A stretch of DNA of 64,000 nucleotides from Promethearchaeati archaeon SRVP18_Atabeyarchaeia-1 (lineage in GTDB: Archaea; Asgardarchaeota; Atabeyarchaeia; Atabeyarchaeales; Atabeyarchaeaceae), in the NCBI GenBank assembly GCA_037308085.1, contig CP147779.1, forward strand, positions 1,888,001 through 1,952,000, written 5' to 3'. This document shows, in pieces, positions 1 to 64,000 of the stretch. Positions within the stretch are counted from its first letter, which is position 1. Each line of letters opens with the position of its first letter. A program made the position numbers and the translations under genes. A model generated the notes under the pieces. That model was not told the DNA's origin, did not search any database, and saw nothing but the letters and a program-made list of their open reading frames with translations.

Positions 1-489
1 TCGAAAGTCGTTAGAACCTATCTGGATTGGTGCAAGGGCTTCCTCAACAAGCAGAAGGTCGTTGTAGTATACGACACTATGTGGGGGAGCACGGAGAAGA
101 TGGCTAGAGCTATAGTTGAAGGAATCAGAAGCGCAGGCGCCGAAGCTAAGCTGATGAAGCTGAGAATAACGGAGATGACAGATATTGTCACTGAAATCTT
201 GGATTCGAAGGCGGTGGTCGTCGGTTCACCAACGCTACACAACGAGATCTTCCCATCAGTTAGCGGTTTCCTAACCTACATATCAGGGCTGAAACCAAAA
301 GGCAAGGTCTGGAGCTTCTTCGGTTCCTACGGCTGGGGCGGAGGAGCGGTCAAGAAGATGACTGAAATTGCAGCCGCAGCGAAATTCGAAGTTAACGAGT
401 CGAGCCTAGAAGTCAAGTATATTCCAACGAAAGAAGAGCTCGAGAAGTGTGTTGAGTTCGGAAAGGAAATAGCGGGAAAGATCATCTAG
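1..489 (+). CDS. fprA: FprA family A-type flavoprotein (flavodiiron protein), C-terminal flavodoxin domain; 5' partial
   Basis: Frame open from base 1; VVVYDTMWGST, VGSPTLHN and FGSYGWGGGA flavodoxin motifs typical of FprA. Confidence 0.9.
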   Translation, partial: SKVVRTYLDWCKGFLNKQKVVVVYDTMWGSTEKMARAIVEGIRSAGAEAKLMKLRITEMTDIVTEILDSKAVVVGSPTLHNEIFPSVSGFLTYISGLKPKGKVWSFFGSYGWGGGAVKKMTEIAAAAKFEVNESSLEVKYIPTKEELEKCVEFGKEIAGKII

Positions 490-606
490 AGAAGACTTCC
501 AAGCTGAGTATTCTCCCCGATCTGGGACTACCGTCCTGGATCAGGGAACTCCCTCCGTTTTGCTGCGCCACAATAGCACCCCGGAAAAGGGTTCTCAAGG
601 GATCCT

Positions 607-2733
607 TCACTCCGACTTTCCCTTCAAATCCAATAGCTCGAGCATTCTCTGTACACTTGTGGTTGGGAGGCTACATTTGTAGCCTTGGCATACGTAAGCC
701 GTGGCTCTGTCTTCTTTGCTCGACAAGTCCCTTGTGAATTCAGCTAGTTCCTCTATCTTGGGCGCCTCTACCCCAGTTGGCTTGAAGATCTGCACTTTGT
801 TGGGGAGAAAACTGCTTCGAAGCGCCTTGAGCATCGCCATCATGTCTTCCGCGCCTCGATCACCGACAATGACTACCTCGGCTACTGGTCCTATGGCGAA
901 ATCCAGTGCAGTCAACAACTGCGTGTAAGCTGCGGGTGCTCTTGACATTGTGCCGGAAAGTGTGTGAATTACCCGAGATGCCCTATCTTCGAACTCAGGT
1001 TTCTCCGTCATGTGGGCTAGGTGGAGAAGGTTTAACGTTGCAACTGAGTTGCCTGAAGGATGAGCGCCATCGTAGGCATCTTTCTTTCTAACGATAACTT
1101 CTTCCGCATCGTCTGCGCTGAGATAGAACCCGCCGTTTTCCAGATCCCAAAAGTGTTTTGCAGTGTACTCCGTCAACTGGATGGCGGATTCCAGGTATCC
1201 TGTTTCAAAGGTTGCCTCATACAACTCCGTGAGGCCCCAGACAAGAAAGGCGTAGTCATCCAGGAATCCGGGTATCGCCGCTTCGCCGTCCTTAAAGCGG
1301 TGATAGAGCTTTCCCTTCGAATCGCACATCTTTGATAGAAGAAAATCCGCTGCACGTTTCCCCAGCTCCGAGTACTTTGGTTCATCGAAGGTTTGCGCCG
1401 CCTCTGCTAGCCCAGCAATCATCAGACCGTTCAGATCAGTTAGGATCTTGTCGTCTCTACTAGGGTGAATGCGTCTCTCTCGGGCGCTGAAAAGCTTGCG
1501 CCTCGCTGCTTCAAGTCTCTCCCTGAGTTCCCTTATCGGGATTCCAGTATCGGTAGAAGTTCTCTCAAGCGACTTGCTCATGCACAGTATGTTGTTCCCT
1601 GTATCTTTGTACGTAGTTTCATCAGGGAAATTCCCATTCTCTTGAACGTTAAAGACTGATGAGAAGAGTTCTGCTTCCTCCGGGGAGAGTATTTGTTTGA
1701 TTTCGTCTTTTCTCCAGAGGTAGAACTTCCCTTCTTGCCCTTCGCTGTCCGCGTCCACCGAAGTGTAGAATCCGCCTTGGGGTGAAGTCATGTCACGCAA
1801 GACGAAGTTCAGTATTTCATCTGCTGTTCTCTTGTATTCCTCTTTCTTTGTCGCCTGGTATGCCTCGGCGTACGCCATTGTGAGCGTAGCTTGGTCGTAG
1901 AGCATCTTCTCGAAGTGCGGTTGGAACCACCTTGAGTCCACAGAGTAGCGGTGAAAGCCGAATCCTACTTGATCGAAGATGCCGCCCAGCCGCATTGATG
2001 TGAGGGTTTTCTCAACCATCAAAAGCGCCTTATCGTAGGTCGTGCGTTTCCAGTAGCGAAGGAGGAAAGTCAAATGGTGAGGGGTCGGGAACTTCGGTGC
2101 ACCTCCGAAGCCCCCATGCTCCTCGTCGAATTCTGCTGAAAGACTATTATAGGCTGTATCCAGAGTCTCCTCCCCCGACTTCTCCTCTCCAGATGCTTCC
2201 AACGCGTATTCGGCTTTGGTGAGGCGCATCACGATTCCTTGGGCTGAATTGACGAGTTGCTCTCTCTGCGAGTTCCAGAGCTCCCTTATTCTTGGGATTA
2301 GCTCTTTCATTCCCAATCGTCCGAACTTGGCTTCTCTTGGAATGTATGTCGATGAAAAGAAGGGTTTCTTGTCAGGGGTCATGATTATCGTGAGTGGCCA
2401 TCCGCCGCTTCCCGTCATCATTTGGCAGATGGCCATGTATGTGCTGTCTATGTCGGGTCTTTCTTCTCTGTCGACTTTTATGGATACGAACGAGTCATTC
2501 ATGAGCCGCGCAACTTCAGGATCTTCGAAGGACTCCTTTTCCATTACGTGGCACCAGTGGCAGGTGGAGTAGCCGATGGAGAGAAAAATCGGCTTGTCCT
2601 GTTTCTTCGCTTCTTCGAAGGCTTCAGATCCCCAAGGATACCAGTCAACTGGGTTGTGTGCATGTTGTAACAGGTAGGGGCTTTTCTCGGATATCAGGCG
2701 GTTGACTCTTCCATTCTTTGATTCCTCGTTCAT
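607..2733 (-). CDS. Thioredoxin-domain protein, YyaL/SPATA20 (DUF255) family
   Basis: [49 protein letters not shown]. Confidence 0.95.
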
Positions 2734-2764
2734 TTAGGCAACCTTCCTTGCGCATCGGAACAGT

Positions 2765-3520
2765 CTACTTGACGTTACTCATGAAGACGCATATCTTGGG
2801 AGGCAGTAGCGTGGAATCGATGCCTATTCTCTTGTCTGTCAGTTTGATTGGCGCTCCTCGGACGATGACGAAAGGTATTCTCTCGTTGGATTCCCCCATT
2901 AGGAGCTTTGCTGCTGAGGAAATGTCGTCGATCACTGATTGGTACGTTACGCGCAGCGTTCTCCCGTAAAGGTCTTTCTTGCCAACGTAATTCCTAGCGG
3001 GCTCTAGTCCAGCAAACCCGAGCGCCACCCCTATTGTTCCCCTTCTCCCGGGAAGCAGCCCGGAGTCTGCAATAATGATGGCAACTCTCTTTCCTGTCTT
3101 GTCCTCTATCCTTCTCTTGAAGCTCCAAGCTGACTCATCGGAATCCGCTGGTGGGAGTATGTACGAGTCCCCTGGAGAGTTGGCGACATCGATGCAGGCG
3201 TTGACGCACGGGAAGCCCCTTCTTACTGCCAGCACGTATCCGGGTGATCCTGCAAGAACGGAATCAGACTCGTCCAAGATCAACTGCATCAAGGATGATG
3301 GGAGGGCAAGCTTTCTCCCCATCTCTTCCGCCTTCCTCGAGGCCACGACGTCTGAGACTTGGCGAACCCGCTTCTCAGTTACGGAAACGATTTTAGAAGC
3401 AACGACGATTACGTCTCCATCTTCGAGAGGGAGTTGCATCCTCCCTATCGAGCTGAGGAAGATTTCTGAAGCATCGTCACTCTCAGTGATTAAGGGCGTT
3501 TTTACGGCGAAAACCTCCAT
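2765..3520 (-). CDS. cofE: Coenzyme F420-0:L-glutamate ligase (CofE family)
   Basis: DGDVIVVASKIVS, NACID, IIADS..R.GTIGVALG, GESNERIPFVIVRG; start placed at MEVFAVK (ORF track start 3589). Confidence 0.85.
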   Translation of the reverse strand: MEVFAVKTPLITESDDASEIFLSSIGRMQLPLEDGDVIVVASKIVSVTEKRVRQVSDVVASRKAEEMGRKLALPSSLMQLILDESDSVLAGSPGYVLAVRRGFPCVNACIDVANSPGDSYILPPADSDESAWSFKRRIEDKTGKRVAIIIADSGLLPGRRGTIGVALGFAGLEPARNYVGKKDLYGRTLRVTYQSVIDDISSAAKLLMGESNERIPFVIVRGAPIKLTDKRIGIDSTLLPPKICVFMSNVK

Positions 3521-3767
3521 TGCACTATCCAAGAGAATCATGCACCTCCAGGCGGAAGTGATCATGCTTACAGCAAGATGGTGATACAATCATCAGTATT
3601 TAGAGTTCGCCTTTGGCGCTTATCTAACTCTCCAGAAGTTGCCCTCGTCCTGGAATCACTGCGAGAGTCGCACGCCGATCGCAACTCTTTTACAAAGGCG
3701 CCCCTAGTAGGATGGGTATCGATTAGACTGTTCCCAGCAGGTTCTTCTAGTGAGGTGAAACCGTGAT

Positions 3768-4235
3768 ATGGTCCGAGTGCTAAATCCTATCTTCACTGCG
3801 GTGGGAATCTGCTCCCTGCTGAGTTCGCTGGACAAGATGGGAGTGACCCCGACGCTTGTCGCCCGCCAGGCCTCAAAGGTGATTGGCCCCGTGTTGGCGG
3901 ACTTCGGAAAGATGACACTAGGCACCACGAACATGGAGGCGCCGACCCTGAACGAGTTTGTCGTAGGTCTGAGAATGGCTCTAAAGATGGGTGGGCTTGC
4001 AGACCCAGATGCTCTAGAAATGGTCAAGACCGAGGATGGCTTCACAGTCAAATGGGTTGACTGCGGGCTAAAGGACATGGCCAATGCTGCTAAGCTGTTC
4101 GGGTACAAGGACTGTCCGCTTTGTCTTCCTGGCGTCATAGTCGCTGGTCTGCTCGGTGCCCTGCATGTCGCAGACGTCAGCGATATGAAGGTTGAGAGAA
4201 ACGGAAATACGTGCCTAATGCACATTCAGATCTGA
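3768..4235 (+). CDS. Hypothetical protein, V4R/L-domain-like with Cys ligands
   Basis: 155 aa ORF with good upstream GGTGA; DC...CPLC...TC pattern in the C-terminal half resembles V4R-like small-molecule-binding domains. Confidence 0.5.
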   Translation: MVRVLNPIFTAVGICSLLSSLDKMGVTPTLVARQASKVIGPVLADFGKMTLGTTNMEAPTLNEFVVGLRMALKMGGLADPDALEMVKTEDGFTVKWVDCGLKDMANAAKLFGYKDCPLCLPGVIVAGLLGALHVADVSDMKVERNGNTCLMHIQI

Positions 4236-4430
4236 CATGGGGCACCATTTTTCGGCCAGCCAACTCTCAACTATCTTTTCATCAAATACCGGTCGGGTGT
4301 TGCGTGGTCTCATCAGACACTACCCTGAATCGCATGAAGAGTGGGAGTTATCAGATCCAGTTGTCCCAGGAGTCTTGATGGCAAATGTAATATCAGGCGA
4401 CGAACACGAGGATAGGAGGGTGACATTGAT

Positions 4431-5396
4431 TTGCGTATCAGGGCTCTTGGGCTGCATTTGACGGATCGCTGTAATGCTCGCTGCGAGCACTGCGCCTTTC
4501 ACTGTGGACCTCAAGGCAAAGGCGTGATGGCTTTAGGTGAGGCAAAAAAGTACCTTCGACAAGCCACGGAAGAAGGGGCAGACATGCTCTGCATAAGTGG
4601 CGGCGAGCCACTTCTCTTTCTCAGCACTGTAACCAGCATCGCTCGAGAAGCAAGAAGGCTCCGAATGCAGAGTATCTGGGTTTTCACTAATGCTCACTGG
4701 GCGGCGGATCGTGAATCGACGAGGAGAATACTGGTACGGCTCAAGAATGCCGGTGTCGGCAGACTCTGCCTAGGCGCTGATGGATTCCACCGGCCATTCG
4801 TTGCGACCGAGAGAGTTCGTTCGGCCATGCTTGTTGCTGCGGACTTGGGTTTGGAGCTTACTCTAGATACCCGCATCATGGGCGTGACGCTCCAGGAAGA
4901 CAACCAGATCAACAAGTCAACCGTGGAGATCCTTCGTGAACTCGGAGATTTGAGAAACATCGAAACGTGGCGCGGCCCCCCGCTCTACGTCGGCCGCGCA
5001 GCGGAGGTCCTGCCCCAGAAAATGCAGAGAGAGCCAACCTTTGTTGATGGGGCATGCATGGGCCCATGGGCGGGTGGAAGCTGGGTAAACCCAGTGGGCG
5101 TTGACATCGACTCGCATGGGGAAGTCACGCTATGCCCTGGCATAAGCATTGGCAACGCAAGAACGCAAACACTGAGCAAGATCCTGTCTGACTACAAGCC
5201 ATCGCAGCACCGCATAATCCGTGAGCTCACGGCAGGCGGACCTAAAGGCTTGTGGCGCCTGGCTTCCGACCTGGGCTACAGGCACCAAGGAGGTTACTTG
5301 AGTGCATGTCACTTGTGCTACGACGTGCGGAAGTTCATCCGATCAGATTATCCAGCGGAGCTGGCACCTATTTCCTGCTACGAAGAGCTTTGTTAA
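4431..5396 (+). CDS. Radical SAM protein with C-terminal Cys-rich (SPASM/twitch-like) region
   Basis: CNARCEHC, SGGEP, TNAHWA, C-terminal C..LCPG and CHLC. Confidence 0.9.
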   Translation: MRIRALGLHLTDRCNARCEHCAFHCGPQGKGVMALGEAKKYLRQATEEGADMLCISGGEPLLFLSTVTSIAREARRLRMQSIWVFTNAHWAADRESTRRILVRLKNAGVGRLCLGADGFHRPFVATERVRSAMLVAADLGLELTLDTRIMGVTLQEDNQINKSTVEILRELGDLRNIETWRGPPLYVGRAAEVLPQKMQREPTFVDGACMGPWAGGSWVNPVGVDIDSHGEVTLCPGISIGNARTQTLSKILSDYKPSQHRIIRELTAGGPKGLWRLASDLGYRHQGGYLSACHLCYDVRKFIRSDYPAELAPISCYEELC

Positions 5397-5490
5397 GGGT
5401 TTTCCAGTCGAGCTCTTGAGCGCCACATTGTGGACATTCTTCGGACGCTATTTGAATTCTCTGCCTGCATCTTGCGCATTCTTTGGTTTT

Positions 5491-5754
5491 CTACCATTTC
5501 GGTATCACCGAGTTTCGCTCGATATCTTTTCGCCGTTCTGTGATCCTGTCATAGACATCCGAGTCTTCATCTGCGCGGAGTTCGACCGTTAGGAACTTGG
5601 GACATGTGTAAACGTCCATGGGTGCGGCTTCCTCCTCCCCCCAGCGCCATATTGGAAGGTCTATCCTGAAGGGAAACCAACCCATATGCAGCATCTCCGT
5701 GCTGCAGATTCGACAGTTCGGAGAAGACAGCCTATCAGGATATTCTCCCATCAA
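5491..5754 (-). CDS. Small Zn-ribbon-like protein, possibly decaying
   Basis: CRIC...YTCPKF..VELRA; the fourth Cys is replaced by Phe. Confidence 0.5.
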   Translation of the reverse strand: MMGEYPDRLSSPNCRICSTEMLHMGWFPFRIDLPIWRWGEEEAAPMDVYTCPKFLTVELRADEDSDVYDRITERRKDIERNSVIPKW

Positions 5755-5857
5755 ATCATCAGCCGCTTCTAGAAACGTAGAAATTCATGGAAGTCAACCA
5801 CGCTTCTATTCGGGGCGTTGGCAGCTTGTTCGGTCCCGCCTGCTCCCCCGGCCTTAG

Positions 5858-6706
5858 GCTCTCTGGAGAGCAAAGCTCAATAGAGCAAACCTAAGCAAAG
5901 CCATACTCCGGAGAGCAGATCTTGGCGAGGCAATTCTCTTGGGAACAAAGCTAAGCGGAGCAAACCTGAGCCAGGCAAATCTATCTGGCGCGAATCTAAG
6001 TGAAGCAGATCTCAGCGGAGCAAACCTAAGTGAAGCAAACCTTGAGAAAACGGTGCTAGTTGAGGTGGACCTAAGAAAGGCATCCCTTACGAATTGCCGG
6101 GTTTACGGGATCTCTACATGGAACGTGGATCTGGAGAATGCGACTCAGTTGAATCTGATCATCACCCGTAGCGCTGAGCCCAAGATTACGGTGGACTACC
6201 TCAAGGTTGCGCAATTTGTGTACCTGCTTCTCAACAACAGGGAGATCCGGGAGGTTATTGACACTATCACTTCAAAGGTCGTGCTAATTCTAGGTAACTT
6301 TTCATCAGATCGGAAGGCAATCTTAGATGCGATCCAGGATGAACTACGTAAGCACAACTACTTGCCCATCTTGTTCGACTTCGGGAAACCTGCCAACCGG
6401 GATCTCACCGAAACGATCTCTATTCTCGCACACATGGCGCGATTTGTCATAGCTGATATTACGGATGCCGAGAGTGTTCCCCAGGAGTTGGAGCGCATAG
6501 TCCCAGAGCTACCATCGGTTCCAGTTCAACCGCTGTTGCAGGCCCCAGCCAAGCCGTACGGCATGTTCGAGCACTACCCGCGGTATCCCTGAGTTCTTGA
6601 GATACGTAGGTATGAGAGCCCTGGCAAGTTGCTGGCGTCCCTCCCAGAAAAAGTGATCGCTCCTGCCGAGGCGAAGGCGAAGGAGCTGCAGAAGAGACAG
6701 CAGTGA
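5858..6706 (+). pseudogene. Pentapeptide-repeat protein with C-terminal alpha/beta (TIR/NDT-like) domain; 5'-truncated with an internal TGA
   Basis: A(N/D)LxxA repeats run in frame from 5858 with no start codon; TGA at 6590-6592 is followed in frame by VLEIRRYES...EKVIAPAEAKAKEL to a stop at 6704-6706. Confidence 0.8.
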
Positions 6707-6887
6707 CCGGACAATTCTGCGCCGCCAAAGTCATTGCTCGTGATACAACTGCGGAACTGTGGCAGTGGTTCACTTTCATGGTAGTCCCTTCAACCCCATA
6801 AGGTTTCGCCATCAACGTACCTCTATAGTTGACTTGGGATGCATAGTCTATGAGTAAGCAATTGGCGTGCACGGCAGGTGGGGCGCG

Positions 6888-7061
6888 ATGGTCGTCAACG
6901 AGGAGTGGTGGAGGGGCTTCGAGGACTGCGCCGAGATTGTCATGGGCATCCTCGACGTTGCCCGGGACCTACCGGCCGCCAAGCATAATGTGGATAAGAT
7001 GCTTGCCTTAGTGAAGGAGAAGAAATTCTCGAAGATTAAGGAGGAGCTGGGTCTACTCTGA
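6888..7061 (+). CDS. Small helical hypothetical protein (copy 1 of a pair)
   Basis: RGFEDC...KEKKFSKIKEELGLL; similar to 9644..9850; GGTGG upstream of ATG. Confidence 0.7.
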   Translation: MVVNEEWWRGFEDCAEIVMGILDVARDLPAAKHNVDKMLALVKEKKFSKIKEELGLL

Positions 7062-7072
7062 CGGTTCACACA

Positions 7073-8884
7073 TCATGTATGAGAAGACTTTATCCTGCTT
7101 GCCATCTCGTTGCCGATAGTCTCTTCACGTGCCTTCAGAAATTCGTCGTAATTATTGTTCTTCATAGCATCGTAAGCTCTCTCTTCAATTAAGTGCGTTT
7201 TGAGAACAATCTTCACTTTTTCCTCCGAGCCCAGTTTTTGTTTCATGAGATCTATGTATTTGGATGGTTTCTTGTTTTGTATGATGCTATTGTTTGTTGA
7301 TTCTTGAATCAAAGTTCTGTTCAGTATAGAGTTTTCTTTGGTGAGGGTGATTCCTGATTTCTTTGGAAATAGATGATGATCGTTCAATTTGACAAGCTCG
7401 ATTGACTGTCCATTATAGAAGTCCAGCGCCCCTTTTAGGGCTATCAAATTGAGTATCGCCTTGTATATGGCACCTTTCGAGGTGTCTCTCAAATTTATCT
7501 CTCTTATTCGGCTTTCAGCTTCCTTGACTACTTCAGGCACTCTTAAGTTGTCTCCAAACCAGTCCCTAACTTGGTCAAAATCCTGTTTTATGGCTGTATC
7601 ACTTGCTCCTGCATATCTTTCTGTGAATATAGAACTCCAATACCAAGTGTCCAACTTCTTGAAGTCATTAGGAGCCTTGCAATGTTCAAGTATTGCCGCC
7701 AATGTTGCTACTACAGGCCTGTATGGTAATAGGTTTGGTCTGATAACGCCATATCCAGTCTGGGTGTTTTGTAGTCTTCTCAAAGAATGATTGAGCAAAC
7801 TACAAGATGAGTTCCAGTTGTCCTTGTCAATTTTGAACACTTTTGAGTTCACTAGAACTTTCTTCTTCACTTCTAGAGGATTGGGTTTTTGACGCAAAGC
7901 CATAATTTGAAGTATGATTTTTGGGTATTCCTCATCATCTTCTTCGGAGAACTTATTCACTTCACTTTCTGTGTCATCGAAATACTCTTTCCACCAATCT
8001 CTGAGGTTTATTTTCTGTTTGAAGAATACGGCGGTGGCAAGAGCAAACACCGAAAGCTCCACGCCTGTTCTATTAATCCTCTCGAATATCTCTGCGACCT
8101 CATAGAACTGTTTGTTTTCAAGAGTCAACGATGGGATTTTGAAACCAAACCAATGATTGAAAATATTTCTTATGGTCGCTTTTCTCTCTTTGATCTCGCC
8201 CCAAGGTTTGCTCTTCTTAGAGATGTAGTCTCCAAAATCCTCCAACCAGCTCTCTAGTTCGGAACGTGCTCCTAAGTTGGCAAAGGGTATCCGTCCATTT
8301 TCGTAGCAATATTGCTTGAATTCCTTCTTCATTAACAAATTCCCAAAATTGCCAGCCCAGTCTAGCAAGTCCTTGAAAGAGTATTTCTTAGCCCCCGACC
8401 CCATGTCTACTTCCATGTTTTTTGTTCTGTCATTTTCCGATATTGATTCGATCGAATCTTCCCAATCTTTTTGGGCGAGTCTTTCGTTGACCTTTACAAA
8501 ATATCGGATAGGGTAAGCTGCCCCTTTAGGTTCAACCTTTGGGGGACTGTAGAGAGCGTAGAACAAGGCAGTCAATCTTTGCTGTCCATCGAGCACCGCT
8601 CTTTCAACATTTTTCTCCTCTGGTTCTGATGGTAACTTTGTGTTGACTTTTTCTACTCCCTCAAAATACCGAACTCCAAAATCAAGGGTTTCAGCACGCC
8701 TTAAGAAAAGAAGGGTGCCGACGAAATAGCCGTTTAGAACTGAAACTAATAGACTTTTTATGTCAGGATTTGCCCACACAAAACTCCTTTGAAATTCCGG
8801 AAGGACACACTTTCCTTCACAGATTTCTCTAATTGGTCCTAGAGCTTCCTCAAGTTTCGGATAGGGTTCAGCCATAACACTCAC
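7073..8884 (-). CDS. DUF262 (GmrSD-like, ParB-like NTPase) protein with C-terminal DUF1524/HNH-like region; putative modification-dependent restriction enzyme
   Basis: LPEFQRSFVW, VLDGQQRLTAL, FERINRTG, C-terminal DHHLFP...N..N; visibly AT-richer than flanks. Confidence 0.9.
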   Translation of the reverse strand: MSVMAEPYPKLEEALGPIREICEGKCVLPEFQRSFVWANPDIKSLLVSVLNGYFVGTLLFLRRAETLDFGVRYFEGVEKVNTKLPSEPEEKNVERAVLDGQQRLTALFYALYSPPKVEPKGAAYPIRYFVKVNERLAQKDWEDSIESISENDRTKNMEVDMGSGAKKYSFKDLLDWAGNFGNLLMKKEFKQYCYENGRIPFANLGARSELESWLEDFGDYISKKSKPWGEIKERKATIRNIFNHWFGFKIPSLTLENKQFYEVAEIFERINRTGVELSVFALATAVFFKQKINLRDWWKEYFDDTESEVNKFSEEDDEEYPKIILQIMALRQKPNPLEVKKKVLVNSKVFKIDKDNWNSSCSLLNHSLRRLQNTQTGYGVIRPNLLPYRPVVATLAAILEHCKAPNDFKKLDTWYWSSIFTERYAGASDTAIKQDFDQVRDWFGDNLRVPEVVKEAESRIREINLRDTSKGAIYKAILNLIALKGALDFYNGQSIELVKLNDHHLFPKKSGITLTKENSILNRTLIQESTNNSIIQNKKPSKYIDLMKQKLGSEEKVKIVLKTHLIEERAYDAMKNNNYDEFLKAREETIGNEMASRIKSSHT

Positions 8885-8927
8885 ATCCCATAGAAATCCT
8901 CCCCGCCTCCGAGTCGAACTCTATACC

Positions 8928-8982
8928 TACCTGATCGCTGGGCACGTGATATATTCGTTGCGGAGGCATTGCGATATCCACA
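8928..8982 (-). repeat. 55-bp conserved element, copy A, with promoter-like core; upstream of the DUF262 gene
   Basis: 51/55 identical to 12806-12860; minus strand reads ...GCAACGAATATATCACG... (BRE/TATA-like). Confidence 0.85.
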
Positions 8983-9272
8983 AGTCTCTTTAATCGCGTA
9001 TCATCCCCGACTATGCCATGGCATAAGGAGCGTACCAGAGAAACAGGGGCCTGTGTGGGACTCGAGTTGGAGCGGGTTCCTCGGGGACCTCAGAAAGGAA
9101 GTTGAGCTGTGTTGAATAGAAAGAAAGAGGATTGAGGTGGCTAGCCCACCTTGAGCTTTCCTTTGATCTGGTTCATACTGCCCCTGAGGTGCTTGAGGTT
9201 CTGCCCAATTTCGTCGACATCTCTTGTGACGAATATTGTCTTCATGTAGAGGGCTAAGAGAGACATGTTCAC

Positions 9273-9500
9273 TTAAGTAGGAGCAAAGAACTCGACATAA
9301 CCGCAATTATCGCATTTGTAGGCACGAAGTGATTTTCCTGTCCGAGCTTCAAACTGTACGTCTCGTTCTCCTCGAAGGCCCTCTTCAGTTAGTTCCTCAT
9401 CTTTTGCACTATGCCACCGAACTATGCGATCAAAACCTATTACACCCTCATGCATCGCAAACCCACATTTTGAACAATGCTTGTCTTTTACCATAAACAT
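9273..9500 (-). CDS. Small Zn-ribbon protein
   Basis: CSKCGFAMHEG...LRAYKCDNCGYVEFFA. Confidence 0.75.
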   Translation of the reverse strand: MFMVKDKHCSKCGFAMHEGVIGFDRIVRWHSAKDEELTEEGLRGERDVQFEARTGKSLRAYKCDNCGYVEFFAPT

Positions 9501-9643
9501 CCTCTATTTTGACAGGTGATTTCCCCATCAAAATATGTTTCGCATTCGTTGCGAGATTCACACATGGAATTCGGATACCTATTGCGGCTTTGCCCCAAAG
9601 AGAGACCCTCACTTCTGCATAGGACTCTTGCACCTCAAATAAC

Positions 9644-9850
9644 GTGGTTGACCATTCTTGTTCTGTCGTGGATTGGACGGCGAGAGAGGCTTCGGGGTAT
9701 CGGCATGGGTTCGAGAACTGCCTAGGTCTGGTGGAGGACACCATCGGGTCCGTGAAGAGGCTGAAACAGGTGAAGAGCTACCTGCTGACGGTGCGGGCCA
9801 GCATGAAGGAGAAGAACGTCGTCCGGATAAGAGGGGACCTCGGTCTCTGA
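9644..9850 (+). CDS. Small helical hypothetical protein (copy 2 of a pair)
   Basis: HGFENC...KEKNVVRIRGDLGL aligns with 6888..7061; start uncertain. Confidence 0.65.
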   Translation: MVDHSCSVVDWTAREASGYRHGFENCLGLVEDTIGSVKRLKQVKSYLLTVRASMKEKNVVRIRGDLGL

Positions 9851-9859
9851 TACCCTGGA

Positions 9860-10963
9860 TTACTTTCCCCAGATTCTCTTTTTGATGGCCGATAGGACCC
9901 CCATCCTCCTATTCGTGTTTGTTACTGCTCTGAGCTGCAATGCTTCCTCAAGCGTCCTTGGTCTTATGAATTTCTTCTTTAGGCCCTCGTAGGGTGGAAA
10001 GGCGCCGTGTGTGCCCAAGACTCTTCTCGCATCGGCTACCATCTCTAGTTGTTCAGGGCTCCAGTGGCGACCAACAAAGCTGTCCTTCTTGAGAGCATAT
10101 CGGCCTTTAACCGGCTGATACCTCATTGGATAGGACACTACACCCCACTCCATCGCCTTCTGGAGACGATGCAGCAAGTCTTCCGGGGTATCATTGAAGT
10201 TGTAGAGGAGATAGACCAGGATGTCTCTCGGCCTCACGCCTGCCTGGATCAGCATTTGTATGCCGTCTTCCACTTCCTGTTCCTGCTTTGGTCGATCGAA
10301 GGCAGTCCTTATCATATAGGTTCTGAGTGATGCGAGAACCTCAGCCTTTTCCGGGGTCATTAGCCTCGTGTCTATTCCCTGGTTGAAGTCGACTGGCAGA
10401 TTCAAACTGCGGATCTCAAGGAGAATCTCCTTCCAGTAGGGGGAGGCCAGCATATTGTTGTCCCAGAGGATGATCTTCTTGTGGTCGGGACAGATGAGAT
10501 CCTTGATCGTCTTCCTGCATTTGAACTCCGGCTCCAGTTTCGGGACTGCGCAGAAGGGGCAGTCGTTGATGCATCCTCTTGAACTGAAAACTATGCTTGC
10601 ATTCCAGTCCGGAACCAGGGAATAGTCAGGTATCATGCCTTCGGCTTGCTCGAAGAGCCCCCTATGGATTGTCGCTCCAGACTTCGCTGCATGCTCCGGC
10701 ATGAGCGTTGCGTATATGCCGCCTAGAATGATTTCAGCCTTCGGATATTGCTGCTGATAGAATCTGACAGCCTCGTGCACTGGCTTCCAGGCGTATGTGA
10801 AGAGACTCGTCACATAGATATTGTCTGGGGTCCACGGCGCAGCGACGCATCCCTTCTGAAAGCAGACCTCATCGCCAAGCATCCTGTGATAAGTGGAGAT
10901 CTTCAGAAGCCCAAGAGGAGGGAACCTAGAATAATAGTTTGGCTGAACCAAGAGGGTGCGCAT
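9860..10963 (-). CDS. Radical SAM protein with N-terminal B12-binding-like domain
   Basis: PPLGLLKIS, ILGGIYATL, SRGCINDCPFC, WDNN, DFNQG, YPMRYQP. Confidence 0.9.
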   Translation of the reverse strand: MRTLLVQPNYYSRFPPLGLLKISTYHRMLGDEVCFQKGCVAAPWTPDNIYVTSLFTYAWKPVHEAVRFYQQQYPKAEIILGGIYATLMPEHAAKSGATIHRGLFEQAEGMIPDYSLVPDWNASIVFSSRGCINDCPFCAVPKLEPEFKCRKTIKDLICPDHKKIILWDNNMLASPYWKEILLEIRSLNLPVDFNQGIDTRLMTPEKAEVLASLRTYMIRTAFDRPKQEQEVEDGIQMLIQAGVRPRDILVYLLYNFNDTPEDLLHRLQKAMEWGVVSYPMRYQPVKGRYALKKDSFVGRHWSPEQLEMVADARRVLGTHGAFPPYEGLKKKFIRPRTLEEALQLRAVTNTNRRMGVLSAIKKRIWGK

Positions 10964-11004
10964 AAAGGGTATATGTCTCCGTGATCTTTATTTGTCTTGC
11001 TTCC

Positions 11005-12768
11005 TCATGGAGGGCATTTCTGTGACAACTCAATCATCCTGTATACCAACCCTACTGTTGCAGAGAACATAGTCATCACATTACATCGCTCAGCTTTGGT
11101 CAGATCTTCGAACCATTTGAAGGAATCGCTTCCCTTATCATGCTTCTGAGCGTTGATGAATAAGTCCTGAAGCGCTTGTATTGTCACACCTAATTCCGGA
11201 TTTCGTCTCGTCTCTTGTGGGTCCGTTGAGGAGCCGCTTATCGTCAATTTTCGAGTCGAATGAGAAATTACTTTTTCCCACCCATATGCGGCTTTGGAGA
11301 GACCAAATATTTCATTAGTGCTCAGACCAGTCTTCTTCTTGAGTAGCTCCACAATCTTATCCAGCATGCTTGTTTCAGGCTGTAGCTTTCCTTCCGGCGT
11401 GAGCTTGTCGAAGTCGCTTCTTACAGGTTTGGGCAAAAGACCTAACATACTCTTCTGCAGCTCCTTTGCTTTGGCTAGATCATCTTCTTCAGGCAGTTTC
11501 TTCTTGATCTCGGCTTCCAGTGTCGCAACTTCCTTAGCAGCTTGTTTGCACTTGTCATCTATGACCTGCTTATGAGGCTGAAGCGCAGGGTCTGTTGCGA
11601 AACTTCTGCCGCTACTCATAGCTTTCTTTGCTTTCTCAAGACATTTCTTGGCTGAATTGGTATTTCCCTTTGCCAAATGGTGCTTTGCCTTCTCGATCGA
11701 TTTCGCCTGGTTCTTATCACTTTGGTACCGATTACTGATCTGGAACTCATCCACGAAACTACCAACCTGCTGGAAGAACGGAGCAACAAGCTCGGTACTC
11801 GGCACAAAGTTGTTCCTTGCTGCATTCTCAACTATCTTCGGAGTAACTATGTGGATCTCTCCATATTGCCATTCACTATGCCCACTTGAGAGGTTCTCTA
11901 TGAAATGTTCATCACCGATAGTGAAACCCTTCTTCTTGAAAAAGATGCCCTTGTTCGGCTCGCCTAGTTCCTTATTCTCCTTGTTTGTCAGAAACCAGCC
12001 GAAGGCCACAATTTCGCCGTTTACCTTGAACTCCTTGGGGACAAGATCATTCACAAGGAATATATCGACATCGTCAGGCGGCCTGGATATCGGGTCGCCT
12101 TCAAACTCAATCACAACTTCAGGTAGCTCAACGTCGTGCTCTTTCAGGTAATCGTTCACCTTGTCGGCAAGCAAGAATTTCTTGTTGAAGGGTGCGGGAA
12201 CAGTTCGAGAAAGGTACTTGATTATCTTCTCTTTCTGGAACATAGATTTATGTGTTGTCAGGATTGAGCAAAGTCTTACAACCGTGAAGTGATCTTTGAC
12301 AGACTCTCCTGAGTCAAGATTTGTTTCCTCGATTTCCCCCGTTGACTCTGATAACACATCGGCTGCCGATCTATTGGTTCCATAACTTTGGCGCAGCTTC
12401 TTGCAATCTATTTCTATTCTCAGTTTCTTCTCATTCTTCTTCTTGGTTGTTATAACGATCTTCTCGCAGACTGGGACGCCGCTCCAGATGCCGATACCTC
12501 TCCACCCAACATTTTCAGGTGGCTTGTACGATAGTCCAACGCTCAAAGCCTCTTTCAGCTTGGCTTTATTCATTCCGCTGCCATCGTCGTGAATGACCAG
12601 ATCAAGTGATTCTGGACTCTTAGTCTCGAAGTAGATCTTCACCTTCTTTGGATCGGCGTCCAGACTGTTCTGGACATATTCCCTCAGACAATTCAGATTA
12701 TCAGAATAGAGGCCTTCTGTGATAGCTTCAAGTAGCTTTGCACCAAAATTGTCAATCTCAAACTTCAC
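11005..12768 (-). CDS. GHKL (HSP90/MORC-like, HATPase_c) ATPase with C-terminal helical domain
   Basis: LREYVQNSLDA, IHDDGSGM, GWRGIG Bergerat-fold motifs, then GEIHIV..NAARNNF (S5-like) and a coiled region. Confidence 0.9.
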   Translation of the reverse strand: MKFEIDNFGAKLLEAITEGLYSDNLNCLREYVQNSLDADPKKVKIYFETKSPESLDLVIHDDGSGMNKAKLKEALSVGLSYKPPENVGWRGIGIWSGVPVCEKIVITTKKKNEKKLRIEIDCKKLRQSYGTNRSAADVLSESTGEIEETNLDSGESVKDHFTVVRLCSILTTHKSMFQKEKIIKYLSRTVPAPFNKKFLLADKVNDYLKEHDVELPEVVIEFEGDPISRPPDDVDIFLVNDLVPKEFKVNGEIVAFGWFLTNKENKELGEPNKGIFFKKKGFTIGDEHFIENLSSGHSEWQYGEIHIVTPKIVENAARNNFVPSTELVAPFFQQVGSFVDEFQISNRYQSDKNQAKSIEKAKHHLAKGNTNSAKKCLEKAKKAMSSGRSFATDPALQPHKQVIDDKCKQAAKEVATLEAEIKKKLPEEDDLAKAKELQKSMLGLLPKPVRSDFDKLTPEGKLQPETSMLDKIVELLKKKTGLSTNEIFGLSKAAYGWEKVISHSTRKLTISGSSTDPQETRRNPELGVTIQALQDLFINAQKHDKGSDSFKWFEDLTKAERCNVMTMFSATVGLVYRMIELSQKCPP

Positions 12769-12805
12769 TTACTCAATCCCCCTCACTTCCTTGCTGAACT
12801 ATAGT

Positions 12806-12860
12806 TACCTGATCGCTGGGCGCGTGATATATCGGTTGCGGAGGCATTGCGACATCCACA
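12806..12860 (-). repeat. 55-bp conserved element, copy B, upstream of the GHKL gene
   Basis: 51/55 identical to 8928-8982. Confidence 0.85.
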
Positions 12861-13136
12861 GGATTTTCGAATCTGAGACCATGCTCGGCTACGACACAGG
12901 GACCCAACTTAGAGTCCTTCAACATCTCAGACTACGCGGATTCTCTTAATGTAGATGACCCTTGCGTAAAGTCCGGCGCTTATGAGATTTGGATAAGTGA
13001 CGTGCTCAACAGGCGCACTTGCCAGTCTGATGGTTTTTCTTCGACTGGATCACCTGGACAAGCCAGAACAAAAAAGAGAGAGGGGGAAGACAGGACTCAC
13101 TAGTCTCCAGCTCATCTTCCCTCTGCGATATGTTCA

Positions 13137-13667
13137 CTAGTAGGGGCCTGGAACGAAGAAAGACAATACTGGGAAGTCCCAGTAGTGAACGCCACTGCCG
13201 TCACTGTAAACCCATGATATTACTGCCTTGTAGTTGCCGCCGCCACCACCAGGTCCGTAGGTATATGAGAAGCTTTTGTCGGCTGGTCCATCAAGCCCAA
13301 CGTACTCATTCTGGTTTGTAGCAGGATTCCACATCCAATTGTAGTCCCTGGCAAGCTTGGAGTAGATCACTTGATTGTAGTCCTTCTGGATGACGCCTAA
13401 TATCATTGATCTCAATTTCCACTGTGGGGAATTGCCATCGTAGTTGAGGATTATGTGCCACTCGAACTTCACCGTGTAGTAGTAGACGGGCCCTGATTGC
13501 CAGACGTTAACGGTAATTCTACCCCATGCGTAGTCATCGTTGAGCCAATGGCCCTGTTCCTGAACCAAGGTAGTTGCTGATGCCTGAGTTACTGCGCCCG
13601 CTGAAAAGGTTAGCAAGAAGATCGATAGAACGACAAAGACCATGATGCTCTTACTCATTCTATTCAT
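13137..13667 (-). CDS. Secreted beta-rich hypothetical protein
   Basis: Signal peptide MNRMSKSIMVFVVLSIFLLTFSAGA; aromatic-rich body; GGAGG before the ATG at 13667; T-rich tract downstream. Confidence 0.7.
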   Translation of the reverse strand: MNRMSKSIMVFVVLSIFLLTFSAGAVTQASATTLVQEQGHWLNDDYAWGRITVNVWQSGPVYYYTVKFEWHIILNYDGNSPQWKLRSMILGVIQKDYNQVIYSKLARDYNWMWNPATNQNEYVGLDGPADKSFSYTYGPGGGGGNYKAVISWVYSDGSGVHYWDFPVLSFFVPGPY

Positions 13668-14068
13668 ACTTGTCCTCCACTCAACTGCTTTTCTGTTTCG
13701 TTCTCTTTCTGCCCCTCTTCTGGGGCTAGGCGGTGACCGCCTCCAAAGCATTCAGCTTTGGTTTTGCCCCAATGCATAGGCGGAGCCATCCCCTCCCGGC
13801 ACGGGTCCACCCCTACAATTCTATCCCCTGACGTATAATATGGCGTTTTTCAGGCTGTTATACTTTACTGTTATACCGCTAAACCGCAAGCCTTGAGTAA
13901 GGACTATTCCGTAGACGACAGCAAGGGAGAAAGAAAGAACTTGATAGGAGGTGACAAGAAGTCCTTAATTCGGCAACGCCTGCGCGTTGACCGACAAATT
14001 TATTTAAGATAACAGTGGATATCTTAGCACGCTCTACTATGATAGGGGGTGTAATAGAGGGGTTGAAA

Positions 14069-14281
14069 ATGCCAGTTGAATCACGTGAAATACGCATCGT
14101 CATACCGCCTGAGATAAATGAACTCTTTGCCAAGCAGCCACACATGATCTTCAAAACACATCCTATTCCTGGCCTGTGGCCAGTTACTCTAGAGATTCTC
14201 AAAAACATCGAGGCCCTGAAAAAGCTAGCAGCCAGCAAGGAATTCAACGAGAAGTACGACATCGTAATAATACCGAAGTGA
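14069..14281 (+). CDS. Small (70 aa) hypothetical protein directly upstream of a radical SAM gene
   Basis: TATA-like TTTATTTAAG near 14000; GAGGGG before ATG; MPVESREIRIVIPPE...HPIPGLWPV. Confidence 0.7.
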   Translation: MPVESREIRIVIPPEINELFAKQPHMIFKTHPIPGLWPVTLEILKNIEALKKLAASKEFNEKYDIVIIPK

Positions 14282-14360
14282 GTAGATTGACAAATGGGTG
14301 CAATTGTGGCACCCATTCTTTTGTTGTTTACTCTGCAAACTGAGTTAACAGGGTGGATAC

Positions 14361-15413
14361 ATGTCATCCGAACTCGAAGCACCGTTCTTAAAGAACATCG
14401 GTTTCATGCTCACCTACAAATGTACGATATCGTGTCCACATTGCATTGTTGAGGCTGGACCTCACCGTAAGGAAGAAATGGATCTTGATATGGCTCTGGA
14501 CTGGGTCAAGCAGGCAAGTACCTTTAGAAATGGACATATTGTCGGTCTAGCGTTGACTGGGGGCGAGCCGTTCTATGACCTGGAAAAACTCGCGAAGATC
14601 TCCGAATTTGCCAATAGTCTAGGGTTTGTTGTTTCGGTCGTAACTAACGGCTTTTGGGCAACAACAAGGGATGTCGCGCAAAAGACCATCGCAAGACTTC
14701 CAGCAATTCAGATGATTTCACTTAGCACAGATACTTACCACAGAAGGGCGATTCCACCTCAAAATGTCAAGAATGGCATTTGGGCGGCCAAGCAGCTTGG
14801 GCGGCTGTATAACATTGCGGTCTGTACAGACAACGAAGAGAACCCAGAGTTCAAGGAGATTATTAATGACTTGCGTGCGAATGGGGAAGCCGAAAACACT
14901 AGGACCGCCATAACATACCCTGTAGGCAGAGCGCAGAGGTATGAGGGTCATCTTAATTTTGAGATTGAGGCTGAACCTACGGTCGGGGCGTGTACCATGG
15001 CGAGTTCACCAGTGGTTTTTCCAGATGGGAAAGTAAATGCTTGCATAGGACCAGTGCTGACCTTGCCCTCAGCTCACCCACTCTTCCTCGGGAACTTGCG
15101 AATAGATCGGTTGAATGATATATTAGATCGGGCTGAAATGAATCTTTTCCTACAAACAATACGTGTATGGGGACCACAGAAATTGCAGTCGCTTTTGAAA
15201 GAGCATGGTTTAGGCGATTTGCTCCCCCGAGAGTACATTAAAGACTGCATATGCGATTGCTGCTACAAATTGCTCTCTGACCCGCGGATCGTTGACGCTC
15301 TTAAGAGCATTCTGCAGGATGAGAAGATGGTGAGGATCATAGCTTATGCGAGGGTGTACTATCTTAAAGAGACATTTATGGCGGAACGACTTGACTTGGT
15401 GACAAAGGGATAG
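14361..15413 (+). CDS. Radical SAM protein (same subfamily as 4431..5396)
   Basis: CTISCPHC, TGGEP, TNGFWA, C-terminal C..ACIG and CICDCC. Confidence 0.9.
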   Translation: MSSELEAPFLKNIGFMLTYKCTISCPHCIVEAGPHRKEEMDLDMALDWVKQASTFRNGHIVGLALTGGEPFYDLEKLAKISEFANSLGFVVSVVTNGFWATTRDVAQKTIARLPAIQMISLSTDTYHRRAIPPQNVKNGIWAAKQLGRLYNIAVCTDNEENPEFKEIINDLRANGEAENTRTAITYPVGRAQRYEGHLNFEIEAEPTVGACTMASSPVVFPDGKVNACIGPVLTLPSAHPLFLGNLRIDRLNDILDRAEMNLFLQTIRVWGPQKLQSLLKEHGLGDLLPREYIKDCICDCCYKLLSDPRIVDALKSILQDEKMVRIIAYARVYYLKETFMAERLDLVTKG

Positions 15414-15498
15414 TCTTTGGTTAACCCGAGCTAATGGGCTTCTATGTGTGTTTTGGCTGCCGAGCGCTCGCCTAGCCTGTGGCACAGAAAGTTCGTGG

Positions 15499-15529
15499 AG
15501 AGGTTTTCTCTTTTCCGGTCATCCCAAGC
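15499..15529. repeat. 31-bp perfect direct repeat, copy 1
   Basis: AGAGGTTTTCTCTTTTCCGGTCATCCCAAGC, identical at 16739-16769. Confidence 0.9.
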
Positions 15530-15548
15530 TCGCCCGCTTATGAACACT

Positions 15549-16391
15549 CTAGCTCCCGGTGGCCTTGTCCTTGAGTTTCGCTATCAATACTGTGAACCAT
15601 GGAATGACGCAGATGGCGAACGGAATGAGGCACAGTATGACAATGCCAACATTGTATAACAGATTGGTCGAAAAATCGGTGAAGATGGCCTCCACAATAT
15701 GAAGAAGGTAGGCTGTCCACAGAAAACCTACGAAGAAGACATTAGCTCTAAAGATGTGCCTTGTCCATCTCATGAGTCGACTCTTCTCGTAAGGTTGTTT
15801 TAGTGTGAGGTGGCAAGAGAGCCCCAATACAAGTTCATATGCGAATATGTGTGGATAGCTTTTCTCATTTAACAGTTGGACACGTCTATAGAAGAGGAAC
15901 CAGGAAAGAACAAACACCAAAGAGGCTGTCATCAGGATATAGGAAGTCAAATCTGTAATCCTATTGATGACGGTATACATGAAGAAGAGAAAGGAGACTG
16001 GAACGAAAAGTGAACTCATCGTGAACATCTGATGACTTCTTTCATCAATCTGTTGGCTGAGAAACTCATGATTCCTCCAATACTTCTTGCATAGAAGACT
16101 GCGGTCCGGTAGCCTTGCCATCCGGGCGGCGAATTTGCGGTAGAGCGATTCCACATTTTGCTTCTCCTGTTTCCTTAGCGACTTCAGGTTTTCTGCTGCT
16201 ATCTCTGCGAATACCCATTCCATCCCTCTCAGGTTTTTGGCTTTCTCTTCTTTTGCCTCCTTGATCAGCGTTGAGATTTCGGCGGGCGCGTCGGCTACCT
16301 TCCTGGTCCTTCGATTCATGCCTCTTCCTCTTTGCCACGTTCGGATTCCCTTTTCAGAGTCATTGTCTTCCTTGCTTGTTCCCGTCGTCAT
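15549..16391 (-). CDS. Hypothetical multi-pass membrane protein with charged N-terminus
   Basis: Basic/helical first ~115 aa followed by about 4 hydrophobic segments. Confidence 0.7.
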   Translation of the reverse strand: MTTGTSKEDNDSEKGIRTWQRGRGMNRRTRKVADAPAEISTLIKEAKEEKAKNLRGMEWVFAEIAAENLKSLRKQEKQNVESLYRKFAARMARLPDRSLLCKKYWRNHEFLSQQIDERSHQMFTMSSLFVPVSFLFFMYTVINRITDLTSYILMTASLVFVLSWFLFYRRVQLLNEKSYPHIFAYELVLGLSCHLTLKQPYEKSRLMRWTRHIFRANVFFVGFLWTAYLLHIVEAIFTDFSTNLLYNVGIVILCLIPFAICVIPWFTVLIAKLKDKATGS

Positions 16392-16450
16392 GATCCCCCC
16401 ACATGTGAGTCAGATTTTTCATTCGACCTCTCCTTCTCGACAGGGATCCT

Positions 16451-16639
16451 CTAGATTTCGGTCAGCCTCTCAGCGGTTCCTTTCCACGTCTGCCTCATTT
16501 TCTCGATCCTGTCGAAGCATTCGTTAACGCGCCCGCTCACGAGGGTCAGCTCGTACTGCAGCTTCTGAACCTGCTTCTTGACGAGTCCAAGGTCAAGTTC
16601 CAGACCGTGTACTTTGTCTTTCTCATTCATCCCCCTCAC
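16451..16639 (-). CDS. Small coiled-coil hypothetical protein
   Basis: Heptad pattern LELDLGLVKKQVQKLQYEL; GGAGGG upstream. Confidence 0.55.
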   Translation of the reverse strand: MRGMNEKDKVHGLELDLGLVKKQVQKLQYELTLVSGRVNECFDRIEKMRQTWKGTAERLTEI

Positions 16640-16738
16640 CCTCCTAAGTAGATATCAGTCTGTTGCCAGTGTCTTTCCTATCCCAGCTAACTTCCCAGCG
16701 GAGGGTGCTTGGTCTCCAATCCCCCCTCTTCCCTGAAT

Positions 16739-16769
16739 AGAGGTTTTCTCTTTTCCGGTCATCCCAAGC
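16739..16769. repeat. 31-bp perfect direct repeat, copy 2
   Basis: Identical to 15499-15529. Confidence 0.9.
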
Positions 16770-16817
16770 ACCCTCATTCGCACAATTCAGTTAGATGAAT
16801 CACTCTTTTGCATCAGT

Positions 16818-18010
16818 CTACCTTCTGGAGGCGTACAGGTATTCACGCCTCATCTGCTGCCAAGAGGCGCCCGCACTCACGGCAAACGGTTGGCCGCATA
16901 GGCGCAGGCCACGGTGGAGTATCGCCAAGCTGGCGAGCCTATCCCGGTTGTAGTCCACGCTACAGTTCCTGCATCTGCTTATTGCCCAAGCTGGGTGCTT
17001 CAAGGTTCCACCGCAGACGGGGCACTTCGATGAGGTCCCCCTCGGGCTAACGTAGAAAGTCCTCTAACGGCTCTTATACTCAACCATTCTTTGAAACTCT
17101 CTATATGGCTAGCGGTTAAGGTACGTCCTAAACCTCCTGCTGCTTGCCAGGCCCTTCCTTCCTCTTCCCTGCCTTATCCCCTTCAGGTCCTCGAAGACGA
17201 AGGATGTGCTAGGGTTCTTCCGGACGATCTGGGTTGACAGCTTGTGGAGCGCGTCCTTAACCCTGTCTCTCTGTCTGCCCCTTGTCGCCTCAAGCTTCCT
17301 CTCCCTCTTCCCGGGGTTCCTAACGTGCAGCCGGATGAGCCTCCGCCTCCTCGAGAAGTCGTTCTGAACTTGCACTACCCTGTTAAGGGAGTTGGTGTGG
17401 GGTGACTCCAGCCCTATGCTGCCGCTGCTGAACGCTGAGGAGTCTGCGCTGTGGAAGTTGAGGTCCAAACCAGCCAGCCTCGCAGCGAGGGGCTTCCCGC
17501 CACCACGCCCTACGGCGAAGGTGACGCAGAGTTTTCTGTCCGTCAACAGGATCTCGCATGCCTCCCCTGCAGCGCTGTACTCGCTCCACTTCTTGTGGCC
17601 TGGAATGAAAGTGATATATTCATAGGTGAAAGGCTTCAGGGTGACCCTGACGGTCACGCTTCCGTCGGGGTTCGGTGAGAGGCGGAAGAGCTCGGAGTCG
17701 ATCCTCATGGCGAGCCTCCCATGCCTCTTCCTGTACGACCGTAGGAGCGCCACGGCCGTTCTGCAGAGGGGGTTGACGTGGTGCCTCGCATACTCGCAGC
17801 GGGTGTCGAACCAAGGCTTCACCCTCCTCCTCAGCGCAACCGGGTTGGGGATCAAGAGGCGACCGCTTATCTTGGCTGAGGCGTATGCCTGGGCGAGAGA
17901 CGTCGCTAGTGCGTCCTTCATGTCTTCGAGGTATTTGAGTATGCTGCTGGATGGCTGGTACTTTACTGCGATGGTTCTCTTTTCGCCTTCTCTGGTCTTC
18001 CACCTATGAT
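16818..18010 (-). pseudogene. tnpB: TnpB-family RNA-guided nuclease pseudogene with two in-frame TAG stops
   Basis: GLDLN (RuvC-I), FVFEDL (RuvC-II), then LNR*PYREFQRMVEYKSR*RTFYVSPRGTSSKCPVCG...CRNC...NRDRLAS (Zn finger, RuvC-III) in one frame; stops at 17109-17111 and 17064-17066; 5' boundary approximate. Confidence 0.85.
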
Positions 18011-18421
18011 GCTTCCCTGGATCTGCTGCTGCCACTGCGGTGCCGATAGTCCCGCCTCCTTGACTGCTTGTTGGAGCTTCCTGCTCGCCTCGTAATTTCT
18101 CGGTCTTTGTGGCTTCTCGCTGGGCTCCTGCCTGCTCTGTCCCCGCCCTGCATGGCCTCGGCGCAGGCACCCAAGCGACCTAAGGGTGCTTCCCTGGAAG
18201 AGCATAGCTGTTCCACATTCGTCTACATGTAATTGCGTCTATTTATACAGTCCATCCGAACGGTTCGTTTCCCTCCCAAGATGATGTTAGGTGATGAACG
18301 TTGAAGCCAATATCGACGTCTCGCCGGGTAGTAAGATGCCTAGCTTTTTTGCGTGGCAAGGCTAGCTGAACGGAGTCGAAAACGAAGCCTATAAATAATT
18401 CTCCCAGCCGTAGTACCGCCC

Positions 18422-19390
18422 ATGGAAAACATAAAAGAAATCACGTTAAGGGAACTGAACCCGAGAAGGTTCATTGAGGAAAAGGTGAAGGAGATCCAGT
18501 CTACCGTTGGAGATGGAATAGCTGTCAACGCTCTGTCAGGTGGCGTAGACTCCTCGACTGTCACAATGCTGGGACACAAGGCGCTTGGAGAGCGACTAAA
18601 GACCTACTTCATAGAGAACGGGATAATGAGGGGAGGCGAACCGGAGCAGGTTGTCGCAGCATTCAAGAAGCTGGGAGTGAACGTTGAACTCGTCGACGCG
18701 AAGAAGGAGTTCTTCGATGCGCTGAAGGGAGTGACCGACCCCGAGGAGAAGAGGGAAGCCATAACCCAGACCTTCTACCGCGACGTATTCGGCAAGATCG
18801 TAAGGGAAAGCGGATCAAGGTTTCTAATGCAGGGAACCAACTACACCGATGTGGAGGAAACCGTGGCCAAAGTCAAGAGACAGCACAACGTGTTAGAGCA
18901 GCTAGGCATCGACACTGAGAAACAGTTCGGATACAAAGTGGTCGAACCGATAATTCAACTTAGAAAAACTGGTGTAAGGCGGGTAGCCAAACAACTCGGA
19001 CTTCCTGAGTCAATCTGGAACAGGATGCCATTCCCAGGGCCAGCACTCGCTGCAAGAGTCATAGGAGAAGTCACACCAGAAAGAATCGAAGCTGTCAGAA
19101 AAGCAACGAAGATCGTTGAAGAAGAGCTTGCGGGATCTGGAGCCTTCCAGTACTTCGCGATTCTCCATGAGGACAAGGTGACAGGAATGAGAGAGGGGAA
19201 GCGCGACTTCGGTCAGCAAGTGGAAGTGAGATGCTGGGACAGCACTGACGCCGTCACTGGAACACCGACGAACTTGCCCTTCAGGATTCTCGAGAAGCTT
19301 GGGGACAGGATAACCACAGAAGTTCCCGGCATAGTGAGTGTAACTTACAGTGTGACTAAGAAGCCGCCGTCGACAATAGAGGCAGTCTAG
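18422..19390 (+). CDS. guaAB: GMP synthase subunit B (ATP pyrophosphatase subunit)
   Basis: ALSGGVDSS, DPEEKR, QGT...QHNV, RMPFPGPALAAR, KKPPSTIE. Confidence 0.9.
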   Translation: MENIKEITLRELNPRRFIEEKVKEIQSTVGDGIAVNALSGGVDSSTVTMLGHKALGERLKTYFIENGIMRGGEPEQVVAAFKKLGVNVELVDAKKEFFDALKGVTDPEEKREAITQTFYRDVFGKIVRESGSRFLMQGTNYTDVEETVAKVKRQHNVLEQLGIDTEKQFGYKVVEPIIQLRKTGVRRVAKQLGLPESIWNRMPFPGPALAARVIGEVTPERIEAVRKATKIVEEELAGSGAFQYFAILHEDKVTGMREGKRDFGQQVEVRCWDSTDAVTGTPTNLPFRILEKLGDRITTEVPGIVSVTYSVTKKPPSTIEAV

Positions 19391-19502
19391 TCGGAACTCG
19401 GCAGCGCAGCATGCTCGGAAGATCTCCTTGAAGGAAAAAAAGGGTGATGTAGTGGGGGTGTGACTGGCACTCCTCTTTTTATGTTTATCGAAATAACGCA
19501 AG

Positions 19503-20060
19503 TTACTTCTTGTAGCCGTTGATGTAGGCGAACTGCTCGAAGAGGAGCCTCTCCGGTCTCTGCTTCTCGCCGAGCCTCTGCTTCTCTGAGAGTACGGGGC
19601 TTATTGCGTCGGAGTGTTTTCCGACGTTGACGAGCGTGATGACTATCATGTCGGCAGGGATGCCGAGGACCAGCTTGACTTTCTCCTCATCGTATCCTGC
19701 GACGGGATGCGCCACGAGACCCAACTCTGTGGCTCGAAGTATGAGGAGTGCAGTTGCCATGCCCGTGTCGAACAGGTAGTATATTCGGTCTCCAATCACG
19801 CAGTCGAGTTCCTTCTTGCTGACTACCGCTATGATCATCGACGAGGCCCTCATCCACTCGTTCCCCCTATTGAAAGTGGAATGCAGCTTCTTCAGGACTT
19901 CTGGGTCGTAGACGAAGACATATCTCCAGGGCTGGAAGTTGTTACATGAAGGCGCCAGCCTCGCGGATTCAGCCAGATCCCGTACCAAATCATCTGTTAT
20001 CGGGACGGGATCAAGCGAGCGGTAAGCTCTCCTTTCACTAATTGCCTGATTCACATCCAT
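19503..20060 (-). CDS. Nitroreductase family protein
   Basis: RRAYRS, ARLAPSCNNFQPWRY, DTGMA..LRATELGL. Confidence 0.9.
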   Translation of the reverse strand: MDVNQAISERRAYRSLDPVPITDDLVRDLAESARLAPSCNNFQPWRYVFVYDPEVLKKLHSTFNRGNEWMRASSMIIAVVSKKELDCVIGDRIYYLFDTGMATALLILRATELGLVAHPVAGYDEEKVKLVLGIPADMIVITLVNVGKHSDAISPVLSEKQRLGEKQRPERLLFEQFAYINGYKK

Positions 20061-20174
20061 ACGTTGATTCCTCCTCTCAGCTAATCAGTTTATGATGTGA
20101 TTATCATACTCAAAAATAAGCATTTGGGAATCGTGGCGCGGGCACTAGTAGAGTGCGCTCTTCACGGTATCCCC

Positions 20175-20687
20175 CTACGGTCGAAATACTCGCGCGCCAT
20201 GTCTGCTCACGAGGGAGTTGTTGCAGAGAAGCCTTTTGGAAGGTAGGTCAAGAAGCATTATTCCTGTCTCCCTCTTTGCCTGAGCTTTAAGCAAGCTAAC
20301 TACGCCTTCCTCGAAGCCAGATTCAGACACGTAGACTATCCACGACCACTTAATCTCATTGTCAGCCATGTAGCTCTCGGCGGCAGCCACCAGATTCCGC
20401 AGTTGCTCGACGGGCGCTCTTCCTCCTCCTCTATGGGACAGAACCAAGGCAAGGGTTTCCCAGCGAGGTGCGGTCCAAGACCACATCCTTGAGAGTAGTA
20501 CGCCTTTGACAGCCATATTCCCCCTGGCAAGAAGATCAACCTTTACGTCGCCGACTTTCTGGTCTCTGGACGAGGAGTACCAGGAACTTATCGCCTTGCC
20601 TTTACTGAATATTCTTTTCTCGGCAAAGTTGATGTATTCATCTATGTTCAACGGATCCCCTCTCTTGACTAAGTATGATTGTGGCAT
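20175..20687 (-). CDS. Hypothetical alpha/beta protein, possibly restriction-endonuclease-like fold
   Basis: 170 aa ORF; VDLLARG...WIVYVSESGF...GIMLLDL pattern. Confidence 0.55.
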   Translation of the reverse strand: MPQSYLVKRGDPLNIDEYINFAEKRIFSKGKAISSWYSSSRDQKVGDVKVDLLARGNMAVKGVLLSRMWSWTAPRWETLALVLSHRGGGRAPVEQLRNLVAAAESYMADNEIKWSWIVYVSESGFEEGVVSLLKAQAKRETGIMLLDLPSKRLLCNNSLVSRHGARVFRP

Positions 20688-20904
20688 GTGATGGCTTGTT
20701 TAGGCGAGATCGGATGCATTCATGGCCTCATATGAGAATCACCGTTCTAAAAAGCATTACTAATTATGACGCGGGTTCTACAAATCACCCATTTGTGAGA
20801 AGGCAACTTGTCCGACAGGTACCTCGAATGCGGAGTTTTCCTGAATCGGTTTCGCCTAGGCCGAAAATAAAAAAAAAGAAGGGAATTCTTGACGATGTGT
20901 TGCC

Positions 20905-22683
20905 CTACTCTGGCGGGATCTCGGAGTAGATGGCGCCAACGTCGATTCCGCGTCTCTTGTTTCGCAACTTGAAGGCACCGTATACTATAAGGCCGATGGC
21001 AAATGTAGCAAGGATCATGACCGACTCCCAGAAGGGCGCGTCAACCATGCCATAGTAGCCTGCGACAATAGGATCAACTGTGAATATGTAGAAGAGCATG
21101 GCTACCAGCATGAACACCCAGAAGAAGGTGCCAATCCAGCCAAAGACCTTCAACGCAGGAACTTTACGTGGCTTCGAATGATCCTCTGAAGAAGCCGCTC
21201 CGGCAATCGAGAAGATTACCCCTATGGCGCCGATCAAGGTGAGGCCGATTCCTATGAAGAGCATGGACGCCGATGAGATGGCTATCGCTATGCCGAACGC
21301 TATTGCCAACAATGAGATCAAAAAGCCTACGCCGAGTGCGTTGCCTGTCGTTGTTTCCCACTCGAGCTTAGTACCCTTGTCGTATGCGGACTTGAATTTG
21401 CCAATGAACGTCAAGCCGGCGACGCATATGAATAGGTACGTGAAGCAGTCGATGAAAGTTATGAAGACCAATGAGCCCCAAGCCGTCAATGCGCTGAAGA
21501 ATACTCCCGGGATTGCTACGATGCCACAGATGAGTGCGGACCACAGTGGACTGTGGAACCTATCACTGACTTCAGCGAACTTCTCAGGGAATTGACGATC
21601 AAATGACCACGCGAATGTCGATCTTGTAGCTATCAGGAAGAATGGCGGCAAGTCATTCAGAAGCCATAGCGCACCAGTGATCGATATGAAGATAGATAGA
21701 ATGGGTATCGAGTAGGTGTAGACAGCTGCGAACAGCGGCAATTGTGCGGGGGCTGGACCTCCAACGACATTGTACGCATAGAGGAATTCTTCTCCAACAG
21801 CTCTGGCCAGTCCTCCGGTGTACACTACGAACAGCAGAATTATGAGTCCCATACCACCGATGAGTGAGAGTACCATGTTCTTCTTCGGGTTCTTGACTTC
21901 TCCTCCAACGTAGGACGAAGCGTAGAAGGCGGAATACGCGAAGATTATGCCTGGGAGTGCTGCAAAGCTGAGGACGAAGTCTGGCGTGTAGGGTACGGCG
22001 CTTGCTGCAATCGTCGCGTATGAGCCTGCTCCAAAGACTGCGTTCCAGTATGTTGGAAGGTCTCCTGCGGTATGTATCAGAAGCGCGGCGATAGTAAAGA
22101 CGCTTCCAACCAGTGGGATAATGAATAGTGCTTGTACTACGCGTCCCCATATATTGGCACCGAGTGCTGCTAGAAGGGTAATTACCACTGTCAATGCGAC
22201 CCCGAGCCAGATCGAAGGCCATATGTCTTGGAAAAGTAGACCCAGGTTTACGAGTGCGCCGTTGTTGTAGATGGCACCTGCTATCTTGAAGCTAGTTCCC
22301 CAGAAGTATATGTCATAGTTGGCAAGTAGTCCCACTGAGAGGGCGATTGATACCCACGATCCCCAGCTTGCCAGGAAGCCTACTGATGGGCTGACTGCTC
22401 TGCTCATGATTACGTAGGGTCCGCCCGATCTGGGCATTGCTGAGGACATGATGCCAAGGCATATCGCTGAACAACCGAAGGGTATTGCCACCAATAGGAC
22501 CATTGCTAGTGGACTTACGGCGTTGATTCCGGCGGCCGATGTCCATCCGTAGGCTTGGACGGCGAAAGAGTTTATTCCAGCTCCAATAACTGCGCTCATC
22601 ACCATCGCGAGTGCTGTAAACCAGCCGATCTCCCGAACCAGTCCGGTTGCTTCTCTAACGAAGACCTGTTTTCCTTTGGACAT
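20905..22683 (-). CDS. APC family amino acid permease
   Basis: VFVREATGLVRE, AMPRSGGPY, GGEVKNPKK, R..FAWSFDR.FP, C-terminal YSEIPPE; many TM helices. Confidence 0.9.
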   Translation of the reverse strand: MSKGKQVFVREATGLVREIGWFTALAMVMSAVIGAGINSFAVQAYGWTSAAGINAVSPLAMVLLVAIPFGCSAICLGIMSSAMPRSGGPYVIMSRAVSPSVGFLASWGSWVSIALSVGLLANYDIYFWGTSFKIAGAIYNNGALVNLGLLFQDIWPSIWLGVALTVVITLLAALGANIWGRVVQALFIIPLVGSVFTIAALLIHTAGDLPTYWNAVFGAGSYATIAASAVPYTPDFVLSFAALPGIIFAYSAFYASSYVGGEVKNPKKNMVLSLIGGMGLIILLFVVYTGGLARAVGEEFLYAYNVVGGPAPAQLPLFAAVYTYSIPILSIFISITGALWLLNDLPPFFLIATRSTFAWSFDRQFPEKFAEVSDRFHSPLWSALICGIVAIPGVFFSALTAWGSLVFITFIDCFTYLFICVAGLTFIGKFKSAYDKGTKLEWETTTGNALGVGFLISLLAIAFGIAIAISSASMLFIGIGLTLIGAIGVIFSIAGAASSEDHSKPRKVPALKVFGWIGTFFWVFMLVAMLFYIFTVDPIVAGYYGMVDAPFWESVMILATFAIGLIVYGAFKLRNKRRGIDVGAIYSEIPPE

Positions 22684-22808
22684 TCCCTCTGCTTCTCTCC
22701 TCTGTTCTTTTCTCCTTATTGGAGATGAGTAATAGTATGCTCAAGGGGTTCATATATATACTTTTACTTTTGCCAGGGAAAAGCAGTTACTTTGAGCACC
22801 TCATTTAC

Positions 22809-23172
22809 CATTCTGCCGCAGGGGGGCCCACGCCCTTAAGGGGTGGGATGAACTGCGGCGGCTAGAATGTTCGTTTAAGTATCTCTGTTCCATATGTTTC
22901 TTTGGACCCTGGGGCGAGACCGCGCAGGGTGGCGCCCCCGATGCAAAGCCTGAGTCTCTGTTTCCCAGGGCGGATGGTGGTCTCCGAGCACGGAGACGGG
23001 AAGCGTAACCCACCGCGCCTGGCGAGGTGAGCGGGGCTGGAAAAATGTAGCGCGCGAGCCCGGGAGCTCAACTTCCGTAGCAGACTTTGCGAGACCAGCG
23101 GCCCGGCGACGGGCGGAGAAGAAGTGAACGAAACGGAAAGCCCACCGGCTTCAAGCCGTGGGAGGAGGCTAC
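22809..23172 (+). mobile_element. Non-autonomous IS200/IS605-type element (no ORF) with left- and right-end hairpins and an omegaRNA-like body
   Basis: LE hairpin 22826-22848 is 22/23 identical to the LE at 60254-60276; RE hairpin CCCAC..GTGGG at 23141-23162 followed by AGGAGGCTAC; TTAC at 22805-22808. Confidence 0.75.
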
Positions 23173-24524
23173 TCGACGGTTTCATACCACTGGGATTTCT
23201 CGCCTACCTCTGCCCGTTTCTGCCACTTCTTTGTCTTTGGTTCATCGTCCAATTGCTTCAGAAAATCCGCGAGCCTTGCTAACACTTTTCCATTTTCGTC
23301 CTCCGGAAGGCGATACTCCGCTAACATCTGGGACATTTTCTCCGTGTTCATGGATAGAGTCTTGTACAATCCCCAGTCATCTGAGCACAGTTTGGCGATG
23401 TACTTCACATCTATCTTTCCAGGGTCTCCACTCCCAAGTTCGTGATCCAGCATGATTGCCGTCGTGTCGCGAGCGTCTCTCTCGCTGAATTTCACTATCT
23501 GGAGCTTTGTCATGAGGAGGTCGGCGAGCGGTATCGTGTACTCATCCAGTTCAAGTCTGTCCTTGAGGTCAAGCTTGTGGCACATCTCGAACGCGTCAAG
23601 GTAGACATCAACGCCGATCCCAGTCTTCTCATCAAAGAATTTCAGCCTCTTTCTTCCGTGAAGCGCATTGAACTTCTTGATAGGCTCGAAGCCCAGGCTC
23701 GCAAGCATCTTCTTTATTGCGATATCGTCCTTTGCATGGGCGAAGAGGTCTACGTCCGGATAGTCTCTGGCTAGGGGCGGCTGACTCGCGCTGGGGCAAC
23801 GCATCGCTACTGCTACGCCGCCAAGTACCCTCAATATGCGGTTCTCCATCCTTGCGTCATCGACGATTCTAGTCGCCAAGTTAACGATCTCAGGCGGCGG
23901 AGGCGAGGCTGGGGGTTGTGACTGAGGCGGAGAAGTGGGAGTGGTCTCCTCCTCGGACGGTTGGATGTCGGGGGGAGGCTGCGGCTGCGCAGGAAGCAGA
24001 GGCGTAGGTTGGGGCTGCACCTCTTCTATGATTGGCTCTGGCTGGGCCGTGGCCTCGGGTTCGGGTGGAGGCGGAGGTTGAACTCTCTCAACGGGTCGTT
24101 CCAGCTGAACAGAGGTGGGAGTCGCCTCTTTGGGGGCTTGGGGAGGTGGGGCGGCCGCCTGGGCTCTCGAATCCTCGAGGGCTATGACTTCGTCTATCAG
24201 GCTGCCGTACTTGTCGGCCAGAGTTCCCATTTTGGACAAGACTATGCCAACTTTCTTGTCGGTCAGGGTTATGAGGACCGCCTTGTTCGAGACCCTCGAA
24301 GCCACGATTGTCTTGACAGGGTCCAAGGTTAGTGTCAGGTTGTCGCCTTTCCCCATGATTAGAATGTTATGGTAGAAAGGCGAGACTCTACTCATGGTAG
24401 CCTTGCTCAGATCCGTGTAAAGGACCTTGCCTTGGCTAGATAGCAGAGCTAGCTCAACTATGTCTGGAACCCCAAGGGTTCTAAATTCCTTCTTAAGAAC
24501 ATCCACTATGCTGAGGAGACTCAT
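23169..24524 (-). CDS. Roadblock-like domain + Pro-rich linker + Pol-beta-type nucleotidyltransferase-like domain
   Basis: N-terminal ~115 aa helix-strand pattern (ELALLSSQGKVL...VLITLTD), P/Q/E linker, then LGGVAV...RDYPDVDL...VDVYLD. Confidence 0.75.
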   Translation of the reverse strand: MSLLSIVDVLKKEFRTLGVPDIVELALLSSQGKVLYTDLSKATMSRVSPFYHNILIMGKGDNLTLTLDPVKTIVASRVSNKAVLITLTDKKVGIVLSKMGTLADKYGSLIDEVIALEDSRAQAAAPPPQAPKEATPTSVQLERPVERVQPPPPPEPEATAQPEPIIEEVQPQPTPLLPAQPQPPPDIQPSEEETTPTSPPQSQPPASPPPPEIVNLATRIVDDARMENRILRVLGGVAVAMRCPSASQPPLARDYPDVDLFAHAKDDIAIKKMLASLGFEPIKKFNALHGRKRLKFFDEKTGIGVDVYLDAFEMCHKLDLKDRLELDEYTIPLADLLMTKLQIVKFSERDARDTTAIMLDHELGSGDPGKIDVKYIAKLCSDDWGLYKTLSMNTEKMSQMLAEYRLPEDENGKVLARLADFLKQLDDEPKTKKWQKRAEVGEKSQWYETVE

Positions 24525-24586
24525 GTTTGAATGCCCCCAAATTCATCTCGGCTATTTAGAGACTACCATAAGATCGGGTTTGCGGA

Positions 24587-25324
24587 TTAGCGTCTCACTT
24601 CCTCAACAGTTTCATACCAGGGAGAACTCTCGCCTCTGGCGGCCCGCATGCGCCACCTCATGGATTTTGGTTCTTCCTCCAGTCTTCTGAGAAACGATGC
24701 CAACTTGGACTTGATTCTACGAGTGTCATCATCTGACAAGCCGTAATCGGCCACCATCTTAGATATCTTCTCCGCGTTCATGGACAGCGTCTTCCAAAGC
24801 CCCCAATCGCCGGAGCACAGCTTCGCTATGTAGTCCAAGTCTATCTTGTCAGGGTCTCTGCTCCCATAATCATGGTCTTTCAGGATGACTACGATATCCC
24901 TAATATCCTTCTCATTGATCTGGACGACCTGGAGCTTTGTCATGAGGAGGTCGGCGAGCGGTATCGTGTAACTATCCAGTTCAAGTCTGTCCTTGAAGTC
25001 GAACTTGTGGCACATCTGGAAGACATCAAGAAATATATCGACGTCGATTTTCTCCTTGGTGTTCGAGAACTGCAGTCTCTTCTTTCCATGCAGAGCGTTA
25101 AATCTCTTGTTGGGCTCGAAGCCGAGGCCTGTGAAGAGCTCCTTGATGGATTTGTCCTGTTTTGCATGCCCAACGAGGTCTATGTCGGCATAGTCCCTGA
25201 TCAGATTCCTATGTTTTGCGCTGGGGCATCGCATTCCTATAGCCGTGCCACCGAGTGCCCGCAGAACAACTCTGCTCTTCTGGGCCTCGTCAATAATCCT
25301 TGTTGCTTGTTGGACGATGTCCAT
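24587..25324 (-). CDS. Pol-beta superfamily nucleotidyltransferase-like protein
   Basis: LGGTAI...RDYADIDL...VDIFLD; paralog of the 23169 C-terminal domain. Confidence 0.8.
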   Translation of the reverse strand: MDIVQQATRIIDEAQKSRVVLRALGGTAIGMRCPSAKHRNLIRDYADIDLVGHAKQDKSIKELFTGLGFEPNKRFNALHGKKRLQFSNTKEKIDVDIFLDVFQMCHKFDFKDRLELDSYTIPLADLLMTKLQVVQINEKDIRDIVVILKDHDYGSRDPDKIDLDYIAKLCSGDWGLWKTLSMNAEKISKMVADYGLSDDDTRRIKSKLASFLRRLEEEPKSMRWRMRAARGESSPWYETVEEVRR

Positions 25325-25406
25325 CTAGCTCACACTCGCATGGGCCCACAAGTGAGATATTGTTGCCCCTTAAGACGGAGGGCGCAAAGCCTCTCTCGCT
25401 TTCTCA

Positions 25407-26351
25407 CTAGCCTTCAGTTCTCCAGTACTTGGAGATCTTATCCTTCTCCAGGTCAACGATGAAGCCTCTGAGGATCCCTTCACCATACTCAGAGCCCGGG
25501 TTGACACAAAGGGTTTTACCTATCTTGGCGATTCCGGGGGATTCGTGAACGTGCCCGTGAAGTCCAAGTTTCGGCTGGTACTGCTTGATCAGATCGTAAA
25601 CGGCCTTACTCCCTACGGGAATCATGACTTGTTGTCCACCTTGAACTACGGGGGTGAATTTCTCGTCAAGCTTGGGCGCCGCGTCAAGACTGGACTTGTA
25701 CGGTGGAGGATGCAGGTTTGCGATGAGATGACCGTAATCCTCCGTTAGCTTGAAGAGCCTCTCAAATCGTTTCATGAGCCTATCCTCAGGCTCCTCCCTA
25801 GCGGTATTCCACGGGGTCGGATTCACCCAGCCAGAGGTAATCATGAGGTGATTTTTGTCGATCTCGACCAGTTTCTCTTCAGGGTCTATTATCTTGTTGC
25901 TTGATTCTAGGATGGGGTCAACTATGAATCTGTCATCATTTCCAGGGGATACGAAGACTTTCACACTTCCATCGAGTTTCCGTTCCGCTATCTCCATCCA
26001 TCTGTTAATACCTTCACCGATGAGCTTATCAAAGAGCCTGCTGAGGTCAGCGGAGTCATTCTGAAGGTGCTCATATTCCTTTGTGCCACACATATACGGG
26101 TAGTAGCCCGAAGACATGACCTTCGCTTTGAATTCATCGACTTCCTGCCTAGACTTCATAACCTCGTCTCTGCCGAATATGTGTGCCTCGTATGTTCCGC
26201 CGTCAGCTTCGACGATTGGTACAACAACCTTGCCGGTGATGTCTCCTCCCATTATAGCCACGTCTGCCTTGTAGAAATTCCCGGCGTTGAGAAACTTCTT
26301 CCAGCAGACTTCGCTGCCATGAATGTCGGACGTGAAGTATATTCTTGTCAA
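25407..26351 (-). CDS. Calcineurin-like metallophosphoesterase
   Basis: SDIHG, GGDITG, PGNDD, HPPP, HGHVHE. Confidence 0.9.
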   Translation of the reverse strand: MTRIYFTSDIHGSEVCWKKFLNAGNFYKADVAIMGGDITGKVVVPIVEADGGTYEAHIFGRDEVMKSRQEVDEFKAKVMSSGYYPYMCGTKEYEHLQNDSADLSRLFDKLIGEGINRWMEIAERKLDGSVKVFVSPGNDDRFIVDPILESSNKIIDPEEKLVEIDKNHLMITSGWVNPTPWNTAREEPEDRLMKRFERLFKLTEDYGHLIANLHPPPYKSSLDAAPKLDEKFTPVVQGGQQVMIPVGSKAVYDLIKQYQPKLGLHGHVHESPGIAKIGKTLCVNPGSEYGEGILRGFIVDLEKDKISKYWRTEG

Positions 26352-26733
26352 AGCATGCTCTCCTTGATGGGAGACTACTCTTAAAGTGGTATTTCAACTT
26401 TTTCGTATTTCTGCACCCAGTGCCCAACTGATTATCGCGCATCTTCTGATCGGCGCTGCCGTCTCGACTCCTTCGCAAGGCGCGGTGATTTCCCCCGTAA
26501 GCGCTTTGGTCCCACTCTTTCCGCGGAATAGAATTCAGCTTGCTCGATTCGAAGTGACGCGTCAGGCTCACCGGTGGCAAGTTCATTGATTTCCCTCAGA
26601 ACCTCGTCGCCACAAAAGCTCCTTCGACCCATAATTCAGTCATTATCTCCTCGTTTAGGAAACTGGAGGTCTTCAGAAAAAGGCGACTACGCCTTTGCAG
26701 GAATCAGTCACTCCGAATGAGTGCCTTGGGAAT

Positions 26734-28110
26734 CTAGCCGGAGACGGTTAGGTCATCGAGCACCATACTAGGTATCTTGCCTTCACTGAGAAGCCGCACG
26801 TCTTGTCCTACCAGTTGTACTTTCTTTAATGCATCAAGGATGTTGCCAGCTATGCTCACGGGTTCAAGAGGATAGGTGATCTCTCCTTTCGCGATTAGAT
26901 AGGCGTTAGGCGCAACCACGCTGAACTCACCTGTTGTCAGGTTCGACATGCCGATCCCTATTGGCCTGTCGGTGACAAGAATTCCTTCGCCGATTTCGGC
27001 TGCTAGTTCGTCGATTCGCTTTGCTCCTGGTATCACCACAAGGTTAGTTATCGAAGTGCCTGGTAGCTGAAGGAATGGTTCGGGCCAGTCGCGGCTGGCG
27101 TTTCCCGTGCTCTCCCTATTCTGCCTCGCCGACGAGTAGCCGTTATATATGTACGTCTTCAGGACGCCTCTATCGATTATCTTGGTCGTTCGCCTTGGGA
27201 TTCCTTCGCCATCTACCTTCGAAGTTGCGATCCCTTCTGGCAGCTGACCATCATCAATGGCGGTGATGTCTGGGCTTGTTACCTCCTCTCCGACCTTGCC
27301 CTCGTAGCGACTTCTACCATCCATGGCGTTCCCTGCATCTGTAGCAGAGCCAAGCGTATCTTTGAGCAGTTCTCCGATCGATACGTTTTCCCAAACGACA
27401 CTACTTTTGAATGTTTGGCTCAACGGCTTTGCCCCCAACATCTTAAGGGAGTTCTTGGCCGCGCTTTCGCCAATTTGACTGAAGTCTGTGAGTCTGCGCG
27501 AAACAAGGGAGTCCGTCCCAGTCTTCTGCCTACCTTCTTCAGCGGTTGTGCACCTAGCGCTTGCCTCAATGTAAGACGTTTTTGAGGACGCCTCTATTCC
27601 CCTTGAGCTAGATACGGCGAAGCATGCCCTGTTGACCAAGAGAGTGCCATAGAAGGATTTCACCCGCTTGTCGAGTGCGAGAGCCCTCTTCGCGAACTCG
27701 CTGACTGATGCGAGCGCGTCATCCTCAGAGAACTCTGTGATGCTGCTGTCAATTGTGCCATCTTCTGAGGCTAGTTTGACTGGATCTGGCAGATGCTTGA
27801 AATTCGGGTCTGCCGGGCGTATTCGTGCGACTGCCAGGGCTTCTTCAACCACGGCATCGATCAGTCTCTTGTCGGTTCCAGTGGCGGCGGCGAACCCTAC
27901 CTTACCTTCTACCGCCACGCGGATTCCCACGCCAGAGGGCGTTCCACATCGGGCCTCAGCAGTCAGCTTTCTGATATTGACCGAGATCATATCAGCTTTC
28001 GAGGAGAGGGCTTCAGCCTCGTTCGCGCCTTTCTGCAAAGCTCTCCTGACTGCGAGGTCAGACAAGGCTAGCAGTTCGCTTTGAATCAGGTCCAATTCCC
28101 GGGTCTTCAT
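26734..28110 (-). CDS. pmbA: TldE/PmbA family protein
   Basis: GIRV..GKVGFA, DGEG, STGNA, TGEFSV, IAGN; lacks HExxxH. Confidence 0.9.
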   Translation of the reverse strand: MKTRELDLIQSELLALSDLAVRRALQKGANEAEALSSKADMISVNIRKLTAEARCGTPSGVGIRVAVEGKVGFAAATGTDKRLIDAVVEEALAVARIRPADPNFKHLPDPVKLASEDGTIDSSITEFSEDDALASVSEFAKRALALDKRVKSFYGTLLVNRACFAVSSSRGIEASSKTSYIEASARCTTAEEGRQKTGTDSLVSRRLTDFSQIGESAAKNSLKMLGAKPLSQTFKSSVVWENVSIGELLKDTLGSATDAGNAMDGRSRYEGKVGEEVTSPDITAIDDGQLPEGIATSKVDGEGIPRRTTKIIDRGVLKTYIYNGYSSARQNRESTGNASRDWPEPFLQLPGTSITNLVVIPGAKRIDELAAEIGEGILVTDRPIGIGMSNLTTGEFSVVAPNAYLIAKGEITYPLEPVSIAGNILDALKKVQLVGQDVRLLSEGKIPSMVLDDLTVSG

Positions 28111-28112
28111 CC

Positions 28113-29558
28113 TCAGGCACCTCCAAATTGTGCTTCACTCAACAAGAGGTGCGGCCCTCCGACTCCAACGGGCAAGTGGTTTTGCCCGAACTTGCCGCAA
28201 CCGGCGAAGTAGCTGCTCCACATGAGAAGCTCTTTCGTCGCGCCTTCGATCTTCTGGAGAAATGAGAGTATGGACCCTGAAAGTGTGACCTCTCGCAGTG
28301 GGTACTTTATCTCGCCCTTCTCGATACGGTAGCCTCTGGCGGCATTGAAGGCGAATGTTCCTTCGTCACTTGCCTGACCACCAGATGTTCCGATAGCGTA
28401 CACGCCATCTTTCAGAAGCTCGAGAGCCTCCTCTAATGTGAGGTCGCCGGGTGCGAAGTAAGTATTCCGCATCCTTACGATTGGCGGATAGTTGTAGTCT
28501 ACTGCCCTTGCGTTACCGGTTAAGTCGGAGCCCATCAACGAGGCAGTCTCTTGACTATGCAAATAGCCTTTCATTATGCCTTTGTCCATTATGACGACTT
28601 TCCGCGTCTCCACTCCCTGGTCATCAACCGGTATCCAAAACCCGTTCTTCCCCAGCTGCTGGGGGGTTCCTTCATCTATAACCGTTGCGTGTTCAGACCC
28701 CAGTCTTTCTCCCAGTTTCCCTGCAAGGGCTGACATTCCGGATGTTATGAAGTCTGCCTCAGTCCAGTGACCGAAGCTCTCGTGCGCTAGAACTCCAGCC
28801 AACATGTTTTCGCAGAGGGCTCTGTGTTTGCCCGCTGGCGCGGGTTTTGCCCCAAGTTTCTCTGCTGCCCACCTGCCGACATTAGCTCCAATAACGTCTG
28901 GCGTGTGGTCTTTTGCTTCAAACCCCTCAAGCCCGAAGCTACCTCCGTACCAATCCATGCTATCGGCGAGCAGACCTTCTCTTTTCGAGACTACCTGGAT
29001 CATGATGTCGATGACTAACGGAAACCATGAACTCTCGTTTCCATTGCTGTCGACGAAACCTTTCTCGCCGTACAGCTCGTTGTACATCGCGTTGATCGAA
29101 ACTATCTCTCTGCCATGATCTTGAGCACCATGAACAGCCCGCATGATGAGGTCCTTCTTAAGTTCGAGGGAGACATCTTTTGGATGTAGCTTAGCGCTGA
29201 GCTTCATCCCGCTTTTCTTGAATTGGGGCGCCTTGATAGATTTCAGTTTTCCTTGAGACGAGAGACTGGCGGCCTTGGCTATTTTCAAAGCCTTGCCGGC
29301 TGCCTCGGCCGTAGCGTTCCTTGTAAGGTCCACAGTGAAGGAGTAGCCCGCTGAACCTCCGAAGAATGCGGTGATACCAATTCCTGACCTTCGCAGTGTC
29401 TTAACGTCCCTGATAGTATTGTTCTCTGCCATAATTGTTCGGATAGATTGCTCATCGAATCTCGCTTGTGCGAGCTCGGCACCGAAGGCCTCTGCGCTTT
29501 TGACGCCATGTTTCAAGAGATCGAACATTCCGACCACCATAGACAATGCACAGATCAA
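28113..29558 (-). CDS. tldD: TldD metalloprotease
   Basis: GVLAHESFGHWTEAD, TGNARA..PIVRMRNTY, CGKFGQ..PVGVGGPH. Confidence 0.92.
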   Translation of the reverse strand: MICALSMVVGMFDLLKHGVKSAEAFGAELAQARFDEQSIRTIMAENNTIRDVKTLRRSGIGITAFFGGSAGYSFTVDLTRNATAEAAGKALKIAKAASLSSQGKLKSIKAPQFKKSGMKLSAKLHPKDVSLELKKDLIMRAVHGAQDHGREIVSINAMYNELYGEKGFVDSNGNESSWFPLVIDIMIQVVSKREGLLADSMDWYGGSFGLEGFEAKDHTPDVIGANVGRWAAEKLGAKPAPAGKHRALCENMLAGVLAHESFGHWTEADFITSGMSALAGKLGERLGSEHATVIDEGTPQQLGKNGFWIPVDDQGVETRKVVIMDKGIMKGYLHSQETASLMGSDLTGNARAVDYNYPPIVRMRNTYFAPGDLTLEEALELLKDGVYAIGTSGGQASDEGTFAFNAARGYRIEKGEIKYPLREVTLSGSILSFLQKIEGATKELLMWSSYFAGCGKFGQNHLPVGVGGPHLLLSEAQFGGA

Positions 29559-29692
29559 CGAAGTACTTAGCGAGTTCGGCTACTAGAGTCGAGGCGATCT
29601 ACCTATCGCCATGAAGTTGCAGGATCAAAATGATGAATGGGATCCGCGAATGCGGACCTCAAATCGGTGGGCAATTGGCTTGCCCACTTTTT

Positions 29693-30466
29693 CTAGTCTG
29701 CTATCTTGCTGAATTCAGTCTTGGCAGCTCCACAGACAGGGCAAACCCAGTCGTCTGGCAGTTTCTCAAAAGGCGTCCCAGGTTTCACGCCTGAATCAGG
29801 GTCGCCTTTCGCTGGGTCATATACGTACCCGCAAACGGAGCACTGGTATCTTGCCATCTTTGCGGGGGCAGCTGAAGCTGACGGCTTGGTTGCTTTGGGA
29901 ACAGGTGCTTTCTTAGACACTTCCTCAACCTCCTCTTTTCTCTGCGATTTTATATATGTTGCAGCGGTTTCAGGGGTGTACCCCTTCTTAACTTGATGGT
30001 AGTAATCATAAGTCATTGGCTCTGCCTCTTCATTGATCATTTGGGCATCAACAACTTTTCCCAGGAAAACCACGTGGGTTCCGCAGTCGAGGCTGCCTGT
30101 GACCTGCGCCTCGAAATAGCCAACGCCATAATCAAGAACTATTGGCGCGCCAGTCACCCCAGTTTTGTGCTTAACGTTCTTGAACTTGTCTATGTCCCTG
30201 CCTGACTTGAAGCCAAAGGTTCCAATGAAAGTCATTGGGGTTTCTGTAGAGAGAATAGTGGCAGCGTACACCTTGCTAGCTTGAATGTAGCTGTAAGTCA
30301 GGTTCTTCTTATTGATGCTTCCAACGATCTCGGGAGGGTCACCAGTGACTTGGAAGATCGTGTTGCAGATCTGCCCATTTATCTTCTTGTCCATTGTTGA
30401 AGAGACCACGAACATTCCGCAACAGATCTTCCGAAAAGCATCAGTATTCATGGTGTTGAGCCTCAT
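29693..30466 (-). CDS. Flavin reductase-like domain fused to rubredoxin (high-molecular-weight rubredoxin type)
   Basis: [21 protein letters not shown]-terminal [10 protein letters not shown]...[12 protein letters not shown]. Confidence 0.9.
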
Positions 30467-30858
30467 GAATGGAATGTTGCCAAGGGTGAGTTTGCGCGCA
30501 CAGCTAATTAACTTTTACCTTCGCTTTTTGTCAACAGCAAAAAGCCCTTCATGCCGCCTCAACTCCTCCAGGACCGTCTGAGCCAGGGCCTTGAGTGCCA
30601 TAGGAATGGCGTAGGCGATGGCACTGACTCCAAGGATGGCGATTAACACTGCGCGTTTTGATGTTCCCTGCTTTTGGGATAGCGGTGTCTTTACGTATTC
30701 AGTTTCACTTATGGTCGAGTGTTTGCCGTGCCTTCCTGCTGAACCATTTGTCGAAAGTCTTAAGTACAACCTTCTTGATAGCCCTGAACCAGTGCAGCTT
30801 ACAGGAGGAGGAACGAAGGAGGGCAACACTTGGCTTGACGCCAAGGACTAAGCTTACA

Positions 30859-33153
30859 CTTGCTCGGGCGCGAAAGAGAGAAGATCACATCACATGGGTC
30901 GATGCCGTCTGCCTAGCAGTCATCTTCATCTTCGTAGTTCCATCGGCTCTTCAACCAGCTCTTACGGGGGCAGGATTCGGCCAACGCGGCACACCACCAA
31001 ACACTGATTCAAATACTGGCCGCGTGAGCCAGCATTCATCCGGCTGCGTCGGGTACGCTCGCAGCAGTGACTGGGAAGAATGGAGCTACGGCAATGGAAC
31101 CCGCTTGAGGAACATATAACCGGCTGGGCGCTACGTCTTCAACACATGGAACAGCTCATGGTGTGACTGGCTCTTCACGCGTAACAGCAGTGGCTGCTTC
31201 GCGGCGACATCAAGGGTTTGGGCATGCATAGACGACTACGGCGCAACCTTCTACTCACAAGATTTTGCGCTGCAGGTTGGAAGAGCTGAAGTAGGGATGT
31301 CCTCATGTCCACATCTTGGAGGTGCCCGCCCCCTTTTGGAGGAGAACTCCACAGGCGCCTTTGTAACGCAAGTCTTCGAACCCTCAGACGCCTCCGAAAT
31401 GAAGGTCAGCGTCACTTATAGCTTCCTCCCTGGATCGCCGCTCAAAGTCGGATTCCTTGTTGAGTGGTTGGGCGGCGAGACTGCGGAGGATGTTCAGCTC
31501 ACCTGGAGGATCTCCAGCATCAACGGAGACTACTACACGTACGCCGGCGCACTTGTGCAGATGCAAACCGAGTCGCCCAGTACCGAGATCCTTCTAAAGC
31601 CATCGACAGGCAAAGCGGGCGATTCCTCGATCGGCTTCTACCACGCAGGCAAGGAGATCACGCGCGAAGGGTACGCAGCGAACCAGTCGGGCTGCCTGGC
31701 AATGAAGGTTGATTGGGGAGACGCGGGGCTGGCTGTGGCAAGGGCGGCACTGGATCCAGCAGGCAAGGTCCTCACCCTCACCTTCGGCAACTTCACGCTA
31801 AGCAGATCAAGAAGCATATGTGTAGACCCTACAATCACCACTAAGGATGACTTGGATGATGCCAGCGTGGCAGAAGAAGCCCCTCATGATAACTTCGGCT
31901 CGTCGGAAGTCATCCAGACAAGGCTTTACAAGGAGGAGAATGGCACCATCTTCAGGTATCGATTCTACATCAAGTTCTCCCTTGTGAGCCTGCCCGCCGG
32001 CGCATCAATATCCTCAGCGAAGATCTACCTGTACCTATACTTGTCCTCGAGCCAGTGGAGGTACATCGGCGCCCACTACGCCGCCGACAACAGCTGGACT
32101 GAGGAGGACATAACGTGGCAGACAAGACCAGATTTCACCGCATCCGCTACCGCCGTGACCTGGGTCTCGACCGGTGCCGGCTGGTTCTCCTGGAGCGTCA
32201 CGGCGGACGCCAGGCAGGGGTTCCTCAGCAACCAGAAGAGGGTCTTTAGCGAGTGCTTCAAGGACGAGTACGAGACGAGCGGCGTGCCAACGGTTCCGAG
32301 CAACATCCGCAAGATCTTCTACAGCAAGGAGGCTACCGCCTCTAATGGGACCTTGCACCCGTACCTCCAGGTGGCCTACACGCTCAAGGCATTCGCCGTC
32401 CTCGTCGCCTCAGGCTGGGACAGGGCGAATAACAAGGGGCGGTACTATAATGATATTATGTTCATGTACGACACGCTGAAAGACAACTACAACTACACGG
32501 ATTCCCAGATCTACGTTCTCTACTGCGATGGCTGCATGCCGACCACGGATACCCTCACCCAAGAGGAATACGATCTCACCATCAAGAATCACGAGAACGT
32601 GATAGACTTCCCTGCGACCCCAGCAAGCATGCAGTATGTCTTCACCAGCATAGCGGGCGCGTCTGACAGCGAGACCTTCATCTTCGTCTTCATGGCGGGA
32701 CACGGCGACCGGAACAATACTCTTGCACACTCCTACTTCTGCGCGTGGGGCGCGGACATCAGCGACCAGGACTTCAACGGGTCAAATTACCTTGGCAAGA
32801 TCACATCCTATAGCCTGGAGCTGATCGTCATGGGGCAGTGCTACAGTGGAGGATTCATAAACTGGATCAGTAACAGCAAGAGAGTAATATACGCGGCGTG
32901 CAGTTCCAGCGAGACATCTTGGCCGCATGATGGCAACAAGTATGACGAGTTCCTATATTACTTCGTCAGCGCTCTACACGGAGAAACGCCGGACGGCAAA
33001 TCAGTCAATGCAGACAAACCCGAACAAGAACTTACGCCCGGGACCGTCGTGCTATACGAGGTTTACAAATACGCTGACGAAATGGATACTATCGAAACCC
33101 AAAAGAATTATCCCTCTTCGGGTTATCAGATTGACTGGTACACCACGCTGTAG
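30859..33153 (+). pseudogene. Secreted DNRLRE/CBM96-like + C13 (legumain-like) peptidase interrupted by an in-frame TAA
   Basis: Hydrophobic signal segment in ORF 30658..31119 is in frame with 31297..33153, with only TAA 31117-31119 between; DASV...NFG...YIKFSL...SWTE..ITW (DNRLRE-like), MAGHG and GQCYSGGF (C13 dyad); start approximate. Confidence 0.7.
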
Positions 33154-33397
33154 CCTACTCGGGGGCGGAGACGACTGTCGGCAGCGTCGATTGCGAGAAA
33201 AGATCCATACCTCTATCTCGCCATGCTTGAAGTGAAACATGATGCTGGCCACTGTGTATCCGGTCCGGGTGGGTTTCTAGATGGCCGTTGCTCCAAGCGA
33301 TTCCTGGTCTGAGTAGAGCTGCCTGAGGGGACTGCTGGGCTCTACGTGTGGAAGTGATACTCAATCGTCCAAAATCTCTCCTGTGGAAAATCGTTAA

Positions 33398-34399
33398 ATG
33401 ACCGATCATACTCATTTCTGGTCATTGCTGTGCCGGGCGGGTGTAAAGAATATGAGGTCAGAAAGAAAGAATCTGCTTGTTGTCTTTCTCTTGCTGGGAA
33501 TCGTCTGCGGATGCTTGGTGGCCGCTGTGCCCACCGCCTCCGCTCTGGCGTCTCCCACCTACAATCTCGAAGTCAGTGTAGGTGACTATGCTACATACAA
33601 CGTCGATCAGCAGAACTTGACATCTTTTGGGCATCTGGATTTTCGCCAAGGTGACAGAATGCGAGTTTACCTAGCGGAAAAGTATGTGATCCGAATATCT
33701 GACAAGTTGAACAATGAGATCCTCGGCTACGAAATGCCCCGCTTAGATATATACGTCAACGATACATGGTCAGGGTGGGACTCAGGCCACTTGCAGGACA
33801 TCTTTAAGCTTTCCGAGGTTTTCTACGGCATTACTCCGGGCCCCTTCTTCTTCCCTGTGGGCCCGGGAAGACTTTGGAATGCTATTGAAGACTACTTTCC
33901 GCCGCTACAGGTCACTGCTTCCGGCAACCAGCTCACCCTAGTCTACGAGAACTTCGCCCACTGGGACCAAGATGGTGGCGCGACCAACTACTGGTACGAA
34001 TGTACGAAGGTATTGATTGATGCCGGCACTGGCGTGGCGCTCAGGCTCGAATACTCGAAGGATGTCAACGGCGACGTGGAGTCGGTCGTCCTTTCCCTGG
34101 TCGAGACCAATATCTCATCTCTTCCGGTACTTGCCGTGCTTCTCCAGTACTGGTACATCGTGTTCCCACCGATCCTAGTCTTGTCGGCTGTGCTTGTATA
34201 CGCGTCGAGGAGTAGGAGCAGGGTCAGGGGGCATAGGAAGGAGGAGATCTTGGGCAGGCTCAGCGACGAGAAGCTCCTCAAGCTGGCGAGGACCGTGCTT
34301 GGGGAGAAGGCGGGCGCGAGAATGGGGAGAGCGAACCTGGTGGAGACGGTGAAGAACTCCCTCAGCCTCGAAGAGATCAAGAGAAGAATCCGCGACTAG
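33398..34399 (+). CDS. Secreted, C-terminally membrane-anchored hypothetical protein with cytoplasmic tail
   Basis: Signal peptide, beta-rich ectodomain, TM YWYIVFPPILVLSAVLVY, basic helical tail. Confidence 0.7.
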   Translation: MTDHTHFWSLLCRAGVKNMRSERKNLLVVFLLLGIVCGCLVAAVPTASALASPTYNLEVSVGDYATYNVDQQNLTSFGHLDFRQGDRMRVYLAEKYVIRISDKLNNEILGYEMPRLDIYVNDTWSGWDSGHLQDIFKLSEVFYGITPGPFFFPVGPGRLWNAIEDYFPPLQVTASGNQLTLVYENFAHWDQDGGATNYWYECTKVLIDAGTGVALRLEYSKDVNGDVESVVLSLVETNISSLPVLAVLLQYWYIVFPPILVLSAVLVYASRSRSRVRGHRKEEILGRLSDEKLLKLARTVLGEKAGARMGRANLVETVKNSLSLEEIKRRIRD

Positions 34400-34788
34400 A
34401 CGACCATTGGGTCCGCAGAAACGTGAACAACCAGAACCCCACAATACACCTAGCGGGTGCTAGTAGAACCAAGAAGAAGAGGGTTGAGGCTTTTAGAACC
34501 TAACACGTTGAAAGCCAAGTATTATTAGTAGCTTCATAAAAAAAGAGGGTAGTTGGCATTTTACTGTTCACAGTTTCGCACACCAAAAAAGCATTTGCCT
34601 TAGCGAAATGTTAACGGAAAACGGCGCTTCCGATAATTGAATCGGCTTGAGGTTTCCAAGCTTCACTCGTTGCGGCCTTACGGAGCTCTTTGGAATCGCA
34701 GCCTCCTATTCCCTAGGCGATTCCCCCAAGGTAGGTGAAACCTTAAATAGCGTTGGTCTAAGCTTTCAGTGTTGAGGAGAAGGTCACT

Positions 34789-35313
34789 TTGAACGAGAAA
34801 ATCGAGGATGTCGTACTAGTAACTCAGGCTGATCTCTTGAGGGAATTGGCCAATTTTGAGAAGGAATTGAAGCAGAAACTTTCAAGCCTGCAGATAGATG
34901 TTGAGGACGCATTGGAACTGTATCTTGCAAAGCGGGATGAGATCGAAGATCTCATAGAGCATGGCAGAAGGCTAAACGGCAAGTACCGGGTAAAGCTCTT
35001 TGATGAATCTCTTGAAGGGCTCCGTGAAGTCGGGGCTGGAGTCATACAGAAAGCTCGACTCGATCTTCCCAGATTGAAGGATCAAGAGCTGCTGGCTGAG
35101 TGCTCAAAGGATCTGCATGACATAAGCAAGGAAGCGGGAGGCGTTTTAAGCGGTCTGACTCGGTCACTGGGCAAGGTGGGAAGTGGAAGTAAGGAGGCAG
35201 GGCTCCAGGCCTCATATCTTCAGGCAATGACCAAGCTGTTGGCGGTTCTGGCTAGGCAGAATCAAGTGGTCATCAACATTCTCCAGGTAATCAAGGCCCA
35301 GGCTGAAACCTAG
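34789..35313 (+). CDS. Helical/coiled-coil hypothetical protein
   Basis: 174 aa; TATA-like CTTAAATA and GAGGAG upstream. Confidence 0.65.
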   Translation: MNEKIEDVVLVTQADLLRELANFEKELKQKLSSLQIDVEDALELYLAKRDEIEDLIEHGRRLNGKYRVKLFDESLEGLREVGAGVIQKARLDLPRLKDQELLAECSKDLHDISKEAGGVLSGLTRSLGKVGSGSKEAGLQASYLQAMTKLLAVLARQNQVVINILQVIKAQAET

Positions 35314-35410
35314 TTACCCAATCTCGCGTGCATATGGGTTGCCGCTGGCAGCATATCAACTATGCGGGAATTCCGACAAGAGGTTCCATGTTCCAGGGGA
35401 CGACCCTGCT

Positions 35411-36043
35411 CTAGGGCTCCTCACCCACGGTGACGTGTCTCTTCAGTCTTCCCAGAAAGCAGTAGTGGTTGGTAGAGTCGACCCAAATGCGTTCAATGAT
35501 GAAGTTGCTGAATTCCTTCCTCAATGAAGCTTTGTTGAAGAGGTAGTGGATTAGACCCTTATCTGGTCCTCCAGTTGGGACAACCGTGCTTGGCGCAATT
35601 TTCTTATGCGTTCTTTGGCTGGATTTCAGGACCGTCACGAAGAGCAACCCTGAGGGTCTCAGCACCCTCTCCACTTCTTTGATGAGTTTTCGGATGTTCG
35701 CAATCACTGAGTGATGCATGACTTGCACGCTGACTATGGCATCGAAGAAATCGTCGGGGTAAGGAAGCCTGTCGTAGATGTTTCCTATCCTCAGATCGGC
35801 CTTGAGAGCTTTTTCCTCTAGCCAGGATCTCGTGAGGCGCAGCCCTTCTTGGGCAATGTCAATTCCCTGCACTTCGAAACCTTTCGCAGCAAGATACACC
35901 GTGTGCCTCCCGGATCCAAACCCCAAGTCCAGGATTCTTCTTACTCCATGTTTCTTGAAGAAGTCTGAAATCTTCGGAATGTCTTCTTGGACTTCGGTGA
36001 ATATCTTCCCCTCTCTTTTGAATGCTTCATTCCATTTTTGCAT
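35411..36043 (-). CDS. Class I SAM-dependent methyltransferase
   Basis: ILDLGFGSGRH, GIDIA, FFDAIVS, RVLRPSG. Confidence 0.9.
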   Translation of the reverse strand: MQKWNEAFKREGKIFTEVQEDIPKISDFFKKHGVRRILDLGFGSGRHTVYLAAKGFEVQGIDIAQEGLRLTRSWLEEKALKADLRIGNIYDRLPYPDDFFDAIVSVQVMHHSVIANIRKLIKEVERVLRPSGLLFVTVLKSSQRTHKKIAPSTVVPTGGPDKGLIHYLFNKASLRKEFSNFIIERIWVDSTNHYCFLGRLKRHVTVGEEP

Positions 36044-36158
36044 GGTAGGAGAGACCTCCAGAGAGTTGCGAGCAAGAGACTCTGGCCCTCGACCGTGGGA
36101 TCCTATAGACGCGACTGGCGACGCCTCACTTGGGTCTTGAGCCTGAAACCAGGTCAAG

Positions 36159-36782
36159 TCATCCCCATTTTTCCAGAAACTTCTCTGCCTTCTTTCTCGT
36201 GGCGGGGCGAGCGTTCTTAAGCTCTGACCTAACGAAATCAAGAACCTTCTTCTTATCTCTCAGACTGCCAAAATACTGGTCGAAGGTTGATATTAGGTGC
36301 CCCTTGAGGACATTCTTGCATTCCGATCCGTGGTGAGTCTGGTCTATACCAAGTAGTTTACTCGTAATTCTGGTCTGCAATTGTGGCTTTGATTTGGCGA
36401 TGTTCGCCGACGCGCCCACCAAGTTCGCAGCGGTGATCATGCTTTCATCATCAAGCAGCTCGTAGAGCCTGTCAAAGATGGGCTCGATCTTGTTTTCGGA
36501 ATCAACCCTCGCGAGGTGCCCCAAGATGAAAACCGCATCTGACTTGAGAAAAGTGTTTCCGCTGCTAAGCATGCTGGCAAAGAAGTCCCATTTTGGGTAG
36601 AGTGTCTGAGGGCTCAGCTCTCCAATAATCCTAAGCACTTTGGCACAACCGTACTTCATCCTTGCCTTGTCGGACGAAAGACCTTTGACTACCTCGGCGA
36701 GTGTATCCTGATCCTTCAATGCCCTGTCAGCTATCCCTTCAAAGTCAGAACCCTTCTTCTCCAGTTCAGACAACAAGTCCAA
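36159..36782 (-). CDS. HEAT/ARM-repeat hypothetical protein
   Basis: KYGCAKVL...LYPKWDFF, ITAAN..GA..NIAKSKP; TTG start inferred. Confidence 0.75.
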   Translation of the reverse strand: MDLLSELEKKGSDFEGIADRALKDQDTLAEVVKGLSSDKARMKYGCAKVLRIIGELSPQTLYPKWDFFASMLSSGNTFLKSDAVFILGHLARVDSENKIEPIFDRLYELLDDESMITAANLVGASANIAKSKPQLQTRITSKLLGIDQTHHGSECKNVLKGHLISTFDQYFGSLRDKKKVLDFVRSELKNARPATRKKAEKFLEKWG

Positions 36783-37118
36783 GTTATCACGCTCCGCTTC
36801 CGGCTGAGGAGTAGCCCCTAGGATTTTCGCAGGCTGGAGACTGCGCTGTCTCACAGCCCTATTTCGTCTATTTTCTGTTGTATAGCCTTTTTTGTCATCT
36901 TGCTCCGTAGCCGGTCCATGTGCCTTAATCTTGCCGTTGATTGGGGTGCCGGTGGTCCCATACTTTCTGCCTTGTCTCAACGTATATGTCTCCGACCTAT
37001 TTATCCGATTCCCGAACGATGCCGTAGTCCTCCGCGAAATCATGGGCGGGGTCAAGAAACGCTTAACTCCTGTCAGAGCTTAAGTGATCAATGGGATGCT
37101 GGGTCAGGGTGGGTGCCA

Positions 37119-38045
37119 ATGGAGATTCTGACGTACAGAGATCTCGAATCGAAGGCAGAGATGTTGCCACTCATGGATAGCGCCTTTGATTGGGCTGTCC
37201 ACCCAAAAGGGTTCAAAAAGATGATTGACTCAGATTCAAGGCTAAAGAATGGTCCAGTCGGCTTCTGCGCTGTCGAAAATAATCTCCTAGTTGCCTTTGT
37301 CGGCGTAATGGATCTTAACACCCGCACTCTGGACGGAGGCGTAGAGCATGTCGGAGGGCTGTGGGGGGTTGCTACGCTGCCAACGCATGCAGGAAAAGGA
37401 ATCTCCATGAACTTGATGACAAGGGCGCACCAGTACTTTAGGGAGAAGGGCTACCGCTTCTCCTTCTTGTGCACTAGTCGATATCTTGTCGCGTACGCCA
37501 TGTACCGGAAACTCGGTTACACAGATCTGATAGACTGGCTCGGCGCATACAAGGTTCTTGAGCCGACCAAGACGGGAACTTCTCCGAAGAGAAGGGCGGC
37601 TGGATTTGACTTCAGCAAGCTTCTTAGGATTCATGCCAACTGCTTCGCCGGCAGGTCGGGATTCGTGCTGCGAGACAGAGGTTTCCTAAAGTACGAGAAG
37701 TGGAGCCTAGAAATCGCCGACAAGGAGTGCATTATTGACGGGAATAGTTATGTTATCTTCAAGAACACCGGGACAAAGTATAGAGGAGTAATGATTAGGG
37801 AACTTGTAGCACGGGACGCCGAGGCTACTGGCAACCTGCTCGACCTTATGGAGGCAAGAGCAGAGGGATATGTCTACGACAAGTTCGTTATTGACGAGAC
37901 GCTTCTCAACGTCTATAAGCTGAGGGGATATACGATCCAAGATAGAAGCTACAAGGTGGTTATGGCGAAGCCCCTTGCCGATGACGCATCAAGCAGACAA
38001 ACATATGGCCCGAAGTTTTCCATGACGAGCCTGGACTTGTTCTAG
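37119..38045 (+). CDS. GNAT family N-acetyltransferase (Eis-like)
   Basis: GLWGVATLPTHAGKGIS, AYAMYRKLGY. Confidence 0.85.
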   Translation: MEILTYRDLESKAEMLPLMDSAFDWAVHPKGFKKMIDSDSRLKNGPVGFCAVENNLLVAFVGVMDLNTRTLDGGVEHVGGLWGVATLPTHAGKGISMNLMTRAHQYFREKGYRFSFLCTSRYLVAYAMYRKLGYTDLIDWLGAYKVLEPTKTGTSPKRRAAGFDFSKLLRIHANCFAGRSGFVLRDRGFLKYEKWSLEIADKECIIDGNSYVIFKNTGTKYRGVMIRELVARDAEATGNLLDLMEARAEGYVYDKFVIDETLLNVYKLRGYTIQDRSYKVVMAKPLADDASSRQTYGPKFSMTSLDLF

Positions 38046-38169
38046 AAGTCGATTGCGAGCGCGCCGCGAGCAGCTCCAAGAACATGAATGCCACCATATG
38101 AAAACGATTACCCTAAATAGCGGGAAAAGTATTATACTGGACTCAAAAGAGGAGTGAGGACTGGTCATA

Positions 38170-38757
38170 GTGTGGTGTCCTAATTGTGGAGGTTGGATCT
38201 GGTTTGGCCCGAGCGTCGGTGAGGAGATAGTCTGCAAACACTGCGGTGCAACCTTGGCCCGCAGATTCAGCCTTAGCGGGATATTCGGTGAAATTGAGGT
38301 TGTCGGAGACACTGGTCTAGATAGCGATTATAAACCCCTCTACGCCGATCGCGACAGGGATGACGCAGTAAGCGCTTGGAAGGAGAAACACCGGGCGTTG
38401 GAGCCCCAAGTGAGAGGAGGCATCGAAGAGCGGCGCTGCAGCAACTGCAACAGTGTCATCGCGATTCCAGACGCCATGTTCTGCCCCAACTGTGGCGCAA
38501 GCTTGCAGGCGCGCGCAAAAGGCGCAGCCACAGCAACCAAAGAGGTGAAGACAGCTCCGTCAAAGCGCACATCTCCGAAGGGGCAGGAGCTAGAAGACTG
38601 CACGGTATGCGGTCTCGAGCTTAAACCAAGCGATGATGTTGTTTGGTGCCCTCACTGCGGCAGATTGGCACACAGAAACCACCTTACCGAGTGGGTCCGA
38701 ACAAAGAAGTCGTGTCCATCCTGCGGGGAAAGCCTAGACGAAAACTACTATAGATAA
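38170..38757 (+). CDS. Multi Zn-ribbon protein with C-terminal RING-like finger
   Basis: CPNC..CKHC, CSNC..CPNC, then CTVC-x12-CPHC-x4-H-x2-H-..EW..-CPSC. Confidence 0.8.
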   Translation: MWCPNCGGWIWFGPSVGEEIVCKHCGATLARRFSLSGIFGEIEVVGDTGLDSDYKPLYADRDRDDAVSAWKEKHRALEPQVRGGIEERRCSNCNSVIAIPDAMFCPNCGASLQARAKGAATATKEVKTAPSKRTSPKGQELEDCTVCGLELKPSDDVVWCPHCGRLAHRNHLTEWVRTKKSCPSCGESLDENYYR

Positions 38758-38987
38758 TGAGCTGGGGTGGATCCTGCGCTCCCGGAACGGTCCTATCTAA
38801 GCCGCTAGCAGAGCCTACGAACTATTTCTGCAAATAAATATCTTTGCGCATCAGTTGGCTCGTTTATCGTCAATTGGTTTTTCTGGGGCTTAATATAGCG
38901 TGACTTCGTAAGTACATGTTGACGAGGATTAGGCACATCATGTGAGTGCAGGAAGCAGGCAAGCGACTTACTTGAGGGCTGAGAAGA

Positions 38988-40697
38988 TTGCAGTTCACGT
39001 TCGAAGCCGAGCTCGCCGCGCTATCAAGCGGCGACAGAAGCGGGCTCGATGACCTCATGGCGAGGTACTGCTCCGCGAAGAGGATAGCCTACAACAGGTT
39101 GCTGGAGGGGAGAAGCGTAAACGAGGTGACGCACCTGCTTCTTGGGTACGGCTCCCTCCACCTGAACTGGAGGTACGCGGAGCACTCAGCCCGGGACGCC
39201 CAGGCAGCGATCGAGAGCCAGAGGAACCTGCTGCCACTATACCTGGGCAGCGTGCAGGACAGAATATGGCGCGTCGAGGAGCTTATGGGGAAGGCGAAGT
39301 CGCTTGGCAAGAGGGTGAGACTCGGCAAGCTTCTCGCGAGGCTCAGGAAGAGGGCAGAGTTCTACCGGAAACATATCCACGATGGAACGGTACCGAAGAC
39401 GATCTTCGGGGGCAGGAGGAGCTTCACCGCCCTGGCAAGGGGTAGCATCAGCAGCCATGAGTGGAGGGAGGCGAGGAGCAACCAGGTCTACTCGATAGGC
39501 CAGGCGAACCAGAAGGGAAACGCCAACATGAGAATCGTGAAGGAGGGGAGAGCGTTAGCGGTCCGCTTCCCAGAGAATATGGATAGAGCAAGGACCGGAA
39601 AGGGTGGAAGAGTGTTCAGGGTGGCGAGCAGCGTCAAGGAGTTCCAGCTCATGGTTCCCAGCAAGTTCCTGGAGTACCTTGCGCCTTTCCAGGGTGGCGG
39701 GGCATATTCGGTTCGCTTCACGAGGCGCGGGGGAAGGTATTTCGCAGATGTGAGCTTCGAGGTTGAGCAGCCACCGCGACCGAAGGAAGCGCCGCTGAGG
39801 GTGTGCTCGGTGGACCAGAACCCAGGGGGATTCCCCGCCACAATCACCTCCCGGGACGGCAACCTGGTAGCCCACAGGTTCCTGAGGGAGGACAGGCTGA
39901 TATACGCCTCCCAGGGGAAGAGAGACTCGCTGGTCGGGGCGCTGGTGAGCAGCATAATGGAGTTCGCCGAGGACTGGGACACGCACTCATTCGCGATAGA
40001 GGACCTGGACCTGGAGACCCACAAGGATTTCGGGAGGAGGGTGAACAGGGTCGTGCACGCCTTCGTGAGGAGGAAGTTCACGGAGAACCTTCTGAGCAGG
40101 TGCTGGAAGAAGCGGTACCCGGTCTCCACCGTCAACCCGGCGTACACGTCGAAGCTCGGCGCCGCGAAGTACTCGTGGAGGCTCGGGTTATCGGTCCACG
40201 AGGCAGCCGCGTACGTGATTGAGAGAAGGTTCTACGGGTACGGTGAGAAGCTGGAGAAGCCATTACCCATTTCCTTCAGGAGAGGCAGGATGCCGAGGGT
40301 CAGGGTGCCCGTGCGTTACGTGTGGGCGTCCCTCTACGGCCGCGCTCACCCGGGGGACCCCTACAGGGCGCCACCTGGAAGGAAAGGCAGTAGGGGCTTG
40401 AAGCTGGGCGGGCCTGGTCGAGCCGACTTCACAGGTCACCCCGCTTGCAGAGAACGAGGACAGGGCACACCTCTGAAGGGTAATGATGGGGTGCGAAAGG
40501 GCGGGGAGCCCGGTGAGAATCCGGGGGCTACCGGCAATGGGGTTAAGCCGGCGCCTGGAAGACCGGGTGGGAAAGTAGCTGCTACGTCATCAAGTGTCAA
40601 TCGATACTTAATGATAGGCAGAAAACCAACCCTTAATGCGTCTGACACCCTCAACTGCGTTTGCCGCGTAGTCATCTGCTCCCATTGCCCTCGCTAG
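38988..40697 (+). mobile_element. IS200/IS605 TnpB-related RNA-guided nuclease-like protein (no Zn finger, His at RuvC-III); GC-rich 3' region is likely omegaRNA
   Basis: SVDQNP, FAIEDL, VNPAYTSKLG, SVHEAAAYVI; ORF tail overlaps the convergent corrinoid gene; element ends not resolved. Confidence 0.8.
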
Positions 40698-41243
40698 CTC
40701 CATGTTCAAAGGTGCCCCACCTACAATTATCTTAACCTTGTCGCGAAGGCCCGCGTCCCTGAGAGCTTTGTCGACAAGGGATATCTCCTTCACGCTCGTC
40801 GTGAGAAGGGCACTCAGGGCTACCAGCGTAGCGCCCGACTCTTTAACTGCTTGGACTATCCTTTCTCCATCGCAGTCCGTTCCCAGATCAACAATCCTGA
40901 ATCCAGTCGACATCAACATCGAAATCAGTATGTTCTTTCCAATGTCGTGGTTGTCTCCTTTCACAGTCGCGACAACGACTGTCCCGTTGCCTCCCGTCTC
41001 GCCTGACTTGATGTGCGGCGTTAGCGCGGCTATTGCTTCTTTCATCGCCTCGCCAGCCGAGATAAGTTCAACAAGGAAATACTCCATTTCCTCATATAGG
41101 CGCCCAACTTCATTCATGCCTTTTGAGAGGGCTGCCAAGATGTCCTGTGGATCTGCGCCCGCGTCAAGTTCTTTCTGAACAGCGCCACCAATTTGGTCAA
41201 CGTCTAGTTCAACGAGCATCTTGGTTATTGATTCCAGGGTCAC
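40608..41243 (-). CDS. Corrinoid (cobalamin-binding) methyltransferase protein, MtaC/MttC-like
   Basis: GMNEVGRLYE..EYFL, TVKGDNHDIGKNI, SALLTT, VGGAP; GTG start after AGGAGG. Confidence 0.92.
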   Translation of the reverse strand: MTLESITKMLVELDVDQIGGAVQKELDAGADPQDILAALSKGMNEVGRLYEEMEYFLVELISAGEAMKEAIAALTPHIKSGETGGNGTVVVATVKGDNHDIGKNILISMLMSTGFRIVDLGTDCDGERIVQAVKESGATLVALSALLTTSVKEISLVDKALRDAGLRDKVKIIVGGAPLNMELARAMGADDYAANAVEGVRRIKGWFSAYH

Positions 41244-41509
41244 GCTTTGCCTCCTCCTATGCTGTGGAGTGCTATAGAGTCTCTGCAATGCGCGCAGACA
41301 TTGTAGAGAAATGGCAAATCTTATTAACCTGCTGAAAGCTAACACAGCAAAATAGTTTCGTTTGAGCAACATGAACGAAAACTTGACAGGAGACAAAGAA
41401 GGTATAGTCAAAACTTATCTTTCAGACATCCGCATGCTACACCTCCAGATTCTAACAGTAGAGGTTTCATCTCTGACACAGATATCAGCACAAGAGAAGT
41501 GAAGCCATC

Positions 41510-44239
41510 ATGAAAGGCGCGAAACCATTCGGCTCAGGATACTTCGGTAAGTGGATTAAGGACGAATTCGATCTCCCGGCATATCAATACACCTGCAAGC
41601 AGATTAGCGATCCTAAAGCAGTCACCCTGATGAATGAAACTTGGCGCCTCAAAACGGATCACGTTCATCAAGTTGGGAATGACAGACTCGTCGCCGTAGC
41701 ATCAAACTACGGGCATGTACAGGTACGCCAAGACGAGGGCAGCCCCAAGTTTCTAAATGACTATGATGCAGAGCACATGCAATTTGCTGGAGGATTCGGT
41801 TACCTAACCGATGGAACGAAGGTTCTAAGCACTTTCTATTCGGGACGTGAAGAGAGATTCGACCGCATATTTGGAACAGGGTATTATAGGAAGACCGTAA
41901 AAGGGCACGACTTGATGGCAGACCAGATCATCTTCGCCCCGTTCGGCGACGATCCTCTGCTCATCTCCCAAGTTACAGTCAAGAACGAGCGGGATACGCC
42001 CGCTGATCTCAGATGGATTGAGTACTGGGGTTGTCAGATCTACCAGTTCTCTTACAAGTCAACGATGATGTCTTTGGCTACAAAACGACCCCCTATGGAG
42101 TCCCGCCGAAGGCTTGGCAGACGGTTCGAACACAACATCAGCGTGATTGAGAAGAATCACGGTCTGCTCGACGCGAAGCGTTTCAAGGGTTATGACCCGG
42201 GTGACGAGCAGGCTTGGAAACTTGTCAACCAGTACTTGGCTACCCCAGCTGGAAAAGCTCTCACGGGCGGAGCTGTCGAGTCTCCCGTTAGGGAAGCATC
42301 AATCGAGGATTTGTCTCCTCCGCCAGTCTTCCTTGTGTCCCTTGACGCGCCCTTCGATGGCTTCACCACTGATGCCTCGTCTTTCTTTGGAAAAGGCGGT
42401 GCACAGCACCCCGATGGACTGCAGAAGCCTCTCCTTGAGCGCTCTGTCGCACCTAATGCAGAGAAGGGATTGTTTATAGAACGTAAGCTGCCCTTGAATC
42501 CGGGACGAAGCAAGACGATGTACTTCGCTTTCGGCTATCAGCCCCAGGGAGTCGAGCTTCGACCTCTTCTGCTCAAGTACGAGCACGAGCTTCCAAACCT
42601 GCTCGCTCACTCGAGCGGACAATGGAAGGGCAACCTAGTCCAACTTGAACTGGATGATGAACCTTGGGTTAATCGCGAACTAACGTGGCACCATTATTAC
42701 CTTAGAAGCAACCTGACTTTTGACAGCTTCTTCAAAGAGCACATTCTGTCCCAAGGCCACGTCTACCAGTACATCATCGGGTTCCAGGGGGCTATGCGCG
42801 ATCCCCTACAGCATGCCCTACCATTCATCTACAGTGAGCCATGGATCGTAAAAACTATCATCAAATACACCCTGAAGACGGTGACGCCAGAAGGCAGAAT
42901 CCCGTACGGGATAGTCGGAAGCGGAATGTACATGCCCGCGCCATTTCGCCCCAGTGATCAGGAACTGTGGCTGCTCTGGCTCGCAAGTGAATACGTCCTA
43001 GCTACGCGAGACCTTGAGTTCCTAAAGGAGCAGATTGGAACCTATCCCTTGTACGGTCCAAAATCACAGCTAACACGAGTCGGAGACTTGTTGCGCCTCT
43101 GCTACCGACACTTGGTGGAGCACATTGGGACCGGAAAACATGGTTTGCTGCACCTAAGTAATGGTGACTGGAACGACGCCGTAGTCGCAGGCTATGTCCC
43201 ACAGAAGCAGCGCGACGCCGTCTCACAGGCTGGAGGAGAGGCGCTGGACTTCAAGGCGAGCTACAGCCAAGTTGGAGAAAGCGTGTTGAACGCGGCAATG
43301 GCAGGATACGTCCTAGATATCTACGCTAGACTACTGAGCTACGCTGGAGACAAAGAATTGGCCGCAGATGCAAGGAAGCGCGCTCAAGGTCAGCGCGAAG
43401 CCGTTCGCTCTCAGTGGACTGGGAAGTGGTTCAGGCGAGCATGGCTCACAGAAGAAATTGAGTGGATTGGCGTGGACGAAATGTGGCTTGAGCCTCAGCC
43501 CTGGTCCATCATCAGCGGGGCAGCTGACCCAAACCAAGCAAAAACCCTTCAACAGTCAATTCATGACAGTGTTCGGAAACCGTCAAAACTAGGAGCGACA
43601 ATACTCAGTAAGCCTACTAAAGCGATGGCGGGAGCTCCAGGAACTGGAACAAATGCAGGTATATGGCCCTCGATTAATGGTGTCCTCGTATGGGCGTTAT
43701 CACTCACAGACCCTCAGCAGGCGTGGGACGAATGGAAGAAGAACACACTTGCAATGCATGCCGAAGCGTACCCTGATGTGTGGTACGGCATCTGGAGCGG
43801 ACCAGACGTGTACAACTCCGAACACTCGAAGGCCCCAGGCCAAGTCGATGTGGAGCTTCTGGGCGTGAAATGGACTGACTTCCCCGTGATGAACATGCAC
43901 CCACATGCATGGCCACTCTACTCGATCACAAAGTTCGTGGGAGCGGAGTTCACGGAGCGCGGTGTCGATCTCTCGCCTGTCATTCCGAAAGACAAATTCA
44001 GATTCTCCTCCCCTCTTCTCGACTTCGAGAAAACGAAAGAGGGTTACTCGGGCAAGTATGCACCTAAGGCGGCAGGCAAATGGAGAATAGCTCTCCGACT
44101 CGACCAGAAGGAACTCCAGCGCATCTCTGTGGTGGAGATCAACGGCAGAAGTGAAAAGCCTGTTCGTGAGGCCGACCGAATCATCCTCCAAGGGGATAGT
44201 ACATCTGACAAGCCGCTAAGGTGGGTTCTGAAGTATTGA
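41510..44239 (+). CDS. GH94-like glycoside phosphorylase/hydrolase
   Basis: QGAMRDPLQH, GKHGLLHLSNGDWND, GESV, GIWPSIN. Confidence 0.8.
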   Translation: MKGAKPFGSGYFGKWIKDEFDLPAYQYTCKQISDPKAVTLMNETWRLKTDHVHQVGNDRLVAVASNYGHVQVRQDEGSPKFLNDYDAEHMQFAGGFGYLTDGTKVLSTFYSGREERFDRIFGTGYYRKTVKGHDLMADQIIFAPFGDDPLLISQVTVKNERDTPADLRWIEYWGCQIYQFSYKSTMMSLATKRPPMESRRRLGRRFEHNISVIEKNHGLLDAKRFKGYDPGDEQAWKLVNQYLATPAGKALTGGAVESPVREASIEDLSPPPVFLVSLDAPFDGFTTDASSFFGKGGAQHPDGLQKPLLERSVAPNAEKGLFIERKLPLNPGRSKTMYFAFGYQPQGVELRPLLLKYEHELPNLLAHSSGQWKGNLVQLELDDEPWVNRELTWHHYYLRSNLTFDSFFKEHILSQGHVYQYIIGFQGAMRDPLQHALPFIYSEPWIVKTIIKYTLKTVTPEGRIPYGIVGSGMYMPAPFRPSDQELWLLWLASEYVLATRDLEFLKEQIGTYPLYGPKSQLTRVGDLLRLCYRHLVEHIGTGKHGLLHLSNGDWNDAVVAGYVPQKQRDAVSQAGGEALDFKASYSQVGESVLNAAMAGYVLDIYARLLSYAGDKELAADARKRAQGQREAVRSQWTGKWFRRAWLTEEIEWIGVDEMWLEPQPWSIISGAADPNQAKTLQQSIHDSVRKPSKLGATILSKPTKAMAGAPGTGTNAGIWPSINGVLVWALSLTDPQQAWDEWKKNTLAMHAEAYPDVWYGIWSGPDVYNSEHSKAPGQVDVELLGVKWTDFPVMNMHPHAWPLYSITKFVGAEFTERGVDLSPVIPKDKFRFSSPLLDFEKTKEGYSGKYAPKAAGKWRIALRLDQKELQRISVVEINGRSEKPVREADRIILQGDSTSDKPLRWVLKY

Positions 44240-45279
44240 ATTCGCGGGATCTCACACTATCGGCTATTGAAGGGACGCCTGAGAAGGTCCCGTTCAATCC
44301 CTTCATAATGCATCTTGCGGCAACAATTGAAGGGATCAACTACAGTCAAGTCTACTGTCGCGATGCCGAAGCACTTGTAGAGGCGCACATGAGCTGTGCG
44401 AAAACCTTTGGGATCGACCATGTCAACGTCTCCACAGACGCCTACAGGGAAGCCAGTGCCTGGGGTGTCGAGGTCGATTTCTCTGGTCATACTCCAGTCC
44501 CTTCAAAAACCCTTAGGTTTGAAAGCTTCGACTCGCTGGAAACGCCTGACCTCAGCGTTAACGAACGAGTCCAGAACCGCGTCCAGGCTGTGAAACTGCT
44601 CAACATCAAAGTGGGTCGCGAGCAGTGTATCGTCGGATGGATAGAAGCACCATTCGCGGAGATCTGCTGCCTCTTCGGGCTAATGGAGGTACTTAAGCTC
44701 GGATGGAAACCAGATTGGAAGAATTGGGTAAAAGCGCTGATGGAGCGGGTCTTGCCGGTTCAGCTTGAGTTCGCCAAGATGCAGATCGAAGCAGGCGCAG
44801 ACATCATTGGGGCGGGCGACTCCGCCGTCTCCCAAATAGGTCCCAAGAGATACGAGGAGGCTTGCCTTGAGAAGACCCAAGAGCTCTTCAGGTCAATCGG
44901 AAGGCAGGTGCCCGTCTTGTACCACGTCTGCGGCGATACCTCTGCTCTGGATAAGGAGGGACGCGACATGCTGAAGCTCCTCTCAAGATCTGGGGCCTCC
45001 ATCTTGGATATCGATTATCAAGTCAATATGGCTGTAGCGAAGAGCAAGATTGGCAACCAGATATGTCTTCGAGGAAACACTAACACCAGCCTCCTCGGAA
45101 ACCGCCTATACGGGTCCGAGGATGTCGCCCGTGAAGTCACCCAGACAATTGAAGCGGGGAAGCCAGACGGCAGGTACATGTTTGGAGCTGGGTGCGAATG
45201 GCCCTGGGAGCCACTCGACGTGGCAGCAAGAAACCTAGGCATCGCAAAGACGCTCAACGATAGGCTGGGGGTCTACTGA
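44221..45279 (+). CDS. Uroporphyrinogen decarboxylase family protein (MtaA/CmuA-like)
   Basis: EASAWG, GWIEAPF, QIEAGADII, YHVCG, GAGCE. Confidence 0.88.
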   Translation: MGSEVLNSRDLTLSAIEGTPEKVPFNPFIMHLAATIEGINYSQVYCRDAEALVEAHMSCAKTFGIDHVNVSTDAYREASAWGVEVDFSGHTPVPSKTLRFESFDSLETPDLSVNERVQNRVQAVKLLNIKVGREQCIVGWIEAPFAEICCLFGLMEVLKLGWKPDWKNWVKALMERVLPVQLEFAKMQIEAGADIIGAGDSAVSQIGPKRYEEACLEKTQELFRSIGRQVPVLYHVCGDTSALDKEGRDMLKLLSRSGASILDIDYQVNMAVAKSKIGNQICLRGNTNTSLLGNRLYGSEDVAREVTQTIEAGKPDGRYMFGAGCEWPWEPLDVAARNLGIAKTLNDRLGVY

Positions 45280-46455
45280 ATGAATCCGAGACAGAGGGTT
45301 ATAGCGGCACTGAACCATGAAGAACCAGACATGGTTCCGATCGACCTCGGCGGAAACCAGTCCGGCATTCACATGAAAGCCTACAAGAATCTACTCAACT
45401 ACCTCGATATTGAGGACAACGACATTAGGTATAGTGACTTCATCCAGCAACTCGCATATCCATGCGAAGAGTTACTGCAACGCCTCGACGTGGACATAAG
45501 GTGGCTGCGGACACCATCATCACTCATCCCCGAGCGCTTCACACCACAAGCAGAGGGAAAGTACCAAGGGGTATTCGATCAGTTTGGAGTATTCTGGGGT
45601 GACAGCGCTGAAAAAGACGTTGAAGATATTCTATTCTATGACCCATGCATCCATCCACTGAGCGACGCAACCACCGTCCAAGAGATAGTGCAGTACGACT
45701 GGCCAGACGGGACTGACAAGTCGCCGCTCGATGGACTCCGCGAAAATGCTAAGAAGCTAAGGGAAACCACCAAGTATGCTATCGCCGCACCTCCCCTGGG
45801 ATGCATCTACGAATACACGACCTTTCTCTTTGGCTTCGAGAAAGCCCTTCGGTTCCTGCGAATGAGGCCAGAGCTCATCGTCGCAGCAATGGAGGAGCTT
45901 GAGAGATACTGGACCGACTACGCCACAACATACCTGAATGAAGTAAAGTTTGGAGACGAGCATTACGTCGACATAGTCGCCGTCAACGGAGACCTAGCTG
46001 CGCAGACTGGCCCAATCATGAATGTGGACAACATCTACTCGCGAATCATCAAGCCAATAGAACGCAGGTTCGCGAAGAAGATACACGAGCTCGCCCAGGT
46101 CAAAGTCAACTACCATTGCTGTGGATCAGTAGCGCGTTTCATCCCCCACTTCGCCGAGATCGGATATGACGCAGTGAACCCGGTACAGGTTGCAGCATAT
46201 GATATGGAACCATGCAGTCTGAAGGAGCGTTTCGGGAAGATTATCTCGTTCTGGGGTGGATTGTGCGACACACAACATACACTCCCCTTCGGCTCCCCCG
46301 AGCAGGTCCGCAGCGAAGTACTCCACAACATGGCGTGCTTGAGGCCGGGCGGAGGATACGTCGCGTCGAACATCCACAACGTAACCGCAGAGGTGCCACC
46401 CCTGAACGTGGTCGCAATGTTTGACGCCAGCAGGGAATTCAGGCGCCACCAGTGA
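45280..46455 (+). CDS. Uroporphyrinogen decarboxylase family protein
   Basis: ALNHEEPDMVPIDLGG, YHCCGS, NPVQ, FWGG..DTQ..LPFG, HNV. Confidence 0.9.
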   Translation: MNPRQRVIAALNHEEPDMVPIDLGGNQSGIHMKAYKNLLNYLDIEDNDIRYSDFIQQLAYPCEELLQRLDVDIRWLRTPSSLIPERFTPQAEGKYQGVFDQFGVFWGDSAEKDVEDILFYDPCIHPLSDATTVQEIVQYDWPDGTDKSPLDGLRENAKKLRETTKYAIAAPPLGCIYEYTTFLFGFEKALRFLRMRPELIVAAMEELERYWTDYATTYLNEVKFGDEHYVDIVAVNGDLAAQTGPIMNVDNIYSRIIKPIERRFAKKIHELAQVKVNYHCCGSVARFIPHFAEIGYDAVNPVQVAAYDMEPCSLKERFGKIISFWGGLCDTQHTLPFGSPEQVRSEVLHNMACLRPGGGYVASNIHNVTAEVPPLNVVAMFDASREFRRHQ

Positions 46456-46534
46456 GCGAGGTCTACGTCGCCTCGGAGGACCTTCTTTCTTCAGATGCAC
46501 TGATGCGTCGGTCAGCCCGTCAAGGAGAACCAAG

Positions 46535-48709
46535 CTAAGGAGATACCTCGACCCAGATCGGCCCTGCGTAGGCAATTCGCCCGTTAGCTCCGACGACGCG
46601 TATCAAGTAGAAATCCGCCCCACCTGTATTCAGCTTGCTCGGATCTATTGGGTTATCGCTGTAGATGTTTATGTAGTATTTTCCGTCTATCTGGACGCAG
46701 TTCTGTACCCCGTACGATGTGCCTGCTACTGGCGCAGTGTCGATTAGTGTTATGTTCGCCACTGGGGTACTTATCGGGATGCGCGCTGTAAGGTTGCCGT
46801 TCTTGAAGACTTCTATGTTGGCGTTCCAGTCTGGAGTCCAGTTGGGCGTAACGTGTGCTGCCCCCGGGCGCTTGTTTGCGGCAGGTGCGCCGTCCTGCGC
46901 AACAACAATCGTTATCTCTCGTGCGGTGGAGGCGCTTGTCACCTTGAGGGTGGAACCGTCTCCTACTCGCGTGCCGTTGATGGTGAAGTCGATGAACGGT
47001 CGCCCGTAGTCCGACGACGCGAAGATTCTCTGGTTCTCCAAGCCATCGAAGACCGAATTCCGGGTGAGGTTGATCGCGTAGACTGCCGTGATCCCGCTTG
47101 GGTAGGGCATGGAGATCCGGTTGGGCCAAGTTGTCCAGGGTCGCTGGTGCCCTATGTAGGCATCTGTGTGAGCCAGCGAGTGTCCTGGGTGCCCGTCGTG
47201 GTTGTCGCCTGAAGCGTATAACGTCATCCTGTAGCCCATCTTGAATGCATCCATGATGCACGTTCCAGGTGTATACAGGGGCGGCGGATCTCCACAGGGG
47301 TTGTAGTCGAGGGGATCGCGTTGCTCGAAAAGGGACTCACCATGGACTGACGTGACCTCGGCGATCTTCACGTACTTCGGGTTGATGTACGTCCAGTCCT
47401 GTATGTAGCCCAACTTCGTGGTGTGGTGGGGTAGCGCCAGTGCGCGACACCCGGTTGAGTTTGTGAAGGCGTCGAGGAGACTCCACAGCCCTTGGGTCGT
47501 GGGGATCGTCATATACGAGATGATGGGATTATCGGGTAGACTGTCCCCGCTGAAGATGCATGTATAGTGGCCCGTGCTCGTCTGAGTCCACTCGACTCCC
47601 TGAAGTGCAACGAAGCTTCCAGGGTCGTATGCGGCGTTGGTGGCCCCCTCCGAGTGAGCCAAGGCACCAAGCTCAAACTGCATAGTTTCTCCGTGATCCG
47701 TCAACGCGCAGTAGTCTAGGCAAGCCACATACCTCGCGTAATAGTAATGGTGCTCGGGTGATCCTGTTCCATCGGAGAGCCCCGAGTGACCGTGGAAATC
47801 CCCCCAATAGATCTTGGGATCCACGCTTGAGAAGCTTCCAACTATGATGGGGTTGCTCCAGTAGGTGTTCATGGTGACTGTGTCATTAACCAGAATGTAG
47901 TGGACGCCCGGGGTGTCTATCTTAGCTGTGAAAACGTGGAGTCCGTTGTCTCTGCCATCACGAATATCATAAGCCATGTCGTTGCCGTATGCCTGCCCGC
48001 TGAAGGTGTATGTTTCCGGGAGGCTGGCGCCTACCGATGGGAGTGGACTAAATGTCGTCAGATTATACGACTTGATGGAGAAAGCTACGGTGCCCGCGTA
48101 GACTGCGCTTAGCCTCTCGTAGGGATCCCACGCCTCAACACTCAAGGGAAAACTGGTGCCGGCGTTTACGGTTGTGGGCGCGTGAACCCAGAGCAGGCGG
48201 GGGTTGTTGTCAAACATGACTCCAAGGTTAATGCTTGCACTCCACCAGAGCGCTGTCGGCACCAGGACTATGGTCAGAACGGCTGCAACCTTGGCGTACT
48301 TGGGCATCTTCCTGGCAATCCCGTTCACCCTATCCGTTATGCTTGGCTTCTGCAGGCTTCGCCTCTGCCAGAGCCTCCAAGAGCCAAAAAGCACAATGTA
48401 GACGATTAGCGTGCTCGGCCCCATTATCATTGACAGCAGGTTGGCCGAGATATTCGAGCCGACTGCGGGGTCGCTGAAGACGTTAATGATTACTGTGGTG
48501 ATACCGGCGGTCCACGCCAAAACAACTCCGCTGAGCCTCCACGTGGGATTCCTGAAGAGAAGAAAATAGGATGCACCTATTGCCAGGCCGATGTAGCTCT
48601 GAAAGAAGAAGGTCGTCGTGTAGAACCCGTATACAAGGATAACCAAGCGAACAAGAAACAACACTCTGCGTCTTGGGTCCCGCTTGGTTGCCTTTGGCTT
48701 GGACGGCAA
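46535..48709 (-). CDS. Membrane-anchored PHP-like metallohydrolase (DUF3604/CehA-McbA type)
   Basis: N-terminal TM helices; YWGDFHGHSGLSDG, ALTDH, EWT..GH, PHH, GDNHDGHPG. Confidence 0.85.
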   Translation of the reverse strand: MPSKPKATKRDPRRRVLFLVRLVILVYGFYTTTFFFQSYIGLAIGASYFLLFRNPTWRLSGVVLAWTAGITTVIINVFSDPAVGSNISANLLSMIMGPSTLIVYIVLFGSWRLWQRRSLQKPSITDRVNGIARKMPKYAKVAAVLTIVLVPTALWWSASINLGVMFDNNPRLLWVHAPTTVNAGTSFPLSVEAWDPYERLSAVYAGTVAFSIKSYNLTTFSPLPSVGASLPETYTFSGQAYGNDMAYDIRDGRDNGLHVFTAKIDTPGVHYILVNDTVTMNTYWSNPIIVGSFSSVDPKIYWGDFHGHSGLSDGTGSPEHHYYYARYVACLDYCALTDHGETMQFELGALAHSEGATNAAYDPGSFVALQGVEWTQTSTGHYTCIFSGDSLPDNPIISYMTIPTTQGLWSLLDAFTNSTGCRALALPHHTTKLGYIQDWTYINPKYVKIAEVTSVHGESLFEQRDPLDYNPCGDPPPLYTPGTCIMDAFKMGYRMTLYASGDNHDGHPGHSLAHTDAYIGHQRPWTTWPNRISMPYPSGITAVYAINLTRNSVFDGLENQRIFASSDYGRPFIDFTINGTRVGDGSTLKVTSASTAREITIVVAQDGAPAANKRPGAAHVTPNWTPDWNANIEVFKNGNLTARIPISTPVANITLIDTAPVAGTSYGVQNCVQIDGKYYINIYSDNPIDPSKLNTGGADFYLIRVVGANGRIAYAGPIWVEVSP

Positions 48710-48786
48710 TGCCTACAGTCCTCCGAGGCTCGGCTCGGTCTCAAATCGAGCTTGATTTCTCCTTGTTACTATCTCTTAACCTTTTC

Positions 48787-48886
48787 GTCAGTTACCCGCC
48801 GCTTAAGCTTGTGGGCTTGCAACTCGGGGTTGTCTGGCGCGGCCTTTCAAACCCTTCACCTTGCCAAACGCGCCTACTGACGGAGG
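48787..48886 (-). mobile_element. Orphan 100-bp right-end/omegaRNA fragment of the tnpB element at 60236-61581
   Basis: Reverse complement matches 61482-61581 with 2 mismatches and ends in ACTGAC. Confidence 0.9.
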
Positions 48887-49069
48887 GATTCGAGCATTGT
48901 GATCGAGTCAGGGAAGGAGGGCTTTGAGATTGAAGGGCAATAAGTCTATCCTCAAAGTCGAGGGTCTTTGGCAATCCTATGGTAGATGTAATAGTTCACA
49001 GGAATGCATTCCTAGAAAGCGTTATTAAGTGGTGTAAGTGGATGTGTCACGGCATGTTGTTAAGCGTGA

Positions 49070-49492
49070 GTGGGTGTGGCATCGAAGATGGGAAAGAAGA
49101 GTGTGGTGGAAAAGTATGGGGAAATGCAAAGGCGCCGCGGCAGATGGAGGATGCATGTTGCGAGGAGGCTTGCAACAATAACTGCGCTGGTGATCGGCAC
49201 ACTGTTCATTGAATTGCTTATACTAGGCTTCTCGACGGACAAGGCATTGTGGCAGAACGCTCTCGTCTGGGGTGGAATGCTCTGGATAGGTATCGGGGCG
49301 CTTGTCGGAGGAGGTTTTGCCGATACGACAATGGTTGGGAGGATGAATCCAGCCGCCTCTCCAATTACTGGGGAGGCGCTGGCTCGTGACAGGTTGAATG
49401 AACGCGACAAACAATTAAGTGCTATGCTGACGATGATGGCGGTTGGCGCGGTTCTGTTACTGCTGGGCATAATCCTAGGCTTTGTACTCTGA
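49070..49492 (+). CDS. Small 3-TM membrane protein
   Basis: Three hydrophobic segments. Confidence 0.65.
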   Translation: MGVASKMGKKSVVEKYGEMQRRRGRWRMHVARRLATITALVIGTLFIELLILGFSTDKALWQNALVWGGMLWIGIGALVGGGFADTTMVGRMNPAASPITGEALARDRLNERDKQLSAMLTMMAVGAVLLLLGIILGFVL

Positions 49493-49872
49493 GCTACCTT
49501 CAACTTGCTGCCGATAGATGCCTAAGCTTACGCATGACTCTAGGTGAACAGCATTTTCCTGTTTTTCACTATGCACTCCGAAAATGCTACTGTGGCTTGA
49601 AGAGGTGTCGGTGCGTCTTGTAGAATCCTTGCGTGCGTCTGTAGATTATTGCCTATTTACTGAGCTGAGTTCCAAACTCGCTCGAAGGATTTGCTCTACA
49701 AAGGCGGTTTCCTATTCTGCCAAGGGTGCATTTTTCGTGAGCTCTCCATGCTCTGAGAACGCCTAAGCCATCGTGGTGGTTTCCGATAATCTGGAGCCCA
49801 ATGGGGAGACCCTTTGATGTGAAGCCGATTGGTATAGAGGCGGCTGGCTGCCCAGTGAGGTTGAATGGGTAG

Positions 49873-50184
49873 GTGGAAGGTATTTCGGTGAACTATGATC
49901 AGATAATAACCGCTGAAGGGAAGAAGAGGGGGTTACTAGGAGAGCTTGGTGTTTCAACAAGAACAAACATCTACAGGTTCAAGGATATGGCAAACGATGA
50001 TGTTGATCAGATTGCCAATGTGACTGTAAGAAGGAAGGATAAAGTTAAAGGACAACAAGCCATGAGTCCGTCGAGAACCAGTGCATTTGATGAACTCAAG
50101 AAACTCGCTGAACTGAGAACTATGGGAGCCATAACTGAAGAGCAATTCCAAGAGAAAAAAAGCAAGTTGATGGAACGGATATAG
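49873..50184 (+). CDS. SHOCT-domain protein, possibly 5'-truncated
   Basis: [28 protein letters not shown]. Confidence 0.7.
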
Positions 50185-50297
50185 AGAAATTGATGTATGC
50201 CTACTAATAGTTAGTAGAGGGCAGGTAGGGCAGAAGGGCTTGTTTTGAAGGCGATAGGCACCCTTAAATATGTGTACGGCTGAACCTCAAAACTGAG

Positions 50298-50687
50298 GTG
50301 CGGGGAACCATGCAATACTGCACAAAGTGCGGGAACGCTATAGAAGAAGGAGAGGAGTTCTGCTCGCGGTGCGGCCAGCCCGTGAAGGGAGGACCGGTCA
50401 CGGCAAAAGGAGAACCGGCTCAACGAACAACGCGGTCAGCGGCTCCGCAGTCAGGGGGATCAAGCTCCGCAGCAATTGCCCTCGGAATCGTAGGCATCAT
50501 AATAGGCTTTCTCTTCATCCCGCTGATCGGGATCATTCTAGGAATTATCGCCATTGCGCTTGGAGCATCAGCATCCGGCCAAGGCGACGAGAACGGAAGC
50601 GCAGGAGTAGTCCTCGGCGTATTGGCGTTGTTTCTCTCGATCATGGGATGGGTATTGGCCATCGTAGTGCTCTCGTCGATGTGGTGA
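50298..50687 (+). CDS. Zn-ribbon + DUF4190-like membrane protein
   Basis: YCTKCG...FCSRCG, then ALGIVGII...GIIAIALG. Confidence 0.8.
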   Translation: MRGTMQYCTKCGNAIEEGEEFCSRCGQPVKGGPVTAKGEPAQRTTRSAAPQSGGSSSAAIALGIVGIIIGFLFIPLIGIILGIIAIALGASASGQGDENGSAGVVLGVLALFLSIMGWVLAIVVLSSMW

Positions 50688-50862
50688 CCAGCGTTGGGCC
50701 GCCGCTTGGATGCAAGGCTTGGATGCAAGTGGACACAGGGGCATGGACCGATCCTGTGACAAGCGGATATTTCTCCCAGTTCCTGATAGATGTCCATGTT
50801 TTTCGCAAGGCGGGAAACTCGCCGAACTAGCCTTATATTCTATGCATTTGTGAAGAGTAAGC

Positions 50863-51378
50863 ATGACTGAAATAGGCAGAGAAGTTGAAATCTCCCTAAA
50901 GACCAGTTACGGCAACAAGTGGAGGGAAGGGTTACTGGTGCACCTCCTCATCGGACTGGGAAGAAGCATCATAGGAAGAAGCCAAACCCATGGCAGACTG
51001 TGTCAAGAGCCAACTTACCAGGATGAGCACGTCGAGGAAGACGGCGAGGGGATCAGAGAACTTCACGAGAACCCGCTCGGATACATCCGGCAAATGAACG
51101 AGAAGGTCGCGGGGGAACTCGAGAGACAAATCTACAGCATCCGCACAGGTCCTATCAAGCATGAATCAGCCTGCGCTTACCCAGATTTCGGAGAGCTACT
51201 GGAAGCAATAGGCGTCCAAGCCAAGCTCAGGCTCGAAGGGAAAGGAGAAGAGGGGTTGACAGATCTCCTTGAAGCCGTGATACAGGCATCTTGGGAAGAG
51301 GCTCCTCTCGCCCTGAGGGAGGACACTTTCAGAATCATAAGGCTAGTCGGCTTCTTCTCGACAGCCGTCGACCAATAG
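50863..51378 (+). CDS. Hypothetical protein
   Basis: 171 aa ORF only. Confidence 0.5.
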   Translation: MTEIGREVEISLKTSYGNKWREGLLVHLLIGLGRSIIGRSQTHGRLCQEPTYQDEHVEEDGEGIRELHENPLGYIRQMNEKVAGELERQIYSIRTGPIKHESACAYPDFGELLEAIGVQAKLRLEGKGEEGLTDLLEAVIQASWEEAPLALREDTFRIIRLVGFFSTAVDQ

Positions 51379-51553
51379 GCCCGAAGTATCTGAGCCACCA
51401 GCCACCCTCCGCGCAGCTGAAGCCCGGACATGTATCTGTCTTCGACTGCGCGCTTACCCGCCAGGATTGTAGCTCACTTGCCAAGTCCAAAGATTTAATA
51501 GCTCATAAGAGAGTCCCTCGAATGATGTCCGGGATTAGACACTTCTAGCCCAA

Positions 51554-52297
51554 GTGATAGAGTTGGCCTCGGGGAAAATTGCGTTTATAGCTGGGGGAGG
51601 AAAACACGGCTCGGGTGCATTAAGGTACTTTTTGAAGCAGCCGGACTGGAAGACAATCGTTTGCGATGAGAGCAGCGGGTGCGAGGCGTCCGCATTCACG
51701 AAATCACAGCTCAAGTTTGAGGAAATGGGGGACAGCACTCAAATTGCGAGCCCAACACTAATAGTAGGCAACGCTGTGGGCGTCGCTCTCCGGTTTCTAG
51801 CGGAAGGGGTTGTCCCCAGAACAGTCATTCCCTGTGTTCCGTTTCACTTTGCAGCCAAAGTTCTGACAGGTTACTTAACTGGTAAAGGACTTAAAGTGCA
51901 GCCTGATTTCGAGCATCTCAAACGAGCATTCGGGGAAGCGCAGCTTGGTGGCGCTGAGTATAGGCTGGACTCGGGCAACGCCTTGGCTGTGGCAAGCAAG
52001 ATGCCTTTCGACCGGCTTTGCGCTCCAGGATGCAGGCAACCGAAGCTATGTCCTATGACAAGAAGAAGACTGGCTAGCCCAATGTACGAGCTGATTGAGG
52101 AGACATTGAATCGCGCCGGCGTCGACATTGTGAAGGTGCTTAGAAGCCGCCTGATCGCCTCAAACGTCGGTGGCTTCCAAGGGGAAGAGCTCAAAAGAAC
52201 TTTGGATCTCTGCGTCGAATCGGAGCCATGCACCATAGCACTGGCAACGTCGTGCAGCTGCCACGCGGCTGCAAACCTTTTCAGGATCGAAGGCTAG
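51554..52297 (+). CDS. Hypothetical Rossmann-like protein with Cys/His motifs
   Basis: IAGGGKHG, IPCVPFH, CAPGCRQPKLCP, TSCSCH. Confidence 0.65.
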   Translation: MIELASGKIAFIAGGGKHGSGALRYFLKQPDWKTIVCDESSGCEASAFTKSQLKFEEMGDSTQIASPTLIVGNAVGVALRFLAEGVVPRTVIPCVPFHFAAKVLTGYLTGKGLKVQPDFEHLKRAFGEAQLGGAEYRLDSGNALAVASKMPFDRLCAPGCRQPKLCPMTRRRLASPMYELIEETLNRAGVDIVKVLRSRLIASNVGGFQGEELKRTLDLCVESEPCTIALATSCSCHAAANLFRIEG

Positions 52298-52420
52298 CCT
52301 GCCAAAGGATAGGAGGAGAATCTTCAAGGTGGCTTGGATTCTCGGCGGTGGCAGCACACGGCTGGGGCAAGAGAGAAAAGCCAGTGACTGGCTTATGAGG
52401 ATTGAACGAGAGGAAAGGGC

Positions 52421-52669
52421 ATGAAGTCGAGTAGTTACGTTAGAGGCATCTTTGCCAAGCTTCTGGCAATCATCTTGGTTGTCGTGGGTCTGGTTCTATT
52501 CTTCTATTCAGAGGACATTTCTCAGCAGAACGGGGCGCCGATTGAACTCTACTGGATTGTGTCGTGGATCCTTTTCATTGCGGGTATAATCATGTTTGCA
52601 GCAGCTGTGGTCATGCAGAGAAGAGCGGTACAGCGATTGAAAAGAGAAACTAGTAATATTCGCGTGTAG
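52421..52669 (+). CDS. Small 2-TM membrane protein
   Basis: Two hydrophobic helices. Confidence 0.6.
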   Translation: MKSSSYVRGIFAKLLAIILVVVGLVLFFYSEDISQQNGAPIELYWIVSWILFIAGIIMFAAAVVMQRRAVQRLKRETSNIRV

Positions 52670-52718
52670 AGCTTCTCCTTGGAAACCACTAACATCGCTT
52701 TGGCGTGCGCTTCTTCCT

Positions 52719-53423
52719 CTATGCCTGCGTGTCCTTCAGATAACTTCCGTAAAACCTCAAGGTTCTATCCCAAGCGTCTTTGGCAGCGTCAGGTCTATAG
52801 TTCTCTCGAGTGTTATTGAAGAAGGCATGCGGAGCCCCGGGATAGACCTTCACATCGAAGATCTTTCCATACTTCGTCAGAGTCTGCTTCAGGAGGCTGA
52901 TGTCGGACTCTGATATGCCATAGTCGGCCCCAGCATAATTGCCGAGAATCGGACACTGGACATTCTTCACCAAATCTATGGGGGATGGGTTCCTCCCATA
53001 GAAAACGACGGCGGCTGCAAGCTCGGCGTTGTGGCAGGCAAGCAGAATTGAGAGTCCTCCGCCCATGCAGAATCCTATGCTACCTATACGCTTAGGATTC
53101 ACAGAATCAAGGGTCTTGAGGTAATTGAATCCCCCAGTCAAGTCTCCCAGTATCTTCTCTTCGGAGAACCTCTGGCGCATTCTCATTCCGTCTTCTAGCT
53201 TTGAGACATGCTCACCTTCAAACAAGTCGACTGCCAGCGCAACGTAACCCTGCGCGCCAAGACTACTGGAAACGTCCTTGATGTGATCAACGAGACCCCA
53301 TATTTCATGAATAACGATTACGGCGGGATACTTAGCAGGCACCTTTGGCTTCACAAGGAAGCCCAGAGTTTTCCTCTTGCTGCTTCCGCCGGGAAACTCC
53401 ACCATAGAAGACAAGACTTCCAA
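52719..53423 (-). CDS. Dienelactone hydrolase family protein
   Basis: HEIWGL, GFCMGG, YPGAPHAFFN. Confidence 0.92.
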   Translation of the reverse strand: MEVLSSMVEFPGGSSKRKTLGFLVKPKVPAKYPAVIVIHEIWGLVDHIKDVSSSLGAQGYVALAVDLFEGEHVSKLEDGMRMRQRFSEEKILGDLTGGFNYLKTLDSVNPKRIGSIGFCMGGGLSILLACHNAELAAAVVFYGRNPSPIDLVKNVQCPILGNYAGADYGISESDISLLKQTLTKYGKIFDVKVYPGAPHAFFNNTRENYRPDAAKDAWDRTLRFYGSYLKDTQA

Positions 53424-53483
53424 ATTGGACCAGATCCCCGCTGCAGAGGCTCTTCAAACTATGCCCTCATAACTATTCCTTGA

Positions 53484-53942
53484 TTGCCTGAAAAGACTAA
53501 AATAGGTTTCCAATGGATCACTTCATTCCCGAGAAGTAAGAGGAGCAGGAGAGCTTTGTCAGAAGTTGCCCAGCTTAAGGCTCGCATTGACGACGCAGCG
53601 ATGGACATTGAGAGAAGCTACGAGAACAGCTTAAAGTCCGTACGAGAGGCGAAAGAGAAGATAAATGACTTGGAGCTAAGCATCAGTCAGAAAGAACACT
53701 TGTCCCGCAAAGACTCACAAGCGCTGAGTTCCGCGATAGATAACCTTAACGAACTCACAGACTCCCTGATCCTAAGAAGCGGAAGAGTAGAGCAGGAGTA
53801 TGAGAGGCTGGAACAAGAATGCAGGACTCATATGCCTCAACCTGCTGGAATGGATAACTTGAGGGTTGTGTGCGGCAAGACGAGGGAGCTTGCAATGAAT
53901 CTGCTCTGTTTTTCACTGGCGCACTTCAAGCGAAAAGCATAG
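53484..53942 (+). CDS. Coiled-coil hypothetical protein
   Basis: Heptad-rich; true start probably downstream of 53484. Confidence 0.55.
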   Translation: MPEKTKIGFQWITSFPRSKRSRRALSEVAQLKARIDDAAMDIERSYENSLKSVREAKEKINDLELSISQKEHLSRKDSQALSSAIDNLNELTDSLILRSGRVEQEYERLEQECRTHMPQPAGMDNLRVVCGKTRELAMNLLCFSLAHFKRKA

Positions 53943-53947
53943 CAGCC

Positions 53948-54226
53948 TCACTTCTTCGTGTTACTTCTTAGTCTACTTAACTCAGCTTTTCTCATCTTCT
54001 TCTTCAATGCTCTGGGCATCGCCCTTGCTCTCTCGCTTTCCCTTGCCTCCATGTCGACCATTCTACGGACCTCGAACGATTGTTCTGCCAAATCCAACTG
54101 CAGATACAACACAATACTACTATTTTTCTCTTCCTTCATATTACTAACCGATGAAAGACTGGTATGATCCGGATTGAAAGGGTATTCTGGAAAAGCTGGT
54201 AGGAGTCCTTGGAAAACTAAGCTCAA
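53948..54226 (-). CDS. Small basic hypothetical protein
   Basis: K/R-rich C-terminus; start uncertain. Confidence 0.35.
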   Translation of the reverse strand: MSLVFQGLLPAFPEYPFNPDHTSLSSVSNMKEEKNSSIVLYLQLDLAEQSFEVRRMVDMEARESERARAMPRALKKKMRKAELSRLRSNTKK

Positions 54227-54305
54227 TGCGGAGCTGGCGATTTACAGCCAAGTGTTTAATGAAGTGGATGCAAAGTCACGGCCGTAGTGAGAAGATGAAA
54301 AGTAA

Positions 54306-54518
54306 GTGGCGATCCATCCTCTAACCATCACCGTCATCTATTCCGAGGTCGAGATAGTTGTTGGATACTGTATCGTGCGCGCAATCAGAAGGATAAAGAA
54401 CCCGTTTATGCAACTCGCTATTTTGGTTGTCTCTGTTGTTGCTCTCCGGTATTTCCTGGTGAATATTCTGTTGCCGCGACTGGGTTTGCCAGCCTCGTTG
54501 GATTCGGAGCAAAGTTGA
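54306..54518 (+). CDS. Small membrane protein
   Basis: Two hydrophobic segments. Confidence 0.4.
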   Translation: MAIHPLTITVIYSEVEIVVGYCIVRAIRRIKNPFMQLAILVVSVVALRYFLVNILLPRLGLPASLDSEQS

Positions 54519-54555
54519 GATACTACATGAAGAATGCTGGTGGAGGAGATCTGAT

Positions 54556-55101
54556 ATGAGTAATTGCCCTAAGTGTGGTAGAGTAGTTGAAGATCTTGAC
54601 GTCTTCTGCAAATACTGTGGCGCGCGGTTAGTCGAAGTAACTGTTCCAGTCTTGGCGCCGTTGGCTCCCCCAGATGACCTGATCAAGGGTGTCATAGTCA
54701 GGAGGCTTGACGGCATCAAGAACAGAGATGAAACGGCCGTGAGAAGCATAATTGATGCGGGTAGGTACTCGAAATTTGATGATTGGCCTCCGTGGGGTAG
54801 ACAGGACGCGGAAACAGGCCTCAAAAATGAGTTCGGGGCATTCCAAGTCCTGAAGAACTACAATTATGATCTCACGAACTTCAAATTAGATGTGATGGGA
54901 GATGTGGCTGTCGCTACCTTTCAGTTTCACTATACAGGAGAAATGAGAAGTCAATCCTTCGACGTCAGCTCCAGAGTCACCACCATCTTGCTGAAGGAGG
55001 TTGCCGAATGGAAGATAATTCATGAGCATTACTCCAGAATGGGGGAAGGACAGACAGGTGGTGCAGGGCAACAGCAGAAGCGCCGACGCCGTTGGTTCTA
55101 G
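54556..55101 (+). CDS. Zn-ribbon + NTF2/SnoaL-like domain protein
   Basis: CPKCG..FCKYCG; GDVAVATF...SRVT...WKIIHEHYS. Confidence 0.85.
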   Translation: MSNCPKCGRVVEDLDVFCKYCGARLVEVTVPVLAPLAPPDDLIKGVIVRRLDGIKNRDETAVRSIIDAGRYSKFDDWPPWGRQDAETGLKNEFGAFQVLKNYNYDLTNFKLDVMGDVAVATFQFHYTGEMRSQSFDVSSRVTTILLKEVAEWKIIHEHYSRMGEGQTGGAGQQQKRRRRWF

Positions 55102-55331
55102 CACCAGAGCGACCGATCGAACGTAAGGCTCTGCCCCCGCTTCGAGCGCCCCTCCTGTAGAATGGTTGAATGATTCGTCTCGCTACATTAGGATCATCGT
55201 GTGCGACCATGGTTTGCCCTTCTGGAAACGAATATAAGAAACCGTACAATACTTGGTATCGTCATGAAAGAAACCCTCAACGGTATGAGAAAGAGAGACA
55301 GGGAAGATCTCAGGGAAGGTGAATTGGGAAA

Positions 55332-55673
55332 ATGTTTGATAAGCCGTTCAGTGTAGCCGTCATGGTTACCGATGCAGCCAAGGCGGCAAAATGGTTTGAG
55401 GAGAAGCTAGGATTCGAGACTTCGGTCAAGGGACACTGGGTCACAGCGTGGCCCAAGGGAAGCCAATGGAAACTCCACCTCTGCCAAGGAAAACCGGAGC
55501 CAGGAAATACTGGGATCGGTTTCTATTCGCAGGATGTTGAGAAGACGGTGGCAGAAATGAAGAAAGGAGGAGTCAAATTCACCCGAGACGTCACAAAAGG
55601 TGGCGGGGGCGCCACGGCCATGTTCGAGGATCCTGACGGCAACATCTTCTGGCTGAGACAGGGCGAACCATAG
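55332..55673 (+). CDS. VOC (glyoxalase/bleomycin resistance) family protein
   Basis: WFEEKLGF, AMFEDPDGN. Confidence 0.9.
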   Translation: MFDKPFSVAVMVTDAAKAAKWFEEKLGFETSVKGHWVTAWPKGSQWKLHLCQGKPEPGNTGIGFYSQDVEKTVAEMKKGGVKFTRDVTKGGGGATAMFEDPDGNIFWLRQGEP

Positions 55674-55890
55674 ATCCTGGTGTGCAGAAACGCAGTCAGC
55701 GCTGGTCGTCGGATGTGCGCTGCATTGTGGGCGCAAAATCTGGAACAGCTGCAAGCCTGCAGAAAGGGCCCGCTACATTTCCACCTCAGCATTAATGTAT
55801 TTCCACCATACCATTGGTCTTGCCGAAAAGGGCTGCCCAGCGCCGAGAGGTCCAGGATAGAAAAGCAGAACATAAGAGGCGAAAAGAGAA

Positions 55891-56046
55891 ATGGCAACCG
55901 CAAATGCACCTGATGAAGAGGAAAGGAAACTTCGGAAGAAAGAATTAAAGAAGAAGAGGAAGGCGGAAAACTGGAAAAGAAAAAGCCAGCAGCACGGCGC
56001 TGGAAAGATATCCAAGCAGAGCGCACAAGGGAGGTTGATGGAATAA
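55891..56046 (+). CDS. Small Lys-rich protein (51 aa; below the ORF-track cutoff)
   Basis: ATG 55891 to TAA 56046: MATANAPDEEERKLRKKELKKKRKAENWKRK...; next gene starts 3 bp later. Confidence 0.55.
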   Translation: MATANAPDEEERKLRKKELKKKRKAENWKRKSQQHGAGKISKQSAQGRLME

Positions 56047-56049
56047 GAA

Positions 56050-56325
56050 ATGAACATGAATTCAAAGAACATGGACATGACCGAAGCGAGATCGCCGAGA
56101 ACGTATGGCGTTCTTGGAATCCTGAGCGCTATTCTAAGTATACTGTTGCTTCCTGAGGTATTCGGTTCGGCTGCGATAATCCTGGGAGCGTATCAAATGA
56201 GAAAAGATCCGGACATTTCATTTGGGATGACAGTCGTGGTTCTCGGGATAATATGTATGTTGGCAGGAATATATTATACGGCCTATCCCCTGCTGATTAT
56301 GTTCTTCCCAGGGTTCGGGTTCTAG
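56050..56325 (+). CDS. Small DUF4190-like membrane protein
   Basis: YGVLGILSAIL...FGSAAIILG. Confidence 0.65.
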   Translation: MNMNSKNMDMTEARSPRTYGVLGILSAILSILLLPEVFGSAAIILGAYQMRKDPDISFGMTVVVLGIICMLAGIYYTAYPLLIMFFPGFGF

Positions 56326-56485
56326 AGCTTTGCAACTCTCTTTGTCTGAGATGCTTCGCAAACCGGGCGGGGCAGGAAGATTGTGCCACACTTTGGGGTT
56401 GGTTTCCGCTGTGCTGGACTATGTGGTGGGATATTCCACCCGGGATTGTACAAACTCTGGGTCGAGAAGAGCTCTCCTCAGTCGC

Positions 56486-56857
56486 TCAGGCTATTGCATA
56501 AATCGTAATTATCTCGACAACCTGCCCCCACATATGAAAAGAGAGCATATTATGGAGTATTCGCGCCTCAAAGAACACTCTTAAGCCGTCGACTTGGAAC
56601 TCCTTGCGCAGCGCAGCACTGGGATCATAGTGATTTCCGTCGTCCGCAACTATTCCATAGAATCCCCCTTCAAAGCTGAGGAATCTAACTGTTCCTGTTC
56701 CAGACACAATGTCGCCCGAAGTCGTTCCTCGTGGGGCAGTCGCATTTGCGATGCTGGTGGCAGTTACTGCGATCGCTCCCGCCATTGTGAATGCGGTTAA
56801 AGCAAGCGTGGCAAAGCACAGCACTCTTTGTCGCGAGGGTATTCCATCCATCATCAT
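56486..56857 (-). CDS. Secreted small beta-barrel hypothetical protein
   Basis: Signal peptide, then GTVRFLSFEGGFYGIVADDG..Y.P...EFQVDGLRV...MWG. Confidence 0.75.
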   Translation of the reverse strand: MMMDGIPSRQRVLCFATLALTAFTMAGAIAVTATSIANATAPRGTTSGDIVSGTGTVRFLSFEGGFYGIVADDGNHYDPSAALRKEFQVDGLRVFFEARILHNMLSFHMWGQVVEIITIYAIA

Positions 56858-56944
56858 ACTAAACTCCTTGCCATGCATTGGGTTTCCAGGGTCCCAGGAT
56901 ATCCCTGACACCGATAGTATAAGCGTCCCGGACAACTTAAGGGT

Positions 56945-57163
56945 TTCAGCCTACGTGGTTATAGATGGGTATGCGCCGGCGTACCTGTCGCATTCCACGT
57001 AGGTTCTTGGGCTTCACCGCATCATGCATGTGCCTCACGGATTTATCGGGGACACTCTGCTCCGTGCCGTCAGGGCGTACCCGCCCCCAAGTTAAGACTG
57101 GATGCTTGCACCCCACCACCTCTCCTCGTGGGGAACGCCCTCCATCCTCAGGTACAGGCTGAC
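56945..57163 (+). ncRNA. Candidate structured non-coding RNA of unknown family
   Basis: Several nested stems (see finding); TATA-like AGTATAAG about 25 bp upstream; no convincing ORF. Confidence 0.4.
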
Positions 57164-57395
57164 TTTGGCGCTGAGCTACCTAATGATTGGGGGAGTTGCC
57201 AGCCGTCTCGCCTAGTTGATAACTTCACAATCACAGGAATTCTTATACGGTGCCATTATGCTTCTCATATCGATAATTCGGAGGGTGCACTGCTCTGTTT
57301 CCCGCGCTCTGGTGGTCAAACAGTAGCTAGTGGTCAAGACTGACGAGGTTGGAACAATACGGAGGAGTCGATCTCTGAGGGTTGGTGACTTTGGT

Positions 57396-57932
57396 ATGAG
57401 TTCGATCGTTCAGGTTAGGGTTAAGCGTATTTACGGGAATTGTAGCGGTTGCAGGAGATGCGAGATCGCCTGTGCGCTTTCTCACGAAGGGAGAACTTGG
57501 CCTGAAGCGTCGAGAGTAAGGGTCTTCATGTCCGTGCCAGGAGTTGAGATCCCTCACCTCTGCTTCCAGTGTGAGGATTACCCATGTGTCCAAGCGTGCC
57601 CAGTGGAGGCGCTGACCGTGAACAGCCGAACTGGAGCTGTGAAGGTCGACATTTCAAAGTGTAGCGCATGTGGTCAATGCATTGATGCTTGCCCAGGGCG
57701 CGTCCCGCATATGCATCCGGAGAAGAACCACATAGTCATCTGCGACCTGTGTGGCGGAAAGCCCAAATGCGCCGAAGCATGCCAAGAAGGCAGGTGGAAC
57801 GCCTTGGAGACTGTCCCAAGAGACAAGAAGGTTTCCTACAAAGCTTTGGCAAAGACGCCAGACCAGCTCACACGCGAAGTAGCCAGGCAGGTCCTAGGGG
57901 AAGACATAGCCAGGGAGGTTCTGGAAGAATGA
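57396..57932 (+). CDS. 4Fe-4S dicluster protein (AOR-associated electron transfer subunit)
   Basis: CSGCRRCEIAC, CFQCEDYPCVQACP, CSACGQCIDACP, CDLC...CAEAC. Confidence 0.92.
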   Translation: MSSIVQVRVKRIYGNCSGCRRCEIACALSHEGRTWPEASRVRVFMSVPGVEIPHLCFQCEDYPCVQACPVEALTVNSRTGAVKVDISKCSACGQCIDACPGRVPHMHPEKNHIVICDLCGGKPKCAEACQEGRWNALETVPRDKKVSYKALAKTPDQLTREVARQVLGEDIAREVLEE

Positions 57933-59779
57933 GAGGTTACGCAGGAAAATACCTGGAAATAGACCTATCAAGTGGAAGCAGCAAGGAAGCAAAGTTTCCA
58001 GACGAAGTTCTGAAAGACTACGTCGGCGGAAGAGGGCTAGCCACGAAGATACTGTGGGATAGGCTTGGGAGAAAATGGGAGACAGTAGATCCATTCGGAG
58101 CAGAGAACATGATGCTTGTCATGACGGGCCCCCTGACCGGGTACATCCCTGGAACGAAAGTCTGCATCGCCGGAAAATCACCTCAAAGCAACGGGGTGAT
58201 AGGGTCAACCGTCGCAGGCGAGTTCGGAGTAGAGCTAAAATGCGCCGGATATGATGGCCTGATAATAGCTGGGAAAGCCGAGAAGCCAAGCTACATATTC
58301 ATATGCGACAACCACGTCGAAATCAAGGATGCCTCGCCAATATGGGGCAAAAAGGGAAGAGAAACCTACCGCTATCTGGTTGAGAAGTCAGTTGAAGACA
58401 TCAAGGCAATTAGGACAAACCACGGAGAAGTGAAGGAGCCCGCGATTCTCTATGCAGGACCAGCTGGAGAAAACAGGACCAGGGTCGCGGCGGTAATCTC
58501 AAAGTACGCGCACGCGGCCGGTTACGGCGGATACGGCGGAGTCATGGGATCCAAAAACCTGAAAGCAATAACCGCCAAGGGCTTCGGACCACTGCCAGAC
58601 GTTGAAGACAAGAAAACAGTGCAGCAAACGTACAGGGAATTCTCCAAAAGAAACTTCCAAATGGAGGGATGGAGGCGCTATGGTACTGGAGGAGGAGGCT
58701 ACACCACCGGAGCAGTGGATAGCTCAGAGCCAGTCAGAAACTGGCAGGAAGAATGGCACGACGAGAAAACCTACACGCGCGAAGAGTTCGATAAGCACTG
58801 GGTCAAGAAGTACTGGGGCGACTTCGGCTGCCCAGTCACATGCTTGAAACTTGCTGTACTAAAAGCCGGCAGATTCAAAGGAGCAGTGTGCGACAATCCA
58901 GACTATGAACTTGAAGCATTCCTAGGGGCAAACCTCGGAATATTCGACCCAGAACAGAACATCTACCTGTCATACCTAATCAATGAACTCGGTCTGTGCG
59001 GAATCCAAGGCGGATCAGCCCTCGGATTCGCGGCGAACCTCTACGAAAAAGGAATACTGACCAAGAAAGACCTTGACGGAATAGACCTCACCTGGGGAAA
59101 CGTCAAAGCCTTCGAAACCCTAGCAGAGAAAATAGCCACAAGGCAAGGGATCGGAGACACACTAGCCGAAGGTGTCTACAGAGCAGCCCTAAAACTCAGC
59201 AAATTGAAAGGCACGGATCTAATGAAATACGCCGTCCACTCGAAGGGTGTATCCATAGGGGCACATGGAATAAGAAGCGGGAAAGACTTCCTTACAAAGA
59301 ACATCAGCTACGCATGCTCAGTGCAAGGCGGAGACCACACATCTGCAACCAACCTGCCTCTTGACGACAGTGAGCTGTCCACCATCTTCGCTGATTCAGC
59401 AACCTACTGCTTCTTCACGACCTTCGGAATCGAAGACACAGAGCTATTCAAATTATACGAGGCAATAACCGGATGGAAGCTACCGGCCCAGGAATGGTAC
59501 AGTACAAAGGCTCTAAGGATACTGACCCTGCAGAGAACCATGCTGCTTCTGGGTGGGCCAGACGCGAAATGGAGACCAAGACTTGACGACGATAACCCAC
59601 CGAGATTCTGGGAACCGCTGCCATCAGGACCATACAAAGGAAAGAAGCTGAACAGAAAGAAGTTTGAGAGGGACAGGCTGGAATACTATGGCGCAGTCGG
59701 CTGGGACGAGAACGGGGTACCGACGCCTGAAACATTGAGAAGACTGGGCTTACAAGACTTGGGAGCGAAGCTCAAATAG
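57929..59779 (+). CDS. Aldehyde:ferredoxin oxidoreductase family (W-pterin) protein
   Basis: MRGYAGKYLEIDLS, KSPQ, ELKCAGYDG, GAVMGSKNLKA-like, QGIGDTLAEG, GWDENGVPTPETL. Confidence 0.92.
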   Translation: MRGYAGKYLEIDLSSGSSKEAKFPDEVLKDYVGGRGLATKILWDRLGRKWETVDPFGAENMMLVMTGPLTGYIPGTKVCIAGKSPQSNGVIGSTVAGEFGVELKCAGYDGLIIAGKAEKPSYIFICDNHVEIKDASPIWGKKGRETYRYLVEKSVEDIKAIRTNHGEVKEPAILYAGPAGENRTRVAAVISKYAHAAGYGGYGGVMGSKNLKAITAKGFGPLPDVEDKKTVQQTYREFSKRNFQMEGWRRYGTGGGGYTTGAVDSSEPVRNWQEEWHDEKTYTREEFDKHWVKKYWGDFGCPVTCLKLAVLKAGRFKGAVCDNPDYELEAFLGANLGIFDPEQNIYLSYLINELGLCGIQGGSALGFAANLYEKGILTKKDLDGIDLTWGNVKAFETLAEKIATRQGIGDTLAEGVYRAALKLSKLKGTDLMKYAVHSKGVSIGAHGIRSGKDFLTKNISYACSVQGGDHTSATNLPLDDSELSTIFADSATYCFFTTFGIEDTELFKLYEAITGWKLPAQEWYSTKALRILTLQRTMLLLGGPDAKWRPRLDDDNPPRFWEPLPSGPYKGKKLNRKKFERDRLEYYGAVGWDENGVPTPETLRRLGLQDLGAKLK

Positions 59780-59801
59780 CCAAGTCTCGTCTCCCTTGAC
59801 T

Positions 59802-60050
59802 CATGTCACCTGACCGCCTGGGAAGAATGGGAAACGTGATTCCTCCCACGGGGAATATTGAGACTTCGGCCTTATCAACTCAGATAGTCTTCTTGCCCCG
59901 ATAGGCTGCTCGATAGCCCTCTTGATTTCTTTCTCCTCATCCGGCACCCGGGATGCAGACCTTGGCGCGGCAAACTTCAGAACCTACCACCCGTGCGGTA
60001 GGTCAAATCCTAGTCACCCCCCCACCGAAGGGAACCTCGAATCGCGCCAT
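59802..60050 (-). pseudogene. Degraded lactate racemase (LarA-like) N-terminal relic
   Basis: MARFEVPFGG, frameshift in a G7 run, FDLPHGW*...EIKRAIEQPIGARRLSELIRP, then abrupt end. Confidence 0.55.
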
Positions 60051-60097
60051 TCAGTGACCACCAACATGCTTTCCGATCAGATCAGTGAATTGAAGTT

Positions 60098-60235
60098 TCA
60101 TGGGAGTGGAAGCTCCTTATCGAGTTCCACGAAGTCCTTCCTGCCCTTCCTGACCTGCTCGAACCACCATGAGTCAGCCTTCGCTAGCTCCTTAGCCTTC
60201 TTGACTATCTTCTCGGCATGTTCGGGCGGGATCAC
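60098..60235 (-). pseudogene. C-terminal relic of an RraA-family gene cut at the IS left end
   Basis: VIPPEHAEKIVKKAKELAKAD matches the RraA C-terminal (DGVV)VIP..A..V motif and breaks exactly at the TCAC target. Confidence 0.55.
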
Positions 60236-61581
60236 AGTAGTCTTTGCGAGGAAGCCCACGCCCTTCAGGGGTGGGAGGAATCGCAGCGGCATGCCAGTTG
60301 TGAGCCTTAAATACCACCCACCCTGACGTCCTGTAGGGATACCATGAGAAAGTGCCTGCCCCTAAACCTCCTAAAGCCAACGGGGAAGAAGAGAAGAATC
60401 CTCAGGAAGACGTACGCCACGTACCTGGGAATTGTGAGGGAGGCGCTCTGCAGCCTTGGCGGCGCCAAGAGCAGGGCTCAACTCCACAACAAGACCTACA
60501 CGAGGCTCAGGGCGGAGCACAATATAGCATCCCAACTCGTGATTGAGGCAACAAGCCACGCGTGGAGCGCAGGGAAAACCGCGAGCAGAGGCGTGGAGGG
60601 GTGCATCGTCCGCTTCGACTCGCGCCTCTTCAGCTTCAGGCAAACCGAGAGAGGAAACCCTGTCCTAGCTCTGAGGACCAGCGCCGAGAGGATCGGCCTG
60701 CCGCTTTGTAGGGACGGCGCCTACCAGCGCCTCCAGGCACACCTCTTCCAAGGGTGGAAGCTGACCAGCATCATTATGAAGAGGAGCATGAGGTTCCTCG
60801 TCGTCCTCTCCAAGGAGATGCCCGCGTCTCAGGTGAGGCGCAACTGGCTGGGAGTGGATGTGAACAGCCCGAGGATCGCCACCTCTACCACAGGCCCAGA
60901 CTGCAGCGTCCTGAAGCAAGCCTACTACGGGATGGAGGTCGCCACAAGGCAGTTCAACTTCGAGAAGAGGCGTGCAGCACTCCAGCAGCTCAGGGACACC
61001 TCATCGAGAAGCAAGGCCGGACTAAAGCTTAAACGCCTCGCCAGGAGTCAGAGAAACTACGTGCGCACCAGCATCTGGCTCGTCGCCAACCAGATAGTGC
61101 AACAGGCAGAAGCACTCGGCGCAAACATCGCCATCGAGAAGCTGAGCCACCTCAGGAAGAGGCGGGGCGAGTGGAGCGCAGCGAGCCGCAGAAAGGTGAA
61201 CCGCACCCCCTACGGCTTCCTCAGACACGCCCTAAGACACGTAGCTGAGAGACGTGGTGTGCTGCTGGTTGAGGTTGATCCCAGGTACACGTCTCAGATG
61301 TGCCCCTACTGCGGGTACACGAGCAAGGCGAACTGGGTAGGCTACTCCTACTTCAAGTGCAGAGCATGTGGCTATGAGGCGAACCGAGACCGCGTTGCGA
61401 GCCTCAACATCGCCCTCAGGGCGGCCCAAACACAAGACACGTCCAGAGCCCACGAGATGGGCCAGTTTCCTGGGGGGAGCGCCTCCGTCAGTAGGCGCGT
61501 TTGGCAAGGTGAAGGGTTTGAAAGGCCGCGCCAGACAACCCCGAGTTGCAAGCCCACAAGCTTCAGCGGTGGGTAACTGAC
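60236..61581 (+). mobile_element. IS200/IS605-family (IS1341-type, tnpB-only) element
   Basis: TCAC 60232-60235, 15 nt, GAAG guide, LE hairpin 60255-60275; RE: CAAG, hairpin CCCAC..GTGGG, terminal TGAC 61578-61581. Confidence 0.85.
60344..61576 (+). CDS. tnpB: TnpB RNA-guided endonuclease
   Basis: LGVDVN, IAIEKL, VDPRYTSQMCPYCG, CRACG..NRDRVASLNIA; D-E-D triad intact. Confidence 0.93.
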   Translation: MRKCLPLNLLKPTGKKRRILRKTYATYLGIVREALCSLGGAKSRAQLHNKTYTRLRAEHNIASQLVIEATSHAWSAGKTASRGVEGCIVRFDSRLFSFRQTERGNPVLALRTSAERIGLPLCRDGAYQRLQAHLFQGWKLTSIIMKRSMRFLVVLSKEMPASQVRRNWLGVDVNSPRIATSTTGPDCSVLKQAYYGMEVATRQFNFEKRRAALQQLRDTSSRSKAGLKLKRLARSQRNYVRTSIWLVANQIVQQAEALGANIAIEKLSHLRKRRGEWSAASRRKVNRTPYGFLRHALRHVAERRGVLLVEVDPRYTSQMCPYCGYTSKANWVGYSYFKCRACGYEANRDRVASLNIALRAAQTQDTSRAHEMGQFPGGSASVSRRVWQGEGFERPRQTTPSCKPTSFSGG

Positions 61582-61629
61582 TCGCCAGCTTATATATCAC
61601 GCTTGGGTATTGAGTAGCGGTGAAAACTA

Positions 61630-62145
61630 ATGGCTGACGAGGCTCGAATCGAAAGGAAGGCGGAGAACTCTGAGGAATCCGTCTTCAAGACAATAAGCAG
61701 CCCGAAGAGGAGAGACATCATACGCCTACTGGGCGAAAACACGGAGGCAACTTTTACCGAGATCAAGCACTCAACAGGGGAAGACAGCCCCTCCCTCTCC
61801 TACCATCTGAGTACGCTCGAGAAACTCGTTGAGCAAAGGGAAGGAAGGTACGCGCTATCTGAGCTGGGCCAGGAGGTATACAAACTTATGAACGAGATAA
61901 TTGCATCGACGTCAGGAACATCAATGATTGGATCTGCAAGGAAGGCAGTCGCAGCCATGATAATCGCCAACGCCATTCTCTGGGCGGCGGCGATATTATC
62001 CGTATCGGTATTTGAGGGGAGGCTGAGCATGATGACGCTCTACAGCTTCTCGGCACTCTGGTTTGTAAGCAACATTGCGCTTTACTCAATATCGAAGAAG
62101 CTGGAATGGAGTGGCACAAGCAAGGTTCACGATTCACAGGGGTAA
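61630..62145 (+). CDS. ArsR-like winged-helix protein with two C-terminal TM helices
   Basis: VFKTISSPKRRDIIRLL...SLSYHL...YALSELG. Confidence 0.85.
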   Translation: MADEARIERKAENSEESVFKTISSPKRRDIIRLLGENTEATFTEIKHSTGEDSPSLSYHLSTLEKLVEQREGRYALSELGQEVYKLMNEIIASTSGTSMIGSARKAVAAMIIANAILWAAAILSVSVFEGRLSMMTLYSFSALWFVSNIALYSISKKLEWSGTSKVHDSQG

Positions 62146-62170
62146 TAGAAGCACATGTACCGTCCACCAC

Positions 62171-62818
62171 TCATTTTTCTCTCTGCAATATATAGGGCAG
62201 CACGCTCCTCAAGTCCTTCCCCCTAATCGCGATATCTGCTTTCTGTTTCACCTGGTCATCGCTTGTGTTGAAGGCAATACTGATCCCTGCCTCTTCGAAC
62301 AGGGGGATATCGAATCTACTGTCTCCTATTACCGCACAGTGGTCGGCGCTTGTCCCGCGCTCGGAAGCGAGTCGCCTGAAGACGTCAACCTTCCCCAGCA
62401 AGGGGACAACTTCCTCACCCTCGCCTGTCAATACTCCATTTTCGTCGGCAACCAAGCCATTGGCTAGCGAGCAGTCTATCCCAAGCTTCTTCTGGAGGCG
62501 ATCCGCAAGAATGGATATTCCAGCACTGATTATGGCAGTATAGCACCCAGCCCTCTTGAGCTTGGCTACCGTGGCCTTCGCTCCCCTCGTTATTCGAACA
62601 CCATCAAGGACCCTTTCAATTTCGCTGATGTGGACTCGCCCCCAGCGCCGAATATCTCTCCGCATCAGCTCTCCAAAATCAATTTCACCCGCCAGGTACC
62701 TACTGAGGTTGTCGTTCCTACCAACCTTGAATGCACTATGAACGCAACCCCAACTGCTATCATTGTCAACTAGTACGCCGTCCATATCAAAGACCACGAT
62801 TTCGACACGGCCTCTCAA
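62171..62818 (-). CDS. HAD-IB phosphatase, phosphoserine phosphatase-like
   Basis: FDMDGVL, SSW..H, IISAG, K, IGDSRFD. Confidence 0.88.
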   Translation of the reverse strand: MRGRVEIVVFDMDGVLVDNDSSWGCVHSAFKVGRNDNLSRYLAGEIDFGELMRRDIRRWGRVHISEIERVLDGVRITRGAKATVAKLKRAGCYTAIISAGISILADRLQKKLGIDCSLANGLVADENGVLTGEGEEVVPLLGKVDVFRRLASERGTSADHCAVIGDSRFDIPLFEEAGISIAFNTSDDQVKQKADIAIRGKDLRSVLPYILQREK

Positions 62819-62926
62819 TTGAAAACACCAGTTGCACTCTGTTCAAGACTTATCGACGGATTAGCCACGGGTAGGACAAACGCTCAGTCAGACCCTGGGC
62901 ACACGAGACGCACCCGGATCAGATTG

Positions 62927-64000
62927 CTAACTATTACTGGTTCCGTGGAGCCAGCTTCTGGATTTCTTTGAGATTACTGCTTTATCAGGGTTTATTCCAT
63001 GCCAACTTATCTCATACCCCAGCTGGCTGAGGAGGGCTTGAGGGCTCCTTATTCCAATTTCCTCTATTAGTTTCGACGCCGCGAATAGAGTCACAGCTCC
63101 GTTCGCTAGGAGAGTTTCGAACCTTTCGTCGATTTCCTTTAGCAGACTTTCTGAGACTAACTGGTCGCCGACCTTGACGTAGCCTGTGTGGGGTCTCTCC
63201 TCAATATCCTTCATTAGGGCTTCAACTGGAACATCCATTTGGCGAGAAAGATCCTTCAAATCAACCACATCCCCTTCAAGTTTCAACTCGATTTCCGAAA
63301 CCTTCTTGAGCTGCTTCGAGAAGACGTCAAATTCGATCTTCTTCAAGCGGTCCAGAATCGGTTTCAACGCGACGCTCTTGTCGAAGAACACAACGTCAAC
63401 GGGCAAACCTGACAGTTTTCTTGAGGCGCCAAGCTTCTTGTCTACAGCAATAATCATGTTGGGCACCGAGAGCTGCCTTATCTTCTGGATTTTCCTTTCA
63501 AGGTATTCCTTCGTCCAGAATCCGACTATTTCAAGATAGACTTTTACGCCGTCCTTCTCAAGGCTGAAGTCAGGTATCATCACTGTCCCAATACTCGTCA
63601 CAAGAGGTTCTGGTTCCCTTTGGATCTTCCAACCGGACCCGAATGCCACAAAGTCTCTCCAAAACTTTTCCTCGATCGCGCTGTCAAACGTTCGGATTGG
63701 TTCGACGGCGTGCTCACTCGGTGCCTCAATTTGGCCCTTGATTTCTCTGCAGTCTAGTTCAAACCCGTAGATCCGGGGAAACCCCTCTCTTCGCCTCAAT
63801 ATATCTGCCCTAATCTTCCAGTACTCACTCTCAAGTATTACCGGCAAGAGTTTGGCGATGGAGGTGCCGTACTTCTCGGTCATCTTCATTAGGGCCATTG
63901 GCCCCTCCACGGTTATCTCGTAGTCGTCTGCTCCCAGGTACTCAACGAAGTACATGAGCCCGAGCCGCTTGATGCTTCTGAAGATGTTCTTGAAGCTCCC
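62927..64000 (-). CDS. DUF790 family endonuclease (Bax1-like); 5' partial
   Basis: GP...KYG..A.LLP, FDSAIEEKF, REPEPL, IPDF, EIVGFWTKEYL; frame open to the window end. Confidence 0.88.
   Translation of the reverse strand, partial: GSFKNIFRSIKRLGLMYFVEYLGADDYEITVEGPMALMKMTEKYGTSIAKLLPVILESEYWKIRADILRRREGFPRIYGFELDCREIKGQIEAPSEHAVEPIRTFDSAIEEKFWRDFVAFGSGWKIQREPEPLVTSIGTVMIPDFSLEKDGVKVYLEIVGFWTKEYLERKIQKIRQLSVPNMIIAVDKKLGASRKLSGLPVDVVFFDKSVALKPILDRLKKIEFDVFSKQLKKVSEIELKLEGDVVDLKDLSRQMDVPVEALMKDIEERPHTGYVKVGDQLVSESLLKEIDERFETLLANGAVTLFAASKLIEEIGIRSPQALLSQLGYEISWHGINPDKAVISKKSRSWLHGTSNS

Follow-up and report, generated by a model that had tools for sequence, protein, structure and literature searches.

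Positions 4236-18421 of the window (the whole 64,000-nucleotide stretch analysed here), in Candidatus Atabeyarchaeum deiterrae group 1, are a 14-kb variable island between two conserved genes. One layout occurs twice within it, with every part where the first-pass annotation had placed it: a Zn-ribbon gene, a small helical gene that we call hel, a convergent cargo and a short repeated element. This layout had been read as tandem relics of a mobile-element family. An accessory island, foreign defence-like cargos and a hel family associated with mobile genetic elements (MGEs) were all found, but a single element family was not: the shared parts have separate histories, which argues for a patchwork variable island rather than a repeated mobile element. 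We therefore lean towards a patchwork in which the repeated unit consists of three parts of separate origin, the element may be a portable promoter/operator and the cargos would be horizontally acquired defence genes.

The island begins with a radical SAM gene and lies between the following flanks:

3768..4235, + strand: left conserved flank gene (155 aa), whose counterpart in a related complete genome (L025 15784-16248) is 66% identical in amino acids, with collinear genes upstream
4431..5396, + strand: YydG-like radical SAM/SPASM gene, first in the island (Pfam Radical_SAM, Fer4_12 and SPASM; NCBIfam rSAM_yydG, 4e-19)
18422..19390, + strand: right conserved flank gene, a GMP-synthase-like PP-loop ATPase (Pfam GMP_synt_C, 4.4e-21), 79-80% amino acid identity in the related complete genome and in the congener LC30

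Genes at 79-4235 and 18340-22683 are collinear with the related complete genome, where only a 107-aa Zn-ribbon gene lies between them; the interval measures 14.2 kb in the window versus 0.7 kb with that one gene. In LC30, the same flanks enclose four tandem Zn-ribbon paralogs and one radical SAM gene; the YydG-like gene has a 61% ortholog there, adjoining the Zn-ribbon array. Since the island is absent from the related complete genome and mostly absent from LC30, it is accessory DNA. Chromosomal defence islands and variable hotspots between conserved core genes have been described for bacterial and archaeal pan-genomes, and the window resembles them: core-gene flanks are conserved, the content differs among three related genomes, and horizontal acquisition has left its traces in defence-type genes of foreign composition, insertion sequence (IS) copies or fragments, and pseudogenes. 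Further features of the island are:

5763..5868, - strand: solo fragment from the 3' end of a TnpB-type IS (matches the IS end of the relative L028 at 83% across 106 nt)
5858..6592, + strand: pentapeptide-repeat gene, 5'-truncated at the IS fragment (Pfam Pentapeptide, 3.9e-17)
9141..9272, - strand: 43-aa ORF directly after the second Zn-ribbon gene, taken from the ORF list, which may not be a gene
16827..18170, - strand: truncated TnpB-type IS copy at the right end of the island (66% amino acid identity to L028 TnpB, residues 18-436 of 466)

The IS end matching the solo fragment is also found at full IS copies elsewhere, with about 7 copies in the genome; the larger copy in the island has a weak Pfam OrfB_IS605 match. 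Pentapeptide repeats extend upstream past the first start codon, as far as a stop at the IS fragment. Because the gene lacks its 5' end and abuts this fragment, its earlier description as a pseudogene is plausible. The 43-aa ORF has no Pfam match and no paralog in the genome. Apart from the cargos, the genes of the island are not of defence type; they include RiPP-type radical SAM genes and the pentapeptide gene.

No tRNA gene was detected in the window, which led to rejection of a tRNA or att site, no att repeats or replication genes in the island, and no phage or plasmid genes among the island ORFs scanned with Pfam. None of the genome's four tyrosine recombinases lies in the window, the nearest being at 2,015,132. 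The genome has two copies of the motif AATTAACTTAT, separated by 10,867 bp, and a tyrosine recombinase lies immediately inside them, which matches Yucahu-i (PMC11529989). That study reports 14 integrated MGEs in the Atabeya-1 genome, the one analysed here, and counts 18 elements, two of them defence islands, over both Atabeyarchaeum genomes (Atabeya-1 and Atabeya-2); the element, hel and the Zn-ribbon array are not mentioned in its main text.

The cargos of the two units are unrelated, as had been noted, with Pfam GmrSD_N in one and HATPase_c_3 plus B12/radical SAM in the other:

7073..8884, - strand: cargo 1, a GmrSD/DUF262-type protein, candidate type IV restriction enzyme (Pfam GmrSD_N, 9.9e-24)
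9860..10963, - strand: cargo 2b, a B12-binding-domain radical SAM protein (weak Pfam B12-binding/Radical_SAM matches)
11005..12768, - strand: cargo 2a, a GHKL (HATPase_c_3) ATPase, first gene of its operon (Pfam HATPase_c_3, 3.5e-16)

The cargos are defence-like to different degrees. In cargo 1, an N-terminal DUF262/ParB-like domain (GmrSD_N, 85 bits, residues 26-287) is accompanied by strong PADLOC matches to PDC-M55C (1.9e-27, residues 247-594) and HEC-05 (4.8e-23); the C-terminus has no Pfam match to the DUF1524 His-Me nuclease domain, and a DHHLFPK motif is visible in the translation. Cargo 2a has only weak matches, to the NCBIfam BbrUII/HgiDII restriction-enzyme N-terminal region (3e-12) and to MzaB. 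Cargo 2b belongs to a large family whose homologs are named B12-binding radical SAM; it has no PADLOC match, and its family adjoins DISARM-like genes in Archaeoglobus neptunius. A conserved HATPase partner for cargo 2b was considered and rejected, the 557-aa neighbour of the closest radical-SAM homologs being unrelated to the GHKL ATPase of the window. With a GC content of 41-45% (GmrSD 41%) versus 49.6% for the genome, the cargos are compositionally foreign and, as far as family assignments go, defence-like. Judged by family, they would have been acquired horizontally and would act as defence genes.

Both units contain a Zn-ribbon gene, as expected from the first reading, but the two are only distantly related:

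5401..5754, - strand: Zn1, member of the Zn-ribbon family resident at the locus (read-through translation; in-frame TAG at 5491-5493)
9273..9500, - strand: Zn2, DUF6487 zinc-ribbon protein of 75 aa (Pfam DUF6487, PF20097, 9.3e-8, 32.8 bits versus a cut-off of 24)

In read-through translation, the C-terminal zinc ribbon of Zn1 resumes past the TAG, at 5401-5490, and the whole matches the Zn-ribbon family profile with one TAG inside, at 54% identity to LC30 copy 3. Zn1 and its relatives in LC30 and the sister genome fall below the Pfam gathering cut-off for DUF6487. Zn1 and Zn2 are not alike by BLASTP (E 4.7), and a link is seen only through a profile of Zn1 relatives (hhalign probability 79%, E 1.7e-5). 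Their GC3 values are 0.59 and 0.32, respectively. The Zn-ribbon gene is a chromosomal resident of the site in all three genomes and not an MGE scaffold, contrary to the first-pass annotation; the comparison shows a resident family, locally amplified and now decaying.

The small helical genes have another origin:

6888..7061, + strand: hel1, a 57-aa two-helix protein identical to P0002 (family profile E 2e-19)
9644..9850, + strand: hel2, a 68-aa member of the same family (family profile E 9e-14)

Their relatedness was confirmed with a profile built without hel1 and hel2 (E values at Z=1e6), and the two are 30% identical over 50 aa (pairwise E 6e-7). The family is real and unnamed, with 46 representatives among 1.8 billion proteins, and its members are helical hairpins of about 57 aa: structure prediction gives a two-helix hairpin, for which a fold search found no match in the PDB. 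Pfam, INPHARED phages, PLSDB plasmids, IMG/VR and a word-indexed protein search yielded no match. Most hel genes lie on MGE-like contigs, where they and a small wHTH gene converge tightly. Although the slot beside hel had been taken as a place for defence genes, the partner of hel elsewhere is mostly not one.

The stop-to-stop geometry in the window agrees with the roughly 10 bp first described: 11 nt separate the hel1 TGA (7059-7061) from the GmrSD stop (7073-7075), and 9 nt the hel2 TGA (9848-9850) from the radical SAM stop (9860-9862), the genes being convergent in both cases. Across the 11 bp, GC3 drops from 0.75-0.78 in hel (hel1 = 0.78) to 0.44 in the GmrSD cargo. hel2 forms a clade with P0003, P0004 and P0008 that excludes hel1 (100/99 support); with copies from other organisms and from MGE-like contigs it shares 56-72% identity. 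The 72% match is to the copy in L028, where nucleotide homology stops at the hel stop codon.

The third shared part is the element, present in two copies in the window:

8896..9008, - strand: promoter-like element, copy 1 (core 8921-8982; nhmmer 1.5e-30; four-copy alignment), with a TATA-like box at 8947-8955, a Shine-Dalgarno (SD)-like GGAGGA near 8897-8905 and a start codon about 65 nt past the box
8990..9131, + strand: extension that no copy but the third genomic one has in common with it (genome 1655257-1655446, 77% identity across 192 nt)
12776..12886, - strand: promoter-like element, copy 2 (core 12799-12860; nhmmer 6.7e-29; four-copy alignment), with a TATA-like box at 12826-12834 and an SD-like GAGGGGGA 17 nt before a GTG start

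The repeat, first described as 55 bp long, extends to 62 nt at 90% identity (8921-8982 versus 12799-12860) and to 98 nt at 78%, with about 110 nt alignable. Within the window, its 24-nt core pattern is limited to these two sites, where 100 shuffles give an expectation of 0. Four full copies are known, all in one genus: three in this genome, where nhmmer otherwise finds one weak partial match (2323013-2323057), and one in LC30. The LC30 contig was the sole match among GTDB species genomes, with none outside the genus, and two metagenome scans returned one match, in a JGI metagenome, at chance level. The third genomic copy lies in an island with DndB/DpdB-like, HNH, HEPN and Schlafen/AlbA_2 genes, with an integrase 6.7 kb away. 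In the extension, a 1-nt indel breaks the frame. It weakly matches the end of a gene on contig L010 and is possibly a relic of the 3' end of this MGE gene, which precedes hel there; no full-length homolog of the L010 gene was found in the window's genome.

Each of the four copies lies in accessory DNA and is followed, at a distance of 35-130 nt, by a gene start on its own strand. In the two window copies, the TATA-like box stands 62-67 nt before the start codon and is followed by an SD-like motif; genome-wide, SD-like motifs peak at -18 to -11, and the positional signal of TATA boxes is not clear. The core is about 90% identical between species where orthologous proteins are just 61-76% identical, which suggests selective constraint. 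The element thus looks like a promoter/operator, and the shared promoter proposed earlier stands as far as this anatomy goes. Several other identities were rejected. As a structured RNA, it has no Rfam match at the gathering threshold and one chance-level match at a relaxed E-value, while folding the two window copies and the extension on either strand gave z-scores of -2.1 to +2.1 and no common structure. Indels between copies break every reading frame, which excludes a coding sequence, and three full copies in the genome (nhmmer) are too few for a widely dispersed regulon motif.

The core also contains an imperfect inverted repeat that embeds the TATA-like box, and this repeat could equally be a recombination site. 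The element would then be an attachment site at which cassettes are captured or lost, comparable in its hairpin formation to attC or an IS200/605 end. The two copies are indeed direct repeats 3,878 bp apart, bounding a 3.9-kb segment (8921-12798), and TnpB-type IS copies and fragments are present in both islands. We regard this as very improbable: the repeats are 90% identical rather than identical, the stem is weak (consensus fold -7.6 kcal/mol) and lacks informative covariation, and of the four core-element strands folded as single strands, three did no better than their shuffles. Furthermore, the element does not match the IS ends, no recombinase lies nearby, and all four copies are closely followed, on their own strand, by the start of a gene that has an SD motif. 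Two contigs from other samples that carry hel1 are 100% identical to the window, with zero polymorphism in the units.

An ancient tandem duplication in place of the entire Zn-ribbon, hel, gene and promoter unit, followed by replacement of each cargo, would explain why all parts have the same order and orientation in both units. The promoter would have stayed near-identical by selection or gene conversion while hel and the Zn-ribbon gene diverged. The Zn-ribbon family is prone to tandem amplification at this site, as the LC30 array illustrates, and since constraint on the element core reaches across species, an identity of 90% cannot serve to date a duplication. That hel2 groups with metagenomic copies and not with hel1, from which it differs far more than from its outside relatives, makes a duplicated unit unlikely despite this identity. 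At this site, LC30 and the related complete genome have Zn-ribbon genes but neither hel nor the element, and the composition of Zn2 is far from that of Zn1. On balance, we find this scenario rather improbable.

A second conserved intergenic module bears on the original mobile-element reading:

13849..13898, no strand assigned: module B, upstream of a 204-aa gene (13137-13751, - strand)

Module B contains the direct repeat CTGTTATAC-TTTA-CTGTTATAC and has a partial copy at genome 98390-98422. Across 50 nt it matches L028 9756-9805 at 94% identity, and there it precedes an unrelated operon that converges on a copy of hel. The island of L028 thus repeats the scheme of hel, convergent cargo and conserved upstream module, with a module that differs from the element, and has a second hel relic. 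This partly supports the modular idea, but not a single mobile-element family.

Descent of both units from one such family, with the element, hel and the Zn-ribbon gene as conserved ends around a swappable defence slot, would account for the scheme in L028, for the MGE association of hel and for the third element copy in an integrase-bearing island. It would also explain a pattern for which separate histories do not account: hel1 and hel2, the two hel genes of this genome, flank neighbouring foreign operons together with two of the three elements, and the stop-to-stop arrangement is the same in each. We nevertheless consider it unlikely. The first-pass annotation had itself said that a lack of co-occurrence elsewhere would refute it, and the element and hel are together nowhere else: hel is missing beside the third genomic copy and the LC30 copy of the element, and the element, confined to one genus, is missing from every other hel locus. 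Also against this reading are the chromosomal residence of the Zn-ribbon gene, the separate clustering of hel2, the sharp compositional difference between hel and cargo, the mostly wHTH partners of hel elsewhere, and an island without integrase, att repeats or replication genes.

Under the favored patchwork explanation, the element, which combines an imperfect inverted repeat around a TATA-like box with a subsequent leader, some 40 nt long, that contains a Shine-Dalgarno motif, may drive any gene placed downstream: the GmrSD gene, the GHKL-ATPase/radical-SAM operon and a third operon in another defence-like island. Because it precedes three operons, one regulator could control all three together. 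Both this promoter role and the joint control are suggested by anatomy, position and cross-species conservation. hel, a small two-helix protein, would have come from the mobile gene pool of archaea. As it always lies stop-to-stop against a convergent gene, its 3' end may mark the recombination junction where foreign cargo joined. Transcription of hel would probably run antisense into the cargo 3' end and act as a brake or switch, the weakest step in this scheme.

Known systems offer partial parallels. In the hotspots of P2/P4 prophages and satellites, variable defence cargo lies between conserved neighbours, as it does here; the window, however, has no prophage or satellite, chromosomal genes take the place of the conserved neighbours, and the proposed scaffold parts are not found together elsewhere. 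Integrons have an IntI integrase and attI, with promoterless cassettes bearing 3' attC hairpins. The tandem unrelated cassettes of the window, each with a repeated short element, recall such arrays, but there are only two, no integrase is present, the stem is weak, and the repeat lies 5' of each cassette with TATA- and SD-like motifs. Regulators of the BrxR/CapW WYL type are encoded within each defence system and bind their own promoter. A common cis element ahead of different defence systems would likewise allow joint control, although no regulator gene lies beside the element of the window. Compared with the usual defence islands, the peculiarity here is that two adjacent operons carry the same promoter-like module, each abutting a member of an unnamed small-protein family.

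More speculatively, and with little confidence, variable islands of Atabeyarchaeia may be built from a small set of portable promoter/operator modules (the element and module B) with hel as an 'end-cap'. Without an integrase, these would form a platform on which foreign defence genes are captured, expressed and placed under joint control. Whether through convergent transcription or as a protein, hel would be an off-switch, as it may be against wHTH repressors on archaeal mobile elements.

Since the bracketing parts co-occur nowhere else, position in the slot should not nominate new defence genes, and the view of one mobile element with a cargo slot is unfit for naming them. The radical-SAM family of cargo 2b keeps company with different defence ATPases and helicases. 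hel represents an unnamed small-protein family found at tight boundaries between convergent genes, both on archaeal mobile elements and in these islands. With its cross-species conservation and its place ahead of three unrelated defence-type operons, the element is a testable starting point for finding a defence regulon.

Two neighbouring units in the window share one layout, described in the first-pass annotation: a Zn-ribbon gene, a gene for a small helical protein of an unnamed family (hel), a cargo, and a short promoter-like element before the cargo. An ORF listing, a repeat search and pairwise comparisons confirm this arrangement:

5491-5754, minus strand, unit 1, Zn-ribbon gene Zn1 (ORF listing)
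6888-7061, plus strand, unit 1, hel1 (ORF listing)
7073-8884, minus strand, unit 1, cargo 1, GmrSD_N protein
8921-8982, unit 1, core of element copy 1
9273-9500, minus strand, unit 2, Zn-ribbon gene Zn2
9644-9850, plus strand, unit 2, hel2
9860-10963, minus strand, unit 2, cargo 2, B12-type radical SAM gene
11005-12768, minus strand, unit 2, cargo 2, HATPase_c_3 (GHKL) ATPase
12799-12860, unit 2, core of element copy 2

The spacing of about 10 bp proposed between the cargo stop and that of the convergent small ORF is borne out, at 11 nt for hel1 and 9 nt for hel2. In pairwise comparison hel1 and hel2 are 30% identical (E 6e-7), and the two copies of the element share 90% identity across 62 nt (alignable length about 110 nt), with a 24-nt core pattern beyond chance expectation. 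A Zn-ribbon ORF is indeed present in both units, but the Zn1/Zn2 pair is the weakest link (BLASTP E 4.7): Zn2 matches DUF6487 and Zn1 does not, and a link to Zn2 emerges with a profile built from relatives of Zn1 (hhalign probability 79%). The reading that we favor, with moderate confidence, is a mosaic variable island holding two horizontally acquired defence-type operons, each lying between a copy of a promoter/operator module and a hel gene derived from a mobile genetic element (MGE), with the Zn-ribbon genes as residents of the site.

A complete genome of the same family, probably Atabeya-2, has the window genes at 79-4235 and at 18340-22683 in collinear order, with 0.7 kb between the blocks, occupied by a single 107-aa Zn-ribbon gene. 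In LC30, a congener MAG, the GMP-synthase-like flank is followed by tandem Zn-ribbon paralogs, then by a gene orthologous to the radical SAM gene of window 4431-5396. The paralogs combine two domains, a DUF6487-like N-terminal domain and a double zinc ribbon; in one paralog a membrane segment is inserted. These collinear flanks and the content of the site in both relatives mark window 4236-18421 as a variable island of 14 kb, with the Zn-ribbon gene as its ancestral resident, amplifying locally. Further features of the site are as follows:

LC30 contig C183, 1429-3217, four tandem Zn-ribbon paralogs, at the same site as the sister genome's one copy and the window island
Window 5763-5868, solo end of a TnpB-type IS, adjoining a 5'-truncated pentapeptide gene
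Window 16827-18170, TnpB copy truncated at its C-terminal end

Zn1 has its nearest match in LC30 copy 3 (54%). Its full frame (5401-5754, minus strand) has an in-frame TAG at 5491-5493, beyond which a C-terminal zinc ribbon is well preserved (KECARCRQRIQIASEECPQCG); the TAG is either a recent nonsense mutation or a site of read-through. The TnpB-type IS family has about seven genome copies (window 16827-18170 and six other sites), and its protein is 65-70% identical to a relative's copy. The motif AATTAACTTAT occurs exactly twice in the genome, at a distance of 10,867 bp, and a tyrosine recombinase lies just within this interval, in agreement with the Yucahu-i element of Ca. Atabeyarchaeum deiterrae group 1 (PMC11529989).

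A profile search of 1.8 billion representatives gathered 46 hel proteins. Most are 55-78 aa long, and the family motif is Y-x-R-G-[FW]-[ED]-D-[CA]-L, accompanied on the C-terminal side by K-E-K-K...E-L-G. The predicted structure is a two-helix hairpin (pLDDT 75), and no match was found in Pfam, PDB sequences or PDB folds. Only 5 of 400 Asgard genomes carry the gene. A few copies are chromosomal. Among the MGE-like contigs with hel, one of 53 kb has a STIV_B116-like gene, ParB-like genes occur on two, and another has a methyltransferase; on such contigs hel overlaps or abuts a small convergent gene, usually encoding a winged-helix protein. The contrast in GC3 between hel1 (0.78) or hel2 (0.75) and the abutting GmrSD gene (0.44; Zn2, 0.32), together with nucleotide homology between hel2 and a 72%-identical relative on contig L028 that stops at the stop codon, suggests that the hel 3' end behaves as a sharp recombination junction. 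Ancient duplication in place, to which we give little credence, would make the units copies of each other, and their shared layout agrees with this; in a maximum-likelihood tree, hel2 forms a clade with three other family members (P0003, P0004, P0008) that excludes hel1 (support 100/99).

A profile search recovered three full element copies in the genome, two in the window and one at 1655379-1655489; a further match, weak and partial, precedes an unrelated operon. LC30 holds a fourth full copy, on a contig with no counterpart in this genome, and two scans of JGI metagenome contigs returned a chance match only. Orthologous proteins of two species share 61-76% identity, yet the element core keeps about 90% between them. 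This points to constraint, so the 90% identity of the copies in the window cannot be taken as the mark of a recent duplication. In gene orientation the conserved block reads TGTGGATRTCKCAATGCCTCCRCAA-N3-ATATATCAC-RYGCCCAGCGATCAG; within it, an imperfect inverted repeat has the TATA-like box as its right arm, and a G-rich SD-like motif follows about 25 bases past the block. Across the genome, SD-like motifs are most frequent at positions -18 to -11 relative to the start codon. A same-strand gene starts 35-130 nt downstream of every copy (4/4). For the window copies these are the GmrSD and GHKL ATPase genes; for the other two, a gene for a small membrane protein and a 31-aa ORF with a 417-aa ORF behind it. 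From this anatomy we infer a portable putative promoter/operator module. All four copies lie in accessory DNA. Beside the regular placement ahead of genes, a role of the element as a recombination site seems very improbable. A structured RNA was rejected on RNA-family and fold analyses, and a coding sequence because indels shift the frame.

At copy 1, a mini-ORF of 7 codons, MGCECYG (window 8863-8890, minus strand), has the best spacing from the SD-like motif; its stop overlaps the GmrSD ATG (ATGGCTGA), and the two may be translationally coupled. Elsewhere, a weak element-like site at genome C1:2323013-2323057 (TTGTGGATCTCACAATGACCTCGCAACG then TTTTTATC) carries a TTGTG-N5-CACAA dyad and may have a regulator in common with the element. 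About 150 nt downstream of this site is an operon whose four or five paralogous genes each encode about 195 aa.

The third copy belongs to a second defence-like island:

Genome C1:1650000-1663000, island carrying the third element copy

Its genes encode DndB/DpdB-like, HNH, HEPN and Schlafen/AlbA_2 proteins, 396-aa and 417-aa proteins of unknown function and a small PD-(D/E)xK-like ORF; a tyrosine recombinase lies at 1662341-1662886, the integrase being 6.7 kb from the element. The 71 nt between this copy and its cargo (C1:1655510-1655580), single-copy in the genome and with no conserved ORF, match, at 93% identity, the DNA that directly borders the outer side of a TnpB IS end in a relative's island (contig L028, 12726-12796).

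Cargo 1 is a GmrSD-type protein; cargo 2 pairs the GHKL ATPase with a radical SAM protein of a large family (4,095 matches). Its archaeal homologs are 50-78% identical (window 9860-10963; contig L037, 5340-12500; contig L034, 2187-6168), and their neighbours vary by locus. On three contigs a 375-aa and 557-aa pair comes before the radical SAM gene, and the 557-aa protein carries a Walker B motif of HerA type. In Archaeoglobus neptunius the genes directly after it are DISARM-like, for a helicase, PLD and DrmE (DrmE_C). These differing neighbourhoods support a candidate defence-linked role, and the protein may be a defence-accessory enzyme whose partners change.

The first-pass annotation had read the units as tandem relics of a mobile element with a fixed scaffold and a swappable defence slot. 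As one unit, the scaffold parts do not travel together: outside the window, the other two element copies lack hel and other hel loci lack the element, while in both related genomes the Zn-ribbon gene occupies the same site with neither. Lack of co-occurrence elsewhere is what the first-pass annotation itself had named as refuting its reading. A single MGE family with a cargo slot is accordingly an unlikely explanation, even though both hel genes of the genome and two-thirds of its elements bracket adjacent operons, which chance does not explain. The modular idea survives in part, through this bracketing and a parallel in L028, a contig of a relative whose CTP synthase is 84% identical. There, a hel2-like gene with a premature stop is followed after 24 nt by a convergent Rce1/CPBP operon, upstream of which lies a 50-nt module 94% identical to window 13849-13898; in the window this module precedes a 204-aa gene unrelated to the L028 operon.

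Window 13849-13898, L028 9756-9805 and genome C1:98390-98422, second intergenic module, direct repeat CTGTTATAC-TTTA-CTGTTATAC

In L028 a second hel 3' relic follows the module. The hel2-like gene sits between a dCTP-deaminase-like gene and the convergent Rce1/CPBP ('Abi'-type) membrane protease (7260-9164); both families have known defence members. Thus, from the bracketing in the window and the parallel in L028, short conserved upstream modules and hel boundaries recur in this lineage beside differing accessory genes, but without forming a constant unit.

Follow-up and report, generated by a model that had tools for sequence, protein, structure and literature searches.

A GHKL ATPase and radical SAM gene pair in an Atabeyarchaeia genome: a candidate DNA-directed modification or defence module

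The window analysed here is a 64,000-nucleotide stretch of the Promethearchaeati archaeon SRVP18_Atabeyarchaeia-1 genome (contig CP147779.1, positions 1,888,001 to 1,952,000). It contains two co-directional genes on the minus strand, an ATPase gene at 11005..12768 (GTG start, 587 amino acids, GHKL+S5 type, MORC/Hsp90/MutL-like) and a radical SAM (rSAM) gene at 9860..10963 (ATG start, 367 amino acids). As originally described, the two lie 41 bp apart. The spacer (10964..11004, minus strand) holds an SD-like GGAGA 14 nt ahead of the rSAM ATG, and no terminator-like site was found in it on the minus strand; the two genes would form a single operon. Profile searches with Pfam, PADLOC and NCBIfam detected no methyltransferase or nuclease family in either protein, in agreement with the original prediction, and no recognised DNA-binding domain.

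Both the ATPase gene and a DUF262/GmrSD_N gene are preceded by a directly repeated element of 62 to 98 nt, located at 12799..12896 (minus strand) and 8921-9018, respectively. These copies share 78% identity over 98 nt and about 90% over 62 nt; a third copy elsewhere in the same genome was included in a three-way alignment. An ATATAT (TATA-like) core lies some 30 nt ahead of the ATPase start in the copy at 12799..12896, which is probably the promoter or leader of the ATPase-rSAM cassette. A convergent small ORF of 68 amino acids (9644..9850, plus strand) ends 9 nt from the rSAM stop, and a paralogous ORF (6867-7061; BLASTP E value 6e-7) lies convergently behind the DUF262 gene, so that one follows each cargo. 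The 68-amino-acid ORF is only a possible member of the ATPase-rSAM system. The common upstream element and the paralogous trailing ORFs bear out the earlier suggestion that the pair fills the slot of the DUF262 gene in a sister module. The pair lies in an island of ~14 kb (window ~4.2-18.4 kb), in whose place a genome of the same family has ~0.7 kb, and a search of 201 genomes of the phylum found the ATPase in just 1. Because of this distribution, the island replacement and the element held in common with the DUF262/GmrSD_N gene, the cassette is considered accessory and mobile in this genome. The window neighbours of the pair include no DrmA/DrmB/PLD/methyltransferase DISARM set and no Dpd-type Pfam families.

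The ATPase matches Pfam HATPase_c_3 with 59.9 bits (cut-off, 25; E value 3.5e-16) and has the GHKL features of motif I (ExxxNxxD), motif II (DxGxG) and motif III (GxxGxG). In a 16-sequence alignment, Bergerat motif residues E30, N34, D37, D61, G65, G88, G91 and G93 are invariant and G63 is nearly so. Its structural model (pLDDT 84) gave VIA-align Z scores of 21.1 with GRP94, 19.5 with MORC3, 18.9 with SMCHD1 and 16.4 with MutL, with 281-316 residues aligned across model residues 5-410, and Foldseek returned matches to Hsp90, TRAP1 and MORC. By both methods, an S5-fold transducer directly follows the GHKL domain, which is the module of MORC-, MutL- and Hsp90-type proteins. The C-terminal ~260 amino acids are family specific, conserved and all-helical in the model, with K542 and H543 invariant in the 16 sequences; a VIA-wide search with the whole model returned generic helical matches alone for residues 352-425 and barely covered residues 430-587. 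Identity as a BbrUII/HgiDII GHKL-type restriction enzyme was considered and rejected, the match to NCBIfam NF050001 (45.9 bits versus a cut-off of 550; E value 3e-12) being confined to residues 13-166 and lacking the C-terminal nuclease part. PADLOC yielded weak N-terminal matches only (MzaB, E value 6.1e-5, and REase_II models). Homologues of the ATPase fall into 365 clusters at E values up to 1e-30.

The rSAM protein combines an N-terminal Rossmann-like (B12-binding/MTTase-N-like) domain with a radical SAM barrel, and C131, C135 and C138 of its CxxxCxxC motif are invariant in the family alignment; both this motif and the Bergerat motifs of the ATPase had been described as intact from the single sequence. 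Its match to phrog_9298 (E value 7.8e-73 over residues 4-332) makes it a member of PHROG 9298. Scores against Pfam Radical_SAM PF04055 (16.9 bits; cut-off, 29.5) and B12-binding (21.2 bits; cut-off, 32.1) are below threshold. NCBIfam assigned no family, with MTTase models at E values above 0.1, a profile search of PDB sequences gave nothing below an E value of 0.7 and hence no solved sequence relative, and PADLOC, pVip included, returned no family at E values up to 1. The structural model (pLDDT 84) nevertheless shows radical SAM superfamily features, its barrel aligning to MgmA, TsrM, MiaB and AprD4. Foldseek placed MgmA (9ccb), TsrM (6wte) and MiaB (7mjy) nearly equally close (TM 0.56-0.61), with MgmA the best, and matched the class B methylases MgmA, TsrM, TokK (7kdx) and CysS (9n1b) at E values of 6.6e-10 to 4e-6 and TM 0.48-0.61. 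The original label of a B12-type enzyme is thus backed only in part: the fold is like that of cobalamin rSAMs, but the Pfam scores are sub-threshold and MiaB is about equally close. A MiaB/RimO methylthiotransferase identity was rejected, as those enzymes carry three conserved N-terminal cysteines for their auxiliary cluster and no cysteine ahead of C131 is invariant in the family alignment. The rSAM homologues total 4110 matches, and the closest relatives (P0004-P0009) share 63-78% identity. At least 1084 relatives at E values up to 1e-20 are ~650 amino acids long; their extra N- and C-terminal parts found no explanation in Pfam, PDB or Atlas, and one JGI label on them reads 'PUA-like', a candidate assignment.

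The ATPase and rSAM pair is a real, conserved unit. Of 51 ATPase-anchored metagenome loci with room, 45 have the rSAM gene immediately downstream in the same orientation, and 5 of the remaining 6 have it within 3 kb. Over 46 distinct pairs, the ATPase and rSAM identities are correlated (r=0.81, Mantel p=0.001). The original prediction had named lack of conservation of the pair as a refuting outcome; the pair is conserved. ATPase-linked rSAMs form one clade (support 99). The rSAM of the window falls outside this main clade, which makes it a less typical partner. An AU test that grouped all ATPase-linked rSAMs with the six close relatives of the window's rSAM (p-AU 0.050) neither showed nor rejected a single origin. 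The distribution of the pair is patchy and crosses domains (methanogens, Bathyarchaeia, Thermoplasmatota and Bacillota), with many methanogens among the hosts. Insertion sequence and integrase genes flank it in several loci elsewhere, and the cassette is horizontally mobile. No conserved third gene accompanies it in most loci or in the window. The 142 neighbours of 53 pairs are mostly unrelated or housekeeping genes, include no conserved metabolic neighbour and hold any one family at most 3 times, so that defence enrichment around the pair is qualitative only; scattered defence genes near pairs elsewhere comprise PtuA, TmtA, AriA, PbeA and methylases.

The rSAM family is also a component of larger systems and the element that stays the same across a broader range of modules. 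Within four genes of 75 rSAM-anchored genome loci, we found GHKL genes in 23, DGQHR genes in 21, ResIII/SMC genes in 10, DrmABC-like genes in 6 and an Eco57I-like methylase in 4. Plasmid pNL1 and rhizobial plasmids carry the order PIN-like/GHKL/DGQHR/rSAM/GHKL, with an rSAM 31% identical to that of the window and two GHKL proteins that both match the family profile (hhalign probability 99.3-99.5); the GHKL-rSAM link recurs at great distance in a different gene order. The GHKL proteins on proteobacterial plasmids constitute a second GHKL clade.

DISARM consists of the DrmA helicase, DrmB (DUF1998), the PLD protein DrmC and a DNA methyltransferase. In loci L042, L043, L045 and L062, of which L043 is of the Methanoregula type, rSAM and DGQHR genes share one operon with DrmA (E value 4.6e-39 to 7s9v_A), DrmB (E value 2.8e-6 to 7s9v_B) and a PLD protein, and no methyltransferase was recognised in these operons. 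There, rSAM plus DGQHR occupy the place of the DISARM methyltransferase, since the sole further gene has no Pfam match, lacks an NPPY motif and does not resemble the Eco57I-type methylase. The c10 protein (1116 amino acids) of the DrmABC operons had no match in plasmids or PDB. GHKL-rSAM pairs themselves adjoin a DrmABC core in L026, L034, L110 and L119. A DrmABC set without a recognised methylase occurs in related loci only (L042, L043, L045, L062, L110 and L119); the window itself lacks DrmABC. Radical SAM goes unmentioned in a 2025 survey of YprA/DISARM-type systems. The original prediction had allowed that the pair might be a fragment of a known larger system; it stands alone in most loci, while a minority abut DISARM-like cores. 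Given this minority and the occurrence of the rSAM family in larger systems, we consider a modular super-system in its smallest form the best description of the pair, and not a Dpd fragment.

At least 513 viral contigs carry a relative of the rSAM, and no member of the ATPase family was found in viral contigs. The viral rSAMs are solitary, without a conserved neighbour, and some lie in early or replication regions just ahead of terminase genes. Carriers include phiCT453B and a Bacteroides LoVEphage. With about 30-35% identity, the viral proteins are distant homologues of shorter length, and they may have a different substrate. This asymmetry between viruses and cells is like that of orphan methylases.

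The pair has no name in the PADLOC models, the NCBIfam models or the literature found, and searches for radical SAM with DndB, GHKL, MORC, defence islands, DGQHR or hypermodification turned up no such named system; the original view that the pair is not a named system is therefore sustained. Dpd systems combine the DNA-modifying transglycosylase DpdA with the NTP-driven ParB-like ATPase DpdB and linked helicase/PLD restriction genes. The rSAM-DGQHR pairs, likewise a modifying enzyme with a ParB-fold/DGQHR partner and linked helicase/PLD genes, may be compared to Dpd by analogy only; here the enzyme is a radical SAM, and there is no TGT-like enzyme, no preQ0 gene and no PADLOC Dpd match. Class B (cobalamin-dependent) rSAM methylases have the same N-terminal Rossmann-like domain and barrel, whereas the protein described here is much shorter (367 amino acids), falls below Pfam and NCBIfam cut-offs and is equally near MiaB/RimO. 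Viperins (pVip) are likewise radical SAM enzymes in defence contexts; the protein described here differs in its N-terminal Rossmann-like domain and obligate partner proteins, and, with a different fold neighbourhood and no PADLOC match, the viperin analogy drawn earlier is unsupported.

GHKL+S5 ATPases are established in restriction-modification operons (Iyer, Abhiman, Aravind 2008, PMC2292703), which agrees with the original statement that MORC/HSP90-like ATPases recur in restriction systems. That MORC/paraMORC survey links the ATPases to SF-II helicases, methylases and nucleases and leaves radical SAM unmentioned. Our ATPase resembles these proteins in its GHKL and S5 domains, intact ATP motifs, sporadic, laterally mobile spread and restriction-modification-type company, and differs in the family's own ~260-amino-acid helical C terminus and almost obligatory rSAM neighbour. 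The only text found to pair an HSP90-type ATPase with radical SAM, in an immune context, is one clause on a 'PAACC + HSP90 + Radical SAM' three-gene neighbourhood, given without accessions (bioRxiv 10.64898/2026.10.19.760177); our pairs have no conserved third gene (142 neighbours of 53 pairs), and the families are compared by description only.

Our main reading, with a probability of roughly 0.5, is that the pair is a DNA-directed modification or defence module in which the rSAM is the catalyst and the ATPase its ATP-driven DNA partner. The cassette most likely acts on DNA through previously undescribed chemistry. The operon would be a self-contained, horizontally mobile module, and the rSAM would use a [4Fe-4S]/SAM-derived 5'-deoxyadenosyl radical to modify DNA covalently at base or backbone; cobalamin bound by the Rossmann-like domain at its N terminus may take part. 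The GHKL+S5 ATPase would dimerise on ATP, clamp or remodel DNA as MORC or MutL does, and present the substrate to the rSAM or read the resulting mark. In relatives, DGQHR/DndB-like ParB-fold proteins would replace or join the ATPase, and the module would be bolted onto restriction cores (DrmA/DrmB/PLD, ResIII helicase plus SMC-like ATPase, or PIN). The accessory island here and the DNA-defence company of relatives (DrmA/DrmB/PLD, DGQHR, Eco57I-like methylase and PIN) accord with the original assignment to defence or DNA modification. We infer the DNA substrate, the self-mark product, the binding of the ATPase to DNA and rSAM, and the use of cobalamin. Against a DNA substrate, the nearest solved folds act on protein (MgmA), amino acid (TsrM), tRNA (MiaB) and small molecules. 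Also counting against the main reading, single-protein queries found no DrmB-like or c2-type DGQHR gene in this genome that might serve as reader if the rSAM makes a self-mark.

Several other explanations were weighed. The GHKL ATPase might instead sense infection, as foreign DNA or a phage protein, and switch on the rSAM without any self-marking; the rSAM would then make an antiviral nucleotide or modify or damage RNA, tRNA or DNA, and replication would halt in a viperin-like or abortive manner. We regard this as unlikely. HSP90/GHKL-type NTPases have been proposed as conflict-system switches, with 'HSP90 + Radical SAM' among the effector contexts (10.64898/2026.10.19.760177), the rSAM fold is as like tRNA-modifying MiaB as the methylases, and the pair stands alone without nuclease or methylase and behaves as accessory-island cargo. 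However, common solitary viral homologues, including those in early or replication regions before terminase, would be odd for a host-killing effector, PADLOC gave no viperin or other match, and the rSAM takes the methyltransferase position in DrmABC operons. Distinctly less credible is the complete two-gene restriction-modification-like system proposed originally, in which the rSAM would mark host DNA and the C-terminal domain of the ATPase would restrict unmarked DNA. The autonomy of the pair in most loci, the conserved ~260-amino-acid C terminus with its invariant K542/H543, and the likeness of the ATPase N terminus to BbrUII/HgiDII (E value 3e-12, N-terminal 150 amino acids only) and REase_II PADLOC models would suit it; yet no nuclease family or fold was detected in the ATPase (NCBIfam, 45.9 versus 550), its C terminus is all-helical with generic helical matches only, and several pairs recruit separate nuclease-bearing cores.

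It is very improbable that the pair is a selfish or anti-restriction module, modifying element or host DNA against restriction or causing epigenetic addiction with no defence role of its own. Such a module would account for the abundant solitary viral rSAM homologues, the flanking IS/integrase genes in several loci and the patchy spread across methanogens, Bathyarchaeia, Thermoplasmatota and Bacillota, but not for the failure to find the ATPase family in viral contigs or for the operons shared again and again with restriction-type cores in cells. Least plausible of all is a housekeeping pair, an Hsp90-like chaperone or reactivase serving an rSAM of cofactor, lipid or protein maturation. Although the top rSAM fold match, MgmA, is a protein methylase of methanogens, which are among the many hosts, and the ATPase structurally matches Hsp90-family chaperones, the ATPase was found in only 1 genome among the 201 of its own phylum, where it sits within a strain-specific island, relatives occur in phages and on plasmids, the partners are DNA related (DGQHR, DrmABC, Eco57I-like and PIN), and no conserved metabolic neighbour was found.

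To our knowledge, every self-marking defence system characterised so far relies on methyltransferases, phosphorothioation machinery or deazaguanine transglycosylases. A broader reading, which we put forward tentatively and hold to be possible though somewhat doubtful, is that PHROG 9298 and its cellular relatives form a new DNA-modifying class, in which a self-mark made by radical chemistry would replace methyltransferases in DISARM-like and other restriction systems. Interchangeable NTP-driven clamps, either the GHKL ATPase or a DGQHR/ParB-fold protein, would deliver the enzyme to DNA, and phages carrying the rSAM alone would counterfeit the mark.

Links of the rSAM to DrmABC cores, DGQHR proteins and GHKL ATPases extend over archaea, bacteria, plasmids and phages. 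The proposal lends itself to direct testing, since it involves two genes with clear catalytic mutants and can be read out by mass spectrometry. If the rSAM acts on DNA, DNA epigenetics and the arms race between phages and hosts would gain a new chemistry, and two groups would acquire a function: PHROG 9298, a large orphan family of phages, and a GHKL clade with eukaryotic MORCs as relatives.

The window encodes, on the minus strand, a GHKL+S5 ATPase gene (11005-12768, GTG start, 587 aa) and a radical SAM (rSAM) gene (9860-10963, ATG start, 367 aa). The ORF listing matches the originally proposed two-gene layout to the nucleotide: the genes are co-directional and 41 bp apart, with GGAGA 14 nt before the rSAM ATG and no terminator-like site found on the gene strand of the spacer. 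The motifs predicted to be intact proved invariant in alignments of 16 homologues each, comprising Bergerat residues E30/N34/D37, D61/G65, and G88/G91/G93 in the ATPase and the CxxxCxxC triad C131/C135/C138 in the rSAM.

Both proteins have many full-length homologues. Eighty rSAM-anchored genome loci and 72 ATPase-anchored metagenome loci were fetched, and both families were scored in all of them. The pair is conserved: among the 51 loci that contain a complete ATPase followed by 400 bp or more of sequence, the rSAM lies directly downstream on the same strand in 45, and it is within 3 kb in 5 of the other 6. Pairwise identities of the two proteins are correlated (r=0.81, Mantel p=0.001; 46 distinct pairs), and ATPase-linked rSAMs form one clade (99*). 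The window rSAM clusters with six metagenomic relatives outside this main clade, and its identity to partner-clade rSAMs is ~12 points (roughly 3.5 SD) below the ATPase-based expectation. An AU test of a single clade uniting ATPase-linked rSAMs with the relatives of the window rSAM gave p 0.050, which leaves room for a common origin. Given these three results, the window rSAM represents a deep sister lineage or else was swapped in.

The ATPase matches Pfam HATPase_c_3 well over threshold (59.9 bits, residues 28-127), and at its N-terminus it shows weak similarity to MutL, MzaB, and the BbrUII/HgiDII GHKL-type restriction enzymes. The predicted model (pLDDT 84) contains a GHKL+S5 module; Foldseek matched it to Hsp90/TRAP1/MORC, and structural alignment gave Z scores of 21.1 for GRP94, 19.5 for MORC3, 18.9 for SMCHD1, and 16.4 for MutL. 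The module is followed in the model by ~260 helical, family-specific residues, in which K542/H543 are invariant among the 16 homologues. In a profile search covering 1.84 billion representatives, the full-length ATPase fell into a few dozen 50%-identity clusters nested in a broader GHKL clade of 365 clusters (E up to 1e-30), most of which lack the C-terminal domain.

The rSAM has only sub-threshold Pfam matches to B12-binding and Radical_SAM, no NCBIfam assignment, and no match to PADLOC models. Its predicted model (pLDDT 84) combines a Rossmann-like N-terminal domain with a radical SAM barrel, and the closest folds are MgmA, TsrM, MiaB, AprD4, CysS, and TokK (TM 0.48-0.61). Since no sequence relative was found in the PDB and the 16 homologues have no conserved Cys in the N-domain, the B12-type (cobalamin) label of the original prediction is no more than plausible, and an auxiliary cluster of the MiaB type is improbable. 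More than 1,000 relatives (P0243-P0362 among them), mostly from Bacteroidota and Bacillota, are ~650 aa long, with ~100 extra N-terminal and ~200 extra C-terminal residues matching no known family.

All neighboring genes were clustered, and cluster representatives were scanned. Within 4 genes of the rSAM at 75 rSAM-anchored genome loci, the partners were a GHKL of the window ATPase's clade (23 loci), a DGQHR/DndB-like protein (21), an unannotated 344-aa family often accompanied by SNF2 (15), a ResIII helicase with an SMC-like ATPase (10), DrmABC-like genes (6), and an Eco57I-like methylase (4). This survey shows that the rSAM rather than the ATPase is the constant element across modules. Methanogen operons (Methanoregula, Methanoculleus, and related loci) combine rSAM and DGQHR genes with a gene for a PLD protein and with homologues of DrmA (E 4.6e-39 to 7s9v_A) and DrmB (E 2.8e-6 to 7s9v_B). 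These operons thus resemble the DISARM core, with rSAM and DGQHR where the methyltransferase would be expected; no methyltransferase was recognizable in them. Their order is DrmA-like, DrmB-like, PLD, a 1116-aa protein, rSAM, and DGQHR (L043:492-12500 and loci L045, L042, L062, and L110); the 1116-aa protein has no Pfam or PDB match and no NPPY motif, and it does not resemble the Eco57I-type methylase. GHKL-rSAM pairs also adjoin a DrmABC-like core at loci L026, L034, L110, and L119. Radical SAM goes unmentioned in a 2025 survey of YprA/DISARM-type systems.

Plasmid pNL1 and rhizobial plasmids carry the order PIN-like/GHKL/DGQHR/rSAM/GHKL. Their rSAM is distant (31% identity), both GHKLs match the window ATPase's family profile (probability 99.3-99.5), and their DGQHR proteins share homology with those of the archaeal loci. 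The operon is conserved at L170 (pNL1 58383-68740) and L169, encodes an rSAM of about 540 aa, and is labeled by PGAP merely as "ATP-binding" and "radical SAM" proteins; a gene for a 769-aa large DGQHR protein is convergent to it on pNL1.

The full length of the rSAM matches phage family PHROG 9298 (E 7.8e-73), and relatives are encoded in at least 513 IMG/VR contigs. Marinitoga camini virus 1 encodes a 46% identical homologue; those of Clostridium, Bacteroides, and Methanomassiliicoccales viruses are about 30-35% identical. The latter typically occur as lone genes of the early region, ahead of the terminase. Among 80 viral loci examined, just 3 contain a GHKL and none a DGQHR gene, and no neighbor family recurs; a search of viral contigs did not recover the ATPase family. 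Orphan phage methyltransferases and cellular restriction-modification systems display the same virus/cell asymmetry. By this analogy, the viral distribution argues for an rSAM that acts by itself and is harmless to replicating DNA.

The source genome is a single 2.8-Mb contig. The ATPase turned up in 1 genome of the 201 sampled for the phylum and was not found in same-genus or same-family genomes. A same-family genome has ~0.7 kb in place of the ~14-kb segment at ~4224-18411, and a same-genus genome lacks ~5.6-18.4 kb; therefore, the pair sits in a strain-specific island. The island also holds a DUF262/GmrSD_N gene (7073-8884). The proposal that the pair occupies the same slot as this gene held up, as each lies between a shared upstream element and a paralogous convergent ORF. 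Copies of the 62-98 nt element, with an ATATAT (TATA-like) core, precede the DUF262 gene (8921-9018) and the ATPase gene (12799-12896), and a third (G000:C1:1655406-1655446, on the source contig; L155) precedes a 417-aa ORF without a Pfam match. The element lies ~30 nt upstream of these three unrelated genes and probably serves them as a common archaeal promoter or regulatory site. The same-genus genome contains a 91%-identical piece of it. The plus-strand ORFs behind the DUF262 gene (6867-7061, 64 aa) and the rSAM gene (9644-9850, 68 aa) are 30% identical over 50 aa, and each ends within ~10 nt of its module's cargo gene. Two paralogous SPASM radical SAM genes (4431-5396 and 14361-15413) lie near the two ends of the island. 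A minus-strand ORF (9273-9500, 75 aa) between the DUF262 promoter element and the rSAM gene encodes two CxxC pairs and is zinc-ribbon-like. The 353-aa gene at 17109-18170, which has no Pfam match, sits at the island edge and is repeated or mobile: the same-genus genome holds two more copies (~71-77% DNA identity), each on a different contig. Elsewhere, 53 pairs share no third gene (no family exceeds 3 of 142 neighbors), and their surroundings mix housekeeping genes with IS, integrase, and scattered defense genes.

The most economical reading, to which we assign a probability of about 0.5, is a DNA-directed module. The rSAM would be its catalyst. As NTP-driven DNA partners, the GHKL ATPase and DGQHR/ParB-fold proteins would be interchangeable, in analogy to DpdA-DpdB, and the module could work alone or attached to restriction cores. 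Four features are our inference: action on DNA, the kind of mark made, contact between ATPase and rSAM, and the use of cobalamin. The main rival, a possible but clearly less favored one, is a sensor-effector defense, viperin-like or RNA-targeting. A complete two-gene restriction-modification system, with the ATPase itself restricting, is unlikely; a selfish or anti-restriction module is more doubtful still, and a housekeeping pair of chaperone and enzyme is the least probable.

As originally supposed, the pair is not a named system: neither PADLOC and NCBIfam models nor a literature search yielded a name for it or a role for the rSAM family. What comes closest is a single clause, in an October 2026 preprint (10.64898/2026.10.19.760177), that mentions a "PAACC + HSP90 + Radical SAM" neighborhood.

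Follow-up and report, generated by a model that had tools for sequence, protein, structure and literature searches.

Four genes lie together on the minus strand at this locus of Promethearchaeati archaeon SRVP18_Atabeyarchaeia-1, which was studied within a window comprising the whole 64,000-nucleotide stretch of DNA analyzed. In the direction of transcription they encode a metallophosphoesterase (MPE; 25407..26351, 314 aa), a stand-alone nucleotidyltransferase-like protein (NTase A; 24587..25324, 245 aa), a second NTase-like domain fused to a Roadblock-type domain (23169..24524, 451 aa) and an APC permease (20905..22683, 592 aa), with 82, 62 and 485 nt between consecutive genes by their coordinates. 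The co-directional arrangement described in the original prediction agrees exactly with four minus-strand entries in the ORF list and, judging from the family sizes and matches of the MPE, NTase and permease, these ORFs are real genes. They need not share a transcript, since the permease gene stands behind a 485-nt spacer (22684..23168, minus strand) with a TATA-like element, 'aaaagtatatatat' (about 22751-22770), about 70 nt upstream of the permease ATG, and it appears to be under its own promoter. In RNA-library run X1 the contigs reach from 20912 to 22706, ending 23 nt upstream of the same ATG, and Rfam gave no match to the spacer at E<=1. No choline or amine catabolic gene adjoins the cluster in the window, as judged by Pfam and inspection of the neighboring ORFs.

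The enzymes and the permease

The MPE is a cytoplasmic, binuclear enzyme of the calcineurin type from a large family (7438 relatives at E<=1e-20 among 8000 scored), matching PF00149 at 23.8 bits (cut-off 21.5) and PF14582 at 26.4 bits, below the cut-off of 28.2. The metal ligands that were said to be kept are invariant in an alignment of 28 sequences (D9, H11, D37, N138, H214, H267 and H269). Between motif II (D37) and motif III (GNDD, 137-140) the same alignment reveals a family-specific insert of ~100 residues with invariant residues of its own, Y84 and W118. Searched against the PDB, the family profile finds aq_1956 (4.9e-5) and LpxH, a UDP-sugar pyrophosphatase (3.9e-4), followed by weak matches to the cNMP phosphodiesterases MPPED2 and Rv0805; all of these nearest matches are nucleotide-ester hydrolases.

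NTase A is a Pol-beta-fold protein (AF2 pLDDT 96.6) whose family comprises 2035 cluster representatives at E<=1e-3; its match to PF14907 reaches 18.4 bits (cut-off 31.2). The anticipated GG..DxD..D motif is present as G25-G26, D47xD49 and D96, and a 63-sequence alignment shows G25, D47, D49 and D96 to be invariant, together with W174, K220, W224 and R227 in the C-terminal helical domain. The NTase-like domain of the fusion (23169..23888, minus strand; about residues 213-451 plus the stop) is 59% identical to NTase A over 240 residues and, as claimed for its motif, retains all 13 family-invariant residues. On sequence, both NTase domains and the MPE look catalytically intact.

Aligned with VIA-align, the model of NTase A lies nearest to MenT1 (Z 12.1, 170 residues aligned), ANT(2'')-Ia (Z 11.9) and LnuA (Z 11.1), with JHP933 also among the nearest solved folds (Z 10-12 for the group). 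By this modeled likeness the solved folds closest to NTase A belong to small-molecule or tRNA nucleotidyltransferases, and protein-modifying NTases (GlnE, GlnD, DrrA-type) are absent among the structural matches listed. That the best matches are MenT1, ANT(2'')-Ia and LnuA could mark the NTase as a MenT/AbiEii-like toxin, or as an antibiotic-modifying resistance enzyme, with no relation to the permease, and PADLOC does return AbiEii, though at an insignificant E of 0.009. With no antitoxin-like neighbor, and with an MPE and a permease as its partners across phyla in a catabolic context, we consider this extremely improbable.

The permease belongs to the APC superfamily (PF13520, 94 bits against a cut-off of 27, 1.3e-26, residues 19-470) and has about 13-14 hydrophobic segments, two of them past the Pfam core (hydropathy peaks including 523-541 and 555-573). 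It might be the effector of a second-messenger circuit, perhaps in osmolyte or amine uptake, with the NTase making a signaling nucleotide that the MPE degrades. The JGI name of the MPE relatives, 'Icc-related predicted phosphoesterase', and the weak profile matches to Rv0805 and MPPED2 fit this proposal; moreover, many of the likely cargos are compatible solutes, whose transporters are c-di-AMP targets. However, CD-NTase chains rank low against the NTase (CdnE Z 5.4, core only; Foldseek probability <0.9), PADLOC gives no CBASS-type match and neither Pfam nor hydropathy points to a nucleotide-sensor domain in the permease, making such a circuit quite improbable.

The Roadblock-NTase fusion

The first part of the fusion protein (24165..24524, minus strand; about residues 1-120) has the Roadblock/LC7 fold that had been predicted for it. 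Residues 1-125 are modeled by AF2 with a pLDDT of 89.1 and the topology a-b-b-a-b-b-b-a, and a Foldseek search of the PDB with this model yields 37 matches at E<=1e-3; among the matches listed, all are Roadblock-type chains, including an Asgard Roadblock protein (8yqk; E 1.3e-5, TM 0.63/0.71), MglB, LAMTOR and the C-terminal domains of Rag proteins. Pfam Robl_LC7 (PF03259) does not match the domain. The Pro/Glu/Gln-rich linker that follows, delimited by composition (23889..24164, minus strand; about residues 121-212), is as long and Pro-rich as described, with 32 Pro, 12 Glu and 12 Gln in 92 residues, and linkers of like kind occur in relatives P0002-P0014. In the tree, the fusion NTase domain, NTase A and the relatives' fusions form one clade (100/100), and the catalytic triad is intact in 9/9 Atabey-type fusions; one member of the Atabeyarchaeum family, G002, has the trio of MPE, NTase and permease without any fusion. 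The same genome encodes two Roadblock paralogues (58% and 36% identity) in which a C-terminal wHTH-like tail, pointing to transcription control, replaces the NTase. Regulatory-type fusions recur in the NTase family, the partners being Roadblock domains (of two sequence-unrelated types), IclR/MarR-type HTH, Fic and PRTase; two family members, P0041 and P0158, are named 'Roadblock/LC7/MglB family' by JGI. In three fusions (P0153, P0158 and P0101) one or two of the catalytic Asp are gone while the C-terminal invariant residues are kept, which suggests a sensor or binding role.

It had been proposed that the Roadblock domain provides an MglB- or Ragulator-like link to a small GTPase, coupling nucleotidylation to amino-acid transport. 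The matches to MglB, LAMTOR and Rag domains accord with this, as do the two sequence-unrelated types in which Roadblock is joined to the NTase family and the abundance of small GTPases in Asgard genomes, as described in PMC11291895. The genomic context gives the link no support, however: GTPase genes are missing from the cluster's surroundings in the window and from the sister genome's locus that encodes the fusion, and neither of the two Roadblock-wHTH paralogues has one as a neighbor, a Ras-family ORF coming no closer than 7 kb. Together with the paralogues' wHTH-like tail and the trio of G002, which does without a fusion, this renders a GTPase link very improbable.

A conserved unit among catabolic genes

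Linkage was assessed in 97 loci, 19 of them Asgard loci picked for MPE-NTase adjacency and 78 bacterial loci picked by the MPE alone, by strict clustering of the ORFs <=7 kb from the MPE. The permease family lies within this distance in 84/97 loci (13/19 Asgard and 71/78 bacterial) and the NTase family in 66/97 (47/78 bacterial), the bacterial loci not being independent, as 26/78 are Dormibacterota or 'Chloroflexi CF' with near-identical layouts. Among 86 MPE-permease pairs, 83 are co-directional, the permease is directly downstream in 74 and the gap is <=100 nt in 61. Within the phylum, the MPE occurs in 20 of 41 genomes; the NTase domain is matched in 18, each of which gives a strong match to the MPE as well (E<1e-50). 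Comparison of coordinates puts an NTase match no more than about 500 nt away from 22 of the 32 strong MPE places. Where the NTase is missing or distant at a Chloroflexota MPE locus, the family occurs elsewhere in the genome (5/5). Genome G025 has 7 MPE and 7 NTase places, and four of the five stretches fetched have an adjoining permease; such paralogous units are typical of substrate-specific transporter/enzyme sets, and cognate regulator pairs expand likewise. MPE, permease and NTase are an old, widespread unit, found in Asgard archaea, Chloroflexota, Actinomycetota, Dormibacterota, Acidobacteriota and Bacillota, of which the present cluster is an Asgard instance. Our literature searches found no paper describing it.

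A unit of this kind might also be a switch, in which the NTase would adenylylate or uridylylate the permease or a partner and so gate uptake, the MPE would remove the mark and the Roadblock copy would serve as input or adaptor. We take this to be an unlikely but serious possibility: the trio stays constant while the adjoining catabolic pathways change, the coupling of MPE and permease is tight, the trios duplicate jointly within genomes, and Roadblock, HTH and Fic domains occur as fusion partners of the NTase. The permease, however, lacks a sizeable cytoplasmic domain, its extra C-terminal part being hydrophobic, the nearest folds among the matches listed are not those of protein-modifying NTases, and we know of no calcineurin-type de-nucleotidylase of proteins. 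Nor did the literature searches bear out the claim that Pol-beta NTases and calcineurin-like phosphoesterases are established writer/eraser pairs, as no such paper was found and no such pair is known to us.

Genes flanking the unit vary by clade and are mostly those of choline, betaine, amino-alcohol or amine catabolism. Neighbors in the bacterial loci are aldehyde dehydrogenase (40 loci), DAO+GCV_T dimethylglycine-dehydrogenase-like proteins (34), GntR (32), choline/ethanolamine kinase (27), Fe-ADH (23) and GMC oxidoreductase (9); RACo (8), MttB (6) and a corrinoid protein (6) also recur, in counts that include one or two Asgard loci. In 17 Asgard loci we find aldehyde:ferredoxin oxidoreductase (6), class-III aminotransferase (5) and MttB (2). 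Genes of the unit are also carried on plasmids of two cultured species, Halobellus limi (IclR, Fe-ADH, ALDH, MPE, NTase (34% identical) and APC) and Thermomicrobium roseum (GCV_T, APC and MPE). Because the unit stands among such genes across clades, its cargo is unlikely to be a standard amino acid; the proposed tie to amino acid transport thus holds for the APC permease, far beyond the source genome, and probably fails for the cargo. The same neighborhoods favor, for at least part of the cluster, the plain catabolic role that the original prediction had offered as its alternative.

Catabolism could be served by another arrangement, in which a phospho-amine or choline phosphodiester enters through the permease (of the phosphocholine, phosphoethanolamine or glycerophosphocholine type), the MPE alone frees the amino alcohol and phosphate, and the NTase is mainly a ligand-binding regulator. 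MPE and permease are indeed the tightest pair (84/97 loci, against 66/97 for the NTase), and the calcineurin-type esterases GpdQ, acid sphingomyelinase and ADPRibase-Mn act on choline/ethanolamine phosphodiesters. GbsAB-like Fe-ADH and ALDH genes adjoin the trio, and catalytically degenerate NTases are fused to HTH and Roadblock domains. Yet the invariance of the NTase triad in 63 ordinary members, as in the Atabey-type fusions, argues for catalysis, no phosphate-starvation context is seen, and the known route for phospholipid head groups, as described in PMC10132767, is hydrolysis outside the cell. We therefore regard this arrangement as rather unlikely.

The best reading, which we hold tentatively and somewhat short of an even chance, is that of a cargo-directed enzyme pair with the Roadblock copy as a predicted lineage-specific regulatory adaptor. 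The permease would take up an amine-type nutrient (of the choline, amino-alcohol or quaternary-amine class) or its phosphoester; the NTase would transfer a nucleotide from an NTP to a hydroxyl or phosphate of this small molecule, in the way that ANT(2'')-Ia and LnuA act on amine-rich antibiotics; and the MPE would split the nucleotide-linked ester so formed (or another phosphoester), which would either undo the mark or supply the downstream catabolic steps with a phosphorylated cargo. The NTase gene has been duplicated in the Atabeyarchaeum family, and one copy is tethered by the long Pro-rich linker to a Roadblock/LC7 domain, most likely a dimerizing or regulatory adaptor rather than a proven GTPase regulator, which possibly pairs with the two Roadblock-wHTH paralogues. 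The linkage, co-occurrence, paralogous units, neighborhoods, folds and invariant catalytic residues speak for such a pair, and from them we infer what class of cargo is involved, that the target is a small molecule and what the Roadblock domain does. Against it, glycine betaine and some other likely cargos lack a hydroxyl or phosphate that could be modified, 27 loci already encode a kinase of the choline kinase family, and constant enzymes beside varying pathways would equally fit permease accessories or regulators. The regulatory fusions of the NTase, three with catalytic Asp losses, also weigh against it, as do the absence of adjoining choline/amine genes here and the apparently separate permease promoter. 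Overall, the Roadblock fold, apparently intact enzymes and permease tie of the original prediction stand, whereas its writer/eraser precedent and GTPase link find no support and its amino-acid cargo is probably wrong.

Comparison with known systems

The families common to trio neighborhoods and to the GbsAB/BetAB routes from choline to glycine betaine and RMM-type amino-alcohol kinase/phospho-lyase loci are Fe-ADH, ALDH, GMC oxidoreductase, choline-kinase/APH, class-III aminotransferase, GntR/IclR and APC permease. To our knowledge, these pathways as described include neither an MPE nor an NTase of the trio kind, and the Atabeyarchaeia cluster differs from them in that catabolic genes do not adjoin it. 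The MPE shares a binuclear calcineurin-like site and a GNxD-type motif III with aq_1956 (Metallophos_3) and LpxH-type enzymes, but matches them mainly over the C-terminal motifs, the insert between motifs II and III being peculiar to its family.

The Roadblock domain has the a-b-b-a-b-b-b fold of Asgard Roadblock proteins (8yqk, 7f8m, 9jue), MglB and LAMTOR2/3 (Foldseek E 1.3e-5 to 1e-3) and, as in MglB, a long C-terminal helix; it differs from Roadblock/LC7 proteins in lacking a nearby GTPase gene and a PF03259 match, and in what follows it, a Pro-rich linker and an enzyme in the fusion and a wHTH-like tail in the paralogues. MenT1, of the AbiEii-type toxins MenT1/MenT3/MenT4, is the best overall fold match of the NTase (Foldseek E 5.6e-5), but TM-scores are modest (0.36-0.50), and the NTase has no antitoxin partner or toxin-antitoxin context. 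Like ANT(2'')-Ia (AadB; 153 residues aligned, rmsd 3.6) and LnuA (139 aligned, rmsd 3.2), whose substrates are amine-rich small molecules, the NTase combines a minimal Pol-beta core bearing the G-G...DxD...D motif with a subsequent helical domain, and its family profile weakly matches ANT(2'') (E 0.059). Identity is only 14-16%, however, the C-terminal helical domain is longer in the NTase family, and the NTase is partnered by an MPE and a permease, with no resistance context. By analogy only, the unit recalls amtB-glnK with GlnD, where dedicated accessory genes, one of them for a Pol-beta-type NTase, stay with the transporter gene and are duplicated along with it; the trio differs in having no PII-like protein, a calcineurin-type esterase instead of an HD domain as the remover, and an NTase fold closer to small-molecule enzymes.

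The four genes and their products

Four co-directional genes had been claimed for the cluster, and minus-strand open reading frames are found at exactly those positions, encoding a 314-aa metallophosphoesterase (MPE; 26351..25407), the stand-alone 245-aa Pol-beta-fold protein NTase A (25324..24587), a 451-aa fusion protein that joins a Roadblock/LC7-fold domain to an NTase-like domain (24524..23169), and a 592-aa APC permease (22683..20905), with intergenic gaps, in that order, of 82, 62 and 485 nt. A TldD/PmbA pair lies upstream, and genes for a 170-aa protein and a nitroreductase lie downstream. The 170-aa protein (20175-20687, minus strand, just 3' of the permease gene) has no match in Pfam, NCBIfam or PADLOC; its gene keeps the same position in G002, a genome of the same family (E 5e-56), and is not a part of the trio of MPE, permease and NTase found more widely. 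Within the window, no choline, betaine or amine catabolic gene adjoins the cluster and no small GTPase gene lies around it. A few kb away, minus-strand genes for a GmrSD-N-domain protein and a HATPase_c_3 protein (window 7073-8884 and 11005-12768) look like defence or restriction genes, and another minus-strand gene (window 29693-30466) encodes a flavin-reductase-like domain fused to a C-terminal rubredoxin.

The MPE matches PF00149 at 23.8 bits (cut-off 21.5) and has the DxH, GD, GNH(D/E)-type, H, GH and GHxH motifs that supply the metal ligands of calcineurin-like enzymes. In accordance with the original prediction that these ligands are kept, D9, H11, D37, N138 (in GNDD), H214, H267 and H269 are all invariant across 28 aligned MPE sequences. 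The MPE profile is closest to aq_1956 (4.9e-5) and then LpxH (3.9e-4), with MPPED2 and Rv0805 matched weakly, and by this profile comparison the enzyme resembles nucleotide-ester hydrolases. The permease belongs to the APC superfamily, its residues 19-470 matching the AA_permease_2 core (PF13520) with 94 bits where the cut-off is 27 (1.3e-26), and it has approximately 13-14 hydrophobic segments, two of which lie past the Pfam core. The 485-nt spacer between the fusion gene and the permease gene (22684-23168) is GC-rich, with a possible hairpin near 22815-22865 and a TATA-like element approximately 70 nt before the permease ATG; Rfam gave no match at E<=1 in 20000-27000, the spacer included. 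Since the corresponding gap in G002 is only 98 nt, the spacer and the fusion gene may have been acquired together. In the RNA-library run X1, three contigs are identical to 20912-22706, the permease reading frame plus 23 nt upstream, which indicates presence only, with no strand or expression level, and DNA carry-over is possible. Runs X8 and X9 have no contig over the stretch and the enzyme genes are uncovered in X1, which, as contigs were filtered and some dropped, means neither silence nor separate transcription.

NTase A scores 18.4 bits against PF14907 (NTP_transf_5), below the cut-off of 31.2, and the fusion protein gives no match to PF14907 at E<=0.1 nor to any other Pfam family; the NTase-like domains of the two proteins are 59% identical across 240 residues. 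The wider family is large, with 2035 cluster representatives at E<=1e-3, of which most are stand-alone proteins 245-270 aa long. In an alignment of 63 sequences (the window protein and 62 representatives chosen from 150 listed), the invariant residues are G25, D47, D49, D96, R113, K130, Q132, W174, G175, K220, W224, R227 and G231, and the fusion protein retains every one of them, catalytic motif included. The expectation that both domains keep GG..DxD..D is thus borne out (G25-G26, D47xD49, D96), and NTase A shows the Pol-beta superfamily motif hG[GS] ... [DE]x[DE] ... [DE]. Its AlphaFold2 model (pLDDT 96.6) comprises a Pol-beta NTase core and, C-terminal to it, a helical domain. The closest solved chains are MenT1 (Z 12.1), ANT(2'')-Ia (Z 11.9) and a Paracoccidioides NTase-like protein (Z 11.2), with LnuA (Z 11.1), JHP933 (Z 10.2) and DNA pol beta (Z 7.9) further off; Foldseek is concordant with these neighbours at modest TM-scores of 0.36-0.45. 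Judged by its modeled fold, the NTase resembles enzymes whose nucleotidylation targets are small amine-rich molecules or tRNA ends.

This resemblance extends to toxins and resistance enzymes, and such a role for the NTase seems barely credible: no AbiEi or MenA-type antitoxin gene is adjacent, as a MenT/AbiEii toxin-antitoxin system would have, the neighbours being the MPE, an NTase paralogue and the permease, and the AbiEii match reaches only E 0.009. A second-messenger circuit, in which the NTase would make a signal for the MPE to remove, is very unlikely. CdnE aligns with NTase A over the core only (Z 5.4), and PADLOC gave no CBASS model. A defence reading of the cluster was rejected because its PADLOC matches, AbiEii and PDC-S10 (3.5e-8 across 42 MPE residues), are weak or partial.

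A conserved unit of phosphoesterase, permease and nucleotidyltransferase

The three families lie within a few kb of one another in the window, and the same arrangement occurs in G002 and in G001, a genome of the same genus. In a survey of 41 genomes of the phylum, an NTase-domain match was found in 18, all of which also have a strong MPE match (E<1e-50); the MPE is present in 20, two of which, 84% and 76% complete, lack an NTase match. Coordinates place an NTase match within approximately 500 nt of 22 of the 32 strong MPE places, in every possible order and orientation. A permease relative occurs in 15 of 20 Asgard stretches, which were picked for MPE-NTase adjacency, and in the Asgard genome G025, with seven MPE and seven NTase places, the trio multiplies along with the permease.

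The unit extends well beyond the Asgard archaea. MPE relatives number 7438 at E<=1e-20 (among 8000 scored), and a scan with the MPE only returned 80 loci, two from Asgard relatives and 78 from bacteria (Chloroflexota, Actinomycetota, Dormibacterota, Acidobacteriota and Bacillota) at 34-46% identity; with window proteins as queries at E<=1e-5, an NTase relative was present in 54 of these 80 and a permease relative in 46. All reading frames up to 7 kb from the MPE were clustered strictly (BLASTP E<1e-25, coverage of 70% or more) in 97 loci, with two duplicate loci and one that lacks the MPE (L028) left out. A permease-family member occurs in 84 of these (13/19 Asgard, 71/78 bacterial), and an NTase-family member in 66 (47/78 bacterial). 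These counts, and those of the neighbour families given below, are not independent: 26 of the bacterial loci are from Dormibacterota or 'Chloroflexi CF' genomes with near-identical layouts, and several Asgard loci come from one genus or family. Of the 86 MPE-permease pairs, the two genes run in the same direction in 83, the permease follows directly downstream in 74, and no more than 100 nt separates them in 61. The permease is kept alongside the same two enzymes in thousands of genomes.

The MPE-permease pair is present in every sampled clade, and an NTase gene close to the MPE is rare in Anaerolineae (2/12) and Chloroflexia (0/4). These observations bear on a rather improbable reading, a phosphoester-nutrient route that would proceed via the MPE alone with the NTase as a sensor. 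In the genomes where the NTase is scarce near the MPE, its family was found elsewhere in all five tested, three times on the same contig at a distance of 8-26 kb.

The common theme of the trio neighbourhoods is the breakdown of choline, betaine, amino-alcohols and other amines. The recurrent families, mostly from bacterial members of the 97 loci, are aldehyde dehydrogenase (40 loci), dimethylglycine/sarcosine dehydrogenase-like DAO+GCV_T proteins (34), GntR/FCD regulators (32), the choline/ethanolamine kinase family (27), Fe-ADH (23), pterin-binding methyltransferase (10), GMC oxidoreductase (9), PurU (8), RACo (8, one Asgard), MttB (6, two Asgard) and a corrinoid protein (6, one Asgard); BMC shell proteins, an ammonium transporter, ETF, and PucR or IclR regulators occur at single loci. 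Across 17 Asgard loci, we found aldehyde:ferredoxin oxidoreductase at six, class-III aminotransferase at five, S-Me-THD-like genes with a racemase at three, and MttB, Fe-ADH, and TauE with a PLP enzyme at two each. Non-pyrrolysine MttB homologues of Atabeyarchaeia are described as likely quaternary-amine methyltransferases in the accessible text of PMC11291895. At a further Asgard locus (L037; G040:C7 ~134.1-137.2 kb), PylD-like, ATP-grasp (PylC-like) and radical-SAM (PylB-like) genes adjoin the APC-MPE-NTase unit, which suggests pyrrolysine biosynthesis beside an amine-uptake unit. Two cultured hosts make experiments feasible: Halobellus limi, whose plasmid NZ_CP031312 carries IclR, Fe-ADH, ALDH and MPE genes, then one for a 'hypothetical protein' with 34% identity to NTase A, then an APC permease gene, and Thermomicrobium roseum, with a plasmid encoding an aminomethyltransferase, APC, MPE and a nitrilase-related hydrolase. 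The two Halobellus limi enzymes have the accessions WP_103992469 and WP_160113950, and the Thermomicrobium roseum MPE has WP_012642672.

Roadblock domains joined to the nucleotidyltransferase

The N-terminal domain of the fusion protein had been predicted to be Roadblock-like and to lead into a long Pro-rich linker. The linker holds 32 Pro among 92 residues, and the AlphaFold2 model of residues 1-125 (pLDDT 89.1) has the a-b-b-a-b-b-b-a order of Roadblock/LC7 proteins (H3-16 E22-29 E34-37 H41-55 E62-66 E72-77 E82-88 H92-124). Foldseek against the PDB returned 37 matches at E<=1e-3, all Roadblock-type among the matches listed, the best being the Asgard Roadblock 8yqk (1.3e-5, TM 0.63/0.71), and MglB, LAMTOR and Rag C-terminal domains were also matched; profilin first appears at rank 44. 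Predicted fold and structural neighbours therefore agree on the assignment, and the same residues match no Pfam family, PF03259 (Robl_LC7) included, at E<=10.

Fourteen proteins with this N-domain were found in a search restricted to proteins of 248-790 aa. Nine, the window's own counted, are fusions of 418-465 aa, and the other five, of approximately 250 aa, have a C-terminal wHTH-like tail replacing the NTase. Two of the latter are encoded in the window's own genome, with N-domain identities of 58% and 36%, and consist of a Roadblock domain, a Pro-rich linker and a wHTH-like tail of approximately 70 aa. One paralogue adjoins a V4R-like gene and a divergent PadR/ABC-2 transporter operon, and the other sits between an ABC-2 transporter operon and a KaiC-like gene; both are on the minus strand, at G000:C1 ~2561.5-2562.3 kb (L002 1105-1863) and ~2473.2-2474.0 kb (L003 1099-1842). 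These proteins may form a lineage-specific family of Roadblock-sensor transcription factors. Elsewhere on this contig (~2466.7-2468.8 kb; L128 667-2829), an 8-oxoguanine DNA glycosylase gene is interrupted by a LAGLIDADG intein.

The original prediction tied the Roadblock domain to GTPase signalling, and on this point the gene neighbourhoods do not bear it out. No GTPase gene lies beside the cluster or adjoins either Roadblock-wHTH paralogue, the nearest Ras-family reading frame being 7 kb from one of them. In G001, the trio is on one contig and the fusion on another, where the genes beside it (L028) encode a Fe-ADH, an M20 peptidase, a glycosidase-like protein and part of a permease, and none of them a GTPase. 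A GTPase-linked circuit, for which the predicted fold and its MglB and Rag neighbours would speak, is on this evidence highly improbable, and the Asgard Roadblock domain is found here in a setting other than the expected GTPase one. The Roadblock-bearing NTase is best seen as a lineage-specific adaptor. Because its nearest Roadblock paralogues carry wHTH-like tails, it is a reasonable idea that heterodimerisation with them would couple the NTase to transcription control.

In G002 the gene order of the window recurs with a single NTase (MPE, NTase, permease, 170-aa gene, nitroreductase), and no Roadblock-NTase fusion was found there with the query used. A metagenome scan with the fusion protein yielded a single locus, whose NTase relative (43% identity, residues 200-448) is a plain one and adds no fusion context. 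A maximum-likelihood tree of 41 NTase domains unites the 13 rows of the Atabeyarchaeum-family lineage in one clade (100/100), within which, with rooting not established, the stand-alone type is nested between two fusion clades. This nesting suggests that the fusion is old in the lineage, with possible loss of the domain from the stand-alone copy. In the same tree, whose root is not established, the Atabeyarchaeum-family NTases group with bacterial representatives and other Asgard NTases form a separate clade (100/98); there are hints of NTase transfer between bacteria and archaea.

Three further proteins, P0041, P0153 and P0158, have the same NTase family behind a differing N-terminus, which we take as a lead to a second Roadblock-like type: P0041 and P0158 carry the JGI label 'Roadblock/LC7/MglB family', P0153 matches PF03259 at a sub-threshold E of 0.0015, and for residues 1-120 of P0041, 24 of the 30 nearest named Atlas clusters are Roadblock/LC7 (score 0.92, a lead). 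HMM and hhalign comparison of the Atabey-type Roadblock domain with these three N-termini detected no similarity, so the two fusion types probably arose independently. The P0041-type fusion was not found in 151 sampled Chloroflexota genomes. P0041 retains every invariant NTase residue; P0153, P0158 and P0101, the last an IclR/MarR-type HTH fusion whose DxD has degenerated to DxN, have lost one or two catalytic Asp and keep W174, G175, K220, W224, R227 and G231. An AhpC peroxiredoxin fused to an NTase-like domain was also found (proteins with extra domains are P0101, P0119 and P0134), and Atlas clusters join the NTase fold to Fic (56 members, Actinomycetota) and, in archaea, to a phosphoribosyltransferase (92 members).

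Candidate functions and known systems

The most likely model, which we hold tentatively, is an enzyme pair directed at the permease's cargo. The permease would import a choline or amino-alcohol-type compound, the NTase would nucleotidylate it, and the MPE would cleave the nucleotide-linked ester, either reversing the mark or leaving a phosphorylated product. This model draws on the invariance of the catalytic residues in both enzymes, on what the NTase and MPE resemble, and on the multiplication of the trio with the permease in genomes. Against it, flanking pathways vary, some likely cargos have no modifiable group, kinases are already encoded in 27 loci, and the NTase domain also occurs joined to Roadblock, HTH and Fic, in some cases with its active site degenerate. 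These fusions suggest regulation, as would be expected of a protein-nucleotidylation switch acting on the permease, which we regard as doubtful.

A broader and speculative proposal, also doubtful as a whole, is that the trio could be a transporter-dedicated nucleotidylation switch shared from Asgard archaea to soil bacteria, in which the NTase would write and the MPE erase a mark on permease or cargo at entry, gating amine or osmolyte uptake. Roadblock domains would be input modules recruited in the two fusion types, in Atabeyarchaeum relatives linking uptake to Roadblock-wHTH transcription factors or GTPases.

If the pair does put a nucleotide on cargo or permease, this would be a new principle of transport-coupled chemistry. 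Knowing what the two enzymes do would add a missing piece to the picture of how microbes of soils and sediments, Asgard archaea among them, import and process nitrogen compounds of the choline type and others, several of them precursors of methanogenic substrates. The joining of Roadblock to the NTase in two sequence-unrelated types is itself a testable hint that the enzyme is regulated or regulatory.

Our literature search found no description of the MPE-APC-NTase trio or the Roadblock-NTase fusion, and none of what the enzymes do. Roadblock/LC7 is among the eukaryotic signature domains reported for Atabeyarchaeia, and the accessible text of that study makes no mention of this cluster (PMC11291895). 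PF14907 appears, in the part of PMC8942020 available, in a phosphonate cluster, and the route for phospholipid head groups described in the accessible part of PMC10132767 involves extracellular hydrolysis and other transporters. What is new is the Asgard (Atabeyarchaeum-family) instance of the trio, its duplicated NTase and the two Roadblock fusion types; as a transporter operon with dedicated enzymes, the trio itself is a known kind of arrangement.
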